A stretch of DNA of 64,000 nucleotides. Source: Novosphingobium sp. (GTDB taxonomy: Bacteria > Pseudomonadota > Alphaproteobacteria > Sphingomonadales > Sphingomonadaceae). The notes below the pieces were generated by a model, which saw nothing but the letters and a program-made list of their open reading frames with translations, was not told where the DNA came from and did not search any database. The first letter of the stretch is position 1. The number at the start of each line of letters is the position of its first letter. The position numbers and the translations under genes were made by a program. This document shows, piece by piece, positions 1 through 64,000 of the stretch. Location of the stretch: positions 6,330 through 70,329 of the forward strand of contig JACKKV010000007.1 in the NCBI GenBank assembly GCA_024236235.1, in the 5' to 3' direction.

Positions 1-1904
1 GAACCTTCGGACTGGTTCAGGGAGCAAAAGAGGGTGCCCGGCTGTTTGCGAATGCACTGCGCACAGGTGATGCTTCTGACTTCGCCTCAAAGGTAGAGGG
101 CGAGCAATACAAGGCCATCGCTGGCCTCAAGGGTGAGATCATCCGCATTCCTACCCGCCTGCTCACGGCTGAGGACGAGTTGTTCAAAGGTATCGCCCGC
201 AGGATGGAGCTGAACGCGCAGGCCGTGCGGATTGCAAACCGGGAAGGCGTGAAGGGAGAAGCCTTAGACAAGCGGGTGGCCGAACTGGTGGCCAATCCGA
301 CCGATGAAATATTCGAGCGGTCTCTGGACTACGGGCGTTACCTGACCTTCCAGCGCAAGCTTGGCCCGTTCGGGCAGGCCATTTCCAGCGCAACCGGAAG
401 CAACCTGCTTGCCAAGGTCGTGGTGCCGTTCGTGCGCACGCCGATCAACCTGATGAAGTTTGCAACCGAACGATCTCCCGCTGCGCCGCTGCTCAAGGAA
501 TGGCGCACGGATTTCATGGCTGGCGGTGAACGACGCGACCTTGCAATTGCCAGGATGATGCTGGGAACGGGTTTTGCCACCATCATCTACCAAGCGGCAC
601 TGGACGGCACGATCACAGGGGCGGTTCCTCCCGATCCAGCCAAGGCAAGGCTGCTCTATGCGGACGGATGGCAGCCTTACTCGGTCAAGATAGGGGATCG
701 CTACGTCAGCTATTCGCGGCTCGATCCACTCTCCACCACCGTTGGGGTGGCTGCTGACATGGCCACGCTGCCAAGCGGCCTGAGTGACCGGCAGAAGGAA
801 GACCAGGCCACCATCCTCGTTGCCTCGATCATGGGCAATCTTGCGAGCAAGACGTGGCTGTCGGGTGCATCGGCATTTGTCGAAGGCCTCGCTGATCCGG
901 GTCGTTATGCGGGGGACTGGCTGGAACGAACGGTAAGTGCCTTTGCCGTGCCTGCCGGTGTTGCAGGTGTCGCCCGTGCGATCGATCCTGTCTCGCGCAA
1001 ACGCGAAAGCATTGGTGATGCCATCAAGGCGCGCATTCCCGGCATGTCGCAAGACCTCATGCCTCGCCGCGATGTGTTCGGCGAAGCTATCCAGAATGAC
1101 AGCCTGGGGCCGGACTTCGTGTCGCCGTTCTGGCAGTCGATGGCGAAGAATGATCCGGTCGTTGCCGAGATGCTGCGGATCGAAAAGAGCCTGAGCGCCC
1201 CCGGCAAGCAATACAGCGAAGACGGGGAACGGCTGGATTACAGCCCGGAGGAATATGACCGCTATCACGAGATTGCGGGCCGATTGACCTACAACCAGCT
1301 GCTCGCGCTGGTCGGTTCCGATGAATATGCAAAACTGGAGGACAACGCCAAGCGCAAGGCGGCTGCCAGGGCCATTGCATCAGCGCGCAAGACGGCCCGC
1401 GACCTGATTGATGATCCGGCCTATTCACTGCCTGCCAAAGGGGTTGCGCCTAATGTCCCTAATGTCCCTAGTGTCCCAAGGGGCAATTCTGTTCCTCCAG
1501 CCCCTCCGGGCTACCGGATCGAAGGCGAAAGCGGCGGGGTGAATGTCTTTGGAAAGCTGCGCGATGCCATTCCCGGCGTCCGGTTTACGTCCGGCTTCCG
1601 CACCCCTGAATACCAGGCGCAGATGCGCGCACGCGGTTACAAGCCAGCGGTCAACAGCGCGCACCTCGACGGCTCTGCACTCGATATGCTTCCGCCTGAA
1701 GGAAAGACCATGGCATGGCTGCGCAAACGGGTGCGCGATCTCTACCCTGATGCGCGAATACTGATCCATGACGGGCACCTGCATGCAACGTTTCCGGGCT
1801 ATTTCGGTGCACCCGTTCTGGGTGAGGCAAAGGGCGCAGGATTGAATAATCCACTTGAGGGAATGCCGCCGCCACCCCCCGGATTTACACTGGATGCGCG
1901 ATGA
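1..1904 (+). CDS. Mobile-element (phage/plasmid-type) large protein, C-terminal part, ending in a peptidase M15A-like cell-wall peptidase domain. The 5' end lies outside the window.
   Basis: Frame 3 is open from base 3 (TFGLVQGAKEG...) into the listed 180..1904 ORF. The C-terminus (FTSGFRTPEYQ...NSAHLDGSALD...IHDGHLH) fits the H-x6-D...H zinc site of M15A peptidases. The stop overlaps the next start (ATGA). Confidence 0.6.
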   Translation, partial: TFGLVQGAKEGARLFANALRTGDASDFASKVEGEQYKAIAGLKGEIIRIPTRLLTAEDELFKGIARRMELNAQAVRIANREGVKGEALDKRVAELVANPTDEIFERSLDYGRYLTFQRKLGPFGQAISSATGSNLLAKVVVPFVRTPINLMKFATERSPAAPLLKEWRTDFMAGGERRDLAIARMMLGTGFATIIYQAALDGTITGAVPPDPAKARLLYADGWQPYSVKIGDRYVSYSRLDPLSTTVGVAADMATLPSGLSDRQKEDQATILVASIMGNLASKTWLSGASAFVEGLADPGRYAGDWLERTVSAFAVPAGVAGVARAIDPVSRKRESIGDAIKARIPGMSQDLMPRRDVFGEAIQNDSLGPDFVSPFWQSMAKNDPVVAEMLRIEKSLSAPGKQYSEDGERLDYSPEEYDRYHEIAGRLTYNQLLALVGSDEYAKLEDNAKRKAAARAIASARKTARDLIDDPAYSLPAKGVAPNVPNVPSVPRGNSVPPAPPGYRIEGESGGVNVFGKLRDAIPGVRFTSGFRTPEYQAQMRARGYKPAVNSAHLDGSALDMLPPEGKTMAWLRKRVRDLYPDARILIHDGHLHATFPGYFGAPVLGEAKGAGLNNPLEGMPPPPPGFTLDAR

Positions 1905-2338
1905 GCGACGAACCGAATACAAACGGCCGGGAATCGGACGGGAAGTTCGCTCCAGGCAACAAGCTCGGTGGTCGCACGCAGGGCGCGCGCAACAAGACGA
2001 CGCTTGCCGTGGAGGCCCTGCTTGATGGCCAGCACGAAGCCCTGACGCAGGCTGCCATCTCAAAGGCGCTGGAGGGCGACACGGCTGCCCTGCGGCTTTG
2101 TCTCGACCGGATAGCGCCGCCCCGCAAGGATGCGCCGGTGTCATTCGAACTGCCCCCAATCAAGTCGGTTGCTGATGCGGTGGAAGCCTCGTCTGCCCTG
2201 CTGGCTGCGGTTGCTGATGGTGACGTAACCCCGGACGAAGCAGGGCGGGTCATGGCGCTGCTGACATCCCACAAGGCCATGGTTGAAACAGGCGATCTGG
2301 AAGTCCGGATCACTGCGTTGGAGAATAAGGCCAGATGA
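1901..2338 (+). CDS. DUF5681-like phage/plasmid protein
   Basis: The N-terminal GKFAPGNKLGGRTQGARNKTT motif is typical of DUF5681. It is translationally coupled on both sides. Confidence 0.55.
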   Translation: MSDEPNTNGRESDGKFAPGNKLGGRTQGARNKTTLAVEALLDGQHEALTQAAISKALEGDTAALRLCLDRIAPPRKDAPVSFELPPIKSVADAVEASSALLAAVADGDVTPDEAGRVMALLTSHKAMVETGDLEVRITALENKAR

Positions 2339-2517
2339 AAAGGATTGCGCAAAGGCTTGCTGATCTGGAGCGGCACAGCGCCCCGGGCACCCTGATTGTT
2401 GTAGATCCCGGCGAAACGGAAGCCATGGCGATGACAGGATATGAATCAGCCCATGGGCCAATCAACGGCCCGGCGATGTTTATCTGCACGGGCGTTCCAA
2501 GGAAGGATGTGGCGTAA
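2335..2517 (+). CDS. Small hypothetical protein, paralog 1 of a tandem pair
   Basis: 60 aa. It shares MK..A.R...LE and Y-E-x-x-HGP motifs with the next ORF. Its start overlaps the upstream stop (ATGA). Confidence 0.5.
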   Translation: MKRIAQRLADLERHSAPGTLIVVDPGETEAMAMTGYESAHGPINGPAMFICTGVPRKDVA

Positions 2518-2699
2518 TGAAACTGACTGCACGCGTGGAAGCACTTGAGCATTCAATCGGATCGGCGCTCAGACCATGGCACAGGGTCGCGGTTGATGTC
2601 GGCCAGACTGAGGAGGATGCGATTGCCGCCTATGAGGCCGAGCATGGGCCTGTTGGCGAGGACAATGTTATATTGCGGACGTATATGTTGCCTGCGTAG
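2517..2699 (+). CDS. Small hypothetical protein, paralog 2 of a tandem pair
   Basis: 60 aa (MKLTARVEALEH...AAYEAEHGPVG). The TAATG junction overlaps the previous stop by 1 nt. Confidence 0.5.
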   Translation: MKLTARVEALEHSIGSALRPWHRVAVDVGQTEEDAIAAYEAEHGPVGEDNVILRTYMLPA

Positions 2700-2762
2700 A
2701 GGCCCAAGTGGACTTGGGATATCGTCGCAGCTAGCCTTGGTGACTGCAATTCAGGGGACGGA

Positions 2763-3236
2763 ATGTTCAAGGCAGCCCTAACTTTGGTGATGATTTCCAG
2801 CAGCGCCGATGCGCAGGGAATGCGAGGGCGCATTGATCTTGAATGCGATGTGTCAGGTTCAGCAATCCAGGGCACTGTTGGCACCGTGACCAATCGCGGC
2901 GAAGACGGTCAGACCGAGTATGGAACAGTCATGGGCCAGATGCCCGTAGCGCTCCAGGATCAAGTCCTGCTTTGGGTAGAAGGGGACGATGGCCGCATGC
3001 ACGTACCCAAGGCCATTGTTCCCCGCTTGCATGGTGGCGATAACGGCTGGTTTAAGCTGAAGAAACTGTCCGTCACCGACGATGAGATCAGTGGCAAGGT
3101 GGCCATAAGCGCAGTGAACAATCCGAAGTTCAGCATTGATCGCTACACTGGAAAATTCAGACTGTCTGGCAAGACGGGCGTTCTCTTTGGCACCTGCGGC
3201 ATACCGCAGCCTCGTCCAGTGGAGCGGAAGTTCTAG
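2763..3236 (+). CDS. Hypothetical secreted protein (element cargo)
   Basis: Signal-peptide-like N-terminus (MFKAALTLVMISSSADAQG). GC is lower than in the backbone. I recognise no family. Confidence 0.45.
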   Translation: MFKAALTLVMISSSADAQGMRGRIDLECDVSGSAIQGTVGTVTNRGEDGQTEYGTVMGQMPVALQDQVLLWVEGDDGRMHVPKAIVPRLHGGDNGWFKLKKLSVTDDEISGKVAISAVNNPKFSIDRYTGKFRLSGKTGVLFGTCGIPQPRPVERKF

Positions 3237-3238
3237 GA

Positions 3239-3556
3239 ATGCCAATGAGGAAGATCACCTATGAGACTTATCTCAGGCTTCTGGAAGTAGAGCGGTGTCG
3301 CTTGATGGAAACCCAGCGGAACGTAAACACCGCCGCTGTCCTCCGCACTCAAATTGAAATCCTCGCGCCGAAGCTTGATGACCGGGCATTAGAATTGGTC
3401 TGGGGACATGCGGAGCGGAATGCTGCTGTGCCAACTGTCTTCGAGGCAATAAGCAGTGAACGGCTTCGCAGACGGCAGTGGTGGGGGCGCACTATGAGCG
3501 GATTGGCGGTCGCGACACTGATCGTCGCTTTGCTGACGCTCTGGCGGGCATGGTAG
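3239..3556 (+). CDS. Hypothetical tail-anchored membrane protein (element cargo)
   Basis: A single C-terminal hydrophobic helix (LAVATLIVALLTLW). It starts 2 nt after the previous stop. Confidence 0.4.
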   Translation: MPMRKITYETYLRLLEVERCRLMETQRNVNTAAVLRTQIEILAPKLDDRALELVWGHAERNAAVPTVFEAISSERLRRRQWWGRTMSGLAVATLIVALLTLWRAW

Positions 3557-3786
3557 TATCTCGCGAACAGGAACTGTGGGCCGTCGCCCTGTGGGTGGAG
3601 AAACATCACGGAGAAAACGGAAGGCTCCACATAGCCCAGCAGCAGGACCGCCTCCTGGCCGAAGGTGACTTAGACGGGGTGGCGATGTGGCGGAAGGTTG
3701 GCGAGCGATTCGAGGCGCTGCGAGGGGGCGTTTCCGATCTCAATGTGGGAGATAATGTGGGAGCAAATATCATGCGTATACATTAA
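3550..3786 (+). CDS. Small conserved hypothetical protein (ELWAVALWVEKHHG motif)
   Basis: I prefer the internal ATG at 3550 of the 3478..3786 ORF because it overlaps the upstream stop (ATGGTAG). The motif resembles a small protein common in alphaproteobacteria. Family name not recalled. Confidence 0.4.
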   Translation: MVVSREQELWAVALWVEKHHGENGRLHIAQQQDRLLAEGDLDGVAMWRKVGERFEALRGGVSDLNVGDNVGANIMRIH

Positions 3787-3922
3787 ATAGAATAAAAACA
3801 GATTACTAAATGTTATAATTGGATGATCGCGGGGCATCCATCCTTCCGTTCACTACCCTTGCTCCTTCCCGGTCATGGCTTTAGTCCGGTGCCACAAGCA
3901 TTTACGCAATTCGGGGAGTGAA

Positions 3923-4852
3923 ATGAGCATCGCCAGCGATCCACCCAGCGAACCGGGCGTTCCCGGCCCCCATGGCGAACCGGCCGCGCCGGATCGTGAA
4001 CTGGCCCGCCGCAAATTCTACGAAGCCCGCCAGGAAGCCGCCTTTACCGAGGCCTCACCCACCGTCACCCCGCAGACTGAACACCCCGCCTATCGGCTGG
4101 CCTTTCAGGATCGCGATTTCCTGCTGCGGGACGAATTGCGGCCAGTGCGCTTCCAGCTTGAACTGCTTAAGCCCGAAATGCTGCTGGATGAAGCGGGGGT
4201 CGGATCGACCCTGGTCATGTATGGTTCGGCGCGCATCCCCTCGCCCGAAATGGCGCAGGACATGGTGGCGAACGCCGCGCCCGAACAGCGCGCGGTGGCG
4301 GAACGTCTGGCCGCCAAGGCCCGCTATTACGAGGAAGCGCGCAAGCTTGCCTTCACCGCCGGCTCCTGCGCGCCGATCGAACATGGCAAACGGCAATTCG
4401 TGGTCTGTTCGGGCGGTGGCCCCTCCATCATGGAAGCGGCCAACCGGGGGGCATCGGAAGCCGGTGTCGAATCGATCGGCCTTAACATCGTGCTGCCGCA
4501 TGAACAGGCGCCCAATCGCTATGTCACGCCATACCTCTCTTTCCAGTTTCACTATTTCGCGCTGCGCAAGATGCATTTCCTGCTGCGCGCCCGGGCCGTG
4601 GCGGTGTTTCCCGGCGGCTTCGGAACGCTGGACGAATTCCTCGAACTGCTGACTCTGATCCAGACCGGCAAGATGAAGCCCATTCCCGTGCTGCTGTTCG
4701 GCAAGGAGTTCTGGACCCGGGTCATCAATTTCGACGCGCTGGCCGAGGAGGGCACGATCAATCGCGAGGATCTGGACCTGTTCCACTGGTGCGAAACTGC
4801 CGAGGAAGCCTGGCGGCACATCACCGCATTCTACGACATTCCCTGCGAGTGA
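3923..4852 (+). CDS. LOG/TIGR00730-family nucleotide 5'-monophosphate nucleosidase (PpnN/YgdH-like)
   Basis: GGGPSIMEAANRGA and PGGFGTLDEFLE motifs. The ATG at 3923 follows a GGGGAG RBS. An alternative start lies at 3875. Confidence 0.8.
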   Translation: MSIASDPPSEPGVPGPHGEPAAPDRELARRKFYEARQEAAFTEASPTVTPQTEHPAYRLAFQDRDFLLRDELRPVRFQLELLKPEMLLDEAGVGSTLVMYGSARIPSPEMAQDMVANAAPEQRAVAERLAAKARYYEEARKLAFTAGSCAPIEHGKRQFVVCSGGGPSIMEAANRGASEAGVESIGLNIVLPHEQAPNRYVTPYLSFQFHYFALRKMHFLLRARAVAVFPGGFGTLDEFLELLTLIQTGKMKPIPVLLFGKEFWTRVINFDALAEEGTINREDLDLFHWCETAEEAWRHITAFYDIPCE

Positions 4853-5604
4853 ACCTGCGCATGGCCCAGCGGGCCATTGCCCTTGCCAAATCCCGGTGCG
4901 GCCAGCAGTGAGGCGCGCACGAAGGCGCGTGCACGCGCCACCGCATCGGCCAGATCCAGCCCCATGCCCAGGAAGGTCGCGATCGCGCTGGCCAGCGTGC
5001 AGCCGGTGCCGTGCGTGTGGCGGGTGGAGAGGCGCGGATCGTGCCAGAGCACGTCATTGCACCCCGGGCGGACGAGGATGTCTTCCACCATTTCCCCCTC
5101 CGCGTCGCCGCCCTTGGCCAGATAGGCGACGGCGCGCATGGTCATGGCCGCATCGCCCCCCAGCGCCATCAGCTCAGGCACATTGGGCGTGGTCAGCGTG
5201 GCCAGCGCCATGAGCCGCTCAAACGCGGCGATCGTCGCCGCGTCGGCCAGCGCCGCGCCGCTGGTCGCGACCATGACCGGATCGAAGACCACCGGCACTT
5301 CCAGCCCTTGCAACCGGTCCGCCACGGCATCGGCGATGGCAGCAGAGCCGAGCATGCCGATTTTCACTGCGTCCACCCCGATATCGCCGATGCAGGCGTC
5401 AATCTGGGCGGTGACCAGGGCCGGGCTCAGCACTTCCACCGCATGAACGCCGGTGGTGTCCTGCGCGGTGATGGCGGTGATCGCGCTCATCGCATAGCCG
5501 CCCAGCATGGTGATGGTCTTGATGTCGGCCTGAACCCCCGCGCCGCCCGAACTGTCCGACCCGGCGATGGTGAGGATACGCGGGGGAAGAGCGGCCATGC
5601 TCAC
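4831..5604 (-). CDS. thiD: Hydroxymethylpyrimidine/phosphomethylpyrimidine kinase
   Basis: ILTIAGSDSSGGAGVQADIKT N-terminus, and full-length ThiD-like sequence. Confidence 0.9.
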   Translation of the reverse strand: MSMAALPPRILTIAGSDSSGGAGVQADIKTITMLGGYAMSAITAITAQDTTGVHAVEVLSPALVTAQIDACIGDIGVDAVKIGMLGSAAIADAVADRLQGLEVPVVFDPVMVATSGAALADAATIAAFERLMALATLTTPNVPELMALGGDAAMTMRAVAYLAKGGDAEGEMVEDILVRPGCNDVLWHDPRLSTRHTHGTGCTLASAIATFLGMGLDLADAVARARAFVRASLLAAPGFGKGNGPLGHAQVHSQGMS

Positions 5605-5606
5605 GC

Positions 5607-6944
5607 TCAGGCCGCTTCGGCCACCGCTGCGCAGATATCCTCGACCACGCGCTGAACCTCGGCGGCATCGTCGCCTTCGGCCATGACACGGATCACCGGT
5701 TCGGTGCCCGAGGGACGGATGACCAGCCGCCCGCGCCCGTCGAGCGTTTTTTCTGCATCGGCAATGGCTGCCTGCACCCGCGCATCGTCCAGCGGCTTGC
5801 CGCCGGAAAAGCGCACATTTTTCAGCAGTTGCGGCACCGGGTCGAACAGGTGCAGCAGTTCACTCGCCCGCTTGCCGGACTGGACCAGCGCGCCCAATAC
5901 CTGCAGCGCGGCGATGCAGCCATCGCCGGTGGTGGCATGATCGAGCAGGATCATATGGCCGGACTGTTCCCCGCCGACATTGTATCCGCCCGCGCGCATC
6001 GCTTCCAGAACGTAACGGTCCCCCACCTTGGCCCGCACCAGTTCCAGCCCGATCCCGTTGAGGAAGCGTTCGAGGCCGAGATTGGACATCACCGTCGCCA
6101 CCACGCCGCCGCCCTTGAGCAGGCCGGCTTCGGCATAGCGGCTGCCGATCAGCGCCATGATCTGGTCCCCATCGACCGTTTCGCCCTGTTCATCGACCAC
6201 GATCAGCCGGTCGGCATCGCCATCCAGCGCGATGCCGATGTCCGCGCCTTCGGCCAGCACCCGTTCCTTCAGCGTTCCGAGCGAGGTCGATCCGACACCG
6301 TCATTGATGTTGGTGCCATTGGGTTCAACGCCAATGGCAATCACATCCGCGCCCAGTTCCCAGATGGCGCTGGGCGCGACATTGTACGCCGCGCCATTGG
6401 CGCAATCGACCACTATCTTCAGCCCGTCCAGCCGCACATCGTCGGGCAGGCTCTGCTTGATTGCGTGGATATAGCGGCCGCGCGCATCGTCGATCCGGCG
6501 CGCCCGGCCAACCGCGGATCCCTTGGCCAGCACGGGGGCTTCGCTCATCGCCTGTTCGATCGCCAGCTCATCCGCATCGGACAGCTTGAACCCGTCCGGC
6601 CCGAACAGCTTGATGCCATTGTCGTCGAAGGGATTATGGCTGGCGGAAATCATGACCCCCAGATCGGCGCGCATCTCGCGCGTCAGCAGGGCGACCGCCG
6701 GGGTCGGCATGGGGCCTAGCAGGACCACGTCCATGCCCACGCTGGTAAATCCGGCGACCAGCGCATTTTCCATCATATAACCCGACAGGCGCGTATCCTT
6801 GCCAATCACCACCCGGTGGCGATGATCGCCGCGCAGGAAGTGGCGACCCGCCGCCTGGCCCACTTTCATTGCGGTTTCCGCGCTCATCACCCCGTCATTG
6901 GCGCGTCCGCGAATGCCGTCCGTTCCGAAATATCTGCGCGCCAT
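5607..6944 (-). CDS. glmM: Phosphoglucosamine mutase
   Basis: [13 protein letters not shown] start at 6944 and an SASHNP active-site loop. The upstream 228 codons of the listed 673-aa ORF are a non-coding extension. Confidence 0.92.
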
Positions 6945-7124
6945 GATGCCTTGCGGTGCCTCTGTATTATTCGTTGCCGACGGGTGGTTAGCAAAGCTTC
7001 GCACTGCTTGCATCGCCAAACTCATCGCATTGCTTAATAAGGCTGATCGGAATTCCCCATGCACCCCTGCAAGGCATGAGGCGTTACAAGGCTGGTTCCT
7101 CTCATTCGCCAAACGGAGTTTTCC

Positions 7125-7736
7125 ATGCCTTTCAAGCTGATTGATCTTCCTTATGGAAAGGAAGCGCTTGCGCCGGTCATTTCCGCCGAAACGCTGGATT
7201 ATCATCATGGCAAGCATCACGCGGGCTATATCAAGAAGGTGAACGCCGCCATCGAAGGCACGCCGATGGACGACGTCGCGCTGGAACAGGTCATTTCCGC
7301 CGCGCGCGGCAGTGACCAGGGTCTGTTCAACAATGCCGCCCAATCCTGGAATCACGGGTTCTACTGGCATTCGCTGGCCGCTGATGCCGCCGCGCCCGCA
7401 GGCGCCCTGCTTGACGCGATCGAGGCGTCTTTCGGTTCCGTAAAGGCGCTGGCGGGCGAACTGGCCAGCCGGGGCGGCGGGCATTTCGCCTCGGGCTGGG
7501 TCTGGCTGGCCGAACAGGGCGGCGCGCTGTGCATCGAAGAAACGCATGACGGGGATACGCTGGCTGACAGCGCCATGAACCCGTTGCTGGTCATAGATCT
7601 GTGGGAGCATGCCTATTACATCGATCATCGCAATGATCGCGGCGCTTATCTGCAGGCGCTGATCGCACAGCGGATCAACTGGGGTTTCGCGGCGGAAAAT
7701 CTGGCGCGCGGCTCGGCCTGGACCTATCCGGGGTGA
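7125..7736 (+). CDS. sodB: Fe/Mn superoxide dismutase
   Basis: YHHGKHH and [13 protein letters not shown] motifs. 203 aa. Confidence 0.92.
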
Positions 7737-7766
7737 TTGTTGGCCCCGGCTGACTGACGGCGCAGA

Positions 7767-8921
7767 TCAGAGCGGTTTTTCGTAAATCCGGTATTCCTTG
7801 TTGACCTTGCTGTCGATCGCATCGGCGATGGCGATCATGCCCTGATTGTCTTCGAGGATCCAGCCGATCTCGCCGCGCTTCGAACCGTACCGGGCGGTGG
7901 CGTCGCGACGGATATATTCAATCATCATGAAGGCCAGCTGGCTGGCCATGCGCGAGGCTTGCAGGCGTTTCAGAACCCCCATCAGCGGGACGCGCATCTG
8001 CGCGTCCGTGGGCTTCCTCAGCCACCACAGCAGTCGTGCCCAGCCAAAGGGCAACAGCCTGCCGCGCAGCTTGTGAATCACCTGATTGACGTCTGGCAGG
8101 GTCATCATGAACGCTACCGGCTCTCCGTCATATTCGGCGATACGGATGAGGTCCGGGCGAACCAGCGGCTTGAGCTTCTTCGAGGTATAGGCAATTTCGC
8201 GTTCGGTGAAGGGGACAAAGCCCCAATTGTCCGACCAGGCATCGTTCAGAATATGCAGGATCGTTGCCGCTTCTTCGTCAAACCGCTTCAGATCGACCTC
8301 GCGGATGCGGATACGCTCGTTGCGCTCGCCCGATTGCACGATCCGCTGGATCAGCGGCGGAAAGGGTTTGGTCACATCGAGGTCATAGGTGAACAGGCGC
8401 TTGGCAGTGGTATAGCCCTCACTCTCGATCCAGCCCTGATAATGCGCCGGATCGTGGCCCATCATGATGGTGGGCGGATGATCGTGGCCCTTGACCAGCA
8501 GGCCGGGTTCTTCCCAGACTGACATGCTCATCGGCGCGAGCACCCGGGTCATGCCCTGTTCGCGCAGCCAGGCTTCGGCGCGCTCGATCAACGCATGCGC
8601 GGTTGGCGCGTCTTCCGCCTCGAACAGGCCCCAGTTCCCGGTCCCCGGCCCCATGCCCTGTTCAACCGGCTGAGCCAGCGCGAGGCGGTCGATATGCGCA
8701 GAAATGCGGCCCACGGTGCGGTCGGCGCGGCGCGCCAGGAAGAATTGCACATCGGCATGATCGAAGAAGGGGTTTTTCCCCGGCGTCAGCAGTTCCACCA
8801 TCTCGCCCCGGATGTATGGCACCCAGTTGGGATCGCCGCCGTTCAGGCGATAGGCGATATCGACAAATTCCTTGAAGTCCGCCTTGCTGGAGACGGGGGA
8901 GATCACTAGTTCAGGGTTCAC
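7767..8921 (-). CDS. Conserved GNAT-fold acyltransferase-like protein
   Basis: 384-aa ORF with strong coding bias. It resembles a conserved alphaproteobacterial family usually annotated as N-acetyltransferase. Function not established. Confidence 0.5.
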   Translation of the reverse strand: MNPELVISPVSSKADFKEFVDIAYRLNGGDPNWVPYIRGEMVELLTPGKNPFFDHADVQFFLARRADRTVGRISAHIDRLALAQPVEQGMGPGTGNWGLFEAEDAPTAHALIERAEAWLREQGMTRVLAPMSMSVWEEPGLLVKGHDHPPTIMMGHDPAHYQGWIESEGYTTAKRLFTYDLDVTKPFPPLIQRIVQSGERNERIRIREVDLKRFDEEAATILHILNDAWSDNWGFVPFTEREIAYTSKKLKPLVRPDLIRIAEYDGEPVAFMMTLPDVNQVIHKLRGRLLPFGWARLLWWLRKPTDAQMRVPLMGVLKRLQASRMASQLAFMMIEYIRRDATARYGSKRGEIGWILEDNQGMIAIADAIDSKVNKEYRIYEKPL

Positions 8922-9055
8922 TGCGAAGACGCCTTTGTTCGGGAAGTTGCCAGCACTGCGTTGGCTGCCATCGTCCTGTCAAGCAGGGGTTGAGCGGGCG
9001 GGGCGGACATTTTGCTGCCACGATTGAAGAGCAGGGACCGGGCCGGAAATTGCCT

Positions 9056-10123
9056 ATGACTGTCCAGACCCCGATAGAAAACGATCCGCCCGCCGCCACA
9101 GCGCCGCTGGCGGACGATATGGCCATGCTGCGCGCTGCGGTAGAACTGTCGCGCGACATTGCCGAAGCGCGCCCTGCGATCTACTGGCCGGACATGCTCG
9201 GATCGGCGCTGATCGGCTATGCCGCGCTGGCCGGGACGATCCTGGTGTCGGCTGGCTGGATGAGCGTTGCGCTGGGCGTGCTGGCAACGCTGGCGCTCTA
9301 TCGCGCGCTGCTGTTCATTCACGAGCTGACGCATATTCACCGCGATGCGCTGCCTGGCTTCCGGCTGGGATGGAACCTGCTGGTCGGGATACCGATGCTG
9401 ACGCCCTCTTTCATGTATGAAGGGGTGCATACGCTGCATCACGCGCGCACCCGGTATGGCACGGCGGAGGATCCCGAATATCTCCCGTTGGCACTGATGA
9501 AGCCATGGTCGCTGCCCGCGTTTATCCTGATCGCGCTGCTGGCGCCGCCTGCATTGCTGATCCGCAGCGCGGTGCTGGTGCCGCTGGGCGCAATCTTTCC
9601 GCCGCTGCGCCGTTTCGTCTGGGCGCGGTTTTCGGCCCTGTCGATCAATCCCGGCTTTCGCCGCCGTCCTCCCGAAGGGGATTTGCGGCGCATGGTGTTC
9701 TGGCAGGAAGCGGGCGCCTCGCTCTGGGCCTTCGCGCTGATCGCCAGCATTTTCGCGCTCGGCTGGCGCCCGCTGCTGGTCGCAATGTGCGTGCTCTCGG
9801 CCGTCGCCGTGCTTAACCAGCTGCGCACGCTGGTGGCGCATCTGTGGCAGAATGACGGTGCCGCGATGAGCGTGACTGCCCAGTATCTCGATTCGGTCAA
9901 TGTGCCGCCGCCCGGCATTGCTGCCGGGCTGTGGGCGCCGGTGGGCTTGCGCTATCACGCATTGCATCATCTGCTGCCCAGCCTGCCCTATCACTCGCTG
10001 GGGGAGGCGCATCGCCGCCTCAGCGCGCATCTGGGCGCGGGATCGACCTATGCCAGGGCCAGCTATCCGGGCATGGCCATGCTGGTCGCGCGGATCGCAC
10101 GCAGCACCATGGTCAGGCGCTGA
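9056..10123 (+). CDS. Membrane fatty acid desaturase family protein
   Basis: Three His boxes (HELTHIH, HTLHHAR, HALHH) plus hydrophobic segments. Start is either 9056 or 8990. Confidence 0.8.
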   Translation: MTVQTPIENDPPAATAPLADDMAMLRAAVELSRDIAEARPAIYWPDMLGSALIGYAALAGTILVSAGWMSVALGVLATLALYRALLFIHELTHIHRDALPGFRLGWNLLVGIPMLTPSFMYEGVHTLHHARTRYGTAEDPEYLPLALMKPWSLPAFILIALLAPPALLIRSAVLVPLGAIFPPLRRFVWARFSALSINPGFRRRPPEGDLRRMVFWQEAGASLWAFALIASIFALGWRPLLVAMCVLSAVAVLNQLRTLVAHLWQNDGAAMSVTAQYLDSVNVPPPGIAAGLWAPVGLRYHALHHLLPSLPYHSLGEAHRRLSAHLGAGSTYARASYPGMAMLVARIARSTMVRR

Positions 10124-10138
10124 ACCGGCCGAACTGCC

Positions 10139-11236
10139 TTATTCTTCGGTCCTGATCAGCACCGCTTCGCCCAGCAGAGCGAACAGGAAAAACGGCGCCC
10201 AGGCGGCGAGGAAGGGCGGATATCCGCCGAAGCTGCCCATGGCGAGCGCGGCGTTGTCAACCACGAAATAGGCAAAGCCCAGCGCCATCCCGGCCACGGA
10301 ACGGACGAACAGCTGGCCCGAACGCGCCAGACCGAAGGCGGCGACTGCGCCCAGCAGGGGCATCAGCACAGAGGACAGCGGGCCGGAAATCTTGTGCCAC
10401 CAGGCGGCGCGCAGTTCCCCAGTCTGGCGGCCCGTGGCTTCCATCAGCCGGATCGCGTGCGACAGTTCCACGATGCTCCTGTTGTCAGCTTCCACACCGG
10501 TTGTATCGACTCGCGCCAGCGTCAGCTCCTTGCCGACCACGAATGGCTTGAGCGGACGAAGGCTGGTCGTCTGCACGTCGAATGACACCGGGGCCTCCAG
10601 CTTCCAGCCGGGGTTGGCGTATGTCGCGCGGGGAGACTGGATCTTTTCCAGGATAATTCCGCTGGCGTCGCGCCGGTACCAGGTCACCCCTTCCATCAGC
10701 CGTCCTTCGGGTGTGTGCGACAGGCTGGCTGCGGCGAGGACATTCGGCCCGTCGCGCAGATAGACATTGTTGCGGGTGCCCGAATTGCGGGGCAGGGGCC
10801 CGTAATCGTTCTTTTCCCAGGTCTTGAGCGTGGCGTTGGCCCTTGTCACCACCCGTTCGTTGAACGCGAAATTGACCACGGACACCGCCATGGCCGTCAG
10901 CAGCAGCGGCGCCAGCACCTGATGAGCAGACATGCCCGCCGCCTTCATCGCGATCACTTCGCTGTTCTGGTTGAGCGTGGCCAGGGTGATGATCGTGGCC
11001 AGGAGGACCGAATAGGGCAGGAAGCGCGAGACAAGCTGGGGCAGGCGCAGCGAAACATAGCGCCACAGTTCCGCCTGCCCGTTGCCGGGATATTCCATGA
11101 TCGAACCGCTCTCGCTCAGGAGGTCGAGCGTCTGCAGCACCAGGACCAGCATGACCAGCACCGCCAGCACGCGGGTGATGAACAGCCTTGCGAGGTAGAA
11201 GGTGACCGTGCGCGAAGGAAAGAAATCAAGCTGCAT
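10139..11236 (-). CDS. lptG: LPS export ABC transporter permease LptG
   Basis: MQLDFFPSRTVTFYLARLF start and the YjgP/YjgQ permease pattern. It is paired with lptF and overlaps it by 11 nt. Confidence 0.85.
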   Translation of the reverse strand: MQLDFFPSRTVTFYLARLFITRVLAVLVMLVLVLQTLDLLSESGSIMEYPGNGQAELWRYVSLRLPQLVSRFLPYSVLLATIITLATLNQNSEVIAMKAAGMSAHQVLAPLLLTAMAVSVVNFAFNERVVTRANATLKTWEKNDYGPLPRNSGTRNNVYLRDGPNVLAAASLSHTPEGRLMEGVTWYRRDASGIILEKIQSPRATYANPGWKLEAPVSFDVQTTSLRPLKPFVVGKELTLARVDTTGVEADNRSIVELSHAIRLMEATGRQTGELRAAWWHKISGPLSSVLMPLLGAVAAFGLARSGQLFVRSVAGMALGFAYFVVDNAALAMGSFGGYPPFLAAWAPFFLFALLGEAVLIRTEE

Positions 11237-12458
11237 CGGTGGCCTTCCGCAGGTTGCGGGCGCGGCGATGGCTTCGTGAAAGCAGCCTGATCTTGCGCCC
11301 GATGCGTGCAAAAACGGCTTCCAGCGCACCGATCGCCTGCCCGCCGGGAATGAAGGCGACGCGGTAATACATCCACAGGATCAGCCCGGCAAAGATCAGG
11401 AACGGCCCCCACAGCCCGATCACGGGATTGAGCAGGCCGAGACTGGCGACATCCTGCGCATACTGGTTCACCTTGTGATAGGAGACGACCATGACGATCG
11501 AGACGAATACGCCCAGCGCCGAGGTTGATCGTTTGGGCGGGATCGCCAGCGCCACCGCCAGCAGTGGCATCAGCAGCATCATCACGACTTCGACCAGCCG
11601 GTAATTCAGGCTGGCCCAGCTCTGCGTGCGCTTTTCCAGGGGCACCTGGTCATTCCAGCCGATCTTGAGCAGTTCAGGCAGGATATATTCCCGTTCGGCC
11701 TGGCCGCGGGCGCGGAACGCCTCGATCTTGGGCAGATCGATCGGCAAGTCGTGCTGGGAAAAGCTGAGTACGCGGGGCGTTTCGCCCGGCTTGCCCGTTT
11801 CCTGAATGATCGTGCCATCCACCAGCCGCAGGATCACCGTATCGCGGCTGTCTTCAGTCGCCAGAAAGCGGCCTTCGCGCGCGGATATCGACAGGACCTG
11901 CCCCTTCTGATTGGCGATGCGCGCGAAAATGCCGATCAGCTGCGTGCCATTGTTGCGGCTCTCTTCGATCTGCAACGCCATCCGGTCCTTGAGCGAGGTG
12001 AATTCGCCCACCTTGATCGAAGCGCCCAGCGCGCCGGACCGCAGCTGGAATTCCATCTGTTCGTAATAATAGCGCGAATAGGGCTGGAGGAAGCCGACGA
12101 TCAGCAGGTTGAGCGCGGCCAGCGCGATGGTTAGCATATAGGGCACGCGCAGCAGCCGGTTGTAACCCATCCCCACCGCGCGCAGCACGTCCAGTTCGCT
12201 GCTGGTCGCCAGCTTGCGAAAGGCCAGCAGGATGCCCAGCAGCAGCCCCAGCGGGATCGCCAGGCTGGCATATTCGGGGATGAGATTGGCGAGCATCTTG
12301 AAGACGATGCTGACCGGCCCGCCTTCGACCGCCACGAAGTCAAACAGGCGCAGCATCTTTTCCATCAGCAGCAGCGATGCGGCGATCACGAACACGGCGA
12401 CCATCGGCACCCAGGTCAGGCGGAAAATATAGCGATCAATGGCAGTTAAGGATTTCAA
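11226..12458 (-). CDS. lptF: LPS export ABC transporter permease LptF
   Basis: MKSLTAIDRYIFRL start and YjgP/YjgQ family architecture. Confidence 0.85.
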   Translation of the reverse strand: MKSLTAIDRYIFRLTWVPMVAVFVIAASLLLMEKMLRLFDFVAVEGGPVSIVFKMLANLIPEYASLAIPLGLLLGILLAFRKLATSSELDVLRAVGMGYNRLLRVPYMLTIALAALNLLIVGFLQPYSRYYYEQMEFQLRSGALGASIKVGEFTSLKDRMALQIEESRNNGTQLIGIFARIANQKGQVLSISAREGRFLATEDSRDTVILRLVDGTIIQETGKPGETPRVLSFSQHDLPIDLPKIEAFRARGQAEREYILPELLKIGWNDQVPLEKRTQSWASLNYRLVEVVMMLLMPLLAVALAIPPKRSTSALGVFVSIVMVVSYHKVNQYAQDVASLGLLNPVIGLWGPFLIFAGLILWMYYRVAFIPGGQAIGALEAVFARIGRKIRLLSRSHRRARNLRKATDAA

Positions 12459-12575
12459 GCGCTTGGCCGTCGCTGTCTTGTCGTGGCGGGATCGTGTCCC
12501 GGCCTATAGCGCGCCGGGGGCGGCAGGTCATGCCCCGTTTTGCAATTGGCGGGCAGGGGCAGGGGCGGGCGCGTT

Positions 12576-13034
12576 TCAGAGCAGTTCGAACAGCTCGTAG
12601 ACCGGTCCTTGCGGGCGCCGATGGCCGATCCCGAAGGCGATGACATCATTCAGCCAGACCAGCCGCGGGGCGGCGGTTTCGAACTGGGCGGCGGTGCGGA
12701 AATAGAGCTCGTCCGGTGCGATCGTCTCTCCGGCCTGCATCCGTTCGATCATGTCGCCGGGGCCCCTGAGGCGGCCGGAATAGGTCATGTAGATGATTTC
12801 ACCCTGATCGGTTTCGAGCATGGCGCGAACATCGAGATGAATGACCCCGTCCGGGCGGCGAAACCACCAGTCGCCGCCGCCGGGCTGCGCAATGCCGTTC
12901 AGGCGTTCGCCATGAAAGCGGCCCGACTGGATGATACCGCTCTGCCGGAAATAACCCTGCGGGACATCTCCCACCGGCTGGGGCGTGGTTTCAAACTCCG
13001 CAGTGAACAGCGGACGGAAGCGCGGCTCGCTCAA
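12576..13034 (-). CDS. DUF3237 (UPF0311) family protein
   Basis: 152 aa, GDW...DG....D...L.T.DG..I....G pattern. Confidence 0.6.
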   Translation of the reverse strand: MSEPRFRPLFTAEFETTPQPVGDVPQGYFRQSGIIQSGRFHGERLNGIAQPGGGDWWFRRPDGVIHLDVRAMLETDQGEIIYMTYSGRLRGPGDMIERMQAGETIAPDELYFRTAAQFETAAPRLVWLNDVIAFGIGHRRPQGPVYELFELL

Positions 13035-13058
13035 GTGGATTTCCGCGACCGGCCCAAG

Positions 13059-13388
13059 TCAGGCCTTTTCCAGCGTGCATTGCAGCGGGTGCTGATTGGC
13101 CCGCGCGAAATCCATCACCTGATTGACCTTGGTTTCGGCGATTTCGAAGGGAAAGATACCGCACACGCCCACGCCCTTCTGGTGGACATGCAGCATCACC
13201 CGGGTCGCCTGTTCCAGGTCCATGCTGAAAAAGCGTTTGAGCACCATCACCACGAATTCCATCGGGGTGTAATCGTCATTCAGCAGCAGAACCTTGAACT
13301 GGCTGGGCTTCTTGGGCTTGGCGCGGGTTTTGGTGGCCACGCCGACCTGTGCGTCATCGCCCCCGGAATCGTCGCCCGGATCACTCAT
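13059..13388 (-). CDS. clpS: ATP-dependent Clp protease adaptor ClpS
   Basis: [20 protein letters not shown]...HQKGVGVCG core. Start chosen at MSDPGDD (13388). Confidence 0.88.
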
Positions 13389-13597
13389 ATTTGGCCCGCA
13401 CAGCGGGGCTTTGCGCATATCTTCGGCGTACGGAATCATCGGATCAGGATATCGCATTGGCGGCGGAGCGCGCAAGCAGCTTCGAAAAGCGGGGGAATCC
13501 GAAGCCATGGCGTCAACGGCAAAACGGGCCGGACAGTCTGCACTGTCCGGCCCGCCTTGTTCGGCCGGGGGGTAGGGGTCCCCGACTAAGCGGTGAT

Positions 13598-14515
13598 TCA
13601 GGCGGCCTTCGAGACCTTCTCGGCCAGGACGCTGAAACGCGTGGAGAGCGGCGCGATGGCTTCGTTGGCCAGCTTCACCAGCTGTTCGCTGCTCTTCGAA
13701 CCGAACGCGACGGCCGAGTCGAAGTTGCGACGCAGCAGTTCGCCCTGGAGCTGGTACAGTTCGGTCGGCGACTTGATCGCGGCGAACTTCTTCATGTCAG
13801 CCGTGGCGGTTTCGAACGCGCCCTTGGTTTCTTCGACGTAGTTGCGGCCCAGTTCCTGGACGCCCGACGCGATGATCTTGCCCGATTCGACAACGGCTTC
13901 GACGTTGCCCTTGGTGATTTCGCTGACTTCGCCAACGGCGGCCGAGCTCTTCTCGTAAGCGGTCTTGGCCTTGTCCTTCACGGTGGCGATCGTGTCAGTC
14001 ACCATCTTGGTGTAGTCGGTCTTCTTGCTTGCAGTAGCCATGAAAAATTCCTTCAGATTCGAAACAGTGGGTAGGGTTGGGGTTGTTGCCTTGGCCGGAG
14101 CCTTGGCGGGGTTCTTGCTCTTGAGCGTGGTTGCGGCGGCGGGGGCCGCCTGCTTGGTCACCTTCCTGGCGACGGCGGGCCTGGCCGGCTTTGCCGCAGG
14201 TGCTTTCGCCGGAGCGGCGGCAGGCTTGCTGGCCGCCGGGGCTTTTTTCGCCGTCACCTTGCGGGTGGCCGGCTTCTTTGCGGCGACGGGCTTCTTTGCC
14301 GGAGCCTTGGCCACGGCCGGGGTTTTCGCGACGGGAGCCGGAGCCGGAGCTTCTGCGACCACTGCCTTGACGGCAGGGGCTTCCACTGCCGGGGCAGGTT
14401 CGGCCTTGGGCGCCGCTGTTACCGGCGCGGGCTTGGTTACCGCGACGGTGCTGGCAGCTGCCTCATAGGCTTTCTCGGCTGCGTCACCCGTCGCATTTTC
14501 GATCTTGTCTGCCAT
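13598..14515 (-). CDS. Phasin-family protein with an N-terminal Ala/Lys/Pro-rich extension
   Basis: The C-terminal 147 aa form a phasin domain. The in-frame upstream 158 aa are AKP-rich ([39 protein letters not shown]). An internal ATG at 14041 has its own AAGGA RBS. Confidence 0.75.
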
Positions 14516-14664
14516 TCGTCCTGTACCTCGCATTGCGCTTTCCCATACCGGAAAGGCGTATGTTGCACTGCACAAATAGTGAGTGCGCCTGCGATGTCAA
14601 GGAAAAATTGTGCACTGCACAAAAGTGTAACAATTCGACGGGGAGGCGGGGCGAATGGGCGGGG

Positions 14665-16533
14665 CTAATGTTCCATTACGTACCGGCCCGGCGCGTCCTC
14701 GATCACCTTGTCGCCCTTGCCGCCCGGTGCGCGCTTGCCCTTCGCCGGGACTGTTTCGGTGCCGAAGCTGTGCAGCCATTCGATCCAGTACGGCCACCAG
14801 CTGCCGGGGTGTTCGCGTGCCCCGGCCACGAAATCCTCGTAAGTCGTATAGGGCGGCTCGCTGGTCCAGTACTGGTACTTGTGCAGCGAAGGCGGGTTGA
14901 CCACCCCGGCGATATGGCCTGACCCGGCCAGCATGAAACGGGTCGGCCCGCGGAAATGACGGGTGGCGCGAAACACGCTTTCGGGCGGTGCGATGTGATC
15001 TTCGCGCCCCGCCTGGATGAAGCACGGCGTTTCGATGCGGGTAAGGTCGATCGGCGTGCCATCCGCTTCCAGCCGGTCAGGCACGACCATCAGATTGTCG
15101 CGATAAAGCTGGCGGGTGTAATTGTGATGCCAGCGCGCAGGCAGGTTGGTCGAATCCCCGTTCCAGAACAGCAGGTCGAACGCAGGGTAATCCTCGCCCA
15201 GCAGATAATTGTTGATGACATAGCTCCAGATCAGATCCTTGCCCCGCAGGGCGTTGAACGTCGCCGCCATGTAGCGACCGTCAAGATAACCTTTTTCGGA
15301 CAGCTGATCGGCCAGTGTGAGCGCGGGGCCATCGCAGAAATATTTCAACTCCCCGGATTTCTCGAAATCGACCTGGGCGGTGAAGAAGGTCGCGCTGGCG
15401 ACCTTGTCCGCCTGCCCGCGCCGGGCCAGGATGGAAAGGGTCGCCGCAAGGGTGGTGCCTGCCACGCAATAGCCGATGGCGTGGACGGCGGGCACTTTCA
15501 GCCGCTCGCGGACGACATTGATCGCTTCGATCTGGGCGCGGATGTAATCGTCCCATTCGATCTCGGCCATGGATGCGTCCGCCGATTTCCAGGACACCAT
15601 GAAAGTGGTCAGCCCCTGTTCGACGGCCCAGCGCACGAAGCTTTTCTTTGCGTTGAGATCGAGGATGTAGAAGCGGTTGATCCACGGCGGAAAGATCACC
15701 AGCGGCGTTTCCAGCACTGTTTCAGTGGTAGGGCTGTACTGGATCAGTTGGAACAGCGGCGTTTCATACACCACCTTGCCGGGGGTGACGGCGATGTTGC
15801 GACCCACTTCGAAGGCGGATTTGTCCGTGTGCGACAATTGGCCGTGGCGCAGGTCCGAGAGCAGATGTTCCATGCCGCGCACCAGATTTTCGCCCCGCGT
15901 TTCCAGCGTGCGTTCGATCACCACCGGATTGGTGGTGGGGAAATTGGCCGGGCTCAGCGCCTCCACCATGCAGCGCGCCGCGAATCTGAGCTGGTCGCGC
16001 TTTTCGTCATTCAGCCCCTCCATCGCATCGATCGCGGCCTGGACCTGATCGGACAGCATCAGATAGGTCTGGTGCAGGATGGCAAAGGCGGGCTGGTTCT
16101 GCCAGCGCGGATCGGCAAAGCGGCGGTCGGAACGCGGCAGGGCGGGCGTGCTGCCGGCGCCCGCGTTCGGCCCCATCCCGTACTGGGCCAGCACATTTTC
16201 CCACAGCGCCAGCCCTTCATCGCACAGGCGCTGGCGCGTATCGGCATTGCCCAGCGGCAATTGTTCGTAGAACATCTCCAGATAGTCGAGCCATTTGGTG
16301 ACATTGGCAAAGGGGTGCGGATCCTTGCCCTCGTTGACCAGTTCCTGCTGAAAATCCAGCCACAGCCCCTGCAGCTTTCTGGAGGATTCCAGCCAGCCCG
16401 TCATTTCCTGCGGGTCCAGGCCCGGCGGGACGAAGCCCGGCATCAATGGCGACAGCATTTGTTGAAGCGCCGTTGCCTGTTCGCTCCACAGCCGCCGGAA
16501 CATTTCGGTCGGGTCTTCGGTTTTGTCTGCCAT
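14665..16533 (-). CDS. phaC: Class I poly(R)-hydroxyalkanoate synthase
   Basis: G-Y-C-V-A-G lipase box and about 620 aa of PhaC-like sequence. Start at MADKTEDP (16533). Confidence 0.9.
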   Translation of the reverse strand: MADKTEDPTEMFRRLWSEQATALQQMLSPLMPGFVPPGLDPQEMTGWLESSRKLQGLWLDFQQELVNEGKDPHPFANVTKWLDYLEMFYEQLPLGNADTRQRLCDEGLALWENVLAQYGMGPNAGAGSTPALPRSDRRFADPRWQNQPAFAILHQTYLMLSDQVQAAIDAMEGLNDEKRDQLRFAARCMVEALSPANFPTTNPVVIERTLETRGENLVRGMEHLLSDLRHGQLSHTDKSAFEVGRNIAVTPGKVVYETPLFQLIQYSPTTETVLETPLVIFPPWINRFYILDLNAKKSFVRWAVEQGLTTFMVSWKSADASMAEIEWDDYIRAQIEAINVVRERLKVPAVHAIGYCVAGTTLAATLSILARRGQADKVASATFFTAQVDFEKSGELKYFCDGPALTLADQLSEKGYLDGRYMAATFNALRGKDLIWSYVINNYLLGEDYPAFDLLFWNGDSTNLPARWHHNYTRQLYRDNLMVVPDRLEADGTPIDLTRIETPCFIQAGREDHIAPPESVFRATRHFRGPTRFMLAGSGHIAGVVNPPSLHKYQYWTSEPPYTTYEDFVAGAREHPGSWWPYWIEWLHSFGTETVPAKGKRAPGGKGDKVIEDAPGRYVMEH

Positions 16534-16683
16534 TATCGCTTCACCGGTTCTAGAGGGGCGCGCCCGCGCCATTGCCAGGATGAGTCGTTCATCAAAGCCA
16601 TTGCATAGCATAAGCAGCATTTGCGAAAGGGCCATAATAGCCTAAAGTTGGTTGCAGTGCGGTGACGGTCACCGCCCTTTGGA

Positions 16684-17895
16684 ATGTTAGAGGTCATGGA
16701 AGACGAATTTTACCGCATCAAGCGCCTGCCGCCCTATGTCATCGCCGAAGTCAACGCGATGCGCGCTGCGGCACGCCATGCGGGCCGTGACATCATCGAC
16801 CTGGGCATGGGCAATCCCGATCTGCCGCCGCCCGATCACGTCATCGAAAAACTGTGCGAAGTTGCGCGCAAGCCCGATGCGCACGGCTATTCCCAGTCCA
16901 AGGGCATACCCGGCCTGCGCCGCGCCCAGGCGAATTATTACGGCCGCCGGTTCGGGGTAGAGCTTGATCCCGAAAGTGAAGTGGTCGTCACGCTCGGCTC
17001 GAAGGAAGGGCTGGCGACGCTCGCCACCGCGATCACCGCGCCGGGCGATGTTGTGCTGGCGCCCAATCCCAGCTATCCGATTCATACCTTCGGTTTCATC
17101 ATCGCAGGGGCCACGATCCGCTCCGTGCCGACCACGCCTGACGATCGCTACTGGGAATCGCTGGACAAGGCGATGGCTTTCACCGTGCCGCGGCCCAGCA
17201 TCCTGATCGTCAACTATCCGTCCAACCCCACCGCCGAGGTGGTGGATCTGGCATTTTACGAACGGCTGGTCGCCTGGGCGAAGGAGAACAAGGTCTGGGT
17301 GCTGTCCGACCTTGCCTATTCCGAACTTTATTATGACGGCAAGCCGACTCCCTCGATCCTGCAGGTGCCGGGGGCGAAGGATGTGGCGGTGGAATTCACC
17401 TCCCTCAGCAAGACCTATTCGATGGCCGGCTGGCGGATGGGCTTTGCCGTGGGCAACCGCAAGCTCATCGCGGCGCTGACGCGGGTCAAGAGTTACATCG
17501 ATTATGGAGCTTTCACGCCGATCCAGGCGGCGGCCTGCGCCGCCCTCAACGGGCCGCAGGACATTGTGGAACGCAATCGCGAACTCTATCATCGCCGCCG
17601 CGACGTGCTGGTTGAAAGCTTCGGGCGGGCCGGATGGGAAATTCCCCCGGCCAAGGCATCGATGTTCTGCTGGGCGCCTCTGCCTCCGCAGCTCAAGGAC
17701 ATGGGCAGCCTCGAATTTTCCAAGCAATTGCTCACTCATGCCGAAGTGGCGGTGGCGCCGGGCGTCGGCTATGGTGAGGACGGCGAAGGTTTCGTGCGCA
17801 TCGCGATGGTCGAAAATGAACAACGGCTGCGTCAGGCCGCGCGCAATGTTAAGCGTTATCTCCAGTCCATGGGTGTCAATTCCACGGCGGCATGA
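16684..17895 (+). CDS. PLP-dependent aminotransferase, class I/II (AlaC / LL-DAP-aminotransferase-like)
   Basis: SLSKTYSMAGWRMG lysine motif. 403 aa. Confidence 0.85.
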   Translation: MLEVMEDEFYRIKRLPPYVIAEVNAMRAAARHAGRDIIDLGMGNPDLPPPDHVIEKLCEVARKPDAHGYSQSKGIPGLRRAQANYYGRRFGVELDPESEVVVTLGSKEGLATLATAITAPGDVVLAPNPSYPIHTFGFIIAGATIRSVPTTPDDRYWESLDKAMAFTVPRPSILIVNYPSNPTAEVVDLAFYERLVAWAKENKVWVLSDLAYSELYYDGKPTPSILQVPGAKDVAVEFTSLSKTYSMAGWRMGFAVGNRKLIAALTRVKSYIDYGAFTPIQAAACAALNGPQDIVERNRELYHRRRDVLVESFGRAGWEIPPAKASMFCWAPLPPQLKDMGSLEFSKQLLTHAEVAVAPGVGYGEDGEGFVRIAMVENEQRLRQAARNVKRYLQSMGVNSTAA

Positions 17896-18003
17896 ACGGG
17901 GCGAAGTTGCGGCTTTGCCTGTTCGCTTGATCCTGTCCCGATAAAACTCTGGTTGCATTGCCCGGTGAGTTTGTGATGCCTTGCATCGCGAGCAAACGGG
18001 GAC

Positions 18004-18765
18004 ATGATGAAGCAATTCTGCTGGGTATCGCAGCGGGCCGCTCTGCCCGACGGGTGGGATCTGCGCCTGCGCGGCTGGAGGCTGGACGCGGCTGAGCCGG
18101 ACCCGGCGGCCGAACGGCGCGAACACTTCCCCATCCTGTGCGATTATCAGGGGGTCAGCGCGGCACAGCTGGCCGGGCTGCGCCAGCACCGCCAGCGCAT
18201 GCTGTTGCTGGGGGTGGATGGCGGGCTGGAACGCGCGGGCCTGCTTGCCGCCAGGTTTGCCGATGCCCTGCCGGGCGATGTCGGGCTGGATGAACTGGAC
18301 CAGCGGGCGGAGCGGGTGTTGCTGCAGGCCGCAGCCATGCCGCGCCAGCGCACGGCCGGGCCCTTGCTGCTCGACCTGTTTCACCGCGATGCGCAGATCG
18401 ACGGGCGCTGGCTGGGCCTGCATCCGCGTGAATTCGCGCTGCTGTGGCATCTGGCCGAACTGCCCGGCAGCCGCGTAACCCGCGCCCGCCTGCTGGCCGA
18501 TGTCTGGCGGCTCAATCACGATCCGGAAACTAACCGGGTGGAGGTACATGTCTCGCGTCTGCGCGCGAAGCTGGCCGGTGCGGGGCTTGGTCAGCTGGTG
18601 GTGACGGATCCGCGCGGTGGCTATCGCCTCGATTCGGGTGATCGGGGCGATTCGGCATTGCCCCTTGCCAATCCGCATAATGCACTGGACGAATATGTGC
18701 GGCGCGGCGACATTGCGCCGATCAAGGAGCGGCAGGGCGATGACAATTCCCTTCACAAACAATGA
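18004..18765 (+). CDS. OmpR/PhoB-type winged-helix transcriptional regulator with a degenerate N-terminal domain
   Basis: C-terminal LHPREFALLWHLAELPGSRVTRARLLADVW...NRVEVHVSRLRAKL...RGGYRL. The N-terminal 130 aa lack a clear receiver signature. Confidence 0.7.
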   Translation: MMKQFCWVSQRAALPDGWDLRLRGWRLDAAEPDPAAERREHFPILCDYQGVSAAQLAGLRQHRQRMLLLGVDGGLERAGLLAARFADALPGDVGLDELDQRAERVLLQAAAMPRQRTAGPLLLDLFHRDAQIDGRWLGLHPREFALLWHLAELPGSRVTRARLLADVWRLNHDPETNRVEVHVSRLRAKLAGAGLGQLVVTDPRGGYRLDSGDRGDSALPLANPHNALDEYVRRGDIAPIKERQGDDNSLHKQ

Positions 18766-19552
18766 CCGGGTGACGATCGAGCTGGAAGAGTGCGGCGTGG
18801 CGCAGCTGCGCCTTGCCCGGGCGGACAAGATGAACGCGCTCGACATCGCCATGTTCGAAGCGCTGGTGGAAGCGGGCGATGCGCTGGCCCGCAGTCGCGG
18901 CGTTCGTGCTGTGGTGCTGGCGGGGGAGGGCGCCTGTTTTTGCGCCGGCTTCGATCTCGCCAATTTCCAGAGCTGGCAGGGTGCGGCTGCGCCCGATCTG
19001 TGTGTGCGCACTCATGGCGAGGCCAATCTGTTCCAGCAGGCGGCGCTGCAATGGCGGCGTCTGCCAATGCCGGTGATCGCCGCAGTGCACGGCGCCTGCC
19101 TTGGCGGGGGGCTGCAACTGGCCAGCGGGGCGGATATCCGCATTGTCGCGCCCGATGCGAAGCTTTCGATTCTCGAACTGAAATGGGGGCTGGTGCCGGA
19201 CATGGCGGGTTTCGTGCTGTGGCGCGGGCTGCTGCGGGACGACAGCCTGCGCGAACTGCTGTTCAGCCACCGCATCTTCAGCGGGGAGGAGGCGCTCAGC
19301 CTGGGGCTTGCTACCATCACCGATCCCGACCCGCTGGCGCGCGCAACTGCCATGGCCCGCGCGATTGCCGGGCAGAATCCCGATGCGGTGCACGCGGCCA
19401 AGGCGCTGGCCAATCGCACGCTGGATGCAACGGCGGCGGAACTGCTGATGGCGGAAAGCACGGCACAGGCCGGGCTTATGTGGTCGCCCAACCAGCTGGA
19501 GGCGGTCGCCAGCCAGATGGAGAAGCGCGCTGCGCGTTATATCGACCCGTGA
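18740..19552 (+). CDS. Enoyl-CoA hydratase/isomerase (crotonase) family protein
   Basis: LNALDIAMFEAL...VVLAGEGACFCAGFDL oxyanion-hole motif. Start at MTIPFTNND (18740). Confidence 0.85.
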   Translation: MTIPFTNNDRVTIELEECGVAQLRLARADKMNALDIAMFEALVEAGDALARSRGVRAVVLAGEGACFCAGFDLANFQSWQGAAAPDLCVRTHGEANLFQQAALQWRRLPMPVIAAVHGACLGGGLQLASGADIRIVAPDAKLSILELKWGLVPDMAGFVLWRGLLRDDSLRELLFSHRIFSGEEALSLGLATITDPDPLARATAMARAIAGQNPDAVHAAKALANRTLDATAAELLMAESTAQAGLMWSPNQLEAVASQMEKRAARYIDP

Positions 19553-19625
19553 CTGCGGCAAAGAAGCGTTGCCTTGCCGCGATCGCTTCGCTAGGTGCCC
19601 GGCTGCACCGCGTCCTGACGCAAGA

Positions 19626-19699
19626 GGCCCGATGGCGGAGTGGTGACGCAGCGGACTGCAAATCCGTATACGCCGGTTCGATTCCGGCTCGGGCCTCCA
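19626..19699 (+). tRNA. tRNA-Cys (GCA)
   Basis: Hand-folded cloverleaf. Acceptor GGCCCGA/TCGGGCC, anticodon loop CTGCAAA, T-loop TTCGATT, encoded CCA. Confidence 0.9.
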
Positions 19700-19903
19700 T
19701 GCATATTGAGGTGCAAAGGCGTCTCCGGGTATTGGCGCCCAGAGTGGCGCAACCCCGCGCCATTCCGCGAGATCATCTTACCAGAAACCGTCTCTCCTGA
19801 GACGTGTATTGGCTCGGTAATGGGCCGCAAATGCGTAAAGTCTCTGCGGCGATTTCTGCATCGACGGATTTGACGTTACCCGCGTCTCTGCTCTCTGTGG
19901 TGG

Positions 19904-21757
19904 TTGGACTGCAGGGACAAGCGATGGGCGGCTTGCGCCATGCAATACTGTCGAAAATGGAGCCAAGCATTCATCTCGAAACCTGCCGTTCACACAGGTA
20001 TTCAACCACGGGCGAAATTTGGGCCGGTTGCGGACCTGCAGCTATTGAACGAAATAAGGTGGAAAGCAGCTGTTCAGCGCGCGAGCCTAAAGCTGACCGC
20101 ACGTTCGCGGCAGCTATCTATTGGAGCCTTTGCGCTCCACCCGCTGGCCTACACTTATGACAAGGCGGGTCGGGTCACTCAGCTGGTGGAGGATGGCTGG
20201 TCGAGCGAATATGAATATGACCAGGCGGGCAACCGCACCCTGATCCGCTACCCGCACCAGGGCTTGCTCGGCAGTCCGACCAACGACGGCTTCCATCTCA
20301 CCTATGACTATGACCTGCTGGGCCGCCTTACCAAGGTGCGGGAGAATGGCGCGGCCTCGGGCATCGGCGTGCTGGCGTCATACAGCTACGACGAGCTGTC
20401 GCGGCCGACCTTCGTTGCGCTTGGCAACGGCACGAGCCGGACGGTGACCTACCGGCCGGATTCGAGCGTGGGTACGCTGGCGCTGGATCTCGACGGCGCG
20501 GGCGCGGCCAACGACAATCTCTACACGCTCGCCTACAATCAGATCCCGCAGATCGCATCGGTGACCACGAGCAGGGCGGCGTTCGACTGGAACGGCTATA
20601 GCGATGTCAATCGCGGCTATGCGGCGAACGGGCTCAACCAGTATACGCAATCGGGCACGAAGACGCTCGGCTATGACGACAATGGTAATCTGATCTCAGA
20701 CCAGACCTGGACATTCGGCTATGATGCGGAAAACCAGCTGACCAGCGCCAGCGCGACCGGCGTGGCATTGGCCTATCGTTACAATGCCCTCGGTCGGATG
20801 GACCGGCGGCAGCTCAATAGCGCCACTGCCACCGACTATCTGTATGACGGGCAGAGCCTGATCGCCGAACACGCCGCGGGCGCCAATCCGCAGGGCAAGC
20901 GCTATGTCCATGGCACTGGCGTTGACAGTCCGATCGTCGAATATACCCGCCAGGGCGACGGGACGTATACGCGGCTGTGGTATGCGGCTGACTTCAGGGG
21001 CTCGATCGTCGCGACGACCAATGATGCGGGAACGACGACCGCGATCTACGCTTATGGCGATTATGGCGAGCCCAATACGCAGGGCGGCCCCGCGTTCCGC
21101 TACACCGGCCAGCGGCTCGATGCCGACAGCGGCCTCTACTACTACAAGGCCCGCTGGTACTCGCCCAATCTCGGCCGCTTCCTCCAGACCGATCCGATTG
21201 GGACGAGCGACCAGCTCAACCTCTATGCTTATGTGGCGAACGATCCTATCAATCTGATAGATCCGACCGGGATGACCACATATGGACCGGATATCGGATT
21301 TCCGGCCTCTCGGGGTTTGTTAGACCCGCTGCCGCTGGACCAGCCGTTGATCCCGCCTCTGAGCGACTTTAACACAGGCCCAACTCGATCGCTGAATGAG
21401 GCAGAATTTGAGATACTCAATACTGAAATCCCAAGTTCTACCTTAAATTCCCTGACCTTACACGATGGCCTTCCGCCGGGATTTGACCCTGCTGGTACTG
21501 AGGCAACCACTCTTTATGACCATATCTATTTTAGGGACGGGATAGATGATTTCTCTACAAGCACCTATCGAATCAGGCTATTAGCTGAAGAGTCCTATCA
21601 TGCTTACCAATTCGACACAGGAATGACATATCGTAGTTACGCAATAGCTAGTATTAATGGATATGCGAATAATCCGTACGAGATAGAGGCAAAGGATGTG
21701 GCTGATCTAATAACATATACGTATTGCTCACTAGGTGGCGCTGCCAAAGGCTGTTGA
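19904..21757 (+). CDS. RHS repeat-associated core protein, N-terminally truncated (orphan-type), with a DUF4157-like C-terminal toxin domain
   Basis: YD repeats run from about 20140 (YTYDKAGRVTQL, YEYDQAGNRT, YDDNGNL). The core ends in YYYKARWYSPNLGRFLQTDPIG...DPINLIDPTGM at 21274. The 160-aa CT domain follows. The first 80 or so codons of the ORF do not look coding. Confidence 0.8.
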   Translation: MDCRDKRWAACAMQYCRKWSQAFISKPAVHTGIQPRAKFGPVADLQLLNEIRWKAAVQRASLKLTARSRQLSIGAFALHPLAYTYDKAGRVTQLVEDGWSSEYEYDQAGNRTLIRYPHQGLLGSPTNDGFHLTYDYDLLGRLTKVRENGAASGIGVLASYSYDELSRPTFVALGNGTSRTVTYRPDSSVGTLALDLDGAGAANDNLYTLAYNQIPQIASVTTSRAAFDWNGYSDVNRGYAANGLNQYTQSGTKTLGYDDNGNLISDQTWTFGYDAENQLTSASATGVALAYRYNALGRMDRRQLNSATATDYLYDGQSLIAEHAAGANPQGKRYVHGTGVDSPIVEYTRQGDGTYTRLWYAADFRGSIVATTNDAGTTTAIYAYGDYGEPNTQGGPAFRYTGQRLDADSGLYYYKARWYSPNLGRFLQTDPIGTSDQLNLYAYVANDPINLIDPTGMTTYGPDIGFPASRGLLDPLPLDQPLIPPLSDFNTGPTRSLNEAEFEILNTEIPSSTLNSLTLHDGLPPGFDPAGTEATTLYDHIYFRDGIDDFSTSTYRIRLLAEESYHAYQFDTGMTYRSYAIASINGYANNPYEIEAKDVADLITYTYCSLGGAAKGC

Positions 21758-21758
21758 T

Positions 21759-22226
21759 ATGAAAAAACTCAAACTTTCCATTGTGATTGTATATTTCATT
21801 GCAGGTTGCAGCTTATCCACGTCTTTTGACCGAGAGTTTCGGGATTTCTATTTGAAACCGGGTGAGGAGCGCGCTGAGGAGTTCGCGGCATATCCTATTG
21901 AAAAACAATATGAAATTTACATGTGGGGCGTTCGTAACTTTCATCCTTCTCCTTTGCATTTGGCGGAGGTGATGGGGAAGGGCGGTATGCCTTCAGCGAT
22001 CTATGTTGCTAATAGGATGGCTGGCACAAGTGATCCTGTGGAACTTAGTAGTGCTATTGTCGTTTTTGAATGGATGCAGCTTCATGGAATTCCTGTATGT
22101 GACAACAAGGAAATTGTCGAGGCAATGGCCCGTGGACTTGTGAAGTCAAAAGGCACTATTCATGAGAAGTCATATCGTAATATTCTATTTAGAACATGTC
22201 CCATACAGGGTATTGGGAAGATATAG
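21759..22226 (+). CDS. Candidate immunity lipoprotein for the RHS toxin tip
   Basis: It starts 1 nt after the RHS stop. Lipobox: MKKLKLSIVIVYFIAGC. AT-rich like the toxin tip. I recognise no family. Confidence 0.55.
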   Translation: MKKLKLSIVIVYFIAGCSLSTSFDREFRDFYLKPGEERAEEFAAYPIEKQYEIYMWGVRNFHPSPLHLAEVMGKGGMPSAIYVANRMAGTSDPVELSSAIVVFEWMQLHGIPVCDNKEIVEAMARGLVKSKGTIHEKSYRNILFRTCPIQGIGKI

Positions 22227-22318
22227 CCCATTTCCCAATCATTATTTTGTTGCCGCTTGTTCCTATTTCGAATGCGCGGTCGTGATCCTAAAAACCGAAA
22301 CTATCGTGGGGTGGGCGC

Positions 22319-23108
22319 GTGAAACATATAGGACAAGCACTGCTGTTGTTCTTCCTGGCCATGGCGGCACCGCTTGCGCCGGCGTTCGCCCAGAGTACCG
22401 TCACCTACACCTATGACGCGCTCGGCCGCCTCGTACGCTCGGAGAACAACGGTACCAGCACTGCCGACAGCACCTACACCCTCGATGCAGCGGGCAACCG
22501 CACCAACGTCACCGTCACCGGCTCGCCGTTCCCGACCTTTTCGATCGACAGCACAGCCGTCACCGAAGGCGGAACCGCGATCCTGACCGTCACCAAGGGC
22601 GGCGCGACGATCGACACGCTCACCGTCAATTACGCGAGCGCCGACGGCACCGCGAGCGCGGGATCGGATTATACCGCAACCAGCACCCAGATGCTGACCT
22701 TCCTCGCCTCCGACAGCAGCAAGACGATCGCCATTCCCACCACTGACGATCTGTTGATCGAAAACACCGAGAACTTCACCGTGACGCTGTCCGGCAACAG
22801 CGCGGGCTCGGCCATCGGTCAGGCCACTGGCACGGTTACGATCAACGACAATGACGCGACCAGCTTCGCCATTTCCGATGCTTCGGTCACCGAGGGCGGA
22901 AACCTCGTCTATACCGTCACCAAGACGGGCAGTGTGGCCGCGAACATCAGCTATGCCACCGCTGATGGCACGGCGACGGCCGGGTCGACCATCTCGACCG
23001 CGCAGGGCTCCGGCACGATCAATGATAACGATGTGCCGCCTGTATCCTTTGCGATATCGGCTGCGCCCACTGTTTCGGAAGGCGGCAACCTCGTTTACAC
23101 GGTCACCT
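22319..23108 (+). pseudogene. N-terminal fragment of a secreted YD-repeat/Calx-beta protein, interrupted by an IS remnant
   Basis: GTG start, signal peptide ALLLFFLAMAAPLAPAFA, YD repeats, then Calx-beta repeats (TADGTASAGSDYTATS...FTVTLSG). The second repeat is internally shortened. The third is cut after NLVYTVT. Confidence 0.75.
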
Positions 23109-23552
23109 GTCCCCCGTCAGCACCAATGGCACAGATTTGAGGTTGTGATTTAAGGAGGATTTGGGCTTCGTTGCAGTGACGAAGGAACGAAGATGAAGCC
23201 CAAATCCTCCAATGCAAAATCGCCGACCAAGGCCCCCGCGGAACGGGTGGTAAAGGACATCCGGCGGCAGACCAGGCGCCACTTCTCGGCCGAGGACAAG
23301 ATCCGCATTGTGCTGGAAGGCCTGCGCGGCGAAGACAGCATCGCCGAGCTGTGCCGCAAGGAAGGCATCGCGCAGAGCCTGTTTTACACCTGGTCGAAGG
23401 AGTTCATGGAGGCCGGCAAGCGCTGGCTGGCTGGTGACACCACCCGTGCCGCAACGACCGTCGAAGTGCAGGATCTACGCCGCGAAGCCCGCGCCCTGAA
23501 GGAATGCGTGGCAGACCTGACGCTGGAGAACCGCCTGCTGAAAAAAAGCATG
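23109..23552 (+). mobile_element. IS3-family insertion sequence remnant (left end plus orfA only)
   Basis: The OrfA-like HTH protein starts at 23193 (RRHFSAEDKIRIVLEGLRGEDSIAELCRKEGIAQSLFYTWSKEF...LENRLLKKSM). It ends just after the A7G slippery run (23541-23548). No orfB and no right end are present. The left boundary is inferred from loss of the Calx-beta reading frame. Confidence 0.75.
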
Positions 23553-23885
23553 AGCCGGGCTTCAACAAGGTTCTGACCGCAACGGACGCGCGCGGGAAGG
23601 TCACCGACTACGCTTACGATCCGGTCACCGGCGATCTGGCCTCTGTCACCGCACCGGCGGCCACGTCCGGCGGTACGCGCCCGCAAACGACCGTCAGCTA
23701 CACCAGCTTCACTGGCGCGGGTGGCATGCCGTCCTTCACCATGCCGACCTCGGTCACCAGCAAGATCGACGCAGCGAACAGCGTGACGACGACAACGGCT
23801 TATAACGCGGCCAACAAATATGTGCCGCAGTCGAGCACGGTGGACCCCACAGGCCTCAACCTGACTTCGACCTTCTCCTCTGCCC
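23553..23885 (+). pseudogene. Internal YD-repeat (RHS) fragment downstream of the IS remnant
   Basis: The frame of the 23504..23980 ORF reads FNKVLTATDARGKVTDYAYDPVTGDLASVT...TTTAYNAANKYVPQSSTVDPTGLNL. Similarity decays after about 23885. Confidence 0.6.
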
Positions 23886-24177
23886 AACTTGCGATTTCCC
23901 GTGTCCGATTCACAAGATATCGGTCGCTGAATTTGCTAAGGTGCGCAGACTCCCGGCGGTCTCGCGATTTGCACTCATGAATGCAGACGTCAAACTCCCG
24001 TTATTTTCCCGTTTGCTCGGGAATTTGGCCAAGAGACCGGCGATCAAAGTGGTCTTCACGCCTCCAGCTTTTTCCTGAATTGTTCGCCCGTTGGCGCTGT
24101 GCATGCAGGAAGTTTGCCCTTGTGCGACAGAAAGCGTTGCACCGCGCGGCGAAGCTGACTAGAGAGCCGCCCCGGAC

Positions 24178-24253
24178 GCCGCTTTAGCTCAGTCGGTAGA
24201 GCACATCATTCGTAATGATGGGGTCAGAGGTTCGAATCCTCTAAGCGGCACCA
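24178..24253 (+). tRNA. tRNA-Thr (CGT)
   Basis: Hand-folded. Acceptor GCCGCTT/AAGCGGC, D-arm GCTCAGTCGGTAGAGC, anticodon loop TTCGTAA, T-loop TTCGAAT, encoded CCA. Confidence 0.9.
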
Positions 24254-24466
24254 TTTCCTCCTTACCCTATGCCCTGTTCAGCATGCTCGCGCGCCCGCGC
24301 CCCTGTTTTCGGGATTGCGCCCCGCAACTGCATCACGCGCTTGCGGGGCGGGGTGTGGCCTGGGTGCAGTCCCGACGATGCGCTGCGGGCTTTGACAGGG
24401 CGGCGAAATTCGCTATGTCGAATAAAATTCTGTTTTTGCGGCTAGGGCTGCGAGGGGATTGCTGTA

Positions 24467-25150
24467 ATGATCGACAAGACCGTTCAAACGCTTGAAGAGG
24501 CCGTTTCCGGGCTTTTTGATGGCGCGGCCATCATGATCAGCGGATTCGGGGAGGCGGGGGTTCCGGCTGAACTGATCGACGCGGTTGTCGATCATGGCGC
24601 AACGGACCTGACCATCATCTCCAACAATGCCGGGACCGGCGATGTGGGCATCGCGGCGCTGATCAAGGCCAATCGCGTGCGCAAGGTCATTGCATCCTAT
24701 CCGCGCATGGCCGGATCGGTGCATTTCGAAGCGCGCTATCGTGCTGGCGATCTGGAACTCGAACTGGTGCCGCAGGGCAATCTGGCCGCGCGTATCCAGG
24801 CGGCGGGTTCCGGCCTTGGTGCGATCTTCACGCCGACCGGCTATGGCACCATGCTGGCCGAAGGCAAGGAAACGCGCGAAATTGACGGGCGCAATTATGT
24901 GCTGGAATATCCGATCCATGCCGATTTCGCGCTGGTCAAGGCCTTGAAGGCCGATCGCTGGGGCAATCTGGTGTTTCGCAAGGCGGCCCGCAATTTCGGC
25001 CCGATCATGGCCATGGCGGCAAAGCACACGATCGTGCAGGTGAGCGAGATTGTGCCGCTGGGCGAACTTGATCCCGAAGTGATCGTGACCCCGGGCATTT
25101 TCGTGGAGCGGGTCGTCCCGGTTCCGGGAAAATCTGCGGCCGCAGCCTGA
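24467..25150 (+). CDS. scoA: 3-oxoacid CoA-transferase subunit A
   Basis: MISGFGEAGVPAELI...ISNNAG pattern, followed by subunit B. Confidence 0.88.
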   Translation: MIDKTVQTLEEAVSGLFDGAAIMISGFGEAGVPAELIDAVVDHGATDLTIISNNAGTGDVGIAALIKANRVRKVIASYPRMAGSVHFEARYRAGDLELELVPQGNLAARIQAAGSGLGAIFTPTGYGTMLAEGKETREIDGRNYVLEYPIHADFALVKALKADRWGNLVFRKAARNFGPIMAMAAKHTIVQVSEIVPLGELDPEVIVTPGIFVERVVPVPGKSAAAA

Positions 25151-25167
25151 GGAAAAGGGAAAAGACG

Positions 25168-25809
25168 ATGCAGCGCATGGACAAGGAAACGCTCGCCGCC
25201 CGGGTCGCCCGCGACATTCCCGAAGGGGCTTATGTCAATCTCGGGATCGGGCAACCGACGACGGTTGCCAATTACCTGCCGATGGAGGGCGATTTCTTTC
25301 TTCACAGCGAGAACGGCATCCTCGGCATGGGCCCGGCCCCGGCGGATGAGGATATCGACTGGGACCTGATCAACGCGGGCAAGCAGCCGGTCACCCTGCT
25401 GACCGGCGGGTGCTTCTTCCATCATGGCGACAGCTTCACCATGATGCGCGGCGGCCATATCGATATCTGCGTGATGGGCGCCTATCAGGTCTCGGTCCAT
25501 GGCGATATCGCCAACTGGCACACCGGTGCGCCTGATGCGATCCCCGCCGTGGGCGGGGCGATGGACCTGGCGGTGGGCGCCAAGCAAGTGTTTGTCATGA
25601 TGAACCTGCTGAGCAAGACGGGCGAATGCAAACTGGTCGAACGCTGCACCTATCCGTTGACCGGGCTGGCCTGTGTCTCGCGGCTATACAGCGATCTTGC
25701 CATTTTCGAGCTTGGCCCTGATGGGGCGAAAGTGATCGAGATGGTCGACGGCCTGACGCTGGAAAAGTTGCGGGAACTGACCGGCCTCGATCTGACCATG
25801 GCAGCCTGA
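25168..25809 (+). CDS. scoB: 3-oxoacid CoA-transferase subunit B
   Basis: SENGILGMGP active-site Glu motif. Confidence 0.88.
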   Translation: MQRMDKETLAARVARDIPEGAYVNLGIGQPTTVANYLPMEGDFFLHSENGILGMGPAPADEDIDWDLINAGKQPVTLLTGGCFFHHGDSFTMMRGGHIDICVMGAYQVSVHGDIANWHTGAPDAIPAVGGAMDLAVGAKQVFVMMNLLSKTGECKLVERCTYPLTGLACVSRLYSDLAIFELGPDGAKVIEMVDGLTLEKLRELTGLDLTMAA

Positions 25810-25885
25810 AGGTTTACCGCACGGCATTTGGCACGCGCGGCGGGCAGGGGGATTGCCCCGGCCCGCGCGCGATTTTCCATTCTCT

Positions 25886-27991
25886 TCAGAAGAGGCGCGA
25901 GCCGGGCGGCGCGGAGGTGTCGCCATTTGCCGCGCGGCGCGCGAAATCCCGCACCGCCATGCTGATATCCGCGATGTCCTGATCGCTCAACTCGTCAATC
26001 TGCGGCATGCCGAGCGCGGACAGCGCCCCTTCCTTGACGATCTTGCGCAACATTTCAGGATCCTGCGCCATCGCCGATTGCCTGAGATCGGGGTAATTGG
26101 CATTGGCACCGCCAGGTACATGGCAGATCGAACAATTGCGCAGCCACAATTCGCGTCCGCGCGCGGCCGATGCCTGATCGATCCTGAACGACGGGTCGTC
26201 AATTGGCGTGACGTCAAAACTCGGCGGCGGCGCAGACGGAAGTTTTGCCTTGCCGTCGAGCTTGAAGGTCAGCACCCGCGGCATATGCACGCCGAACCGC
26301 CAGCCGGGATCGTCCGGCGCGGCTGCGCCATAGCCGACGAGCAGCGTAACATATTGTTCGCCGTCCGCCAGATAGGTGATCGGCGGGGCGAGGATGCCGT
26401 TCATCGCGTTGAACTTCCACAATTCCTTGCCGTTTGCCGCGTCATAGGCGTGGAACCAGCCATCGGCGGTGCCCTGAAAGACAAGGCCGGATGCGGTGGC
26501 CATGGTCCCGCCGTTCCAGCCGGTCTTGTACTTCACCGTCCAGCGCGCTTTTTGTGCGACCGGATCCCAGGCCAGCAGGGCCCCCGTGCCATCATCCTTG
26601 TCCAGCTTGACCAGGCTGAAGCGCGATCCCAGCGCAAATTCGTAATGGCGCGAACCGAGCGTGAAAGCTTCGGCTTCCTTCACCTTCTCCGGCGTCGTCC
26701 AGTACTTGCCGGGCTGTTGCAGCACCGGGATGAAGGCGAGGCCCAGCCTGGGGTTGTAGGACATGGCCTGCCAGTTATGAGCGCCCAGCTGCGAGGGGTA
26801 GAAGCTGACCGGGCCGTTCTCATAGCGGGCATTGGCCACCTCGACCGGTCGCCCGGTCTTGAGATCGATCTTCTCGGCCCATGTCGCCTTGGCGTATTTT
26901 TCAGCGGAAAGCAGTTTGCCGTCGCGCCGGTCAAGAATGTAGAAGAAGCCGTTGATCGCGGCCTGCATCAGCACCGGGCGTTTTTCCCCGCCGATGTCCA
27001 TGTCGGTCAGGATCATCTCATTGGTGGCCTTCCAGTCCCAGGCTTCGCGCGGGTTTTGCTGGTAATGCCAGATGTATTTTCCGGTATCGGCATCCAGTGC
27101 GACGATTGACGCAAGGAACAGATTGTCCCCGCCTTCGGGGCTGCGCTGGGCCGGATCGTAATTGGAGGAATTGCCGACACCGATGTAGATTCGGTTCAGT
27201 TCGGCATCATAAGTCATGCCGTTCCATACGGTGCCGCCGCCGCCCCAGCGCCACCATTCGCCGCTCCATGTCTTTGCGGCCATCGCCTGGGTTTCGTCCT
27301 CGAACCCGTCGGCCGGATTGCCGGGCACGGTGTAGAAGCGCCACAGTTGCTTGCCGGTGCGCGCGTCATAGGTGGTGACATAGCCGCGCGTGCCGAAATC
27401 CGCCCCGGAATTGCCCACAATCACCTTTCCGTCGAACACGCGCGGTGCGCCGGTGATGGTCTTGCGCGTATCGCCCTTTTCTTCCTCGATCGTGTCAACG
27501 ACCCAATTGGGCTTGCCGGTCTTCGCGTCCACTGAAACGAGTCGCCCGTCCAGAGTGGCGAGCAGGATCGATCCCTCGAAATAGCCGATCCCGCGGCTGC
27601 CCTGCTGCGTGGTGCGCAGCGCGCGGGGGTGTTCCTTGCCGACTTCCGGATCATATTCCCACAGCAGCTTCCCGTCACTGGCATTGACCGCATAAAGTTT
27701 GGACAGCGAGGTGGAGAAATAGAGCGTTCCGTCAATCGCCAGCGGTGTGCCCTGCATTGATCGGGCCTGCGGGGGCAATTCCATGCTCCACGCCAGGCCC
27801 AGGCGGCTGACCGTATCCGGATTGATCTGTTCCAGCGGGCTGTAACGCTGCTCATTGCTGTCCAGCCCGTAAAGCGTCCAGTCCCCCTCCTTGCCGGCAG
27901 ACCCGGAACAGGCAGCGGCCATAAGGCAGGATATGGCAAGGGCCAGGGCCGCAAGGGGTTTTGCCAGCTGCATCGCAAACGATCCTCTCAT
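25886..27991 (-). CDS. PQQ-dependent quinohemoprotein alcohol dehydrogenase (type II, with a C-terminal cytochrome c domain)
   Basis: About 580 aa of PQQ beta-propeller sequence, then CSICH heme-binding motif. N-terminal signal peptide. Confidence 0.85.
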   Translation of the reverse strand: MRGSFAMQLAKPLAALALAISCLMAAACSGSAGKEGDWTLYGLDSNEQRYSPLEQINPDTVSRLGLAWSMELPPQARSMQGTPLAIDGTLYFSTSLSKLYAVNASDGKLLWEYDPEVGKEHPRALRTTQQGSRGIGYFEGSILLATLDGRLVSVDAKTGKPNWVVDTIEEEKGDTRKTITGAPRVFDGKVIVGNSGADFGTRGYVTTYDARTGKQLWRFYTVPGNPADGFEDETQAMAAKTWSGEWWRWGGGGTVWNGMTYDAELNRIYIGVGNSSNYDPAQRSPEGGDNLFLASIVALDADTGKYIWHYQQNPREAWDWKATNEMILTDMDIGGEKRPVLMQAAINGFFYILDRRDGKLLSAEKYAKATWAEKIDLKTGRPVEVANARYENGPVSFYPSQLGAHNWQAMSYNPRLGLAFIPVLQQPGKYWTTPEKVKEAEAFTLGSRHYEFALGSRFSLVKLDKDDGTGALLAWDPVAQKARWTVKYKTGWNGGTMATASGLVFQGTADGWFHAYDAANGKELWKFNAMNGILAPPITYLADGEQYVTLLVGYGAAAPDDPGWRFGVHMPRVLTFKLDGKAKLPSAPPPSFDVTPIDDPSFRIDQASAARGRELWLRNCSICHVPGGANANYPDLRQSAMAQDPEMLRKIVKEGALSALGMPQIDELSDQDIADISMAVRDFARRAANGDTSAPPGSRLF

Positions 27992-28044
27992 CCGAATAAT
28001 TTTCGGTACAATAAGGATGTCGCAATTGCGATGCCAGCATAAAA

Positions 28045-28827
28045 TCAGATGGTGGCGATGCCCGTAATCAACCCCAGGGCCAGCCAGTTGCCCAGCATGG
28101 TCCCGGCCTTCGCCAGCGCCGCCGTTTCGTCCATCCGTTCCAGCAGCAGCGCGCAGGCTTCGCCATAGCTGCCGCCAGTGGCCAGATGGTGCAGCGCCAG
28201 CCCCTCATCCTCGTCCACCAGGATGAATGTCGAGCGCCAGCCTTCGCGCCAGACCGTGCAATAATGCGGGGCGGGCAGAGGCCGCAGCACCGCCTGCGCG
28301 AGCGATGGCTCATCTGCGGCCAGCGCATTCCACAATGGCGGCAGGTCGTGCGCAACTTCACGCAGGGCGAGGCCGGGGGCCATGCGCAGGCGCAGATCGT
28401 TCCACTGGCCGTCGTTGAAGCCGGCGGTGGCGGCGGCAAAATCCTGCGCCGTGAACGGGGCGCAGTCCGCCGCGGTAAAGGCACAGGCCATTGCCCATTC
28501 AATCCACGCCAGTTCCGCCACTTCGGGATCGCCGGGAAAGAGCCCGGTCAGCGTTTCGGCAAAGCCACGCCCGGCATCGTCAAGCGACCATCCGTTCGGC
28601 GGGCAGGAGATCAGGTGATGCGCACCGGCGGCATGGAACGGTTCCTGCCCAACCCAGCGCAGCGTGCGCGGGTAGGTTTCGGTCAGCGCGTCCAGCAGGC
28701 TGCTGCGATAATTGTTGCGATAGATCGCCAGGCCTGCCTGTTCGCGATCATTCCATTGCGCCGGCGGCGGCGCCTCCTCGTCAAGCAATGCGGCCATGAA
28801 GGCGCCCTGCATGTCGGCCAGCTTCAT
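28045..28827 (-). CDS. bufC: DUF2063 protein (BufC/HvfC-type RiPP maturation partner)
   Basis: FMAALLDEE...GLAIYRNNYRSSLLDALTETYP signature. ATGA overlap with the upstream DUF692 gene. Confidence 0.75.
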   Translation of the reverse strand: MKLADMQGAFMAALLDEEAPPPAQWNDREQAGLAIYRNNYRSSLLDALTETYPRTLRWVGQEPFHAAGAHHLISCPPNGWSLDDAGRGFAETLTGLFPGDPEVAELAWIEWAMACAFTAADCAPFTAQDFAAATAGFNDGQWNDLRLRMAPGLALREVAHDLPPLWNALAADEPSLAQAVLRPLPAPHYCTVWREGWRSTFILVDEDEGLALHHLATGGSYGEACALLLERMDETAALAKAGTMLGNWLALGLITGIATI

Positions 28828-29657
28828 GCGGCCACCAGTGTGGCGGCCGCGGCCAGCTGGCGCGCGATGTCCAGTTCGCCCAGCAGGCTATCAAGCGGCG
28901 GGATCGCATCGTCACGTTCGATCATCACGGCGACGGGGCCAAGCTGCGTCATGGCGCTCTGGTAAAGCGCCCATACCGCATCGCACACCGCGCGGTCATG
29001 CGTGTCGATGATGATCTCGCCCGGCTGATGCCCGGCAAGGTGAACCTGGCGCACCCGTTCCAGCGGCAATCCGGTCAGATAGTCTTGCGCTGCAAAGCCG
29101 TGATTGCACGCGCTGACATAGATGTTGTTGATGTCCAGCAGCAGGTAGCAGCCGGTCCGCCGCACGACCTCGGCCAGAAATTCCCACTCGCTCATCTCGT
29201 TTTCGGGAAAGATGAGATAGCTAGACGGGTTTTCGAGCAGGATGGGGCGCCTGAGCGCGTCCTGCGCGGCGCAAACATTGGTGCAGACCAGCCCCAGTGC
29301 CTCCTGCGTATAAGGCAGGGGCAGCAGATCGTGGCTGTTGTGTGCGCTGGTGCGGGTCCAGCACAGATGGTCCGATACCCACAGCGGATCGATCCGTTCA
29401 ACCAGCGCGGCCAGCCGCCGCAGATAGGCCTGGTCCACCCCATGCGCCGAGCCGGGCGAGAGTGACACGCCGTGCAGCGCCACCGGGTGATGGCGGCGCA
29501 CCGCCTCCAGCAAGGCCAGCGGCCTGCCGCCGTCGACTATGTAGTTTTCCGAAATCACCTCCACGAAATCGACCGGCACGCCGCCCGCCTCGAATTCGGC
29601 GAAATGGGGGCGGCGCAGACCGAGGCCGAAACCGGAAAAACTGGCAATTTCGTTCAT
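28824..29657 (-). CDS. bufB: DUF692 multinuclear non-heme iron oxidase (MNIO; BufB/HvfB/MbnB-type RiPP maturase)
   Basis: GLGLRRPHF...VDFVEVISENY...HGVSLS...VSDHLCW...LLENPSSY...LLDINNIYVS...HLAGH motifs. Start at MNEIASF (29657). Confidence 0.85.
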   Translation of the reverse strand: MNEIASFSGFGLGLRRPHFAEFEAGGVPVDFVEVISENYIVDGGRPLALLEAVRRHHPVALHGVSLSPGSAHGVDQAYLRRLAALVERIDPLWVSDHLCWTRTSAHNSHDLLPLPYTQEALGLVCTNVCAAQDALRRPILLENPSSYLIFPENEMSEWEFLAEVVRRTGCYLLLDINNIYVSACNHGFAAQDYLTGLPLERVRQVHLAGHQPGEIIIDTHDRAVCDAVWALYQSAMTQLGPVAVMIERDDAIPPLDSLLGELDIARQLAAAATLVAA

Positions 29658-29681
29658 CTGGGCGTTCTCGTGCAACTGGGT

Positions 29682-29725
29682 GTGGCCCGGCCTTCCGGGA
29701 GGGGGGCAGGGGAAAGCCGGGCCAC
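29682..29725 (-). promoter_or_regulatory. Perfect 10-bp GC-rich hairpin between the precursor and maturase genes
   Basis: GTGGCCCGGC (29682-29691) pairs with GCCGGGCCAC (29716-29725) across a 24-nt loop. It lies in the 92-nt gap between the bufA2-like stop and the DUF692 start. Confidence 0.5.
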
Positions 29726-29749
29726 GGGGAGGTGAACGGCGCTGCGGGT

Positions 29750-30031
29750 TTAGCCGAGATCGCCGATCGTGCCGCCCTTGGTCAGGCATTCGCCCGCTTT
29801 CATTGCCTTGAAGCCGTGGCCCTTGCAGGCGTTCATGCCCTTGCAGGCATGTTCGGCGGTGGCGCAATCGGCCGTGCCCTTGCAGCTGTTGACGCCATAG
29901 CAATGCACCGTGTCGTTTGCGCCCACCGCGATGCCGTTGCTGCCGGCCGGGGCATCTGCGGCAAAAGCGGCGGCGGAAAGGGCGAGTGCGGCGGCGGCCG
30001 AAGCGATGGTGGCGGTACGGGTCTTGGTCAT
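29750..30031 (-). CDS. bufA2: Six-Cys bufferin-type precursor peptide (BufA2-like)
   Basis: Sec signal ([10 protein letters not shown]|AD). Core [32 protein letters not shown]...GEC, i.e. C-x5-C-x5-C-x6-C-x5-C-x12-C. GGAGA RBS 6 nt before the ATG at 30031. Confidence 0.7.
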
Positions 30032-30074
30032 CGGGAGTCTCCATATGTAATCGGTGCCAGTGCGGCTATGTGCC

Positions 30075-30101
30075 ATTCGCGCCATTGATGCCGACGGTTA
30101 C
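30075..30101 (-). promoter_or_regulatory. ECF (SigF/ECF16-type) promoter candidate for the bufA2-bufB-bufC operon
   Basis: The minus strand reads GTAACC-N16-CGAAT (plus strand: ATTCG 30075-30079, GGTTAC 30096-30101), 44 nt upstream of the bufA2 start. Confidence 0.6.
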
Positions 30102-30124
30102 AGGCAGGAAAATTTTTTCGCATT

Positions 30125-30151
30125 GTAACCTGTGCATCCCCCGCCGCGAAT
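30125..30151 (+). promoter_or_regulatory. ECF (SigF/ECF16-type) promoter candidate for the bufA1-doxX-sigF-nrsF operon
   Basis: GTAACC (30125-30130), N16, CGAAT (30147-30151), about 40 nt upstream of the bufA1 start. The motif and spacing are identical to the divergent copy. Confidence 0.6.
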
Positions 30152-30191
30152 AGCCTGCCAGCCCTGGACGTTGCCGGGGCGCAGACCGGAG

Positions 30192-30473
30192 ATGAAGATG
30201 AAGACCAGATCGATCGCCGCCCTTGCGGGCGTGGCCATGTCAGGAAGCCTCGCGGTTCAGTCCGCCGTTGCGGCGGACCGCGCGCCGATGGAAAAGTGCT
30301 ATGGCGTCGCCAAGGCCGGCAAGAATGATTGTGCGGCAGGCGCAGGCACCAGCTGCGCGGGTACTTCCACCCGTGATTATCAGGGCAATGCCTGGAAACT
30401 GGTGGCCAAGGGCAGCTGCACCGCGATCAAGACCCCCAAGGGGCCGGGTTCGCTGACCCCGATCCAGCGCTGA
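30192..30473 (+). CDS. bufA1: DUF2282 four-Cys bufferin-type precursor peptide (BufA1-like)
   Basis: Signal peptide, then [51 protein letters not shown]. The second ATG at 30198 has better RBS spacing. Confidence 0.75.
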
Positions 30474-30495
30474 TCGCCAGCAGGGGAGAGCAGCG

Positions 30496-30954
30496 ATGCA
30501 ATCCATTTCTGCCCGCTGGGATCGCGCGGCCGCCTGCCTTGCGGGGCGCCGGGGTGAAGGGCTGGCGCTGCTTCTCACCCGGATCGCGCTGGCTGGCGTG
30601 TTCTGGCGTTCGGGCCAGAGCAAGCTGGTGGAAGACAGCTGGTTCGCGATCAGCCCGTCCACTTACTTCCTGTTCGAGACGGAATATAGCGCGGTCCCCC
30701 TGCCGCCCGCCTTCGCGGCGGTGATGGCGACCATTGCCGAACATGTTTTTCCCATTCTGCTGGTGCTGGGGCTGGGCACGCGCCTGGCCGCGCTGGCACT
30801 GCTGGGCATGACGATGGTGATCCAGATCTTCGTCTATCCCGAAGCGTGGTGGAGCGTGCATCTGCTGTGGGTGGCGATGGCCGCCATCCTGATCTCGCGC
30901 GGGGCGGGCATGTTCTCGCTCGATGCGCTGCTGGGCGCGAGACTTCGCGCGTGA
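30496..30954 (+). CDS. DoxX family membrane protein (BufD-like)
   Basis: LLLTRIALAGVFWRSGQSKL and four hydrophobic helices. Confidence 0.75.
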   Translation: MQSISARWDRAAACLAGRRGEGLALLLTRIALAGVFWRSGQSKLVEDSWFAISPSTYFLFETEYSAVPLPPAFAAVMATIAEHVFPILLVLGLGTRLAALALLGMTMVIQIFVYPEAWWSVHLLWVAMAAILISRGAGMFSLDALLGARLRA

Positions 30955-31481
30955 CAGCGGATGAGGCGGCACTGGCGCGGCTGATGGGCGCGGCCCAGCA
31001 GGGCGACCGGCAGGCCTATGCCGTCTTGCTGGAACAGGCGGGCAGATGGCTGCGCCGGTATTTTGCCCGGCGGGTCGCACCGCAGAACCTTGACGATCTG
31101 GTGCAGGAGGTGCTGCTTTCGCTGCACCGCAAGCGCGCGACCTACGATCCTGCCCGCCCGTTCCTGCCCTGGCTGGCGGCGATTGCCCGCTATCGCTGGG
31201 TCGATCAGCTACGCGGTGAATATCGGGCCGCCACCCAGGAGCTGCAGGACAATGATGCGGTGGACGAAGGCAGCGAGGATGCGGTGCTTGCCCGGATCAG
31301 CCTCGACCGGCTGTTCGCCCGGCTCCCTGCTGCCCAGGCCCGGGCGATCGAGCTGGTGAAGATCGAAGGGCGCAGTATTTGCGAGGCATCGCAACGCTGC
31401 GGGCAGAGCGAGGCGCTCGTCAAGGTGAACATATTTCGCGGCATCCGCAAAATGGCCGCGCTGATCGAAAAGGCACAATAG
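30951..31481 (+). CDS. sigF: ECF RNA polymerase sigma factor (SigF/ECF16-like)
   Basis: Region 2 (DLVQEVLLSLHRKRATYDP...FLPWLAAIARYRWVDQLR) and region 4 (IELVKIEGRSICEASQRCGQSEALVKV). The GTG start overlaps the doxX stop (GTGA). Confidence 0.8.
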   Translation: MTADEAALARLMGAAQQGDRQAYAVLLEQAGRWLRRYFARRVAPQNLDDLVQEVLLSLHRKRATYDPARPFLPWLAAIARYRWVDQLRGEYRAATQELQDNDAVDEGSEDAVLARISLDRLFARLPAAQARAIELVKIEGRSICEASQRCGQSEALVKVNIFRGIRKMAALIEKAQ

Positions 31482-31482
31482 G

Positions 31483-32124
31483 ATGAAGCGGACAACGGAC
31501 GGGCTGATCGCGCAACTGGCGAATGAACTGCAACCGGTGCGCCCGTTGCGCTGGCGGGCCGGCATGGCGCTGGCGCTGGCGGCGTTTGCCATGGCCGCGC
31601 TCGCCGTCGTGGCCTTGCGCGGCCTGAGCGAGGGCGTGGCGCACGGGCATGTTTCGGCCTTCTTCGTGGTCGCCAACGGGCTGCTGCTGCTGCTCGGTCT
31701 GGCCGGGGCGAGCGCGGTGATCGCGATGGCATCCCCTAATGTGGGGGCGCAGCATCAAGGCCCTAAATGGGCGCTGGCGATGGTCATGGTGCTGCCGGTG
31801 GCTGCCGCATTCGCATTGCTTGGCAGCGGATCAGCGGATCATTCGATCGGCGGGCTGCACGCAGTCTACTGCATCGCCCTGTCGCTCGCCACGGCGGCGC
31901 TGGTCGCCGCTGCGCTGGTCGTGTGGCTGCGCCAGGGGGCGCCGGTATCGGCACCTGCGGCGGGCCTTTACACCGGCATTGCCGCAGGTGCGCTGGGCAG
32001 CGTTGCCTATGGCCTGTCCTGCCCGGTCGACACGATTGCACATCTGGGCATCGCGCATGTCGTGCCGGTGGCGCTGGCAGGGGCCATGGGGCGGATCGCG
32101 CTGCCTGCATTCCTGCGCTGGTAA
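31483..32124 (+). CDS. nrsF: DUF1109 (NrsF-type) membrane anti-sigma factor
   Basis: MKRTTDGLIAQLANELQPVRPL N-terminus and six predicted TM helices. It starts 1 nt after the sigma factor stop. Confidence 0.75.
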   Translation: MKRTTDGLIAQLANELQPVRPLRWRAGMALALAAFAMAALAVVALRGLSEGVAHGHVSAFFVVANGLLLLLGLAGASAVIAMASPNVGAQHQGPKWALAMVMVLPVAAAFALLGSGSADHSIGGLHAVYCIALSLATAALVAAALVVWLRQGAPVSAPAAGLYTGIAAGALGSVAYGLSCPVDTIAHLGIAHVVPVALAGAMGRIALPAFLRW

Positions 32125-32140
32125 ACGCCTGCGCGGCGGC

Positions 32141-33454
32141 TCAGACCGCCGAACTGAACCGGCGCAGCGAATCCTTGCGATAGACGTCGAATTGCGCGGC
32201 GATGCTGCGTGCATAGGGCAGGCCCGCACCGGTGATGATCACCACATCGTCGGCCATGCGCAGCAGGCCACGGCTGGCAAAGGGGGCGAGACGGGGCAAT
32301 GCCTCCTGCAGCATGGCCGCGCCAACCCGCGCCTGCCCGTTGCACAGCAGGCTTTCGATGATCGCCCCGCGCGTCCGGTCATCCCGGCTGCGGGCGATGC
32401 CGCGTTCGACGGGGTGGCGATCCTGCGACAGCAGCATGCGGTAACGGCCGGCATTCTTTTCCTTCTGCACCAGCAGATCCGGAAAGACGCAGATCGACGA
32501 TGCTCCCAGCCCGATCAGCACCGGTGCGCCGTCATCAGTAAAGCCCTGGAAGTTGCGATGCAGATGGCCTGACAGCGCCGCCTGCGCCAGCGGATCGCCG
32601 GGCAGGGCGAAATGATCGAAACCGACCGGCTGATAGCCTTCATCGCTGAGCAGGCGATAGCCCAGCGCGGCCATCCTGAAGCGTTCTTCCTGATCGGGCA
32701 GTGCGTCCGCTTCGATCTTGCGCTGGCGCGGGATCAGTTGCGGCACATGCGCATAGCCGAACAGGGCGATGCGATCCGCGCCAAGAGCGGCTGACAGCCG
32801 CAGGCTCTGTTCCAGATCGTTCAACGTCTGTCCGGGCAACCCGTACATCAGGTCGAAGTTGAGCGAGCTGATGCCCGCATCGCGCAGCAGGGCAACGCTG
32901 CGCCGGATATCAGCTTCGGGTTGTTCGCGCCCGATGGCGGTCTGCAGATGCGGGGCAAAGGTCTGCACGCCAAGGCTGGCGTGCGTTGCGCCGACCCCGG
33001 CAATGACATCGCGCCAGCTGTGCGTGAGCGTGCGCGGGTCGAGCTCCACCGAAATGACTGGCTCCGCGATCGGAAAGTTGAGCACCAGCGCATCCATCAA
33101 CCGCACGAAATCATGCGGGGCGATGGCATTGGGGCTGCCACCGCCAAAGGCGATGCGGCGCACCGCAATGCCCGGCGGCAGCAGCGCCGCAGTCAGCGCG
33201 ATGTCGCGGTGAAGCGCATCAAGATAGCTGGCGAGCCGTTTCTTGTGATTGGCCGCCGCCGTGTTGCAGCCACAGTACCAGCAGATCTTCTCGCAAAAGG
33301 GGATGTGGACATAAAGCGAGATGTCGCCCTGCACCCGTTGGAGCGCCCGCGTGAAATGGCCTGCATTCACGCCTTCGCCAAATTCGGCGGCAGTGGGATA
33401 GCTGGTGTATCGCGGCACGGGCACAGCCAGCAATTCGGGAAAATAAGGCCACAT
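32141..33454 (-). CDS. hemN: Oxygen-independent coproporphyrinogen III oxidase (radical SAM)
   Basis: RYTSYPTA and HIPFCEKICWYCGCN (CxxxCxxC) motifs. 437 aa. Confidence 0.9.
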   Translation of the reverse strand: MWPYFPELLAVPVPRYTSYPTAAEFGEGVNAGHFTRALQRVQGDISLYVHIPFCEKICWYCGCNTAAANHKKRLASYLDALHRDIALTAALLPPGIAVRRIAFGGGSPNAIAPHDFVRLMDALVLNFPIAEPVISVELDPRTLTHSWRDVIAGVGATHASLGVQTFAPHLQTAIGREQPEADIRRSVALLRDAGISSLNFDLMYGLPGQTLNDLEQSLRLSAALGADRIALFGYAHVPQLIPRQRKIEADALPDQEERFRMAALGYRLLSDEGYQPVGFDHFALPGDPLAQAALSGHLHRNFQGFTDDGAPVLIGLGASSICVFPDLLVQKEKNAGRYRMLLSQDRHPVERGIARSRDDRTRGAIIESLLCNGQARVGAAMLQEALPRLAPFASRGLLRMADDVVIITGAGLPYARSIAAQFDVYRKDSLRRFSSAV

Positions 33455-33486
33455 GCAGCACTATTGACCATGGCTGGCCGCCGCGA

Positions 33487-33735
33487 TCATTGCCTTGGAT
33501 CAATCTTTCCCGATTGCCGCTTGCGTTCCGCTGAAGAATGGCACGCCTTGCCGCAGCACAGACGTTCGTTTTCGCCCGGCAGCAGCGGTGCGCCCAGCGG
33601 GATTTCGACGCTGGCCCCTTGCGGTCCGCCGCACAGGCTGACCACAATCGCGTCGCGTGCGGGCAGCAGCGCAGGGTTCACCATCGCCGGAATGAAGGCG
33701 ATGATGGCAAGGCCGGGCGATCCGGTCCGGCTCAC
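33487..33735 (-). CDS. Small Cys-rich hypothetical membrane protein, translationally coupled to ccoS
   Basis: The GTG start overlaps the ccoS stop (GTGA). One hydrophobic segment (LAIIAFIPAMVNPALL), then SLCGG...LCCGKACH. Third-position GC is high, as in neighbouring genes. Confidence 0.4.
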   Translation of the reverse strand: MSRTGSPGLAIIAFIPAMVNPALLPARDAIVVSLCGGPQGASVEIPLGAPLLPGENERLCCGKACHSSAERKRQSGKIDPRQ

Positions 33736-33881
33736 GCCTCGTCCTCCTCGTCAATCAGGATGCGCTGTGCCGCGCCGTCCAGATCGTCGAACTGGCCGGT
33801 CCTGAGCGACCAGAAGAAGCCGCCGAGGCCCGCCAGCCCCAGCAGCAGGGCAATCGGGATCAGGAATGCGAGGCCATTCAT
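33732..33881 (-). CDS. ccoS: cbb3 oxidase maturation protein CcoS/FixS
   Basis: Hand translation gives MNGLAFLIPIALLLGLAGLGGFFWSLRTGQFDDLDGAAQRILIDEEDEA (49 aa). Too short for the ORF track. It starts 8 nt after the ccoI stop. Confidence 0.85.
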   Translation of the reverse strand: MNGLAFLIPIALLLGLAGLGGFFWSLRTGQFDDLDGAAQRILIDEEDEA

Positions 33882-33888
33882 CGCGCGA

Positions 33889-36039
33889 TCACCGTGCCGC
33901 CCGCGCCAGCCGCAACGAATTGCCGACCACCACCAGCGAACTGGTCGACATGGCGATGGCGGCGATCATCGGGGTGACATAGCCGGCGATCGCCAGCGGC
34001 ACCGCGCAGATATTGTATCCCACGGCCAGCGCGAAGTTCTGTCTGACCACGCGCATGGTGGCGCGCGCGGCGTTGACCGCACGGGGCAGGGCAATCAGCG
34101 AATCCTGAACGAACACGAGGTCGGATGCCTGCAAGCCCACATCGCTGGCCGAGCCCGGCGCCATGGAGGCATCGGCCTTGGCCATTGCCGGTCCGTCATT
34201 CAGCCCGTCACCCACCATCAGCACGCGGTGGCCTGCGGCCTGCAGTGCGGCGATTGCCGCCTGCTTGCGGGCCGGGTCCGCTTCGCCCAGACCGTCCAGC
34301 CCAAGCTCCTGCGCCACCCGTTCCACTGCGTCCTGCCGGTCGCCTGACAGGATCGAGGCGCTGATGCCAAGCCGGGCCAGCCGCTGCAGGGCCTCCTTCG
34401 CGTCGGGTCGCAACCGGTCGGAACAGGGGATAACCCAGGTCGGTTCGCCTTCCAGAAACAGCGTCACGGCCATGCCGCCCGCGCTGTCCGGGCGGCGCAG
34501 CGCAACCTTGCGCCCCTGCCAGCAGGCGAAGACGCCTTCGCCCGGCCGTTCTTCCACCAGCGACAGTTCGGCGGCGCGATGCCCCTTCGCGGCAAGGGCC
34601 GCCGAGAGCGCCTGCGAGATCGGGTGCTTGCTGTGCGAGGCGAGGGCGAGAGCGACCCCGGCGGCGGCTGGCGGCAGGCTGGCAATTACCGCCGGGTCCG
34701 GGACCGGACGGCCCATGGTCAAGGTGCCGGTCTTGTCCAGCAGGGCGCGGTCGATCCTGGCCAGCCGTTCCAGTGCGGAACCGTCCTTGACCATGATCCC
34801 GGCGCGCATCATCGCCGCGCTGGCCACCACCTGGGCCACGGGCACGGCAAGGCCGAGCGCGCAGGGGCAGGTAATGATGAGCACGGCGATGGCGATGACC
34901 AGCGACTGGTACCAGCCCGCCCCGGCGATCATCCAGCCCGCGAAGGTCAGCGCGGCAAGTGTGTGCACGGCAGGGGCGTAAAGCCGTGCCGCGCGGTCGG
35001 CGATGCGGACATATTTCGAACGGTCCTGCGCCGCCGCTTCCATCAGCCGGGCGATTTCGGCCAGCGTCGTGTCCGCGCCGATCGCCAGCACCCGTACATC
35101 GACGGGGGCATCGAGATTGAGCGTTCCGGCCAGCACCTTTGTCCCTTCGCCAGCGGCGGCTGGTGCACTCTCCCCGGTGAGCAGCGATTGGTCAAACCGG
35201 CTTGTCCCGCTGACGATCACGCCGTCTGCGGCAAGCCGTTCCCCGGCGGCGACCCGCATCACCATGCCTGCCGTCAGCTCATCCGCCTTGCGCCACGAAA
35301 GGGCTCCGTCCGCATCTATCACCGTAGCGCCCTGCGCTGCCTGGCTGAGCAGCGCATCCACCCCGGTGCGCGCCTTGTCGCGCATCATCGCGTCCAGCGC
35401 GCGGCCTGCCAGCAGGAAGGCGAGCAGCATCAGCGCGCCATCGAACCAGGCCTCCGCACCGCCGGCCAGCGTTTCGTGGAAGCTGAGTGCGGTGGCGAGA
35501 ATGACGCCGATGGAAATCGGGACATCCATGTTGGTCCGCCCGCGCCGCAACGCCGCCCATGCGGAACGGAAAAAGGGCTGACCCGCAAAAATGATCGCCG
35601 GGATCGCGATGGCGGCGGAAATCCAGTGAAACAGGTTGCGCGTGCTGCCTTCAGCGCCGGACCAGACGCTGACGGACAACAGCATCACATTCATGCCCGC
35701 GAAGGCCGCGACGGCGAGCGGGGCCAGCAGCGGTTTGACCTGCGATTCAGAACGGGCGAAGGCGCCCTTGCGCGGCTGCGCTTCAAAACCGATACGGGCC
35801 AGTTCCTCTACCAGATCGCGCGCCTTCAACCCGGCGTCATGATGCACGGTCACTTGCCGCGCAGACAGGTTTACCCGCGCATCGGCAATGCCCGGCACCC
35901 CGGCCAGACCGCGTTCGATCTTGCTGATGCACCCGGCGCAATGCATGCCCGGCACTGCCAGCACGGTTTCCTGCCAGTGTCCCCGATCGGAGCCGGAGGA
36001 TGGCTGTGCGATCACGGCAGCGGAACCTCGTGCCGCCAC
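33889..36039 (-). CDS. ccoI: Copper-translocating P-type ATPase CcoI/FixI
   Basis: GMHCAGC metal-binding motif, CPCALGLA, DKTGTLT, GDGLNDGPA. Confidence 0.9.
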   Translation of the reverse strand: MAARGSAAVIAQPSSGSDRGHWQETVLAVPGMHCAGCISKIERGLAGVPGIADARVNLSARQVTVHHDAGLKARDLVEELARIGFEAQPRKGAFARSESQVKPLLAPLAVAAFAGMNVMLLSVSVWSGAEGSTRNLFHWISAAIAIPAIIFAGQPFFRSAWAALRRGRTNMDVPISIGVILATALSFHETLAGGAEAWFDGALMLLAFLLAGRALDAMMRDKARTGVDALLSQAAQGATVIDADGALSWRKADELTAGMVMRVAAGERLAADGVIVSGTSRFDQSLLTGESAPAAAGEGTKVLAGTLNLDAPVDVRVLAIGADTTLAEIARLMEAAAQDRSKYVRIADRAARLYAPAVHTLAALTFAGWMIAGAGWYQSLVIAIAVLIITCPCALGLAVPVAQVVASAAMMRAGIMVKDGSALERLARIDRALLDKTGTLTMGRPVPDPAVIASLPPAAAGVALALASHSKHPISQALSAALAAKGHRAAELSLVEERPGEGVFACWQGRKVALRRPDSAGGMAVTLFLEGEPTWVIPCSDRLRPDAKEALQRLARLGISASILSGDRQDAVERVAQELGLDGLGEADPARKQAAIAALQAAGHRVLMVGDGLNDGPAMAKADASMAPGSASDVGLQASDLVFVQDSLIALPRAVNAARATMRVVRQNFALAVGYNICAVPLAIAGYVTPMIAAIAMSTSSLVVVGNSLRLARAAR

Positions 36040-36461
36040 TGCCTGCCTGCATCGCTGACAGAAATGCGCAGTTGCCAGCGCCCGGCGGGCAATTTCTCGG
36101 CAGAGACGAACCGCCCCGCCCTGTCAGCGCGAAAGCTCAGCGTCCGGTCAGGCAGGCGACCAAGCGGGTGACGGGCGATGGCGGACACCTCGGCACCGGC
36201 GGGAGCACCGCTCAGCCCGATTTCGACATGGCGATCCTCGCGCCAGTTCACCCGGGCATCCCAGCCCAGCGCAGATTCCGCCCGTGCCTCGTCCAGCCAG
36301 CGATTGTAATGCTGGCTCGCGACATAGGAATTCTCGACCACCACGCCGCCAAAGGTCGACAGGGCGAGCCGCGCCATCAGGAAATTGACGCCCGCGACAA
36401 TCGCGAAGAACGTGATCAGGATCGCGGCCATGTGGCGACCGGTGAAGCGGCCTTGCATCAT
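36012..36461 (-). CDS. ccoH: FixH/CcoH family protein
   Basis: An N-terminal TM helix plus a FixH-like periplasmic domain. It sits between ccoG and ccoI. Confidence 0.8.
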   Translation of the reverse strand: MMQGRFTGRHMAAILITFFAIVAGVNFLMARLALSTFGGVVVENSYVASQHYNRWLDEARAESALGWDARVNWREDRHVEIGLSGAPAGAEVSAIARHPLGRLPDRTLSFRADRAGRFVSAEKLPAGRWQLRISVSDAGRQWRHEVPLP

Positions 36462-37918
36462 TGTGCCTCCGGCGCTTCGAAGCGCGTTTCGCTGCTGTCG
36501 CTCTCGCCCTTTTCGTCGAGCGAGCGCAGATTGAAAGTGACATGGCCGCTGGCCGTGCCGCGCGGAGCGATCACATAGGCGCGCAAATTTTCGACCGCAT
36601 CGGCAGCGATGGTGCGGCGGATCGTGCTGGCGGCATTCTGATGCGGCATGTCATCGGTCCACATTCTTGCGCCCGGAATACCCGCGATGGCGATTTCCAT
36701 CTGGCGCGGACGACTCTCCATGTTGCGCAGCTTGACAGTGTAGCCGTTGCGGACCGATCCGTCACTCATCAGCATGAAGGGCGGGTTGCGGTCCTGCGCG
36801 ACGGAAATATCGGTGCGGCTGCGCGTGCCCAGCGCAAACAGCAGGGCCAGACCGATGCCCGCCCAGATCGCGAAATAGACCATGGTGCGCGGGTGGCGCA
36901 GCGTCTGCCAGACGGGAACCGGGGGCTTGCCTGCCGCTTCTGCCTTGCAATCTTCCAGCGTGGCATAGTCGATCAGCCCGCGCGGGCGGCCGATGTCCTT
37001 CATCACCCGGTCGCAGGCGTCAATGCACAGGGCGCAGGTGATGCAGCCGATCTGCGTTCCTTCGCGGATGTCGATCCCGGTGGGGCACACGGCCACGCAT
37101 TGGCCGCAATCGATGCAATCGCCGAACTTGTCCGGTTCCTTTTCCGCCTTCTTGACGCTGCCGCGCGGTTCGCCGCGCCAGTCCTTGTAAGTCACGATCA
37201 GCGATTTTTCGTCCAGCATCGCGGTCTGGATGCGCGGCCATGGGCACATGTAGATGCAGACCTGTTCGCGCATGAAACCGCCCAGCCAGAAGGTGGTGAA
37301 GGTCAGCACCGCGACGGTGGCATAGGCGACGCCCGCCGCATCACCTGCGAAGAAATCGCGCAACAGGGTGGGCGCGTCAGCGAAATAGAGAATCCATGCC
37401 CCGCCGGTCAGGAAGCTGATGACGAGATAGATCGACCATTTCAGCAGGCGGCGTGTGATCTTGGCCGGTCCCCATGGTGCCTTGTGCAGGCGGAAGCGGG
37501 CATTGCGGTCACCATCAATGAAGCGGTCGATATGCTGGAACAGGTCCGTCCACACCGTCTGCGGGCAGGCATAGCCGCACCAGGCGCGGCCGACCACGCT
37601 GGTCAGCAGGAACAGCCCGATCCCGGCCATGATGAGCAGGCCCGCCACGAAATAGAATTCATGCGGCCAGATTTCGATGCCGAACATGTAGAAACGGCGA
37701 TGCGCCAGATCGATCAGCACCGCCTGGTCCGGCGCATAGGGTCCGCGATCCCAGCGCAGCCATGGCGTGACGTAATAGACCGCCAGCGTGACGACCATGA
37801 CGAACCATTTGAACCGGCGGAACGGGCCGTCGATCCGCCGGTTGAAGACCGGTTCGCGCTTCGCGTACAGCACCGCCTGCGGCGCCTCGGGCGGCTGGAT
37901 CGGTTCAGGGCTGTTCAT
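36458..37918 (-). CDS. ccoG: cbb3 oxidase accessory protein CcoG/FixG (4Fe-4S ferredoxin-type)
   Basis: CIDCGQCVAVCP and CITCALCIDACD clusters. Start at MNSPEPIQ (37918). Confidence 0.9.
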   Translation of the reverse strand: MNSPEPIQPPEAPQAVLYAKREPVFNRRIDGPFRRFKWFVMVVTLAVYYVTPWLRWDRGPYAPDQAVLIDLAHRRFYMFGIEIWPHEFYFVAGLLIMAGIGLFLLTSVVGRAWCGYACPQTVWTDLFQHIDRFIDGDRNARFRLHKAPWGPAKITRRLLKWSIYLVISFLTGGAWILYFADAPTLLRDFFAGDAAGVAYATVAVLTFTTFWLGGFMREQVCIYMCPWPRIQTAMLDEKSLIVTYKDWRGEPRGSVKKAEKEPDKFGDCIDCGQCVAVCPTGIDIREGTQIGCITCALCIDACDRVMKDIGRPRGLIDYATLEDCKAEAAGKPPVPVWQTLRHPRTMVYFAIWAGIGLALLFALGTRSRTDISVAQDRNPPFMLMSDGSVRNGYTVKLRNMESRPRQMEIAIAGIPGARMWTDDMPHQNAASTIRRTIAADAVENLRAYVIAPRGTASGHVTFNLRSLDEKGESDSSETRFEAPEAQ

Positions 37919-38825
37919 TGACTTCAGCTGCCGGTTGAGCGGCAGCCTCCACGAAGTCTTCGCCTCCCCCGAGCGAGTGAACATAAGCAGCCAGCATCTT
38001 GATCGTCCCGGCATCAAGCTTTTGGCCCCAGGCGGGCATCACGCCGAAGCGCGAATTGGTAATCGTCTGGGTGATGTCGGCGCGGCTGCCGCCATAGAGC
38101 CAGATCGCATCGGTCAGATCGGGTGCGCCGAATGCACGATTGCCCTTGCCGTCCGGGCCGTGGCAGCTGGCGCATTGTTCCGCGAAGATCGTAGACCCGC
38201 GCTGTGCCGACGGGCCGGTCTGTTCCTGGCCCGAAATGCTGCGCACATGGCTGACCAGATACTGGATCTGCGTCGAATCGAGAATCCCGTCGCGTCCGAA
38301 AGCGGGCATCTGGCTGAAACGGGTCTGATCGTCGCCCGGCTGGCGAATTCCGTGAATCAGCGTGGTTTCGATGGATTTCAGATCGCCACCCCACAGCCAG
38401 TCATCGTCATTGAGGTTGGGAAAGCCTTTGGACCCGGCTGCGCCAGCGCCGTGGCACTGGACACAATTGACCTTGAACGCGGCTCGCCCGCCGGCCACGG
38501 CGGTGCGCATCAGCTCAGCATCCCGGGGAAGCTCTTCGACCGGCCTGGCGGCGAGCGCGGCCAGGATCGGAGCCTTGCGGTCTTCTTCCTTCTTCATTTC
38601 GGCGGCCAGTTGGCCGCGGCTGGTCCAGCCCCAGATGCCTTCGGTGCCCTTGTCCAGCAGCGGGATCGCCGGATAGACGACCACATAGCCGATCGCGAAG
38701 GCGATGCAGGCATAGAAGGTCCACAGCCACCAGCGCGGCAGCGGATTGTTCAGTTCTTCGATACCGTCCCATTCATGGCCGACGGTTTCGACCCCGGTTT
38801 CACTGTCGATGCGCTTATCGGCCAT
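37905..38825 (-). CDS. ccoP: cbb3-type cytochrome c oxidase subunit III (diheme)
   Basis: HEWDGIEELNNPLPRWW and two CxxCH motifs (CVQCH, CASCH). Start at MADKRID (38825). Confidence 0.9.
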   Translation of the reverse strand: MADKRIDSETGVETVGHEWDGIEELNNPLPRWWLWTFYACIAFAIGYVVVYPAIPLLDKGTEGIWGWTSRGQLAAEMKKEEDRKAPILAALAARPVEELPRDAELMRTAVAGGRAAFKVNCVQCHGAGAAGSKGFPNLNDDDWLWGGDLKSIETTLIHGIRQPGDDQTRFSQMPAFGRDGILDSTQIQYLVSHVRSISGQEQTGPSAQRGSTIFAEQCASCHGPDGKGNRAFGAPDLTDAIWLYGGSRADITQTITNSRFGVMPAWGQKLDAGTIKMLAAYVHSLGGGEDFVEAAAQPAAEVNEQP

Positions 38826-38988
38826 CGGTCTCGTCCTTGAAAATGCTGCGTGCTGCCTCGTCACTGTGCCGCTTGGCGCCGGGCCGGAATGGCCACAGGC
38901 TAAGCGCCGCGAATATCCCCATCATCGCCAGCAGCCCCCAGCTGTCAGCCAGATGGCGCAGGGTTTCATATGTGGAATGGCCGCTCAC
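38815..38988 (-). CDS. ccoQ: cbb3-type cytochrome c oxidase subunit IV (CcoQ/FixQ)
   Basis: Hand translation gives (V)[56 protein letters not shown] (57 aa). The GTG overlaps the ccoO stop, and the 3' end overlaps the ccoP start. Confidence 0.8.
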
Positions 38989-39731
38989 CGGCCGGTCTCC
39001 GTCGCCAGATCTTCCTGCGCGGCGGCGCTGTTCACATCGACCAGCGTGCCCAGCATCTGCAGATAGGCGACCAGTGCGTCCATCTCGGTCAGGCGGGCAG
39101 GCTTGCCGTCATAGTCGCGAATCTGCGCCTTGGGGTAACGCTTGGCCAGATCGCCCGCATCGGCTTCCGGATCGGCCTGCGCCAGGAGGTCAGCCCTGGC
39201 CTGTTCGATGTCCTTCGCCGTATAGGGCACGCCGACGCGCGAAAGAGCGGTGAGCCTGGCCGCCGGATCGCCGATAGTGAGATCGGCGTCAGCCAGGAAG
39301 CCATATTGCGGCATCACGCTTTCCGGCACGACCGATTGCGGGTTCGCCAGATGCTGGACATGCCATTCGTCCGAATAGCGGCCGCCCACGCGGGCCAGAT
39401 CGGGACCGGTGCGCTTCGATCCCCACTGGAAGGGATGATCGTACATCGATTCCGCTGCGAGCGAGTAGTGGCCATAGCGTTCCACCTCGTCGCGGAAGGG
39501 GCGGATCATCTGGCTGTGGCAGACATAGCAGCCTTCGCGGATGTAGATGTCGCGTCCCGCCAGTTCCAGCGGGGTATAGGGGCGTACCCCGTCCACTTTC
39601 TCGATTGTGTTGTCGATCCAGAACAGCGGCGCGATTTCCACGATCCCGCCGATGATCACCGCGACGAAGGCGAATGCGCCGAGCAGGGTGACGTTGCGTT
39701 CCAGCTTCTTGTGCTGTTCGGTAATGCTCAT
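38985..39731 (-). CDS. ccoO: cbb3-type cytochrome c oxidase subunit II (monoheme)
   Basis: [11 protein letters not shown] heme motif. 248 aa. Confidence 0.92.
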
Positions 39732-39743
39732 GGCTCTGCCCCC

Positions 39744-41399
39744 TTAATTCGCGGCTGCCGGAACAATCGGGCGGTCAGCCGCCGGATCGTAAGCTGCCTG
39801 GCGCAGCGGTTCTTCGACCCGCTGGCGGCCGGCGATGGTCAGCCAGATGTTGATGACCAGGATCACCGCGCCGGCCAGGTACAGCAGGCCGCCGAAGGCG
39901 CGCAGGATGTACATGGGATGCAGTGCCGCCACCGTATCGGCAAAGCTGTTCACCAGATAGCCGTCTGCGCCGTATTCGCGCCACATCAGGCCCTGAGTGA
40001 TCCCGGCGACCCACATGCTGGCGGCGTAGAAGACGATGCCAGCCGTCGCCAGCCAGAAGTGCCAGTTCACCATCCGCAGCGAATAGAGCCGTTCGCGGTT
40101 CCACAGGCGCGGGGTGAGGAAGTAGAGCACCGAGAAGGTGATCATCCCGTTCCAGCCCAGCGCGCCCGAATGGACGTGGCCAATGGTCCAGTCAGTATAG
40201 TGCGAGAGGCTGTTGACGCTCTTGATCGACATCAGCGGGCCTTCGAAAGTGCTCATGCCATAGAAGGCGAGGCTGATCACCATCATGCGGATGATCGGAT
40301 CAGTGCGCACCTTGTCCCAGGCACCGTTCAGCGTCATCAGCCCGTTGATCATGCCGCCCCAGCTGGGCATCCACAGCATCACCGAGAAGACCATGCCCAG
40401 CGTCTGCGCCCAGTCGGGCAGCGCGGTGTAGTGCAGGTGATGCGGCCCCGCCCAGATATAGAGGAAGATGAGCGCCCAGAAGTGGATGATTGACAGGCGA
40501 TAGGAAAAGATCGGCCGTTCCGCCTGCTTGGGCACGAAGTAGTACATCATGGCGAGGAAGCCTGCGGTCAGGAAGAAACCGACTGCATTATGGCCATACC
40601 ACCACTGCACCAGCGCGCTCTGCACCCCGGCGAAGACCGAATAGCTTTTCGATCCGAGCAGGCTGACGGGCAGGTCGAGATTATTGACCACATGCAGCAT
40701 CGCCACGGTGATGATGAAGGACAGGTAGAACCAGTTCGCCACATAGATGTGAGGTTCCTTGCGCTTCAGGATCGTGCCGACGAACACCGCCAGATAGGCG
40801 ACCCAGACAATCGTCAGCCACCAGTCCACATACCATTCGGGTTCAGCATATTCCTTGGACTGGGTAATGCCCATCAGATATCCGGTGGCGGCGAGGACGA
40901 TAAACAGCTGGTAGCCCCAGAACACGAAGCGGGCGAGGCCGGGCAGCGCCAGGCGTGCGCGGCAGGTGCGCTGCACGACATAGAATGAACTGGCGATCAG
41001 CGCATTGCCGCCGAAGGCGAAGATCACCGCGCTGGTGTGCAGCGGGCGCAGCCGCCCGAAATTGAGGTAGGGTTCGAAATTAAGAACCGGAAAGGCAAGC
41101 TGCAGGGCGATGTAAAGCCCGGCTGCAAAGCCCGCCATGCCCCAGAACACCGTGGCGATCACGCCCCAGCGCACCGGGTCATCATCATAGCGGCCCGGAT
41201 CGGCCGGTGTCCTGATGATGCCGCGGGCGATCGCCCCGTAATCGGCACGGCTGATCGTGACCCACAGCCCGATCAGCGCCGCGATGGCGATGATCGACAT
41301 ATGGACGGCGAAGCCGCTGTCCTGTGCCGCAGCGACCGCAATAACGGCCAGAAGCAGGGCTGCGAACCAAGCCGCCGCGCGCGAAAGTACCAGTTCCAT
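39744..41399 (-). CDS. ccoN: cbb3-type cytochrome c oxidase subunit I
   Basis: 551-aa polytopic heme-copper oxidase sequence, upstream of ccoO. Confidence 0.92.
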
Positions 41400-41462
41400 G
41401 TCTTGAGCCTTCCCGTCGGATGAGACGTATTTGCTTAACTAGCTGAATGCTGTGGCGCAACA

Positions 41463-41476
41463 TTGATCAGGGTCAA
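41463..41476. promoter_or_regulatory. FNR/FixK-type box (TTGAT-N4-GTCAA)
   Basis: TTGATCAGGGTCAA, with its centre about 70 bp upstream of the ccoN ATG. It matches 9 of 10 positions of the TTGAT-N4-ATCAA consensus. Confidence 0.65.
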
Positions 41477-41484
41477 TTATTGCG

Positions 41485-41498
41485 TTGCGGCAAATCAA
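41485..41498. promoter_or_regulatory. Second FNR/FixK-type box (TTGCG-N4-ATCAA)
   Basis: TTGCGGCAAATCAA, with its centre about 100 bp upstream of the ompW ATG. Confidence 0.5.
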
Positions 41499-41590
41499 TG
41501 TATGCTGACGAAAAAACCGCCATTCGGGCGCTTGGCATCGTGGAAATCCGGGCTGCACGGGGCAGCCGACGCGATGTGGGAATGTATAAT

Positions 41591-42280
41591 ATGCGTATGA
41601 TGACCGCTGCAGCGGCCCTGATGGCCGCCTTGAGTTTTTCCCATGCTGCCGAGGCTGCGGAAGCCGGCAAGTGGCAGGTCAAGCTGCTCGGCACCGCTGT
41701 TCTGCCCGATGGCGAAATTGACAAGATCAAATATGCCGACCCGGCAGTTGCCGCCGCACTTGCCCCGCTGGACGTGCAGACCAAGGCCAATGACAACGTC
41801 GTGCCGACGGTGGCGATCGAATATTTCTTCACGCCCAATGTGTCGCTCGAAACGATCTGCTGCGTCACGCAACATGACGTTGACGGCACGCGCGACATCG
41901 CGGGGGTGGAAATGGTGTCCGACGCCAAGATCATTCCGGCCACTTTCACGCTGAAATATCACTTCAACGCGGGCGGTATCAAACCCTACATCGGCGCGGG
42001 TCCGACCTATTTCATCTTCATCGATGAAAAGCCGGGCGCAGGTTCCGTGGCGGTGCTGGGCGCGGCCAAGCAGAAGATGCAGGATTCGCTCGGCGTTGCA
42101 TTGCAGGCGGGCGTTGATGTTCCGATCAATGACTCGGGCATGGCGATCAGCCTCGATGCCAAGAAATATTTCCTCAGCGCCGATGCCAAGTGGTACGATG
42201 CTGCGGGCACGAAACTGCTCGAAACGAAGCACAACATCGATCCCTGGGTGCTCAGCGCAGGTCTCGCGTTCCGCTTCTGA
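41591..42280 (+). CDS. ompW: OmpW family outer membrane protein
   Basis: Signal peptide MRMMTAAAALMAALSFSHAAEA. The beta-barrel ends in WVLSAGLAFRF. The start is uncertain (41582 or 41591). Confidence 0.85.
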   Translation: MRMMTAAAALMAALSFSHAAEAAEAGKWQVKLLGTAVLPDGEIDKIKYADPAVAAALAPLDVQTKANDNVVPTVAIEYFFTPNVSLETICCVTQHDVDGTRDIAGVEMVSDAKIIPATFTLKYHFNAGGIKPYIGAGPTYFIFIDEKPGAGSVAVLGAAKQKMQDSLGVALQAGVDVPINDSGMAISLDAKKYFLSADAKWYDAAGTKLLETKHNIDPWVLSAGLAFRF

Positions 42281-42302
42281 GGATATCAGGCTTCAGGCAG
42301 AG

Positions 42303-42338
42303 CCCCCGGTCCGCAAAACGGGTCGGGGGTTTCGTTTC
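42303..42338 (+). terminator. Rho-independent terminator candidate after ompW
   Basis: CCCCCGGTCCG-caaaa-CGGGTCGGGGG stem-loop followed by TTTCGTTTC. Confidence 0.6.
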
Positions 42339-43035
42339 AGCCTGCGCTGTCTTCCAGCGCCAGCCGGTCAAGGATGCGGACCGCGCGGCGCGAGGGCAGG
42401 TCGATAATGCCGTCATGCTTGAGTTTGGTCAGCTGGCGGCTGACCGTTTCGATCGTCAGTCCCAGCACGTCAGCGATCTGCTGGCGGCTGAAGGGCAGTT
42501 CGAATTCGACCTGGGCGCCGTCATCGGCAGCTGCGCAGCCCGGTTCGATCAGCCGTTCCGACATTTCCAGCAGGAAAGTGGCGATCCGTTCGCCCGCGCT
42601 CTTGCGGCCCAGCAGCAGCATCCAGCGCCGGGTGCGGTCCAGCTCACTCAGCGTGCGTTGCAGCAGCTTGTGCTCAAGCTGCGGATGGTCATGCGCGAAG
42701 GCATCGAAATCGGTGCGTGCGAATACGCAGACCGTCGCCTCGGTCAGCGCGGTCACGCTGTGCGAAGTCTGCCCGCCAAAGGGGCGGCCAATGAAATCCG
42801 AAGGATAGACCACGCCCACGATCTGTTCGCGCCCGTCAGCCGTGCCGGTGGACAGTTTCAGCACACCTTCGATGACATTGGCGACAAGGACCGAATCCTC
42901 GCCTTCCCACAGCAGCGATTGCCCCGGTTCCAGCACGCGGCGCCGGCCAATGCCGTTGAGCGCCTGGATTTCGTTGGAATCCAGTGCGGCACAGATGGCG
43001 CGGTTGCGCACAACGCAGCTGTCACAATAGCTCAT
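42337..43035 (-). CDS. fnrL: Crp/Fnr family transcriptional regulator (FnrL-like, with N-terminal Cys cluster)
   Basis: MSYCDSCVVRNRAIC N-terminal cysteines, a cNMP-binding fold, and the C-terminal HTH QQIADVLGLTIETVSRQLTKL. Confidence 0.85.
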   Translation of the reverse strand: MSYCDSCVVRNRAICAALDSNEIQALNGIGRRRVLEPGQSLLWEGEDSVLVANVIEGVLKLSTGTADGREQIVGVVYPSDFIGRPFGGQTSHSVTALTEATVCVFARTDFDAFAHDHPQLEHKLLQRTLSELDRTRRWMLLLGRKSAGERIATFLLEMSERLIEPGCAAADDGAQVEFELPFSRQQIADVLGLTIETVSRQLTKLKHDGIIDLPSRRAVRILDRLALEDSAG

Positions 43036-43106
43036 TCCCGCCGATTAACAGGACCGATCATTTCCAGCAATGGCAATCGCGGCGCGCACAGGCTATTCGA
43101 CCGGCG

Positions 43107-43595
43107 ATGAATCGGCTCAGCCTGCCTCCCGTCCTGTTTGTCTGCCTCGGCAATATCTGCCGGTCGCCGCTGGCCGAAGCCGCTTACCGCCATGCGCTGG
43201 CCGGGGCAGGGCTGGCGGGACAGGCGGATTCCGCTGGCACCGGGGACTGGCATGTCGGCCACCCGCCCGATCCGCGCGCCATTGCGGTGGCGGCCGGCTC
43301 GGGCATTGATATTTCACACTATCGTGCGCGTCAGGTAAGTGCTGAGGATTTCCATCGTTTCGGCCATATCGTGGCGCTCGACCGGAACAACCTTGGCGAT
43401 CTGGCGCGGATCGCGCCTGCCGGGGCGACGGCGCGCCTCTCGCTGCTGCTGGACTGGGCGCCGGGGCGCGAAGGGCACGGAGTGGCCGATCCCTATTACG
43501 GGGATGAAGAGGGATTTGCCGTGACCTGGCAGGAGGTCGGCATGGGCGCACGCGGCTTGTTGAGCGCGCTGACCGCGCAAGGGGGGCATTCATGA
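43107..43595 (+). CDS. Low-molecular-weight protein-tyrosine phosphatase
   Basis: VLFVCLGNICRSPLAEA P-loop (CX5R-S) and DPYYG general-acid motif. Confidence 0.85.
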   Translation: MNRLSLPPVLFVCLGNICRSPLAEAAYRHALAGAGLAGQADSAGTGDWHVGHPPDPRAIAVAAGSGIDISHYRARQVSAEDFHRFGHIVALDRNNLGDLARIAPAGATARLSLLLDWAPGREGHGVADPYYGDEEGFAVTWQEVGMGARGLLSALTAQGGHS

Positions 43596-44149
43596 CCGCA
43601 ATGACCGTCAACGGCCGCCCGGTGCGCTTTGCCATGGCGCCCGACACGCCGTTGTTGTGGGCGCTGCGCGATGCGGCCAATCTCACCGGGACAAAATATG
43701 GTTGTGGCACGGGCGATTGCGGTTCCTGCATGGTGATCGTGGATGGGGAGGCGCTGCGTTCCTGCCTCATCACCATTGCCGAGGCGGAAGGCCGCTTCAT
43801 TACCACGATCGAAGGGCTGTCGCGCGACCGGTCGCACCCGGTGCAGCAGGCGCTGGTGGCCGAACAGGCGATCCAGTGCGGTTTCTGCACCCCCGGGATC
43901 GTGATGAGCGCGGCGGCACTGCTGGCGCGCAACAGCGATCCCGGTGCAGCCGACATCAAGGCCGATATCACCAATCTGTGCCGCTGTGGGGTCTATCCCC
44001 GGTTGGTGGAAGCGATCCAGCGTGCCGGGCGGGTGATGCGCCGCACCGAAACCATCAGTGCCGCGCCCGCGCCGGGCATCACCCGGGAAGATGCGGCCCG
44101 GGCCGTACCCGCCATGGAAATCCCGCCGCGCGCGGGCGATGATGAATAG
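43592..44149 (+). CDS. (2Fe-2S)-binding small subunit of a molybdenum hydroxylase (IorA/CoxS-like)
   Basis: GCGTGDCGSC and QCGFCTPG...CRCG cluster motifs. ATGA overlap with the phosphatase gene. No large subunit follows. Confidence 0.8.
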   Translation: MTAMTVNGRPVRFAMAPDTPLLWALRDAANLTGTKYGCGTGDCGSCMVIVDGEALRSCLITIAEAEGRFITTIEGLSRDRSHPVQQALVAEQAIQCGFCTPGIVMSAAALLARNSDPGAADIKADITNLCRCGVYPRLVEAIQRAGRVMRRTETISAAPAPGITREDAARAVPAMEIPPRAGDDE

Positions 44150-44169
44150 GCAGCAAAGGGAGCATCACC

Positions 44170-44514
44170 ATGAAAGCCACGATCTGGCATAACCCCAAAT
44201 GCAGCAAGTCGCGCCAGACGCTTGCCCTGCTGGAAGCTGCGCCCGGCGTGGAGGTCGAGGTGGTTGAATATCTCAAGCACCCGCCCAGCGCGCAAAAGCT
44301 GGCCCAGCTCTATCACGATGCGGGGATGCCGGCGCGCGACGGGCTGCGCCTGTCTGGCACGGATGCCCGGGAACGCGGCCTGACCGGGGCGGATGACGCC
44401 ACCGTCACCGCCGCCATGGCTGCAGAGCCGGGGCTGATCGAACGCCCGCTGGTGGAGACGGCCAGGGGCGTGCGCCTGTGCCGTCCGCCCGAGCTTGTGC
44501 AGCAGATATTGTGA
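44170..44514 (+). CDS. arsC: ArsC-family (glutaredoxin-type arsenate reductase / Spx-like) protein
   Basis: MKATIWHNPKCSKSRQTL N-terminal catalytic Cys context. 114 aa. Confidence 0.8.
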   Translation: MKATIWHNPKCSKSRQTLALLEAAPGVEVEVVEYLKHPPSAQKLAQLYHDAGMPARDGLRLSGTDARERGLTGADDATVTAAMAAEPGLIERPLVETARGVRLCRPPELVQQIL

Positions 44515-44646
44515 TGCGTTTCTCCGCGCGCCTGCAGCATGGATTGGCATGAATTGCGGGCGTGGATCAGGCGTTTGGCTTGCATTGGGGCGGCGAATTT
44601 GCCAACCCGTCAGCCATGTAATGGCCCGCCCGGCGCGGGGAGCTGA

Positions 44647-45303
44647 TTGGAAGGGTCCTTCCCGACGATGACTGGTTCTGAATTGACGCGCGAGCGCGGG
44701 CTTGTCCGCATGGCGCGCCGCCTGCACCGCAAGCTTGGCCCATGGGGCGTGTTTTTCGAAGGTTTCGTGAAGCACCCGGTGATGGTCGGCTCGATCATTC
44801 CATCCTCGCGCTTCACCATCGCCAAGATGCTGGCCCCGGTAAACTGGGACGAATGCAAGCTGTTCGTGGAATATGGGCCGGGCGTCGGCACCTTCTGCCG
44901 TCCGGTGCTGGAACGGCTGCGGCGCGATGCCCAGTTGATCGTGATTGATACGAACCCGCTCTATATCGACTATCTCAAGCGCACGATCCGCGACAGCCGG
45001 TTTTCGGCGGTGCTGGGTTCGGCTGCGGATGTGGAGGAAATCGTGCGCGCGCATGGCCACGATCATGCCGATTACGTCCTGTCGGGCCTGCCCTTTTCCA
45101 CCCTGCCGGACGGCATCGGCCCGGCCATCGCTGCGGCCACGCATCGCGTACTGCGTCCGGGCGGGGCTTTTCTCGTCTATCAGTTTTCAGCCAGGGCGCG
45201 CGATTTCATGGTCCGCCATTTCAAGCGGATCGACAATGGCTTCGAATGGCTGAACATCCTGCCCTGCCAGCTTTACTGGGGCTGGAAGGATGCGGACGAC
45301 TGA
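44647..45303 (+). CDS. Class I SAM-dependent methyltransferase (phospholipid N-methyltransferase-like, COG3963 type)
   Basis: FFEGFVKHPVMVGSIIPSSRF and VEYGPGVGTF motifs. The start is uncertain. Confidence 0.65.
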   Translation: MEGSFPTMTGSELTRERGLVRMARRLHRKLGPWGVFFEGFVKHPVMVGSIIPSSRFTIAKMLAPVNWDECKLFVEYGPGVGTFCRPVLERLRRDAQLIVIDTNPLYIDYLKRTIRDSRFSAVLGSAADVEEIVRAHGHDHADYVLSGLPFSTLPDGIGPAIAAATHRVLRPGGAFLVYQFSARARDFMVRHFKRIDNGFEWLNILPCQLYWGWKDADD

Positions 45304-45323
45304 GGCCCGTCTGCGTCAGCCGC

Positions 45324-46142
45324 TTATTCAAAAGTGCGGCTGATCGCTTCGGCTGAGGGGCCGGCCAGCTGCCGATGCACGGCGGCCATGATGGCCACGA
45401 ACACCACCACCATCACCGAACCGATCACCCCTGAAACAGCGCCGCTGGCGATTTCTGCCAGTTTGCCTTCGCTGAACAGCAGTGCGGCGATCGTCCCGAT
45501 GACCATGGTGATAACCAGCATCAAGACGAGGAAGGCAACGCCAACCAGCATGAAAAAGCCGAACAGGCGCAAGGAATTGCCCTTCGTCAATTGCCATGAC
45601 CGGACCAGCGCATTGACCGGGTTGCGCACGCCCTCGATTACAATGACGGGCGATGCCAGCGAAGTCTTGATCAACAGATAGATCACCGCCAGCAGCGCCA
45701 GCGGGACGAGCAGGGCCGCGATCGCCATGGTTCCGCTGGCCGCGCCGATGCCAATCGCCAACAGGAACACCAGCCCCGCCGCCGCGCCGGTCAGCAATTG
45801 CACGGCGATATAAGGCAGCAGGCAGATCGCCCCGGTCCTGAGCGCCTGGGCAACGGTCGGGCGGGTGCGGTCAGTCAGCAGCGCGAGCAGCGAGAGCATG
45901 CCCACTGCCTGCGCGATCCCGCCCAGGATGAGCATCGGGGCGAGATCCGAATAATAGGTGGTCATCAGGGCCATCGCCGCTTCGGGCGAGGCCACGTCCG
46001 CGGCAGGCGGCGGCGGGCCGAAAAACACCATGGCGAGGCTGGGCAGCAGGAAAAACACCCCGGCGACGATCGTCAACACCTCGCGATTGGCGGCGATCAT
46101 TCCGGTCGCCTCGCGCCAGGCGGCATTCATGTCGAATTTCAT
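45324..46142 (-). CDS. Polytopic membrane protein of unknown function
   Basis: Start at MKFDMNAAWREATGMI (46142). Six or so hydrophobic helices. Confidence 0.6.
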   Translation of the reverse strand: MKFDMNAAWREATGMIAANREVLTIVAGVFFLLPSLAMVFFGPPPPAADVASPEAAMALMTTYYSDLAPMLILGGIAQAVGMLSLLALLTDRTRPTVAQALRTGAICLLPYIAVQLLTGAAAGLVFLLAIGIGAASGTMAIAALLVPLALLAVIYLLIKTSLASPVIVIEGVRNPVNALVRSWQLTKGNSLRLFGFFMLVGVAFLVLMLVITMVIGTIAALLFSEGKLAEIASGAVSGVIGSVMVVVFVAIMAAVHRQLAGPSAEAISRTFE

Positions 46143-46182
46143 GGTTCGGGCTTTCCTGATGGCGAAGGGATGACAAGAACAC

Positions 46183-46881
46183 TTGATAAGCGAAGGCGAT
46201 GCGGCCACGCAATCGGCGATGGTCGTGCAGGACGATAATTCGATCGAATGGCGGTGCGAAGCGCAGCCGGTGCCCTGTCGTGCGGCCCTGGATGACATGA
46301 GCGCGCGCAACGCCGCCATTGCTGCGGGCAGCGCGTGCGAACTGGTGTGGATGCTGGAACACCCGCCGGTCTATACCGCCGGCACCAGCGCCGCGGCTGC
46401 CGAACTGCTCGACCCGCGCTTTGAAGTGGTCAGCGCCGGGCGCGGCGGGCGCTACACTTATCACGGGCCGGGACAGCGGATCACCTATGTCCTGCTGGAC
46501 CTTTCCCGCCGCGCGCGCGACGTGCGCTGCTTTGTCCATGCGCTGGAAGGCTGGGTGATCGCAACCCTGGCCGATTTCGGGGTGGAAGGCTGGCGCGCGG
46601 ACGGCCGCGTTGGCATCTGGACCCGCGATATTGACGGGCGCGAGGCCAAGATCGGCGCGATCGGGGTGCGCGTGCGCCGCTGGGTGACGATGCATGGGCT
46701 GTCCGTCAATCTGTCGCCCGATCTTGCGCATTTCAGCGGCATCGTGCCCTGCGGGATCGAGGAATTCGGCGTCACCAGCCTGGAACGGCTTGGCATTTCG
46801 GTTGCGGCAGAGCAATGGGATCGGGCAATGATTGCGCGCAGCGGCGCATTCCTCGCCGCGCTGCAACCATCCTGTGCCTGA
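46183..46881 (+). CDS. lipB: Lipoyl(octanoyl) transferase
   Basis: [23 protein letters not shown] and KIGAIGVRV motifs. An alternative start lies at 46219. Confidence 0.9.
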
Positions 46882-46894
46882 AGGACGCCTGCCG

Positions 46895-47212
46895 ATGAAA
46901 TACCTGCCACTGACGATCCTGCCCTGCCTTCTGCTTGCCGCCTGCGGCGGTGGCGGTGACGAGCCGCAGGATGGTGGCGGAGACGGGCGCACCGCGACGG
47001 GCGAGGTGCTGGAAGGATCGATCAGCGATGCGATGATCCCGCTCGATCAGGTGAAGTCGCAGGCGCCGCTGGCGAAGCCGGAAGCCAAGGCCGGTGAGGG
47101 CGGGGCTGCTGCCGCGCCGGGTGAGGCGGGTGAGGCGGACGCACAAGGCGCGGCCCCGGCTGACCCGATGGGCGCGGCCATCGAGGCAGAGGAGGGCGCG
47201 GGCACGCAATAG
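46895..47212 (+). CDS. Low-complexity lipoprotein
   Basis: Lipobox LLLAAC, then a Gly/Ala/Glu-rich sequence. Confidence 0.55.
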   Translation: MKYLPLTILPCLLLAACGGGGDEPQDGGGDGRTATGEVLEGSISDAMIPLDQVKSQAPLAKPEAKAGEGGAAAAPGEAGEADAQGAAPADPMGAAIEAEEGAGTQ

Positions 47213-47296
47213 CACCGGTTCAGCCGCACATAATAGGCTTGTCTGGCGTCCGGCCTGTGCCATAGTCGCCGCTACCGGCAATGGATTGGGGGCGTT

Positions 47297-47749
47297 TTGG
47301 GACAGCCTGCTGCGAGAATTGGCGATTTTCATGCCTGTCCGATGGTGACGCCGGGCACGCCGCCCGTGCCGCATGTGGGCGGGCCGGTGGTCAAAGGTTC
47401 CTTCAATGTCCTCACTGGCAAGATTCCGCAGGCCAGGGTCACTGATCAATGCGTCTGTGTCGGCCCGCCCGATGTCATCGTCAAAGGCTCGCCGACGGTG
47501 CTGGTGAACAAGCTTCCCGCCGCGCGGCTGGGCGACAATACCGCGCATGGCGGCGTCATTACAGTGGGTTTGCCGACGGTCCTGATCGGGGAAGCCGGTG
47601 CCGTCACGACGGGATCGCTCGGCTTTTCTTCCGTCACGCTCCCGCTCGGCCTGGAGGGTTCCGGCGCCAGCCCTGCCGCAATGGCGAAGGCCATGATCGC
47701 CGCCGCGAAAGATGGCGTGCCGTTCTGCGAACAGTGCATGAAGGCATAG
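47297..47749 (+). CDS. PAAR domain protein with a 55-aa C-terminal extension
   Basis: TTG start. AARIGDFHACP...ARVTDQCVC...AARLGDNTAHGGVI PAAR repeats. The extension ends in GVPFCEQCMKA. Confidence 0.8.
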   Translation: MGQPAARIGDFHACPMVTPGTPPVPHVGGPVVKGSFNVLTGKIPQARVTDQCVCVGPPDVIVKGSPTVLVNKLPAARLGDNTAHGGVITVGLPTVLIGEAGAVTTGSLGFSSVTLPLGLEGSGASPAAMAKAMIAAAKDGVPFCEQCMKA

Positions 47750-47761
47750 GGCTGCCGCGCG

Positions 47762-48247
47762 ATGGCCACGGAGCCTAAATGGTACGCCATTATCGATGGC
47801 GCTCAGGATCCGCGCCTGGTCGACCTGGTTCAGCAATGCAGCGAACGCAGTTGCCTGTTCAAGGGGGAGTCCGCCCGGTCACTGGCCGGGGTGGCGCCCT
47901 GGCTGGTGCGGATCGCCACTGACGAAGCCTTGCTGGCCACCTGGCAGGAACATGGCCGCGGGCGGAACTGGGGGGTGATGCTGCTCTCTTCGCTTTCGCT
48001 TGCCGAATTGCAGCGTCATTTCCGCAAGTTCCTGCAGGCAAAATTGCCTGACGGAACAATTGCCCTGTTCCGCTTTTACGACCCCAGAGTGTTCAGGGCC
48101 TACATCACCGCCGCAACCCCGGCGGAGCGGGCCAGCCTGTTTCAGGGTATCGTGCAATATGCGGTGGAGCGCGAGGATGATGCGGGCCTTCACCAGTACA
48201 CCCTGCGCGACGAGCAATTGCTGGACGGCAGTGCCCTCGTCGCCTAG
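47762..48247 (+). CDS. DUF4123 domain protein (T6SS effector adaptor/chaperone family), short form
   Basis: YAIIDGAQDPRL...APWLV...FRFYDPRVF pattern. 161 aa. Its stop overlaps the convergent nadA stop. Confidence 0.7.
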   Translation: MATEPKWYAIIDGAQDPRLVDLVQQCSERSCLFKGESARSLAGVAPWLVRIATDEALLATWQEHGRGRNWGVMLLSSLSLAELQRHFRKFLQAKLPDGTIALFRFYDPRVFRAYITAATPAERASLFQGIVQYAVEREDDAGLHQYTLRDEQLLDGSALVA

Positions 48248-49233
48248 CGCGTCCCCAAATCTCCCTTGCCCACGGTCCCGCTCGCCATTTCCAGCATCCT
48301 GTCGAGCGATTTTTTCGCCGCCAGCCTCAGCCCTTCCTCGATCTCGATGCGCGGTTCCAGATCGCGCAGCGCGACATAGAGCTTCTCCATCGTGTTAAGC
48401 GCCATATAGGGGCAGATATTGCAGTTGCAGTTGCCATCCGCGCCCGGCGCGCCGATGAACTGCTTGCCAGGCAGCGCCTTTTCCATCTGGTGGATGATGT
48501 GCGGTTCGGTCGCGACGATCAGCGTGTCGCCTTCGAACGTCCTGGCGAAATTGAGGATGCCGCTGGTTGACCCGACATAGTCCGCATGATCGATGATCGC
48601 GGGCGGGCATTCCGGATGGGCGGCCACGGGCGCGCCGGGGTGCTGCGCCTTGAGCTTCATCAGCTCGGTCTCGCTGAACGCCTCGTGCACGATGCACACG
48701 CCCGGCCAGAGCAGCATCTCGCGGTTGAACTTGCGGCTGAGGTAACCGCCCAGATGCCGGTCCGGCCCGAAGATGATCTTCTGGTCCAGCGGGATTTGCT
48801 GAAGGATCGTTTCCGCGCTGGAGGAGGTGACGATCACGTCGCTGAGCGCCTTCACCTCGGTCGAGCAGTTGATGTAGGTCAGTGCGATATGATCGGGGTG
48901 TGCTTCGCGGAAAGCCTTGAACTTTTCGGGCGGGCAGGAATCCTCCAGGCTGCACCCGGCCTCCATGTCGGGCAGCACCACGATCTTTTCGGGGGACAGG
49001 ATCTTGGCGGTGTCGGCCATGAACTTGACCCCGCAAAAGGCGATCACTTCGGCGTCAGTGGCCGCCGCCTTTTTCGACAGTTCAAGCGAATCCCCCACGA
49101 AATCGGCGATGTCCTGAATATCGGGCGTCTGGTAATAATGCGCCAGGATCACCGCCTTGCGCTCCTTGCGCAGGCGTTTGATTTCTTCGATCAGGTCCGT
49201 TCCGGGGGGCAGTTTCGTCTCAATGCTCATCAA
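48244..49233 (-). CDS. nadA: Quinolinate synthase
   Basis: VILAHYYQ start region and conserved Cys ligands. 329 aa. Confidence 0.92.
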   Translation of the reverse strand: MMSIETKLPPGTDLIEEIKRLRKERKAVILAHYYQTPDIQDIADFVGDSLELSKKAAATDAEVIAFCGVKFMADTAKILSPEKIVVLPDMEAGCSLEDSCPPEKFKAFREAHPDHIALTYINCSTEVKALSDVIVTSSSAETILQQIPLDQKIIFGPDRHLGGYLSRKFNREMLLWPGVCIVHEAFSETELMKLKAQHPGAPVAAHPECPPAIIDHADYVGSTSGILNFARTFEGDTLIVATEPHIIHQMEKALPGKQFIGAPGADGNCNCNICPYMALNTMEKLYVALRDLEPRIEIEEGLRLAAKKSLDRMLEMASGTVGKGDLGTR

Positions 49234-49275
49234 TATTGTCCGTTTTCAATTGGTCTGTCTTTGCCGCCGGAACGC

Positions 49276-50148
49276 CTATTGCACAAGGCTCCAGCGTTCA
49301 TTCTCGCGGCTGACCAGCCCGCGCCGTTCAAGATCGATCAGATGCGCGAGCACGGACATCCCCGCCGCCGGATACAGCACCGGGTCCGTGCCCTTGTACA
49401 TGTCGGGCACCATGGCCACGATTTCCTGCGCACCGCGTTCGAGCTGACGCAAAATCTGCCGTTCGCGCTGGCGGCGATGGCCGATCATGCCGCGCACCAG
49501 CTGGCGCGGCTTCTCCACCGCCGGGCCGTGCGCCGGGTAATAGATGCGGTCCTCGCGCTCGTGCAGCAGCTGGAGCGACTGCATATATGTGGCCATGTCG
49601 CCATCGGGCGGGATCACAACGCTGGTGGACCAGGCCATGACATGATCGCCGGTGAACAGTGCGCCCGATTCCTCCAGCGCGAAGCACAGGTGATTGGACG
49701 TATGGCCGGGCGTGGCGACGGCATGAAGCGTCCAGCCCGCCCCGGCAATCGCTTCGCCGTCGTTCAGCACGCGGTCAGGGGCGTAAGTGGTGTCGAATGC
49801 GGCATCCAGACGCGGCCCGCTGACGTCCAGCGCCAGCTCCGCACAGCCGATAACGGGCGCGCCCGTGCGTTCGCGCAGTGGCGCGGCGGCGGGCGAGTGA
49901 TCGCGATGCGTATGCGTGCAGCAGATCGCGGCGACCCTGGCATCACCGATCGCGGCGTAGAGTGCCTCAAGATGCTCCGGATTGTCAGGCCCCGGATCGA
50001 TTACCGCCAACGCATCATGCCCGCCGACCAGATAGGTTTGCGTGCCGGTATAAGTGAAGGGTGAGGGGTTGGGCGCCAGCACGCGCCGCACCAGCGGTTC
50101 CAGCTGTTCCGCAAGTCCGGTAGGCCAGGGTTTGGGTGGTCCTTTCAT
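49276..50148 (-). CDS. MBL-fold metallo-hydrolase
   Basis: THTHRDH motif. 290 aa. Confidence 0.85.
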   Translation of the reverse strand: MKGPPKPWPTGLAEQLEPLVRRVLAPNPSPFTYTGTQTYLVGGHDALAVIDPGPDNPEHLEALYAAIGDARVAAICCTHTHRDHSPAAAPLRERTGAPVIGCAELALDVSGPRLDAAFDTTYAPDRVLNDGEAIAGAGWTLHAVATPGHTSNHLCFALEESGALFTGDHVMAWSTSVVIPPDGDMATYMQSLQLLHEREDRIYYPAHGPAVEKPRQLVRGMIGHRRQRERQILRQLERGAQEIVAMVPDMYKGTDPVLYPAAGMSVLAHLIDLERRGLVSRENERWSLVQ

Positions 50149-50216
50149 TTGTTGGCATATGGGGGCTAGGCCGGGATGAGTCGAGAGTCGAACGGGCCGC
50201 GGCCGGGGAGTGTGTG

Positions 50217-51689
50217 ATGGATGAACAGCTGATCCTGGTGCTGGATGAAGGGACCACCTCCACCCGGGCGATGGCTTTCACGCCCGCCGGCGCGCTGTGC
50301 GCGGTGGCTCAGCGCGAACTGACGCAGCATTATCCGCGCCCGGGGTGGGTGGAACATGATCCGGCGGAAATCTGGGATCGCACGCTGGCCTGCGCGCAGG
50401 CTGTGGTCGGCCAGGCGGGCGGGGCCGGGCGGATTGCCGCAATCGGCATTACCAACCAGCGCGAAACGGTGGTGGCCTGGGACCGCCACACGCTGGCCCC
50501 GCTCGCCCGCGCGCTGGTGTGGCAGGACCGGCGCACCGCCCCGTTGTGCGATCAATTGCGCGATGAAGGCCATGAACCCGCGGTGCAGACGCAGACCGGC
50601 CTGCTGCTCGACCCCTATTTCTCGGCCACCAAGATGCGCTGGCTGCTCGCCAATGAACCGGCCGTGGCCGATGCGGCCGCCAGCGGCAGGTTGGCGCTGG
50701 GCACGATTGACAGCTGGCTGCTGGCGCGGCTGACGGGCGGGGCGCATCTGGCGGAGGCCAGCAACGCCAGCCGGACGCTGCTGCTCGGCCTGACGGGCGC
50801 TGACTGGGATGAAGGGCTGTGCGACCTGTTCGGCCTGCCGCGCGCGGCGCTGGGCGAAGTGGTGGACAGCGCCGGCGAAGTCGCGCGCAGCTCTGCAGAA
50901 ATCTTCGGGCGGGCCATCCCGATCTGCGGCATCGCCGGTGATCAGCAGGCGGCGACCATCGGCCAGGCCTGTCTTGCGCCCGGCGAGACCAAGGCGACTT
51001 ACGGCACCGGCGCCTTCGTGCTGGCCAATATGGGCGACATGGTTCCGCAATCGGCGCATCGCCTGCTGGGCACGGTGCTGTGCCAGATCGGCGGGAAGCG
51101 ACAATATGCGCTGGAAGGTTCGGCCTTTGTCGCGGGCAGCCTGATCAAATGGCTGCGCGATTCGCTCGGGCTGATCGCGCAATCGGGCGAAACCGCCGCT
51201 CTGGCCGCGTCCGTTCCCGACAGCGGCGGGGTGATCGTCGTTCCCGCGCATACCGGGCTGGGCGCGCCACACTGGCGGCCGCAGGCGCGCGGGCTGATCA
51301 GCGGGCTCAGCTTTGCCAGCGGCAGGGCGCAGATCGTGCGCGCCGCGCTGGAGGCGATGGCGCATCAGACGCATGATCTGGCCACCGCCTTTGCCGCAGA
51401 CGGGGCGGGGTGGACGCGGCTGCGGATCGATGGCGGCATGGCTGCGAATGACTGGATGGCGCAGGATCTGGCCGATATGCTTGACCTTGTCGTGGAGCGG
51501 CCCGATTTTATCGAAACCACGGCGCTGGGGGCAGCCATGCTGGCGGCGCATGGGGCGGGGATATATTCCACGCTTGCCGATGCGGCAGGCGCGATGCGCG
51601 GCTCGCTTCACACCTTTTCGCCCGCGCTTGATCCGGCGGTCCGGGAGGAGCGGTTGCGCCGCTGGCACGCGGCGCTGGCGGCCGCCTAG
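50217..51689 (+). CDS. glpK: Glycerol kinase
   Basis: LDEGTTSTRA, GWVEHDP and ITNQRET motifs. Start at MDEQLILV (50217). Confidence 0.92.
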   Translation: MDEQLILVLDEGTTSTRAMAFTPAGALCAVAQRELTQHYPRPGWVEHDPAEIWDRTLACAQAVVGQAGGAGRIAAIGITNQRETVVAWDRHTLAPLARALVWQDRRTAPLCDQLRDEGHEPAVQTQTGLLLDPYFSATKMRWLLANEPAVADAAASGRLALGTIDSWLLARLTGGAHLAEASNASRTLLLGLTGADWDEGLCDLFGLPRAALGEVVDSAGEVARSSAEIFGRAIPICGIAGDQQAATIGQACLAPGETKATYGTGAFVLANMGDMVPQSAHRLLGTVLCQIGGKRQYALEGSAFVAGSLIKWLRDSLGLIAQSGETAALAASVPDSGGVIVVPAHTGLGAPHWRPQARGLISGLSFASGRAQIVRAALEAMAHQTHDLATAFAADGAGWTRLRIDGGMAANDWMAQDLADMLDLVVERPDFIETTALGAAMLAAHGAGIYSTLADAAGAMRGSLHTFSPALDPAVREERLRRWHAALAAA

Positions 51690-51958
51690 GCGGCGTGGAC
51701 AAATTCCGCACGGCCACGGCCGGAACCCAAAAACGTCAGTTTAAGGAGTGAGGGCGAAGGACATGCTGGCATATTCAAGGACGAACGACGCAGAAATGGC
51801 GTTTTTGGGTCCGGCCCCTGCGGGGTTCGGCCCAATTGGACGCCGGCCGCGTTGCTCAGCCTTGAAAGAGAACCACTCTTCCTTCGGCTTCGCGCCTTAC
51901 CAGCGCCCAATTGGGCATCGAACCGTGGTTCGCGTGGAATTTGTCCACGCCGCCTAGG
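51685..51958. repeat. 274-bp element bounded by 23-bp perfect terminal inverted repeats (MITE-like or a large structured element)
   Basis: CCTAGGCGGCGTGGACAAATTCC at 51685-51707, with its exact reverse complement at 51936-51958. Nested inverted repeat: ACCCAAAAACG (51725-51735) and CGTTTTTGGGT (51800-51810). The left repeat contains the glpK stop codon. Confidence 0.7.
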
Positions 51959-52178
51959 CAGCGTCGACCGGTGGACTGTCGCGGCCAATCCCTGTTGCGC
52001 CCCTATGAGATTCCACGCCGGGGCTTTACGCATGCCCAGCTGCAGCCATGCCAGTACATCGAAAACCCGGCCCGGTGCGGGACGGTATTGACCGGCGGTG
52101 AGAGCGCCTGACGCGCGAGCGAACTGATCTTTCGGTTGACGAAGCCGCATGTCAGGTGGCAATCGGCCTCTCGCACGA

Positions 52179-52252
52179 GCGGGTATAGCTTAGTGGTAAA
52201 GCCCTAGCCTTCCAAGCTAGTTATGCGGGTTCGATTCCCGCTACCCGCTCCA
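52179..52252 (+). tRNA. tRNA-Gly (TCC)
   Basis: Hand-folded. Acceptor GCGGGTA/TACCCGC, anticodon stem CTAGC/GCTAG with loop CTTCCAA, T-loop TTCGATT, encoded CCA. Confidence 0.9.
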
Positions 52253-52321
52253 AGTGTTTGTTTTTCAATAATTTTTTTGGGACTTATTGCGGCCCGTCCG
52301 CGAGTGGCCTCGCCCGCGCGG

Positions 52322-52801
52322 TCAGTGCCTGCCGGCACGCGATTCCACACTTGCCCCCAGCCGGTCGCGCAGGCGCTGCAGCGCCCCCGGCATGACCGCG
52401 AAATTCTCGCGCCAGGCCGCATCGAGGCGCGAAATGCGGGCATAGAAGCGTTCTGTATTTTCGATCAGATTGCGAATTTCGGGATGGATGAGCGCTATTT
52501 GCTGCGGATCGCTCTCCGCGCTGGCACGGGGCAACCGCCCGCTGCGACGCAGCTGGAAATCGCTCAATTCGCCATTGAGATAGGCTTTCTGGTTCAGCAG
52601 CCAGGCAATCGCATGCATCATCCGGGTGGTGGTGCGCAGCGCCTCGCACGACAGGGCGATGCGGGCCAGATCCTCGTCCCCGGCCAGCTCGTCCAGCCGC
52701 CCGGACATGTCAAAGGCTGCGCGCACCTCGTCGGCGAGCAGCAGGGCCTCGGTATAGAGGCCTTCGATGATATGCGGGTTGATGTCAGTGGTCTTGTTCA
52801 T
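52322..52801 (-). CDS. rcdA: DUF1465 family protein (RcdA-type protease adaptor family)
   Basis: EGLYTEALLLADEVRAAF...LSCEALRTTTRMMHAIAWLL pattern typical of DUF1465. Confidence 0.7.
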   Translation of the reverse strand: MNKTTDINPHIIEGLYTEALLLADEVRAAFDMSGRLDELAGDEDLARIALSCEALRTTTRMMHAIAWLLNQKAYLNGELSDFQLRRSGRLPRASAESDPQQIALIHPEIRNLIENTERFYARISRLDAAWRENFAVMPGALQRLRDRLGASVESRAGRH

Positions 52802-52952
52802 GGCTCAGCCAAGCCGCCTATAGGCGCTGCGCGTGATGCGCCACCGGGCAGGGGTGGAAAAACCGGGTCAATTTTCAACTGTCCCTAAGCGGAACTGTTC
52901 TGGCGCCCGCTTAAGGATGCGCACCCGGTCCGCACGCCCCCGCGCGGCGCAA

Positions 52953-53150
52953 TCAGGCAATGATATCGGGCAACAAATGATCCTCGATCATCGCGATCTG
53001 GTCCTTCAGGCGCAATTTGCGCTTCTTCAGCCGGGCGATCTGCAGCTGGTCCTGGCTTTCGGCGGCGATCAGCGCATCAATCGCGGTGTCGAGATCGCGA
53101 TGTTCCATGCGCAGCAATTCCAGCGTCTTGCGCATTTCTTCTTCGGTCAC
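52953..53150 (-). CDS. DUF465 (YdcH-like) small protein
   Basis: LRMEHRDLDTAIDAL...IARLKKRKLRLKDQI. GTG start at 53150, or ATG at 53135. Confidence 0.7.
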   Translation of the reverse strand: MTEEEMRKTLELLRMEHRDLDTAIDALIAAESQDQLQIARLKKRKLRLKDQIAMIEDHLLPDIIA

Positions 53151-53350
53151 GTCTTGTCCCCGCTTCGCATGGCTGCCCGGTGATTCGGCACGGCAGAGCC
53201 ATGCCCTGCCGCATGCCACGATGGAATGGCTTCGCAAATTAGGAATAATGTGATTGGATGGCAATCGCGCGGCTTCGCCGTTGCTGGTGTGAGTCGCCTG
53301 CCGGGGAGCGATCCCGGGCCGACACCCTGCAACCTTAAAGGAGGTAGCCA

Positions 53351-53512
53351 ATGCAATCGTCCCATCTCAGCGCACTGCGGCTCAAACACGAGGGTCTGGA
53401 ACAGATGATCCGCGAAGAGATGAACCGCCCTTCGCCGGATGAGTCGACCCTGCAGGATCTCAAGAAGCGCAAGCTGCGAATCAAGGAGGAACTGTCTGAG
53501 TTCACAGCCTAG
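53351..53512 (+). CDS. DUF465 (YdcH-like) small protein, divergent paralog
   Basis: Hand translation gives MQSSHLSALRLKHEGLEQMIREEMNRPSPDESTLQDLKKRKLRIKEELSEFTA (53 aa). Strong RBS: AAGGAGGTAGCCAATG. Too short for the ORF track. Confidence 0.75.
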   Translation: MQSSHLSALRLKHEGLEQMIREEMNRPSPDESTLQDLKKRKLRIKEELSEFTA

Positions 53513-53525
53513 CATAGTCGAGCGG

Positions 53526-53552
53526 CCCCGCGCCCCGCAGGCGGGCGCGGGG
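53526..53552 (+). terminator. GC-rich hairpin after the DUF465 gene
   Basis: CCCCGCGCCC-cgcaggc-GGGCGCGGGG, a perfect 10-bp stem. There is no clear U-tract. Confidence 0.4.
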
Positions 53553-53623
53553 GTTGCCGCCCGGGCATTCCTGTCCACTGGGCGCTTTGCAATAATCTTT
53601 CCGTGCTATAGGCGCGGTCTGTC

Positions 53624-55894
53624 ATGACCGCAGCATCAGCCGCCCGTTCGATCCTCACGCGCCTTCACGATGTGATGGCATCGCGCCTGCACGCGCAGGC
53701 CAAGCTCAACCAGGTCGTCGAGATCATCGGTGAATCCCTGGATAGCGAGGTATGCTCGATCTACCTGCTGCGCGAAGGCATGCTTGAACTCTTCGCGACC
53801 CGTGGCCTCAACCAGAGCGCGGTTCACGTCACCCGCATGGCGATTGGCGAAGGTTTGACCGGGACCATCGCCGAACGGGTGGAAACGCTCAATCTGGCAG
53901 AAGCGGCGGCTCACCCTGATTTCCAGTATCGCCCCGAAACCGGCGAGGAAAAGTTCCACTCCTTTGCCGGCGTGCCGATCGTGCGCCGCGAACGCGCGGT
54001 AGGCGTTTTGTGCGTTCAGCATGTCGATCCGCGCCGTTATGAGGAAGTGGAGATCGAGGCGCTGCAGACCGTGGCCATGGTGCTGTCCGAACTCATCTCC
54101 AACGCCGAGCTGGTGGATGACGAGGACGTGCTGGGTGCCAATGCGGATCAGACCAGCCCGGAAATCCTGAAGGGGCTGACGCTGGTCAAGGGACTGGCCA
54201 TGGGCACCGCAGTGTTTCACCAGCCGCGCATTCACGTCGAGCATATGGTGGCCGAAGATACGGAAGCCGAACGCCAGCGGGTGCTGACCGCCTTTGACAA
54301 GATGCGCGAACAGATCGACCGGATGGCGGGGCAGGCGGAATTCGGCAAGGGCGGGGAGCATGAGGAAGTGCTCCAGACCTACAAGATGTTCGCTTATGAC
54401 GAAGGCTGGACCCGGCGCATCAACGAAGCGATTGACAGCGGGCTGACCGCCGAAGCCGCGATCGAACGGGTGCAGCAGCGCACCCGCATGCGCATGCGCC
54501 AGATTGACGATCCGCTGCTGGCGGACCGGATGCACGACCTGGAAGATCTGGCGAACCGCCTGCTGCGGATCGTTTCGGGTCAGCTGGGCACGGCGGCCAC
54601 GCTGGGCCTGCGCTCGGACACGATCCTGCTGGCGCGCAATCTTGGCCCGGCCGAACTGCTCGAATATGACAAACGCCGCCTCAAGGGCGTGATCCTTGAG
54701 GAAGGCTCGCTCACTGCGCATGTGGTGATCGTGGCGCGCGCCATGGGCGTGCCGGTGATCGGGCGGATCCGCAGCCTGCGCGCGCTGGTGCGCGATGGCG
54801 ACCAGCTGCTGGTCGATGGCGATGCGGGCACGGCCACGGTCCGCCCCAGCCAGTCGATGCAGGATGCGTTCGAGGCACGCTTCGCCAAGAGCAAGGAACG
54901 CCAGGCGGGCTATGCCAAGCTCAAGGATGTGCGCCCGGTTACGCGCGACGGGGTGCGGGTACATGTGATGATCAATGCGGGCCTGCGCGATGACACGGCC
55001 ATGCTCAACCTGACCGGTGCGGACGGCATCGGGCTGTTCCGCACCGAATTCCAGTTCCTCGTCGCGGCTGCACTGCCGCAACGGGAACGCCAGACCCGGC
55101 TGTATCGCGACGTGCTGGAAGCGGCGGGCGATCGCCCGGTGGTGTTCCGCACGGTCGATGTGGGGGGGGACAAGGCGCTGCCCTATCTGCGGGTCGATGC
55201 GGCGGATCAGGAAGAAAACCCGGCCATGGGCTGGCGCGCGCTGCGTCTGGCGCTCGAACGTGAAGGGCTGATGAAGGTGCAGGCCCGTGCGCTGCTGGAA
55301 GCCGCCGCCGGGCGCACGCTCAACGTCATGTTCCCGATGGTGTCGGAGCCGTGGGAATTCGACGAGGCCAGGGCCGTGTTCGAAGAACAGCGCCTGCTGC
55401 TGAAGAACAACAGGAAAATGCTGCCCGAAACGATCAATTACGGGGCAATGCTGGAAGTGCCCTCGCTGGCCGAGATGCTGGACGTGCTGCTGCCCAAGCT
55501 GGCGTTCCTCTCGATCGGCACTAATGACCTGACGCAGTTCCTGTTCGCCGCTGACCGGTCGAACCCCAAGCTGGCCGAACGCTATGACTGGGTCAGCCCG
55601 GCGATCCTGCGTTTCCTGCGCCGGATTGTCGTCAGCAATCAGGATCATGGGGTAAGCCTTGGCATCTGCGGCGAGATGGGCGGGCGGCGGCTGGAAGCGC
55701 TGGCGCTGATCGGGCTGGGTTACAATCGCCTGTCAATCACCCCGGCGGCGGTCGGGCCGATCAAGGAACTGGTGTGCAAGCTTGACGCTTCGGAAATCCG
55801 CACCGCGATGGAAGGCTGGCTCGCCAACCCGCCTGCGGATATGCGCGCCACGCTGCGCCAATGGGCGCAGGAGCATGAACTGGATGTCGACTGA
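53624..55894 (+). CDS. ptsP: Phosphoenolpyruvate-protein phosphotransferase EI-Ntr (GAF-PTS enzyme I)
   Basis: N-terminal GAF domain, PEP-utilising enzyme domains, and SIGTNDLTQF motif. 756 aa. Confidence 0.92.
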   Translation: MTAASAARSILTRLHDVMASRLHAQAKLNQVVEIIGESLDSEVCSIYLLREGMLELFATRGLNQSAVHVTRMAIGEGLTGTIAERVETLNLAEAAAHPDFQYRPETGEEKFHSFAGVPIVRRERAVGVLCVQHVDPRRYEEVEIEALQTVAMVLSELISNAELVDDEDVLGANADQTSPEILKGLTLVKGLAMGTAVFHQPRIHVEHMVAEDTEAERQRVLTAFDKMREQIDRMAGQAEFGKGGEHEEVLQTYKMFAYDEGWTRRINEAIDSGLTAEAAIERVQQRTRMRMRQIDDPLLADRMHDLEDLANRLLRIVSGQLGTAATLGLRSDTILLARNLGPAELLEYDKRRLKGVILEEGSLTAHVVIVARAMGVPVIGRIRSLRALVRDGDQLLVDGDAGTATVRPSQSMQDAFEARFAKSKERQAGYAKLKDVRPVTRDGVRVHVMINAGLRDDTAMLNLTGADGIGLFRTEFQFLVAAALPQRERQTRLYRDVLEAAGDRPVVFRTVDVGGDKALPYLRVDAADQEENPAMGWRALRLALEREGLMKVQARALLEAAAGRTLNVMFPMVSEPWEFDEARAVFEEQRLLLKNNRKMLPETINYGAMLEVPSLAEMLDVLLPKLAFLSIGTNDLTQFLFAADRSNPKLAERYDWVSPAILRFLRRIVVSNQDHGVSLGICGEMGGRRLEALALIGLGYNRLSITPAAVGPIKELVCKLDASEIRTAMEGWLANPPADMRATLRQWAQEHELDVD

Positions 55895-56074
55895 ACCGGT
55901 TTCACGACCGGGACAGATTGTTTTACACGCGCCGGTCTGGCTTCACCGCAGATATGGCGCGCTTGGCCGATTGTTGCGCCCGTCATGGTGATGCAACCTT
56001 GACTTGCCATGGCTGCGCTTATTCTGTGCAGCCCGAACGTCGCACGGGTCGCAGCTCTCGCAAACAGGAATTGC

Positions 56075-56902
56075 ATGGAAGAAGTACAGAACGAGAGCGC
56101 GGGGGAAGCGCGGTCCGGTGGTGTCGGCGATCGCCTGCGCGCCGCGCGGGAGGCGTCAGGCCGCACGCTTGAGCAGCTGGCGGCGGACACCCGCATCAGC
56201 CTGCGCCATCTTGGACTGATCGAACAGGGCAAGTTTGGCGAACTGCCGGCTCGCACTTATGCGATCGGCTTTTCGCGCACTTATGCCCGTGCCGTCGGCC
56301 TTGATGAGGCCGCGGTGCTCGACGATGTGCGCACGGCGCTGGAGCAGGCGGAGGGGAGCTATCCCCGGCGCATGGGCAATTCGCTTGAACCGGGCGATCC
56401 GGCCCGGCTGCCCTCGCGCGGGCTGGGCTGGATTGCGGCCGGTGCCATTGGCGCGCTGCTGATCGGGCTGTTCCTGTTTGCGGGCGACATGTTTTCGCCC
56501 GGCATCACGCCCGCCCCGCTGACCGCTGAACGGCAGGCCCCGGCGGCGGCGCAGCGACCGGTAGTGGCAACGCCTGCGCCCGGCGCATCCACCGCAGGGG
56601 GTGAAGTCGTATTTACCGCGCTGGAGGACGGGATCTGGGTCAAGTTCTATGACAAGGACGGACGCCAGCTGATGCAAAAGCAGATGATGGCGGGCGAACG
56701 TTATGTCGTGCCCGGCGATGCGCAGGGACCGCAAATCTGGACGGGCCGCCCCGATGCGCTGGACATCACGATCGGCGGACGCAAGGTGCCGCGGCTGGCC
56801 GAAAACCAGACCATCATCAAGGATGTGCCGGTCACAGCAGAGGCGCTGAACGCCCGCGCGGCGCCCCCGGCCCCCGCTTCACCCGCTTCTCCCACAGCTT
56901 AG
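56075..56902 (+). CDS. rodZ: RodZ-like helix-turn-helix cytoskeletal protein (HTH plus TM plus DUF4115)
   Basis: GDRLRAAREASGRTLEQLAADTRISLRHLGLIEQGKF HTH, a TM segment, and a C-terminal DUF4115-like part. Start at MEEVQ (56075). Confidence 0.7.
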   Translation: MEEVQNESAGEARSGGVGDRLRAAREASGRTLEQLAADTRISLRHLGLIEQGKFGELPARTYAIGFSRTYARAVGLDEAAVLDDVRTALEQAEGSYPRRMGNSLEPGDPARLPSRGLGWIAAGAIGALLIGLFLFAGDMFSPGITPAPLTAERQAPAAAQRPVVATPAPGASTAGGEVVFTALEDGIWVKFYDKDGRQLMQKQMMAGERYVVPGDAQGPQIWTGRPDALDITIGGRKVPRLAENQTIIKDVPVTAEALNARAAPPAPASPASPTA

Positions 56903-56907
56903 TCGCC

Positions 56908-56931
56908 CCGCCCGCTCGACAGGGCGGGCGG
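56908..56931 (+). terminator. Hairpin after the rodZ-like gene
   Basis: CCGCCCGC-tcgacagg-GCGGGCGG. The downstream T-tract is weak. Confidence 0.35.
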
Positions 56932-57031
56932 CCATGTTGCACATAGCGTTCGCGGCACAGGGGCGGGCCGTTAATCCGGCGTTCTGCCTCGCCCGGCCAT
57001 GCATGTTGGACTGGTAACAGGAGCGGATCGG

Positions 57032-58015
57032 ATGATGACGGGACAGGCGCGTTTTCGGGCCATTTTGCTGACGGCGGTGGCCTGTTTCAGTGTGGCTGGT
57101 CTTCCCTCAGCCGCGCATGCGCAAGACAGCGACGCGCGGCTGCGCAAGATTGAAACGGAAGTGCGCGCCCTGCAACGCAAGGTGTTTCCCGGCGGCGAAG
57201 GGCGCTTCTTTGAAGCCAGCGCCGCCAGCGGCGGCGAGGGGGGAACTGGCCTTCCCCCATCCACCACCGCAATGACGGACGTTCTGGCGCGGCTGGACGC
57301 GATCGAGGCGCAGCTGGCGCGGATCACCTCGCAGGTTGAAGTGAACACCAATGCGCTGGCGCTGCTGACGGGGCGGGTCACCGCGCTGGAACCCGTGCCC
57401 CCGCCGGGAACCGCGCCGGTTGCTGCGGCGCCCGCCGCCGCACCTCCCGCAGGCACGTTGCAACCGGTCACCCTGCCGCCATCGGTAGTTGCGTCCCCGT
57501 CACCAGCCCCGGCACCCGCGCCCGCAGCCGTCACCAAGCCTGCTGAAAAACCGGCGGAAAAGCCCGCTGGCCCCAGTGCAGAGCGGCTGGCCCGGGTCCA
57601 GGCCATCGCCAAGCCCCAGACAGGTGACGCCGGGGAGGATGAATATAGCTATGGCTTCCGCCTGTGGGACGCCAAGCTTTATCCCGAAGCGCAGCAGCAG
57701 TTGCGCCTCTATGTCGAGAAATACCCCAGTCATGCGCGCATCAGCTATGGCCGCAACCTGCTGGGCCGCGCCTATCTGGACGATGGCAAACCGCGCGATG
57801 CGGCCACCTGGTTCCTCAAGAATTATCAGGATGACAAGCAGGGCGCGCGGGCCGGAGACAGCCTGCTGTTCCTGGCCGAAGCAATGATCGCCACCAAGGA
57901 CACCAAGCGCGCCTGCATCGCCCTGGCCGAATTCGCCGAGACCTATCCGGCCCTGGCCTCCGGGCGGCTGCAGGGCCAGTATGAGGATGACCGCAAGCAG
58001 GTGACCTGCAATTGA
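57032..58015 (+). CDS. ybgF: Tol-Pal system protein YbgF/CpoB
   Basis: Signal peptide, coiled-coil region, Pro/Ala-rich linker, and a C-terminal TPR block (YSYGFRLWDAKLYPEAQQQLRLYVEKYP). Confidence 0.8.
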   Translation: MMTGQARFRAILLTAVACFSVAGLPSAAHAQDSDARLRKIETEVRALQRKVFPGGEGRFFEASAASGGEGGTGLPPSTTAMTDVLARLDAIEAQLARITSQVEVNTNALALLTGRVTALEPVPPPGTAPVAAAPAAAPPAGTLQPVTLPPSVVASPSPAPAPAPAAVTKPAEKPAEKPAGPSAERLARVQAIAKPQTGDAGEDEYSYGFRLWDAKLYPEAQQQLRLYVEKYPSHARISYGRNLLGRAYLDDGKPRDAATWFLKNYQDDKQGARAGDSLLFLAEAMIATKDTKRACIALAEFAETYPALASGRLQGQYEDDRKQVTCN

Positions 58016-58988
58016 CAGCCAGGCTGAACACGCCCCGCATCCGCTGATCGCGCGCTTCGCGGGCGATCTCGCGCGGCTGTGGCCGGAAGGGCAGAAGCTG
58101 GGCCTCGCGGTTTCGGGCGGGCCGGACAGCCTTGCCCTGCTGCTGCTGGCCGAAGCGGTCATGCCGGGCCGGGTGGAAGTCGCCACGGTCGATCATCGCC
58201 TGCGCGCGGAAAGCGCGTCGGAAGCGGCGATGGTGGCTGAACTGTGCGCCGGGCATAAAATTCCGCATGAAATCCTTTCTGTCAAAGTGCCGCAGGGCAA
58301 TGTCCAGGACATGGCGCGGATGGCGCGTTATCGTGCGCTGGGCGAATGGGCCCGGCGGCGTGAACTGGGCGCCATCGCTACTGCGCATCATGCCGATGAC
58401 CAGGCCGAAACGCTGATCATGCGGCTGAATCGGGCGAGCGGCGTGGCCGGGCTGGCAGGGGTGCGCGCGCGCGGCAATGTGCCCGGTACCGATCTGGCGC
58501 TGCTGCGCCCGCTGCTGGGCTGGCGCCGCGCCGAACTGGCAGAAATCGTCAAGGCTGCGGGGCTGCTGCCCGCTGATGATCCGGGCAATCGCGACACGCG
58601 TTTTGACCGGGTCCGGATTCGCGAGGCACTGAAAGGCTGCGACTGGCTGGATGTCCGGGCAATGGCGGTGAGCGCGAGCCATCTGGCGGATGCCGAAGGG
58701 GTGATGGTGTGGGCGGCGCAACGCGAATGGAACGAAGCGGTGACGGTCAGCGAGGATTCGATCCTCTACCGGCCCGGCGCCCCGCGTGCGATCCGCCTGC
58801 GCATCGTCGGGCGGGCCATCGCCATGCTGGGCGGGATACCGCGCGGCGGCGATGTAGCCAGACTGATCAATCGCTTGCAGGCGGGCAAGGACGGAACCCT
58901 GGCCGGGGTCGTGGCGCGCAGCGCGGCGGACGGAAGCTGGCGCTTCAGGCGCGAACCGCCCCGCCGGGGCGGCGCCAACCACTTATGA
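58011..58988 (+). CDS. tilS: tRNA(Ile)-lysidine synthase. The start codon is non-canonical or unresolved.
   Basis: The PP-loop LGLAVSGGPDSLALL is encoded at 58098-58142, upstream of the first in-frame ATG (58161). The frame is open only from 58005. The candidate ATT at 58011 overlaps the ybgF stop. Confidence 0.75.
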   Translation: MDSQAEHAPHPLIARFAGDLARLWPEGQKLGLAVSGGPDSLALLLLAEAVMPGRVEVATVDHRLRAESASEAAMVAELCAGHKIPHEILSVKVPQGNVQDMARMARYRALGEWARRRELGAIATAHHADDQAETLIMRLNRASGVAGLAGVRARGNVPGTDLALLRPLLGWRRAELAEIVKAAGLLPADDPGNRDTRFDRVRIREALKGCDWLDVRAMAVSASHLADAEGVMVWAAQREWNEAVTVSEDSILYRPGAPRAIRLRIVGRAIAMLGGIPRGGDVARLINRLQAGKDGTLAGVVARSAADGSWRFRREPPRRGGANHL

Positions 58989-60095
58989 TGCGGTGGCACC
59001 ACCAGACCGGGTGCGCCGGTCAATTTCAGCGTGAAACGCGGTCAGGCGTCCTTCTGCCCGGTTGAACAGATAATCGCGCTGGCCCAGCGAATGCGCAACC
59101 TGACCCCAGCTGTTGATGATGCGCGTGTCTTCCGAAGCGACCGCGCGGAAGTTGTTCCAGTCACGATCGTTTTGCTGTGCCCATTTTTCCTCGCTCAGCC
59201 CGGCAGGGCAGGGGCCGACCATGCCGTAAGCGACAAAGCGGGTCTTGCCCGGCCCGTCGGGCCACATGGTCCAGGTCTGGAGATGAGTCGGGAAATTGGA
59301 ATAGATCGTGTTGGGAAAAGCCAGGTAATGCGTGATTTCCGAGGCGCGATGATCCGCGCCCGCAGGTGCCCGGTCAGTAAGGCCGCGCACGGGAATGCTC
59401 ATCCAGCTGTGCGGATCGCAAATGCGCAGATGCGCCTTGCCCCACTGGACCACCTCGGACAGCGTTTCCTGATGAGTGAAGGGGACGTGCCAGGTTTCAT
59501 TGAAAGCATCGACCACTACTTTCCAGTTCGCATCCAGCACCGCGTCGAACCGGTAACGCACGTCGAACCCTTCCAGGTTGAACCAGTCCAGTTCGGTTGC
59601 AATGTCGGCCAGATAGCTGCGCAGATCGGGCAGGCTCTCGTCAAAGCAGATCCACACGAAACCGCCGTATTCCTCAACCCGGACGGGCGGCGTGCGCATA
59701 TTCTTCAGGCGGGATTCGTCGAATTCCTGCTTAAGCGGCGCAAACCGCAGATTGCCGCCCAGATCGTAGATGAAGCCGTGCCAGGGGCACACGAAGCGGG
59801 CGCTGGAACATTTTCCCGATTCTTCGACCAGCCTGGCGCCGCGATGCTGGCACACATTGTGCCAGGCGGTGAGCGATCCATCGTCCTGGCGCGCAATCAC
59901 GACGGATTGCTGCAGCTGTTCCCAGATCAGGTAATCGCGCGGATTGCGCACATCTTCCGACGGACAGGCCCGCAACCAGCTCTTGAAGAAGACTTCGTGC
60001 AGTTCGCGCTCGAACTGGCCGGGGTCGGTATAAAGGCGCGAATCCACGCTGCTGGGCGGCAACGGATATTGTTCTGTCTCATCGGTCGTGGCCAT
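58983..60095 (-). CDS. Rieske-type aromatic ring-hydroxylating oxygenase, alpha subunit
   Basis: CQHRGARL...CPWHGF Rieske motif and the DAFNETWHVPFTH mononuclear iron site. Start at MATTDETE (60095). Confidence 0.85.
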   Translation of the reverse strand: MATTDETEQYPLPPSSVDSRLYTDPGQFERELHEVFFKSWLRACPSEDVRNPRDYLIWEQLQQSVVIARQDDGSLTAWHNVCQHRGARLVEESGKCSSARFVCPWHGFIYDLGGNLRFAPLKQEFDESRLKNMRTPPVRVEEYGGFVWICFDESLPDLRSYLADIATELDWFNLEGFDVRYRFDAVLDANWKVVVDAFNETWHVPFTHQETLSEVVQWGKAHLRICDPHSWMSIPVRGLTDRAPAGADHRASEITHYLAFPNTIYSNFPTHLQTWTMWPDGPGKTRFVAYGMVGPCPAGLSEEKWAQQNDRDWNNFRAVASEDTRIINSWGQVAHSLGQRDYLFNRAEGRLTAFHAEIDRRTRSGGATAS

Positions 60096-60315
60096 CACTG
60101 CTTCCCTTGTTCGCCGCTCGCTCAAACCGGCCAGCCGGTGCTGCGCGCATGTCTTGACCAGTTCAAGCGGCTCTGGCAAAAACAAATGATTGTTTTAGAT
60201 ATGGGGATTGGCGCTCGAAGGCAACCGGTAAAGCGCGGCAGGGGCGTGTTGCGGCCTGTCGGGGCATCGCCCGCCGTTCGTCTGTGATCGCCCGGAACGA
60301 GAGGAAGCCAAGAGC

Positions 60316-61095
60316 ATGAGCGGTATTACCCCCGGATTTGCCGATTACCGCGATGCCTATCGCCACATCGCCATGGAACGCGACGAGCAGGGGATATTGC
60401 TGCTGCGCTTCCACACCGATGGCGGGCCACTGATCTGGAGCGAGCCGGTTCATGCCGAACTGGGCCATTGCTTCGGCCAGATCGGAGCTGACCGGGACAA
60501 CCGTGTGATCGTGATGACCGGCACTGGCGACCAATGGTGCGTTGAGATCGATTTTGCCAGTTTCAGCCTAAACACGCCAGAAGAATGGGATCATACATTC
60601 TATGACGGGCGCAAGCTGCTGATGAACCTGCTCGATATCGAAGTGCCGGTGATCAGCGCCATTAACGGCCCGGCACGCATGCACCCTGAAATTCCGGTGA
60701 TGTCGGACATCGTGCTGGCGGCAGATACGGCGCTGTTTCAGGATGGCCCGCATTTTGTGGCAGGGATCGTGCCGGGGGACGGCGCGCATATCGTCTGGAC
60801 GCATCTGCTGGGCCAGAATCGCGGCCGCTATTTCTTGCTGATGAATCAGGAATTGGGCGCGGCGGACGCATTTGCGGCCGGGGTGATCGGTGAAGTGCTG
60901 CCGCCCGACAGGGTGCTTGACCGCGCGATGGAAATCGCCCGGGACTTTGCCAGCAAGCCCGATCTTGCCCTGCGCTATTCGCGGGTGGTCCTGACGCAGC
61001 GTTTCAAGCGCCTGATGGCCGAAGGGCTGAGCCTTGGCCTGGGGCTTGAAGCGCTGGCGGCGATCGACCTGCTGGGGCGCATGAAGCAGGAGTAG
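60316..61095 (+). CDS. Enoyl-CoA hydratase/isomerase (crotonase) family protein
   Basis: 259 aa with a crotonase-fold pattern (VIVMTGTGDQWC...INGPA). Confidence 0.75.
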   Translation: MSGITPGFADYRDAYRHIAMERDEQGILLLRFHTDGGPLIWSEPVHAELGHCFGQIGADRDNRVIVMTGTGDQWCVEIDFASFSLNTPEEWDHTFYDGRKLLMNLLDIEVPVISAINGPARMHPEIPVMSDIVLAADTALFQDGPHFVAGIVPGDGAHIVWTHLLGQNRGRYFLLMNQELGAADAFAAGVIGEVLPPDRVLDRAMEIARDFASKPDLALRYSRVVLTQRFKRLMAEGLSLGLGLEALAAIDLLGRMKQE

Positions 61096-61135
61096 GCACC
61101 GGCCGGGCCTGCGCGGTGCCAGCGCGCAGATCCCG

Positions 61136-61423
61136 TCACAGCATATCGAAATGTTCCATCGCCGGTGCGCCCGCGAAGAAGGGGCGGGCGATGGCCGCGA
61201 ATTCCCCGAATGCTTCGGTCTGCGTGAAGGCGGTGTGGGATTCCACCGCATCCCATTCGAGCAGCAGCAGGAATTTGGAGGGCGATTCCACCCCGCGCCC
61301 CAGCCGTGCAGAGAAGCAGCCGGTCGCGCTTGCCAGCACTGCCAAACCCCGCTCGGCCATTGCCTTTGCAAAGGCTTCTTCCTGACCTTCAGCCACCGGA
61401 ATTTCGACTCGTTCGATAAACAT
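61136..61423 (-). CDS. Antibiotic biosynthesis monooxygenase (ABM/Dabb) family protein
   Basis: 95 aa (MFIERVEIPVAEGQEEAF...LLLLEWDAVESHTAF). ATGA overlap with the upstream ligase stop. Confidence 0.65.
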   Translation of the reverse strand: MFIERVEIPVAEGQEEAFAKAMAERGLAVLASATGCFSARLGRGVESPSKFLLLLEWDAVESHTAFTQTEAFGEFAAIARPFFAGAPAMEHFDML

Positions 61424-63129
61424 CACGCCTTCTCCCTGACCATTCTTGCCGCCAGTTCCGCGAGGCGGAATTTCTGCGGCCGCCCCGTGGCGGTTAACGG
61501 AATATCGCCGGCGCGCAAGCGCAGGACATGTTTGGGTACTTTGAAACGTGCCAGTTTCTCGCGACAGAGTGAGAGCAGTTCCTCGTCGCTCGGCGGTGCC
61601 GGACTGCCCGATTCGACGATGCACAGGCAGCCGACCTCGCCCATCTTGCGGTCAGGAATGCCAACCACCAGCGTCTGGGTCAGCCCCGGATAATTGTCGA
61701 AAATGGCTTCAATTTCGCGCGGCATGACCATTTCGCCGCCGCAGCGATAGGATTCCTTGATCCGTCCGGTCAGGCTCAGCCATCCTTCGGCGCTCAGCGT
61801 GCCGACATCGCCGGTGTGCAGCCAGCCATCCGCAGTGAAGACGTCGCGCGTTTCATCGGGCTTGTTGTAATATCCGCGCGTGACGATTGGCCCGCGCGCC
61901 TGCAGCTCGCCCGCCGCCCCATGCGGCAGCACTGCGCCTGAAACCGGATCGACCACGCGATATTCCGCCACCACGCCGCCGATCGCGGGATCGCCGGCCG
62001 CACCCGCCAGCTTTATCCGGCCGTTGGAATGCAACAACGCATCCTCGCCATCTTCAACCCGCGAACAGGTGGTCGAAGCGGTGGTTTCCGTCATGCCATA
62101 GCCGGTGTGAATTTCATCGACGCCGAAGGTTTCCCTGATTTCGGCCCAGACTGTGGGGACGTTCACCCCGCCGCTGTTGAAGAACGTATGCAACGCGGTG
62201 GTATCGAAGCCGCGGCTGCGCGCGGCGTCGATCAGCCGGTGAGTCATCAAGGGCACACAGACGATGTCATTCGCGCCGAAGCGTTCCGCCCAGTCAAGCA
62301 TCTCAGTCGCGTCAAATGCCGGGTGAGGGATCACGGCGCCGTTCACGAAGATGCAGGCGATCAGGCATTCGACATAGCCGAACACATGATACATCGGCAT
62401 CGCGTATTGAATGCGGCGGCCATCCTCGAAGGCGCGGGTAAGGACGGATGAATAGGCCGCGCGCAGCACCATGTCATGCGTCAGCATGGCGCCCTTGGGC
62501 CGACCGGTCGTGCCCGAGGTGTAGATAATGTCCGATATCGCATTCCCGTCAGCCGCCGCTTCGCGCCGGGCCAGTTCCGCATCGCTTGCAGGCGTCGCGC
62601 GCCCGGCAAGATCAGCCAGCGTTTCGCAGGCCTGCGCGCTGCCCTGCCCGGTCCGGAACACGAAGCGCGCTTCCAGTCCGGGAAGCGACGGGGCCAGCGC
62701 ATCGAGATCGGCCAGATAGTCCAGTCCGTTCCAGCCATCCATGGTCACAACGAAGCGACTGTCCGATTGCGCGAGCACATAGCCGAGCGCTTCGCCATGC
62801 AGCAGGTAATTGACCGGCACACAGGTGCAGGCGGCCCGGGCGATGGCCAGTTTGACCAGGATGAATTCGGGGAAATTGGCCATCAGCAGGGCGATGTGAT
62901 CGCCCGCCTTGGCGCCCGCCGCGATCAGCCCGGATGCGATCTTCCGGCTTTCTTCCTGAACCTCGCGATAGGTCATGGACCGCCCGCCAGTGAGGATCAG
63001 CGGCCGTTCTGGATGTTCCAGCGTGGCGCGGTCCTGCAATTGCGCGATCGTCAGCGTCCGCCACGCCGGATAGCGTTGTTCCAGTCTCGCGCGCCGTTGT
63101 ACCACAGGTTTCAGTCTGGCCGTTTTCAT
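61423..63129 (-). CDS. AMP-dependent acyl-CoA synthetase/ligase
   Basis: IIYTSGTTGRPKGAMLTH AMP-binding motif. 568 aa. Confidence 0.88.
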   Translation of the reverse strand: MKTARLKPVVQRRARLEQRYPAWRTLTIAQLQDRATLEHPERPLILTGGRSMTYREVQEESRKIASGLIAAGAKAGDHIALLMANFPEFILVKLAIARAACTCVPVNYLLHGEALGYVLAQSDSRFVVTMDGWNGLDYLADLDALAPSLPGLEARFVFRTGQGSAQACETLADLAGRATPASDAELARREAAADGNAISDIIYTSGTTGRPKGAMLTHDMVLRAAYSSVLTRAFEDGRRIQYAMPMYHVFGYVECLIACIFVNGAVIPHPAFDATEMLDWAERFGANDIVCVPLMTHRLIDAARSRGFDTTALHTFFNSGGVNVPTVWAEIRETFGVDEIHTGYGMTETTASTTCSRVEDGEDALLHSNGRIKLAGAAGDPAIGGVVAEYRVVDPVSGAVLPHGAAGELQARGPIVTRGYYNKPDETRDVFTADGWLHTGDVGTLSAEGWLSLTGRIKESYRCGGEMVMPREIEAIFDNYPGLTQTLVVGIPDRKMGEVGCLCIVESGSPAPPSDEELLSLCREKLARFKVPKHVLRLRAGDIPLTATGRPQKFRLAELAARMVREKA

Positions 63130-63222
63130 CTCGATTGACCTCTCCGGGCAATGCTTTTAACAAACGTTTGTTTCTCGGCAATGGCGGGCGCGGGGTCAAG
63201 CCCTGCCTTCAGGAGTTTCGCA

Positions 63223-64000
63223 ATGGATTTCAGTTTCACGGACGAACAGCGCATGTGGCGCGACACCGTCTATAATTTCATGGATCGTGAATTTCCGCGC
63301 GATGTGCTGCGCAAGCATGACCAGTCGCGCGAGTTTCCAGAGGAACTTTATCGCAAGATGGCGCAGCAGGGCTGGCTTGGCCTGCTGATTCCCGAGGAGT
63401 TTGGCGGCCTTGGCATGGACAGTGATCCGGTGATGTTCGCCCTGTTCTGCGAAGCGATCGGCAAGGACAGCCTGGACACGGCTGCCTGCATCATGACCTC
63501 GATGTTCACCGCCACCAATGTTTCGCGCCACGGCACGGCTGAGCAGCGCGAACGCTATCTTGAGCCGTTCCTGCGCGGTGAGGCCAAGTTCTCGATCTCC
63601 ATCAGCGAACCGCAATCCGGATCGGATGCGGCGGGCGCGCGTTCGACGGCGCGGCTGGATGGCGATGAATGGGTGATCAATGGCAACAAGGTCTGGTGTT
63701 CGGGCGCGCATCTGGCTGACACCTGCATCGCGATGATGCTGCGCACGGGCGAAGGGCGCTATGATTTCAGCGTGCTGCTGGTTCCCAATGACACCCCGGG
63801 GCTGGAGATCCAGAAGATGGACACGCTGGTGCGCCGCTCGCTGGGCACGAATTCGCTGTTCATGGACGATGTGCGCCTGCCCAAATCCGCGCTGCTGGGC
63901 GAGGTCAACAAGGGCTGGCAATATATTGGCGAGCATCTGGATTTTGAACGCCTTTCGATCGCGTCATCGCAGGTCGGCAACGCGCAGACCGCGCTGGACG
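63223..64000 (+). CDS. Acyl-CoA dehydrogenase, N-terminal part (runs off the window)
   Basis: AGGAG RBS, then MDFSFTDEQRMWRDTVYNFMDREF...GWLGLLIPEEFGG...ISEPQSGSDAAG. It is absent from the ORF track because no stop lies inside the window. Confidence 0.85.
   Translation, partial: MDFSFTDEQRMWRDTVYNFMDREFPRDVLRKHDQSREFPEELYRKMAQQGWLGLLIPEEFGGLGMDSDPVMFALFCEAIGKDSLDTAACIMTSMFTATNVSRHGTAEQRERYLEPFLRGEAKFSISISEPQSGSDAAGARSTARLDGDEWVINGNKVWCSGAHLADTCIAMMLRTGEGRYDFSVLLVPNDTPGLEIQKMDTLVRRSLGTNSLFMDDVRLPKSALLGEVNKGWQYIGEHLDFERLSIASSQVGNAQTALD

Follow-up and report, generated by a model that had tools for sequence, protein, structure and literature searches.

The locus described here raises the question of whether an AT-rich tip at the end of a Novosphingobium sp. 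RHS gene, carrying glutamate in place of the first histidine of an HExxH motif, is a metallopeptidase-type toxin, and whether the lipoprotein gene that follows it encodes the cognate immunity protein. The window analysed is the whole 64,000-nucleotide stretch of contig JACKKV010000007.1 in which the locus lies, and all coordinates refer to it (Table 1). We find that the region 20144-22226 is a horizontally acquired orphan RHS C-terminal toxin/immunity module, and on balance we favour the reading in which its tip is a gluzincin-type periplasmic toxin with an E105-H109-E136 metal site, the lipoprotein is the immunity protein, and the whole is probably a stored cassette.

Table 1. Features of the RHS module and of the 4.5-kb island that contains it (window coordinates).
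Feature	Coordinates	Strand	Basis or remark
tRNA-Cys (GCA) at the left edge of the 4.5-kb island	19626..19699	+	ARAGORN
RHS ORF	19904..21757	+	Open across 617 codons; stop TGA 21755-21757
RHS/YD-repeat shell, C-terminal part only	20144..21049	+	Pfam RHS_repeat (PF05593) 2.4e-12; TIGR01643 2.2e-11
RHS-associated core	21050..21274	+	TIGR03696 (Rhs_assc_core) 7.9e-26, ORF residues 383-457
Tip, 160 aa	21275..21754	+	Region after DPTGM to the stop
Pro-rich linker, tip residues 1-37	21275..21385	+	Most relatives have no counterpart
Predicted DUF4157/PVC-metallopeptidase-type toxin domain, tip residues 38-160	21386..21754	+	93 relatives; PF13699 in 89/94 members
Predicted active-site helix motif E105-E106-S-Y-H109-A-Y-Q112	21587..21610	+	Family consensus HELVHVGQ
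E136 in NNPYE, predicted third metal ligand (gluzincin type)	21680..21682	+	93/93 members; opens last helix
Putative immunity lipoprotein, 155 aa	21759..22226	+	ATG 21759, one base past the toxin stop
Sec-exported YD protein, truncated N-terminal fragment (signal peptide, YD repeat, two Calx-beta domains)	22319..23140	+	Pfam Calx-beta 2.8e-18, RHS_repeat 1e-5
IS3-family OrfA remnant	23193..23576	+	HTH_Tnp_1 6e-11
Short YD-repeat fragment	23504..23980	+	RHS_repeat 5e-4; tblastn
tRNA-Thr (CGT) at the right edge of the 4.5-kb island	24178..24253	+	ARAGORN

The RHS-associated core ends with DPINLIDPTGM at the position given by the original prediction. The core end has the form DPIG...(18 aa)...DPTGM, an autoproteolysis motif that releases the tip, and reads DPIGTSDQLNLYAYVANDPINLIDPTGM. 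The locus thus shows YD/RHS repeats, a DPxG-(18)-DPxGL-type core end ahead of a variable tip, and a putative cognate immunity gene downstream; a complete shell with an N-terminal delivery domain is absent, and the RHS ORF has neither a signal peptide nor a PAAR domain. In tblastn comparisons with full-length RHS homologs the similarity begins abruptly at 20144-20168, although the ORF is called from 19904, and upstream of 20144 there is none in any frame. These homologs have 1072-1413 aa, and the ORF aligns with no more than their final 440-580 residues; the N-terminal 630-850 residues are missing from the gene. Because the gene is cut at its 5' end we describe the module as an orphan. No full-length rhs gene lies upstream within the window, neither T6SS nor eCIS genes were seen among the sampled window ORFs, and the toxin as encoded is probably not deliverable. 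The 5' truncation had escaped the original prediction, as had earlier descriptions of the general kind of toxin, namely a PVC-metallopeptidase at the C-terminus of an RHS protein (PMC3482391) and the VgrG2b/Tpe1 periplasmic metallopeptidase (PMC6899460).

The module sits in an island bounded by two tRNA genes, with no flanking direct repeats at the island edges searched, and a scan for promoters and terminators returned counts no higher than chance. GC content falls from ~0.62 (0.60-0.65 either side) to 0.39-0.47 in windows across 21350-22250, which bears out the AT-rich turn past the core, the next ORF included, that had been described at the outset. The IS3-family OrfA remnant is multi-copy in metagenomes, with contig depth 10-100x that of the flanks, and an empty-site form of the locus occurs in the same communities, where contigs of other runs link 19699 to 24176 via 13 nt. 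The arrangement resembles that of enterobacterial orphan rhs-CT/rhsI cassettes in having a 5'-truncated rhs with core, tip and immunity gene, a GC content unlike that of the host and adjoining IS remnants; unlike them, the island stands alone between two tRNA genes with no full-length rhs upstream in the window. Orphan cassettes at rhs loci can be re-used through recombination, and a further locus (L008) also carries them. Exact-match contigs over 20093-21589 and 21980-22470 are present in all four biofilm metatranscriptomes (4/4), at low depth and in a form that could include DNA, and we read them as low-level RNA from the module with that same reservation. In the source genome, with its delivery domain absent, the module is probably a stored cassette, and the immunity gene is probably the part likeliest to be in present use.

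The same features would suit a decaying relic, that is, a pseudogenised module in which the histidine-to-glutamate substitution, the 37-aa linker insertion and the departures from consensus reflect relaxed selection on an undeliverable toxin, and in which at most the immunity gene works, guarding against the live versions of neighbours. Truncation of the RHS gene at 20144, the adjoining IS and YD fragments and the existence of an empty-site form speak for decay; against it speak the ORF, which remains open from end to end, the orphan cassettes in L008 and the potential for recombinational re-use. We consider decay unlikely, though a serious alternative, and return to it below with the evidence from the tip. 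As the module is most likely either stored or decaying, its local biological weight is small.

The tip, which contains the motif LLAEESYHAYQF, had been likened to the DUF4157 zincin-like pattern. Scanned directly, it has no Pfam, NCBIfam or PADLOC match even at E<=10, and the DUF4157 profile check therefore fails on the single sequence; a PDB sequence search, a word-indexed homolog search and a genome-collection scan with the tip were equally without a match. The companion check against Tox-MPTase was negative: no such model matches the tip, and of the 27 families with matches in its relatives the 25 most frequent include none. The DUF4157 assignment stands by way of those relatives. Run exhaustively over 1.84 billion representatives, phmmer recovered 93 of them at E<=1e-3 (best 2.6e-12, P0003), with 30-44% identity, protein lengths of 85-2759 aa and the domain C-terminal in all, many on RHS proteins. 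PF13699 (DUF4157, now eCIS_core) matches 89 of the 94 family members (best E 6e-13), and RHS_repeat is found in 17/94, others having PT-HINT, TcdB or DUF637. The PF13699 gathering score is 22 bits; the model gives 32.8 bits for P0003, 46.8 bits for P0011 and 12-22 bits for the clade nearest the tip. The family profile also matches the VgrG2b effector domain 6H56 (E 1.1e-4, profile positions 4-89), spanning the RxLT..E and HExxHxxQ segments. With the relatives recovered by phmmer, the resemblance of the tip to DUF4157 is real homology, beyond chance. The relatives align with the tip from residue ~37 onwards, and in many the toxin domain directly follows DPxGL.

An AlphaFold2 (AF2) model of the tip has pLDDT 94.7 and pTM 0.89, with strands at 31-34, 47-50 and 53-56 and helices at 67-84, 89-95 and 104-122 (model numbering), E136 opening the last of these. 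The predicted fold is a minimal zincin core in which three strands are combined with two helices, one holding the active site and the other the Glu; the PVC-metallopeptidase has been described with this topology (PMC3482391). A Foldseek search of the model against PDB gave nothing significant (best E 0.49); the top three matches are zincins, and 6H56 is absent from the listing. C151 and C160 are candidate disulfide partners in the toxin domain, and cysteine pairs are kept among the toxin proteins and likewise among the immunity proteins.

The family signature is HExxHxxQ...E and the tip has EExxHxxQ...E, with the remaining four positions kept. EESYH is read at 21587-21601 in the 160-aa tip as first reported, with codons GAA GAG TCC TAT CAT, the E105 codon GAA being 21587-21589. 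This codon is identical in independent metagenome assemblies; contig L001 has a single SNP that lies outside it, L010 is 100% identical across 3467 nt, and runs X1, X3, X7 and X12 have no variant there, so that E105 is not a sequencing error. The tip retains all of the invariant residues E106, H109, Q112, E136 and A139 (E106 and H109 in 94/94 members, Q112 in 93/94, E136 in 93/93), and the family column occupied by E105 contains H in 87 representatives, E in six and R in one (n=94), confirming that glutamate stands where the first His of HExxH is expected. None has a single-step neighbour of His such as Q, D, N or Y at this position, although CAY->GAR takes two changes. The E-variants fall in separate lineages, P0044 (EELFH) being nearest P0036 (HELYH), and H105E is accompanied by changes at G104, V110 and Y140, the last to K or Q. 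In the EExxH paralogs of L009 and L007, each followed by a lipoprotein gene, dN/dS is 0.12-0.26 with dS of at least 0.67, which indicates purifying selection on EExxH relatives, as measured on paralogs and not on the window tip; the exact tip has no diverged ortholog. On the pattern of substitution, the glutamate at position 105 does not appear to be random decay.

This bears on the possibility that the module is a relic. At ~35 columns the tip has a residue other than the commonest one, it lies under every Pfam threshold, and H935A abolishes the toxicity of VgrG2b (PMC6899460), so that loss of the first His can inactivate such an enzyme. Wherever a column is conserved at >=90%, however, the tip has the family residue, save at position 105, where the substitution is the sole recurrent replacement in the family and is under purifying selection elsewhere; its AF2 model is also confident. 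We retain the reading of a probably stored toxin module.

The next ORF begins 1 nt past the stop, and its proposed lipobox is canonical. The protein starts MKKLKLSIVIVYFIAGC, with I-A-G-C and Cys17 at 21807-21809, a lipoprotein signal peptide at 21759-21806, Ser at +2, and C114 and C147 in its body. Homologs lie after family toxins in four other loci, L002 (BLASTP 2e-14), L011, L012 and L013, and they too have the signal peptide and lipobox, in agreement with the suggestion of a periplasmic lipoprotein immunity protein; a fifth further locus has a weaker homolog after a different RHS tip. Start and stop codons often overlap in the toxin/lipoprotein pairs elsewhere, and the pairing of the two genes is conserved. 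A word-indexed homolog search with the lipoprotein found one 99%-identical copy only, and in direct scans no model of Pfam, NCBIfam or PADLOC matched it at a threshold as loose as E<=10. The description of an uncharacterised immunity family holds because no Pfam model and no PDB sequence matches the family, and an immunity family without a Pfam or PDB entry is now defined. The single-sequence AF2 model is all-alpha (pLDDT 72.5), and Foldseek against PDB returns only generic designed helical repeats. An apparent similarity to designed PPR proteins in PDB is an artefact of summed-repeat matches in which no single stretch is significant. Homology to the lipoproteins of the second EExxH clade (L007) was not supported (BLASTP E 0.018-30, hhalign probability 0.3%).

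In the mechanism that we propose, the RHS core (DPxG...DPTGM) would release the ~160-aa tip, whose last 123 residues are predicted to fold as a minimal gluzincin-type metallopeptidase of the DUF4157/PVC-metallopeptidase (PF13699 eCIS_core) superfamily. The metal ligands would be E105, H109 and E136, where the usual set is H, H and E, with E106 as the putative catalytic base of a peptidase; within the recipient's periplasm the toxin would hit a target in the envelope. Immunity would come from the co-transcribed next gene, whose product is predicted to be a small, all-helical lipoprotein of the outer membrane (Ser at +2) in which two cysteines are conserved. In producer cells and their kin this protein would bind the toxin in the periplasm and block it.

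Toxin-immunity pairs of this periplasmic kind are already known, and by sequence comparison the tip is a divergent member with a predicted activity, its novelty being the metal-site variant. Zhang et al. (2012, PMC3482391) described RHS-linked, C-terminal versions of the PVC-metallopeptidase as toxins and noted one in a Pedosphaera protein. The PVC-metallopeptidase shares with the tip the HExxHxxQ...E signature and the three-strand, three-helix minimal zincin core; the tip differs in having Glu for the first His and in scoring too low for any Pfam model. That 2012 survey gave no immunity family for this toxin (PMC3482391), whereas the tip family is linked to a conserved lipoprotein immunity family. 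The C-terminal domain of VgrG2b is a periplasm-acting toxin, a DUF4157-annotated gluzincin with ligands H935, H939 and E983 (Wood et al. 2019, PMC6899460; PDB 6H56), and in the VgrG2b and Tpe1-Tpi1 effector-immunity pairs the immunity gene is immediately downstream with a periplasmic product, a lipoprotein in Enterobacteriaceae (PMC6899460). The window locus likewise has an adjacent downstream putative immunity gene, for a protein whose signal peptide and IAGC lipobox predict exposure to the periplasm. Tip E136 corresponds to E983 (PMC6899460), although the spacing is 27 residues from H109 to E136 in the shorter tip domain and 44 from H939 to E983 in VgrG2b; the carrier is VgrG in one and RHS in the other, and the motif is HExxH in VgrG2b and EExxH in the tip.

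Most DUF4157 domains lie at the N-terminus of eCIS effectors (PMC8213781), unlike the C-terminal tip domain, and the role proposed for them is the processing or loading of eCIS toxins (PMC8213781, PMC3482391). By analogy, the tip might be a peptidase that processes or releases another effector, with the lipoprotein unrelated to it. We find this highly improbable: here and in each of the 93 relatives the domain forms the very C-terminal end of the protein, past the RHS DPxGL release site, with no toxin domain beyond it; a homologous lipoprotein gene follows the toxin in five independent loci, where the start and stop codons often overlap; no eCIS genes were seen among the sampled window ORFs; and C-terminal RHS-linked versions were described as toxins by Zhang et al. 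(PMC3482391). It is also conceivable, though in our estimation improbable, that the EExxH form is a pseudo-enzyme, toxic without catalysis through binding and sequestering an envelope target. No substrate is known even for VgrG2b despite its solved structure (PMC6899460), and several active-site neighbours co-change in the E-variants, including Y140 to K or Q, yet E106, H109, Q112 and E136 are invariant in 6/6 of them, which would be unexpected had catalysis been abandoned. A proteolytic toxin with its own immunity protein is the reading that we favour.

A more specific and rather unlikely suggestion is that the EExxH forms are zincin toxins with a switched metal, a sub-type that would have evolved on more than one occasion within the family and in which H105E and the changes at 104, 110 and 140 create a one-His, two-carboxylate site using Mn2+, Fe2+ or Co2+ instead of or besides Zn2+. 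The same first-His-to-Glu change occurs in the HExxH metal-binding helix of ZIP8/ZIP14 (SLC39A8/A14), where EEXXH replaces the HEXXH of other ZIPs and goes with Mn transport, and reversion to HEXXH abolishes that transport (PMC10457451). These are transporters of unrelated fold, and the analogy is limited to a shift in metal preference. If the suggestion is true, a metal-switched toxin could remain active in a zinc-poor target periplasm, or could alter substrate chemistry.

Among the domains of contractile-injection and polymorphic toxin systems that still lack an explanation, DUF4157 is one of the most widely distributed. The tip is a small (~120 aa), confidently modelled, predicted C-terminal toxin version with its own conserved putative lipoprotein immunity protein. 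The change in its predicted metal site is seen again in relatives and is open to experiment. P0036 (135 aa) and P0044 (103 aa) form a natural HExxH/EExxH pair, and such pairs, with the small size of the toxin, make this a compact system for the effect of Glu-for-His on the metal choice and activity of zincins.

The RHS ORF ends in a 160-residue tip in which the metal motif is EExxH, the first His of HExxH being replaced by Glu, and has a lipoprotein gene behind it; all elements of the original prediction (the core end, the AT-rich tip, EESYH and the lipobox ORF) lie where it had placed them. GC content is 0.39-0.47 over 21350-22250 versus 0.60-0.65 on either flank (composition windows). The sequence of this locus, present in metagenomes from activated sludge, wastewater, sediment and biofilm, is the same in independent metagenome assemblies, Glu codon included, and this codon is therefore not an error. 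Stretches of the RHS fragment, of the tip and of the immunity gene are covered, in 4/4 metatranscriptomes from one biofilm study, by exact-match low-depth contigs, which may include DNA carry-over.

Features of the RHS toxin/immunity locus and its flanks (window coordinates).
Feature	Position	Strand	Details
tRNA-Cys, left island edge	19626-19699		
Island, 4.5 kb	19700-24175		Between tRNA-Cys and tRNA-Thr; RHS fragments, immunity gene, IS remnant
RHS ORF	19904..21757	+	PF05593 RHS repeats, 2.4e-12
RHS-associated core	ends DPINLIDPTGM at 21274	+	TIGR03696, 7.9e-26
Tip, 160 aa	21275-21754	+	Contains LLAEESYHAYQF
EESYH motif	21587-21601	+	Codons GAA GAG TCC TAT CAT
RHS ORF stop codon	21755-21757	+	Sequence
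Immunity ORF, 155 aa	21759-22226	+	Opens MKKLKLSIVIVYFIAGC; textbook lipobox, Ser at +2
N-terminal YD/Calx-beta fragment	22319-23140		Signal peptide, YD repeat, two Calx-beta domains
IS3 OrfA remnant	23193-23576		Multi-copy depth
Short YD piece	behind IS3 OrfA remnant, within 22319-23980		
tRNA-Thr, right island edge	24178-24253		

The predicted resemblance of the tip to DUF4157 fails in direct scans, in which no Pfam, NCBIfam or PADLOC model matched even at E≤10, but holds through its relatives. An exhaustive phmmer search with the tip against 1.84 billion cluster representatives (cut-off E≤1e-3) returned its own protein and 93 relatives (best E 2.6e-12, 30-43% identity), with matches that span tip residues ~37-160 and form the very C-terminal end of proteins 85-2759 aa long; a later metagenome scan added a further relative at 44% identity. 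Scanned singly, 89/94 of these family members match PF13699 (DUF4157, now eCIS_core; best E 6e-13). RHS repeats are found in 17 of the 94, and PT-HINT, TcdB or DUF637 in others. The alignment gives a consensus of R.LT..EK..L.PYIP...LD.A.LH.G.VPWY......GIT.GN.IYFR.G.Y...T..G..LLGHELVHVGQY..GMT...Y.W....GY..NPYE..AY, usually with a C-terminal Cys, and the family shares with the PVC-metallopeptidase of Zhang et al. the signature HExxHxxQ...E described for the latter (PMC3482391). C-terminal PVC-metallopeptidase toxins behind RHS repeats have been known since 2012 (PMC3482391). A sequence search with the tip found no PDB match, and the family profile matches the VgrG2b effector domain 6H56 (E 1.1e-4) over RxLT..E and HExxHxxQ. 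AlphaFold2 gives a confident model of tip residues 31-160 (44-sequence alignment; pLDDT 94.7, pTM 0.89), with three strands, a long helix bearing EESYH, and a last helix opening with the invariant Glu of NNPYE; a Foldseek search with it returned nothing significant, and its three best matches are all zincins. We conclude, by transitive homology and without a direct model match, that the tip is a divergent member of the DUF4157/PVC-metallopeptidase superfamily, within which a compact C-terminal sub-family (~120 aa) is newly delineated.

All 94 aligned sequences have E106 and H109, with Q112 (93/94), E136 (93/93) and A139 (92/93) almost as constant, and the tip keeps all five; indeed it matches the family at every column conserved at ≥90% except position 105. 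This position is His in 87 sequences, Glu in six (the tip, P0044, P0054, P0060, P0063 and P0088) and Arg in one, and is His in 53/53 additional short family members. A change from His (CAY) to Glu (GAR) requires two base changes, and none of the single-step neighbours of His (Q, D, N, Y) occurs at this position among family members. In a neighbour-joining tree the Glu forms are spread over separate lineages: P0054, P0060 and P0063 form a single clade, P0044 (EELFH) is nearest to P0036 and P0065 (both HELYH), and the tip and P0088 each occupy their own long branch. Neighbouring residues change with Glu, in counts that ignore phylogeny: G104 is A, T or V in 6/6 Glu forms (G in 70/87 His forms), V110 is A, S or T in 5/6, and Y140 is K, Q or I in 6/6. 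A recurrent and co-varying EExxHxxQ...E variant of this kind is new. That the tip is a non-catalytic binder is improbable, as E106, H109, Q112 and E136 are invariant across all Glu forms.

EExxH toxins also occur on other contigs: L009 (1-6124) encodes three paralogs, each followed by a gene for a ~160-aa lipoprotein, and the genome contig L007 (4001-7437) a single toxin followed by four tandem genes for lipoproteins of similar size. No diverged orthologue of the tip itself exists, so dN/dS covers these relatives only; it is 0.12-0.26 across their toxin domains (dS ≥0.67), and at least one lineage has therefore maintained EExxH, which is not simply decay. In the literature searched, a metal site described as EExxH was met only for the ZIP8/ZIP14 transporters, in which the motif is associated with Mn transport (PMC10457451). 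This motivates the idea, which we regard as unlikely, that the EExxH site of these toxins might work with Mn2+, Fe2+ or Co2+ instead of, or besides, Zn2+.

The suggestion that the downstream lipoprotein is an immunity candidate is upheld by homologues paired with toxins in four loci. These lie directly behind a HELVH family toxin (L002; BLASTP 2e-14), an RHS protein in a Lysobacterales MAG (L011), an RHS protein of >975 aa in a Gammaproteobacteria MAG (L012), and the closest relative of the tip (L013; 44% identity, HELIH). Each of the four homologues carries a signal peptide plus a lipobox-like Cys, and overlap with the toxin stop codon is frequent. Of the six aligned proteins, five share the cysteines C114 and C147 of the window protein, L013 lacking them. 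No Pfam model or PDB sequence matched the family, which fits the suggestion that it is uncharacterised, and this toxin-linked lipoprotein immunity family without a database entry is new. A single-sequence model of the window protein is all-helical (pLDDT 72.5), with only generic helical repeats as structural neighbours. In contig L010, identical in DNA to the window here, the gene caller called only the last 84 immunity codons (21972-22226, P0150), and automatic annotation can thus miss the lipoprotein signal.

The tip has Cys residues near and at its C-terminal end (C151 and C160, respectively), and 63/94 family members have a Cys within the last 12 residues. Work from 2019 characterised VgrG2b, a DUF4157-annotated metallopeptidase effector whose C-ter is toxic in the periplasm only and is neutralised by an immunity protein that is periplasmic or a lipoprotein (PMC6899460). 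The export of the immunity proteins, the C-terminal Cys of the toxins and the VgrG2b precedent together point to, rather than demonstrate, action in the periplasm. We favour, with moderate confidence, an orphan RHS toxin/immunity cassette in which the tip would be a minimal gluzincin-type peptidase acting in the periplasm and blocked by the lipoprotein, with E105, H109 and E136 as predicted metal ligands and E106 as predicted base. A processing peptidase is very improbable given the C-terminal position of the domain and the conserved immunity gene.

RHS similarity begins abruptly at ~20144, aligning only with the last 440-580 residues of full-length homologues of 1072-1413 aa, and no upstream reading frame holds anything RHS-like; the gene has therefore lost its 5' part and is without a delivery domain. 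Downstream, 22319-23140 is the N-terminal part of a Sec-exported YD protein cut at the IS3 OrfA remnant, and there was probably once a full-length YD/RHS gene at 22319-23980. In related samples, contigs from DNA run X7 and RNA runs X12, X25 and X27 connect 19699 to 24176 via 13 nt (ATTTGAAGATGGT), and in this tRNA-Cys/tRNA-Thr join a relative shows the empty site. No direct repeats were found flanking the island. The truncation and IS debris, together with the loss of VgrG2b toxicity in H935A, would fit a decaying relic, but the ORF is intact and the replacement is specifically Glu and recurrent, and we consider decay rather unlikely though the strongest competitor to the favoured reading. The other window ORFs sampled are housekeeping genes, with no T6SS gene seen among them.

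The L009 and L007 toxins lack RHS repeats and have a common N-terminal segment (MDIMHKLMGDLPEVVKELAMPTLAREFGPFLELYKELRH...), possibly a delivery or adaptor domain. L008 (624-2146) is an orphan RHS array whose first RHS fragment has a different, HEFGH-type metallopeptidase tip, followed by a lipoprotein with distant, weak similarity to the window immunity protein (BLASTP 3e-4); P0044, also in L008, is followed not by a lipoprotein but by a 77-aa protein bearing two transmembrane segments. L004 and L005 (Methylophilus-like; 5001-5804) encode stand-alone ~120-aa DUF4157-type proteins of the tip's sub-family, with housekeeping neighbours (YjbQ, M23 peptidase) and then a 96-aa Ala/Pro/Glu-rich lipoprotein. 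The ENA metagenome contig L001 matches the window to ~22360 apart from a single SNP (immunity protein I100L); from ~22361 its sequence is unrelated, so either strains diverge just behind the immunity gene or L001 is chimeric.

What the first reader, a model, noticed from the sequence alone, without database searches (positions are those of the whole stretch)
28045..32124. Composite bufferin-type RiPP metallophore locus: two precursor classes but one MNIO/DUF2063 maturase pair
On the minus strand, a six-Cys secreted precursor (BufA2-like, C-x5-C-x5-C-x6-C-x5-C-x12-C) is followed by a DUF692 MNIO oxidase and a DUF2063 partner. Divergently on the plus strand, a four-Cys DUF2282 precursor (BufA1-like, [24 protein letters not shown]) is followed directly by DoxX, an ECF sigma factor and a DUF1109 anti-sigma factor.

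As I recall the Caulobacter paradigm, each precursor class has its own bufB and bufC. BufA1 is normally followed by bufB-bufC-doxX, next to sigF-nrsF. Here the BufA1-type operon has no maturase genes of its own, and the only MNIO/DUF2063 pair sits behind the other precursor class.

That leaves two possibilities. One maturase pair may service two structurally different Cys-rich precursors. Alternatively, bufA1 may be an orphan left by deletion of its own maturase genes. I do not know of either architecture being characterised.
Basis: partly seen in the sequence, partly recalled or inferred. Interest (0 to 1): 0.75.

Follow-up and report, generated by a model that had tools for sequence, protein, structure and literature searches.

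The report
Two bufferin precursors, one maturase pair
This is a real copper-stress peptide (bufferin) gene cluster in which two different precursor peptides sit back to back under matching stress promoters with only one modifying-enzyme pair between them; the layout is standard in sphingomonad bacteria, so the enzyme pair probably serves both peptides, which nobody has tested.

Summary
The minus strand carries bufA2 (six Cys), bufB (MNIO) and bufC (DUF2063). The plus strand carries bufA1 (DUF2282, four Cys), doxX, an ECF sigma factor and nrsF. The 64-kb window holds no second MNIO/DUF2063 pair.

New evidence:
- **Promoters.** The 160-bp intergenic region holds the only two perfect Caulobacter sigmaF motifs (GTAACC-N16-CGAA) in the window. 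They lie back to back, one facing each operon.
- **Distribution.** Among 80 species carrying the closest BufB relatives, 35 share exactly this layout. Another 16 share a variant with two precursor classes and one maturase pair.
- **Lineage.** The maturase belongs to the BufB2 lineage.
- **Loss of bufA2.** In 19 Erythrobacter-type species bufA2 is absent. The same bufB-bufC pair survives opposite bufA1-doxX-sig-nrsF, still behind a sigmaF motif.
- **Selection.** bufA1 is intact in all 71 copies that lack their own maturase, with four invariant Cys and dN/dS about 0.25.

Verdict: bufA1 is not a decaying orphan. Its own maturase genes were probably lost by deletion, and the remaining B2-type pair most likely matures both peptides (about 0.6). 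A second pair elsewhere in the genome could not be checked. The literature already suggests multi-substrate or trans-acting MNIOs. I rate this a new variant of a known kind, of moderate interest.

The parts
28045..28827 (-). bufC: partner protein of the MNIO (PME1 type), with an N-terminal DUF2063 domain. Its start overlaps the bufB stop by 4 nt.
   Evidence: PF09836 scores 64.4 bits over residues 6-91. The identical 260-aa protein is called on five public contigs. Orthologues lie directly after bufB in 78 loci. The C-terminal RRE-like domain was not tested, and there is no sequence hit in the PDB.
28824..29657 (-). bufB: multinuclear non-haem iron oxidase (MNIO/DUF692) of the BufB2 lineage.
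   Evidence: NF050167 MNIO_BufB scores 367 bits against a cutoff of 310; PF05114 scores 353 bits. It groups with the BufB copies that lie next to bufA2, and apart from those next to bufA1, in genomes that have both (59-63% against 42-49% identity; the split has 100% bootstrap support). It carries the ERD-D motif, the Asp after the catalytic base that is typical of Cys-Lys/BufB2-type MNIOs (PMC13097082).
29750..30031 (-). bufA2: six-Cys (Cys-Lys type) bufferin precursor with a Sec-type signal peptide ([28 protein letters not shown]...).
   Evidence: NF050166 scores 103.5 bits against a cutoff of 60. An alignment of 61 orthologues has consensus VHCYG...CKG..DC.T....CKG.N.CKG.GFK...A..C. The signal peptide was judged by inspection only.
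30076..30101 (-). SigmaF-type ECF promoter motif GTAACC-N16-CGAA. It faces bufA2-bufB-bufC and ends 44 nt upstream of the bufA2 start.
   Evidence: This is a perfect match to the Caulobacter sigmaF-binding sequence (PMC3511200). Only two matches occur in 64 kb, against 0.05 expected. A motif at the same place occurs in 34 of 35 same-layout loci.
30125..30150 (+). SigmaF-type ECF promoter motif GTAACC-N16-CGAA. It faces bufA1-doxX-sig-nrsF and ends 41 nt upstream of the bufA1 start.
   Evidence: The motif is conserved upstream of bufA1 in 35 of 35 class I loci and 18 of 19 class II loci.
30192..30473 (+). bufA1: four-Cys DUF2282 bufferin precursor with a Sec-type signal peptide. An alternative start at 30198 is used by the public gene call (91 aa).
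   Evidence: PF10048 scores 88 bits. The core [24 protein letters not shown]...[11 protein letters not shown] and its four Cys are invariant in all 76 BufA1 sequences aligned from the loci. dN/dS is about 0.25 for copies without their own bufB.
30496..30954 (+). doxX (bufD-like): membrane protein, 22 nt after bufA1.
   Evidence: PF07681 scores 65 bits. It always follows bufA1 in the related loci. It is dispensable for the modification in Caulobacter (PMC11626156).
30951..31481 (+). ECF sigma factor of the SigF type. Its GTG start overlaps the doxX stop.
   Evidence: PF04542 and PF08281 match; TIGR02937 scores 61.8 bits. A 176-aa public gene call exists, and the start was checked.
31483..32124 (+). 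nrsF (DUF1109): membrane anti-sigma factor, starting 1 nt after the sigma gene.
   Evidence: PF06532 scores 112.6 bits. Its Cys at 130 and 180 match the functionally important C131 and C181 of Caulobacter NrsF (PMC3511200). It falls below the NCBIfam NrsF equivalog cutoff (33.6 against 300).

Best explanation
The locus is a self-contained bufferin module controlled by a sigmaF/NrsF pair. Bufferins are copper-chelating ribosomal peptides; the class has recently also been called captophorins.

**Proposed mechanism**
1. Metal stress relieves NrsF inhibition of the ECF sigma factor.
2. The sigma factor fires two back-to-back promoters in the 160-bp intergenic region. One drives bufA2-bufB-bufC leftwards. 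The other drives bufA1-doxX-sig-nrsF rightwards, which makes the system autoregulated.
3. The single BufB (MNIO) and BufC (DUF2063 partner) pair, of the B2 lineage, converts central Cys residues to 5-thiooxazoles in the cytoplasm. It acts on BufA2 encoded in cis and, by inference, on BufA1 encoded in the divergent operon.
4. Both peptides are exported by Sec and their signal peptides are removed. The outer Cys pair forms a disulphide, and the mature peptides buffer periplasmic copper.

**Proposed history**
A two-operon locus with two maturase pairs lost bufB1-bufC1, leaving bufA1-doxX dependent on the neighbouring pair. In Erythrobacter-type genomes bufA2 was later lost as well.

**Shown here:** gene identities, the promoter motifs and their conservation, the distribution of the layout, the lineage of BufB, and purifying selection on bufA1.

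**Inferred:** sigma-dependent co-induction, the chemistry (taken from Caulobacter) and, above all, that BufB/BufC modifies BufA1.
For: - **Family assignments.** All components pass curated cutoffs.
- **Promoters.** The window holds two perfect GTAACC-N16-CGAA motifs, both in the intergenic region, one per strand, 41-44 nt from each start codon; 0.05 are expected by chance. This is the experimentally defined sigmaF site of Caulobacter, where it drives both buf operons. The pair of motifs is conserved in 34 of 35 same-layout loci and 17 of 19 class II loci, against a background of 0.07 per kb per strand.
- **Distribution.** The same seven-gene layout occurs in 35 of 80 species and two-class/one-pair variants in 16 more. 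The flanking genes are not conserved, so the module is the unit under selection.
- **Loss of bufA2.** 19 species have no bufA2 ORF or remnant in a 183-464 bp spacer. They still keep an orthologous bufB-bufC (64-69% identity), usually behind a sigmaF motif, opposite bufA1-doxX-sig-nrsF. These loci nest among class I loci: their nearest neighbours are class I or II in 100% of bootstraps, and the clade joining them to the window excludes other classes in 88%. A maturase pair retained with BufA1 as the only adjacent precursor implies that BufA1 is its substrate.
- **Selection on bufA1.** Copies without their own bufB have four invariant Cys and a near-invariant core. dN/dS is about 0.25 (0.12 in class II), similar to bufB at 0.20.
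- **Plausibility of cross-recognition.** BufA1 and BufA2 are distant homologues. They show 35% identity over 43 residues with a shared CYGV strand, and the BufA2 HMM hits BufA1 at E = 6e-4. Caulobacter BufA2 is predicted to fold like BufA1, and recognition involves the core peptide rather than the signal peptide. One of the four central BufA2 Cys sits in an A-D-C-A context that resembles the N-D-C-A site of BufA1.
Against: - No experiment shows that a B2-type pair modifies a DUF2282 precursor.
- Published mutagenesis and cell-free assays indicate family-specific active-site determinants around the modified Cys (PMC13097082). The window's BufB keeps the Cys-Lys-type Asp.
- The rest of the genome could not be scanned, so a second bufB1-bufC1 pair may exist. 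One same-layout genome (L028, Novosphingobium aquiterrae) does carry a second bufA1-bufB about 10 kb away.
- In class II genomes a bufA2 gene could lie outside the +-10 kb examined.
- dS is near saturation, so the dN/dS values are rough.
- The tree is neighbour-joining only, and monophyly of class II is weakly supported at 28%.
Confidence: 0.6

Rival explanations
1. BufA1 is matured in trans by a dedicated BufB1/BufC1 pair encoded elsewhere in the genome. On this reading the neighbouring BufB/BufC serves only BufA2, and the adjacency reflects shared regulation alone.
For: - Many genomes hold several MNIO/DUF2063 pairs; Legionella has up to seven MNIO and six DUF2063 genes (PMC12452194).
- L028 has a second bufA1-bufB about 10 kb from a same-layout locus.
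- Four related genomes keep both pairs.
- Substrate-specificity determinants differ between MNIO subfamilies.
Against: - There is no second pair in the 64-kb window.
- Only 1 of 35 class I loci and 0 of 19 class II loci show one within +-10 kb.
- This reading does not explain why 19 species keep a B2-lineage bufB-bufC, usually behind a sigmaF motif, with no bufA2 beside it.
Confidence: 0.2
2. BufA1 works unmodified. It would act as a small periplasmic Cys-containing protein functionally coupled to DoxX, independent of any MNIO. The bufA1-doxX pair would then be a separate sigmaF-regulon member that happens to lie beside buf2.
For: - bufA1 and doxX stay tightly linked (22-nt gap) in every layout.
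- The literature reports sizeable numbers of stand-alone precursor genes, 21 genomes with DUF2282 but no MNIO, and explicitly allows that such precursors 'are not modified'.
Against: - In Caulobacter both modified Cys and BufB1/BufC1 are required for BufA1 function, and DoxX is dispensable.
- The sequence around CysII and CysIII is as conserved in maturase-less copies as in copies with their own BufB.
- Class II loci keep bufB-bufC with no other local substrate.
Confidence: 0.12
3. bufA1 is a non-functional orphan left by deletion of its maturase genes and is on its way to being lost.
For: Comparison with two-pair loci (L063, L067, L069, L083) suggests that bufB1-bufC1 were deleted from between bufA1 and doxX.
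Against: - All 71 maturase-less copies have intact reading frames with four invariant Cys.
- dN/dS is about 0.25.
- The sigmaF motif upstream is conserved.
- The gene is retained across at least eight genera.
Confidence: 0.03

Closest known systems
Caulobacter vibrioides buf1 operon (bufA1-bufB1-bufC1-bufD1/doxX next to sigF-nrsF; PMC11626156, PMC3511200)
   Same: - It has a DUF2282 four-Cys precursor with a Sec signal peptide.
- doxX lies downstream, with an adjacent ECF sigmaF and a DUF1109 NrsF that has two conserved Cys.
- The promoter is GTAACC-N16-CGAA.
   Different: - Here no bufB or bufC lies between bufA1 and doxX.
- The sigma and nrsF genes are fused into the same operon as bufA1-doxX.
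- The only maturase pair is on the opposite strand and belongs to the other (B2) lineage.
Caulobacter vibrioides buf2 operon (bufA2-bufB2-bufC2; PMC11626156)
   Same: - It has a six-Cys Cys-Lys-type precursor followed by an MNIO and a DUF2063 partner, with no doxX in the operon.
- It has a sigmaF-type promoter.
- BufB carries the Asp after the catalytic base.
   Different: - In Caulobacter buf2 is a separate locus, far from buf1 and sigF.
- Here it is divergently fused to the bufA1 operon through a 160-bp dual-promoter region, and it is the only maturase source nearby.
Adjacent two-pair loci (Asticcacaulis GCF_000175215.2 in Table S4 of PMC12452194; L063, L067, L069, L083 here)
   Same: buf1 and buf2 genes lie side by side; in Asticcacaulis and L063 bufA1 and bufA2 are divergent neighbours, in L067, L069 and L083 the two operons are adjacent in other orientations. 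L063, L067 and L083 also have a sigma factor gene in the locus.
   Different: These loci keep bufB1-bufC1 between bufA1 and doxX. The window's layout looks like this form after loss of that pair and relocation of sig-nrsF.
Stand-alone and tandem bufferin precursor genes described in PMC12452194
   Same: Precursor genes occur without an adjacent MNIO in the same operon, and the authors propose multi-substrate MNIOs or maturation from another locus.
   Different: - That description is generic.
- In the text read it does not report pairing of the two precursor classes with one maturase pair, shared divergent sigmaF promoters, or the clade-wide conservation and later loss of bufA2 found here.
- The paper also states that sigma/NrsF genes occur in Buf1 but not Buf2 clusters, whereas class III loci here have sig-nrsF-bufA2-bufB-bufC in one operon.

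Membership tests
Bufferin / captophorin gene cluster (MNIO plus PME1 partner plus Cys-rich secreted precursor) | An MNIO (DUF692) enzyme of the bufferin-maturase type | tested here: met
   NF050167 MNIO_BufB equivalog scores 367.1 bits against a cutoff of 310; PF05114 scores 353 bits.
Bufferin / captophorin gene cluster (MNIO plus PME1 partner plus Cys-rich secreted precursor) | A partner protein with an N-terminal DUF2063 domain, encoded directly after the MNIO | tested here: met
   PF09836 scores 64.4 bits against a cutoff of 27.2 over residues 6-91. The gene overlaps the bufB stop by 4 nt.
Bufferin / captophorin gene cluster (MNIO plus PME1 partner plus Cys-rich secreted precursor) | A C-terminal RRE-like peptide-binding domain in the partner protein | not tested
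   No sequence hit in the PDB. No structure prediction was run.
Bufferin / captophorin gene cluster (MNIO plus PME1 partner plus Cys-rich secreted precursor) | Precursor of the Buf2 (six-Cys, Cys-Lys) family | tested here: met
   NF050166 scores 103.5 bits against a cutoff of 60. Six Cys are present with the family spacing.
Bufferin / captophorin gene cluster (MNIO plus PME1 partner plus Cys-rich secreted precursor) | Precursor of the Buf1 (DUF2282, four-Cys) family | tested here: met
   PF10048 scores 88.2 bits against a cutoff of 22.4. Four Cys are conserved.
Bufferin / captophorin gene cluster (MNIO plus PME1 partner plus Cys-rich secreted precursor) | [quoted passage not shown] | tested here: inconclusive
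   Both N-termini show a basic n-region, a hydrophobic Ala-rich h-region and an A-x-A site (AVA/AD and AFA/AD) by inspection of the translations. No signal-peptide predictor was available.
Bufferin / captophorin gene cluster (MNIO plus PME1 partner plus Cys-rich secreted precursor) | Central Cys converted to 5-thiooxazoles, and copper binding by the mature peptide | not testable with these tools
   This needs LC-MS, UV and NMR. It is known only for Caulobacter Buf1 and Buf2 and related systems.
SigF/NrsF regulon (Caulobacter type) | The sigmaF-binding promoter GTAACC-N16-CGAA upstream of the operons | tested here: met
   Two perfect matches, one per operon, against 0.05 expected in the window. 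They are conserved in relatives. The motif definition comes from PMC3511200. Actual sigma-dependent transcription is not testable here.
SigF/NrsF regulon (Caulobacter type) | A DUF1109 anti-sigma factor with two conserved Cys, co-transcribed with the ECF sigma factor | tested here: met
   PF06532 scores 112.6 bits. Cys130 and Cys180 correspond to C131 and C181 in Caulobacter. There is a 1-nt gap after the sigma gene. It falls below the stricter NCBIfam equivalog cutoff (33.6 against 300).
Canonical buf1 operon (bufA1-bufB1-bufC1-doxX) | Its own bufB and bufC between bufA1 and doxX | tested here: not met
   bufA1 ends at 30473 and doxX starts at 30496. No MNIO or DUF2063 gene lies on the plus strand or elsewhere in the window.
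BufB2 lineage of bufferin maturases | Groups with the BufB copies adjacent to bufA2, not bufA1, in genomes that hold both; has Asp after the catalytic Asp | tested here: met
   59-63% identity to A2-adjacent copies against 42-49% to A1-adjacent copies. The split has 100% bootstrap support. The ERDD motif is present.

The most novel reading that the evidence does not exclude
A BufB2/BufC2-lineage maturase pair is naturally able to process both bufferin classes and has taken over maturation of the DUF2282 precursor after its cognate BufB1/BufC1 was lost. In Erythrobacter-type genomes the enzyme's original six-Cys substrate has since disappeared, which would complete a switch of substrate class. 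The graded series of layouts (two pairs; one pair with two classes; one pair with BufA1 only) would then be a ready-made natural experiment for mapping what sets substrate choice in MNIO/RRE systems.
Probability: 0.55. Interest if true: 0.55.

Novelty: new variant of a known kind. Interest (0 to 1): 0.4.

Why it matters
Bufferins, recently also called captophorins, are among the largest groups of MNIO-modified ribosomal peptides. The published model pairs each precursor class with its own maturase. Recent mutagenesis and cell-free assays also point to family-specific active-site determinants.

This locus and its relatives suggest that one maturase pair can serve two classes, and can even outlive its original substrate. 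If that holds:
- Counting clusters by adjacent precursor would misassign substrates.
- Sphingomonad and Erythrobacter enzymes would be good starting points for engineering broad-specificity thiooxazole installation.
- The dual sigmaF promoter gives a simple handle for co-induction experiments.

None of this changes the known chemistry or the known role in copper stress. The significance is for specialists.

Tried and rejected
- **Second maturase pair in the genome.** Only the 64-kb window and +-10 kb around relatives could be searched.
- **Per-genome table of PMC12452194**. The stored copy is truncated and holds no same-layout sphingomonad genome. It also undercounts unannotated precursors: Caulobacter is listed with 0 Buf1 and 0 Buf2. 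I abandoned it.
- **Remnants of bufA2 in class II spacers**. Only noise-level hits turned up, so loss is inferred from phylogeny and taxonomy rather than from a pseudogene.
- **Specificity residue after the catalytic Asp**. It is Asp in the window and in most relatives, and Glu in 6 of 19 class II enzymes. B1-type copies are variable. This fits the literature but does not decide between explanations.
- **dN/dS** (the script timed out and was rewritten). dS is about 1.2, near saturation, so I used the values only as a qualitative sign of constraint.
- **PDB sequence search with BufC**. No hit, so the RRE domain remains unverified.
- **Conservation of flanking genes**. The PQQ dehydrogenase, hemN and fixI neighbours are not conserved next to the module. 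I therefore dropped a functional link to cbb3 oxidase assembly.
- **Literature searches for a characterised cross-class case or sphingomonad data**. None was found in the held library.

Full report
**1. What is in the sequence**

On the minus strand:
- bufA2, 29750-30031. It scores 103.5 bits on the NCBIfam BufA2 equivalog against a cutoff of 60, and has six Cys with the quoted spacing.
- bufB, 28824-29657. It scores 367 bits on MNIO_BufB against a cutoff of 310.
- bufC, 28045-28827. Its N-terminal DUF2063 domain scores 64 bits.

On the plus strand:
- bufA1, 30192-30473 (DUF2282, 88 bits, four Cys).
- doxX, 30496-30954.
- An ECF sigma factor, 30951-31481.
- nrsF/DUF1109, 31483-32124 (112.6 bits).

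The genes are packed like operons. bufB and bufC overlap by 4 nt. bufA1 and doxX are 22 nt apart. The doxX stop and the sigma start share GTGA. The sigma and nrsF genes are 1 nt apart. A tblastn search of the seven proteins against the whole window finds no second copy of any of them. An identical locus is present on public MAG contigs such as GCA_024236245.1, with gene calls of 260, 277, 93, 91, 152, 176 and 213 aa. The rest of the window is ordinary chromosome: phosphoglucomutase, PhaC, ccoN, glycerol kinase, PtsP and an acyl-CoA ligase.

**2. The paradigm**

buf1 is bufA1-bufB1-bufC1-doxX next to sigF-nrsF. buf2 is a separate bufA2-bufB2-bufC2 operon. Both are sigmaF-controlled and copper-induced. 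BufB1 and BufC1 are necessary and sufficient to turn the two central Cys of BufA1 into 5-thiooxazoles. In Buf2 the four central Cys are modified. DoxX is dispensable for the modification (PMC11626156). Cross-talk between the two systems was not tested there, because the deletion series was made in a strain that lacks buf2.

**3. Shared regulation**

The 160-bp spacer between bufA2 and bufA1 contains GTAACCGTCGGCATCAATGGCGCGAA on the minus strand (30076-30101). It also contains GTAACCTGTGCATCCCCCGCCGCGAA on the plus strand (30125-30150). These are perfect matches to GTAACC-N16-CGAA, the experimentally defined Caulobacter sigmaF-binding sequence (PMC3511200). They are the only two matches in 64 kb, where 0.05 are expected by chance. 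Each faces one operon and ends 41-44 nt from its start codon.

NrsF has Cys at positions 130 and 180, matching the two functionally important Cys of Caulobacter NrsF, C131 and C181. The locus therefore reads as a divergent pair of operons driven by its own autoregulated sigma/anti-sigma pair. This is an inference from motifs, not a transcription measurement.

**4. Comparative genomics**

A scan of one genome per GTDB species with BufB returned the 80 closest loci, at 59-74% identity, mostly from Sphingomonadales. I mapped all seven proteins onto them and found five layouts.

- **Class I**, identical to the window: 35 species. Genera include Sphingobium, Novosphingobium, Qipengyuania, Croceicoccus, Pontixanthobacter, Sphingomonas and Sphingosinicella, plus a few gammaproteobacterial records.
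- **Class II**, nrsF-sig-doxX-bufA1 opposite bufB-bufC with no bufA2: 19 species, of Erythrobacter or Porphyrobacter type.
- **Class III**, doxX-bufA1 opposite sig-nrsF-bufA2-bufB-bufC: 13 species. The NrsF identity was confirmed at 243 bits.
- **Class V**, bufA1-doxX-hydrolase-bufA2-bufB-bufC on one strand: 3 species, Dyella and Luteibacter.
- **Two complete maturase pairs side by side**: L063, L067, L069 and L083. Asticcacaulis has the same form in Table S4 of PMC12452194.

So 51 of 80 species have two precursor classes and one local maturase pair. The window's layout is the norm for its clade. The genes flanking the module are not conserved, which means the module itself is the conserved unit.

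**5. Lineage of the maturase**

In genomes with two pairs, the copy next to bufA2 is 59-63% identical to the window's BufB. The copy next to bufA1 is 42-49% identical. In a neighbour-joining tree the A1-adjacent copies split from all others in 100% of bootstraps. The window's enzyme also has Asp directly after the catalytic Asp (ERDD). Gadgil et al. associate that residue with Cys-Lys (BufA2-type) substrates (PMC13097082). The surviving pair is therefore B2/C2, and the missing one is B1/C1. Comparing L063 with class III loci suggests a simple deletion of bufB1-bufC1 from between bufA1 and doxX.

**6. Is bufA1 a relic?**

It is not. All 71 bufA1 copies that lack their own bufB have intact frames. 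They share a nearly invariant core, EKCYGV.KAG.NDC.AG.GTSCAGT...[11 protein letters not shown], and four invariant Cys. They cannot be told apart from the five copies that do have their own maturase. Pairwise dN/dS is about 0.25 (0.12 within class II), compared with 0.20 for bufB and 0.38 for bufA2. dS is near saturation, so I read these values only as qualitative evidence of constraint. A sigmaF-type motif lies upstream of bufA1 in 35 of 35 class I loci and 18 of 19 class II loci. It lies upstream of bufA2, or of bufB in class II, in 34 of 35 and 18 of 19. The background rate is 0.07 per kb per strand.

**7. The most informative observation**

Class II loci have only 183-464 bp between bufA1 and bufB. 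That spacer holds no Cys-rich secreted ORF and no detectable bufA2 remnant. Yet bufB and bufC are intact and usually still follow a sigmaF motif.

In the BufB tree these loci sit among class I loci. Their nearest neighbours are class I or II in 100% of bootstraps. The clade joining them to the window excludes classes III to V in 88%. Monophyly of class II itself is weak, at 28%. Taxonomy agrees: other Erythrobacteraceae (Qipengyuania, Croceicoccus, Pontixanthobacter) and the Sphingomonadaceae are class I.

The simplest reading is that bufA2 was lost secondarily, while its maturase pair was kept opposite bufA1. A maturase pair has no function without a substrate, and the only precursor nearby is BufA1. 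This is indirect but reasonably strong support for the view that this B2-lineage pair modifies BufA1, in class II and by extension in the window.

**8. Plausibility of cross-class recognition**

- BufA1 and BufA2 are distant homologues. They show 35% identity over 43 residues, starting at a shared CYGV motif at the first Cys. The BufA2 HMM hits BufA1 at E = 6e-4.
- The Caulobacter authors note that the BufA2 model is very similar in fold to BufA1. They also report that recognition involves the core peptide, not the signal peptide.
- One of the four central Cys of BufA2 lies in an A-D-C-A context here, close to the N-D-C-A site of BufA1.
- Against this, experiments on the related FonBC enzyme show that residues flanking the Cys matter and that subfamilies differ.

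**9. What remains open**

I could not scan the whole genome for a second bufB1-bufC1 pair. One class I genome (L028) does have another bufA1-bufB about 10 kb away. A trans-acting dedicated pair therefore remains a live rival, at about 0.2. An unmodified role for BufA1 alongside DoxX is less likely, at about 0.12, given the Caulobacter genetics and class II. A decaying orphan is effectively excluded.

**10. Relation to the literature and novelty**

PMC12452194 already reports that sizeable fractions of Buf1 and Buf2 precursors are not next to an MNIO gene. [quoted passage not shown] The general idea is therefore published.

I did not find the following in the held literature:
- the pairing of the two precursor classes with a single B2-lineage maturase pair;
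- the dual back-to-back sigmaF promoters;
- the clade-wide conservation of the layout;
- the later loss of bufA2.

The statement that sigma/NrsF genes occur in Buf1 but not Buf2 clusters is also contradicted by class III loci. Figures and full supplementary tables could not be read, so the layout may appear there unremarked.

I classify the finding as a new variant of a known kind. It is ordinary in content and common in its clade, and its testable implication is of specialist interest.

Noticed in passing
window 32141-41399 (minus strand): Immediately beside nrsF lies a hemN-like radical SAM gene (32141-33454). It is followed by the cbb3 oxidase assembly and structural genes: fixI/ccoI copper ATPase (33889-36039), fixS, fixH, fixG, ccoP and so on to ccoN (39744-41399). 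The adjacency to a copper-handling module is found only in this species and not in the 80 related loci, so it is probably coincidental.
   Followed up: partly
window 19904-21757 and about 20000-24000: RHS/YD-repeat protein genes coincide with a dip in GC content (0.56-0.59 against about 0.63-0.66 around them). This may be horizontally acquired toxin-type cargo.
   Followed up: no
L073:8925-9590 compared with window 31483-32124: The window's NrsF scores 112 bits on Pfam NrsF and only 33.6 on the NCBIfam equivalog (cutoff 300). The NrsF of class III loci scores 243 bits, and their sigma factor is only 35-44% identical to the window's. Class I and class III regulators may be different paralogues that nonetheless use the same GTAACC-N16-CGAA promoter.
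   Followed up: partly
L051, L055, L075 (Dyella, Luteibacter): A third arrangement places bufA1-doxX, a secreted alpha/beta hydrolase and bufA2-bufB-bufC on one strand. It has no sigma/nrsF genes and no sigmaF motif, which implies different regulation of the same two-class, one-pair gene set.
   Followed up: partly
L026 (labelled Prosthecochloris vibrioformis MAG) and L025 (Congregibacter MAG): These contigs carry class I loci whose proteins are closest to Sphingomonas and Erythrobacteraceae copies. They are probably mis-binned contigs rather than real transfers.
   Followed up: no
L052:10825-11587: bufC is split into two overlapping tblastn segments. This is either a frameshift or an assembly error in this class II MAG.
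   Followed up: no
L028:20216-20829 (Novosphingobium aquiterrae): A second bufA1 followed by a B1-type bufB lies about 10 kb downstream of a class I locus. At least one genome therefore keeps both a maturase-less bufA1 and a canonical buf1 operon.
   Followed up: partly
Table S4 of PMC12452194 (supplementary file 3): The per-genome table lists Caulobacter (GCF_000006905.1) with two MNIO and two DUF2063 genes but zero Buf1 and zero Buf2 precursors. Published co-occurrence counts therefore miss unannotated small precursor genes.
   Followed up: no
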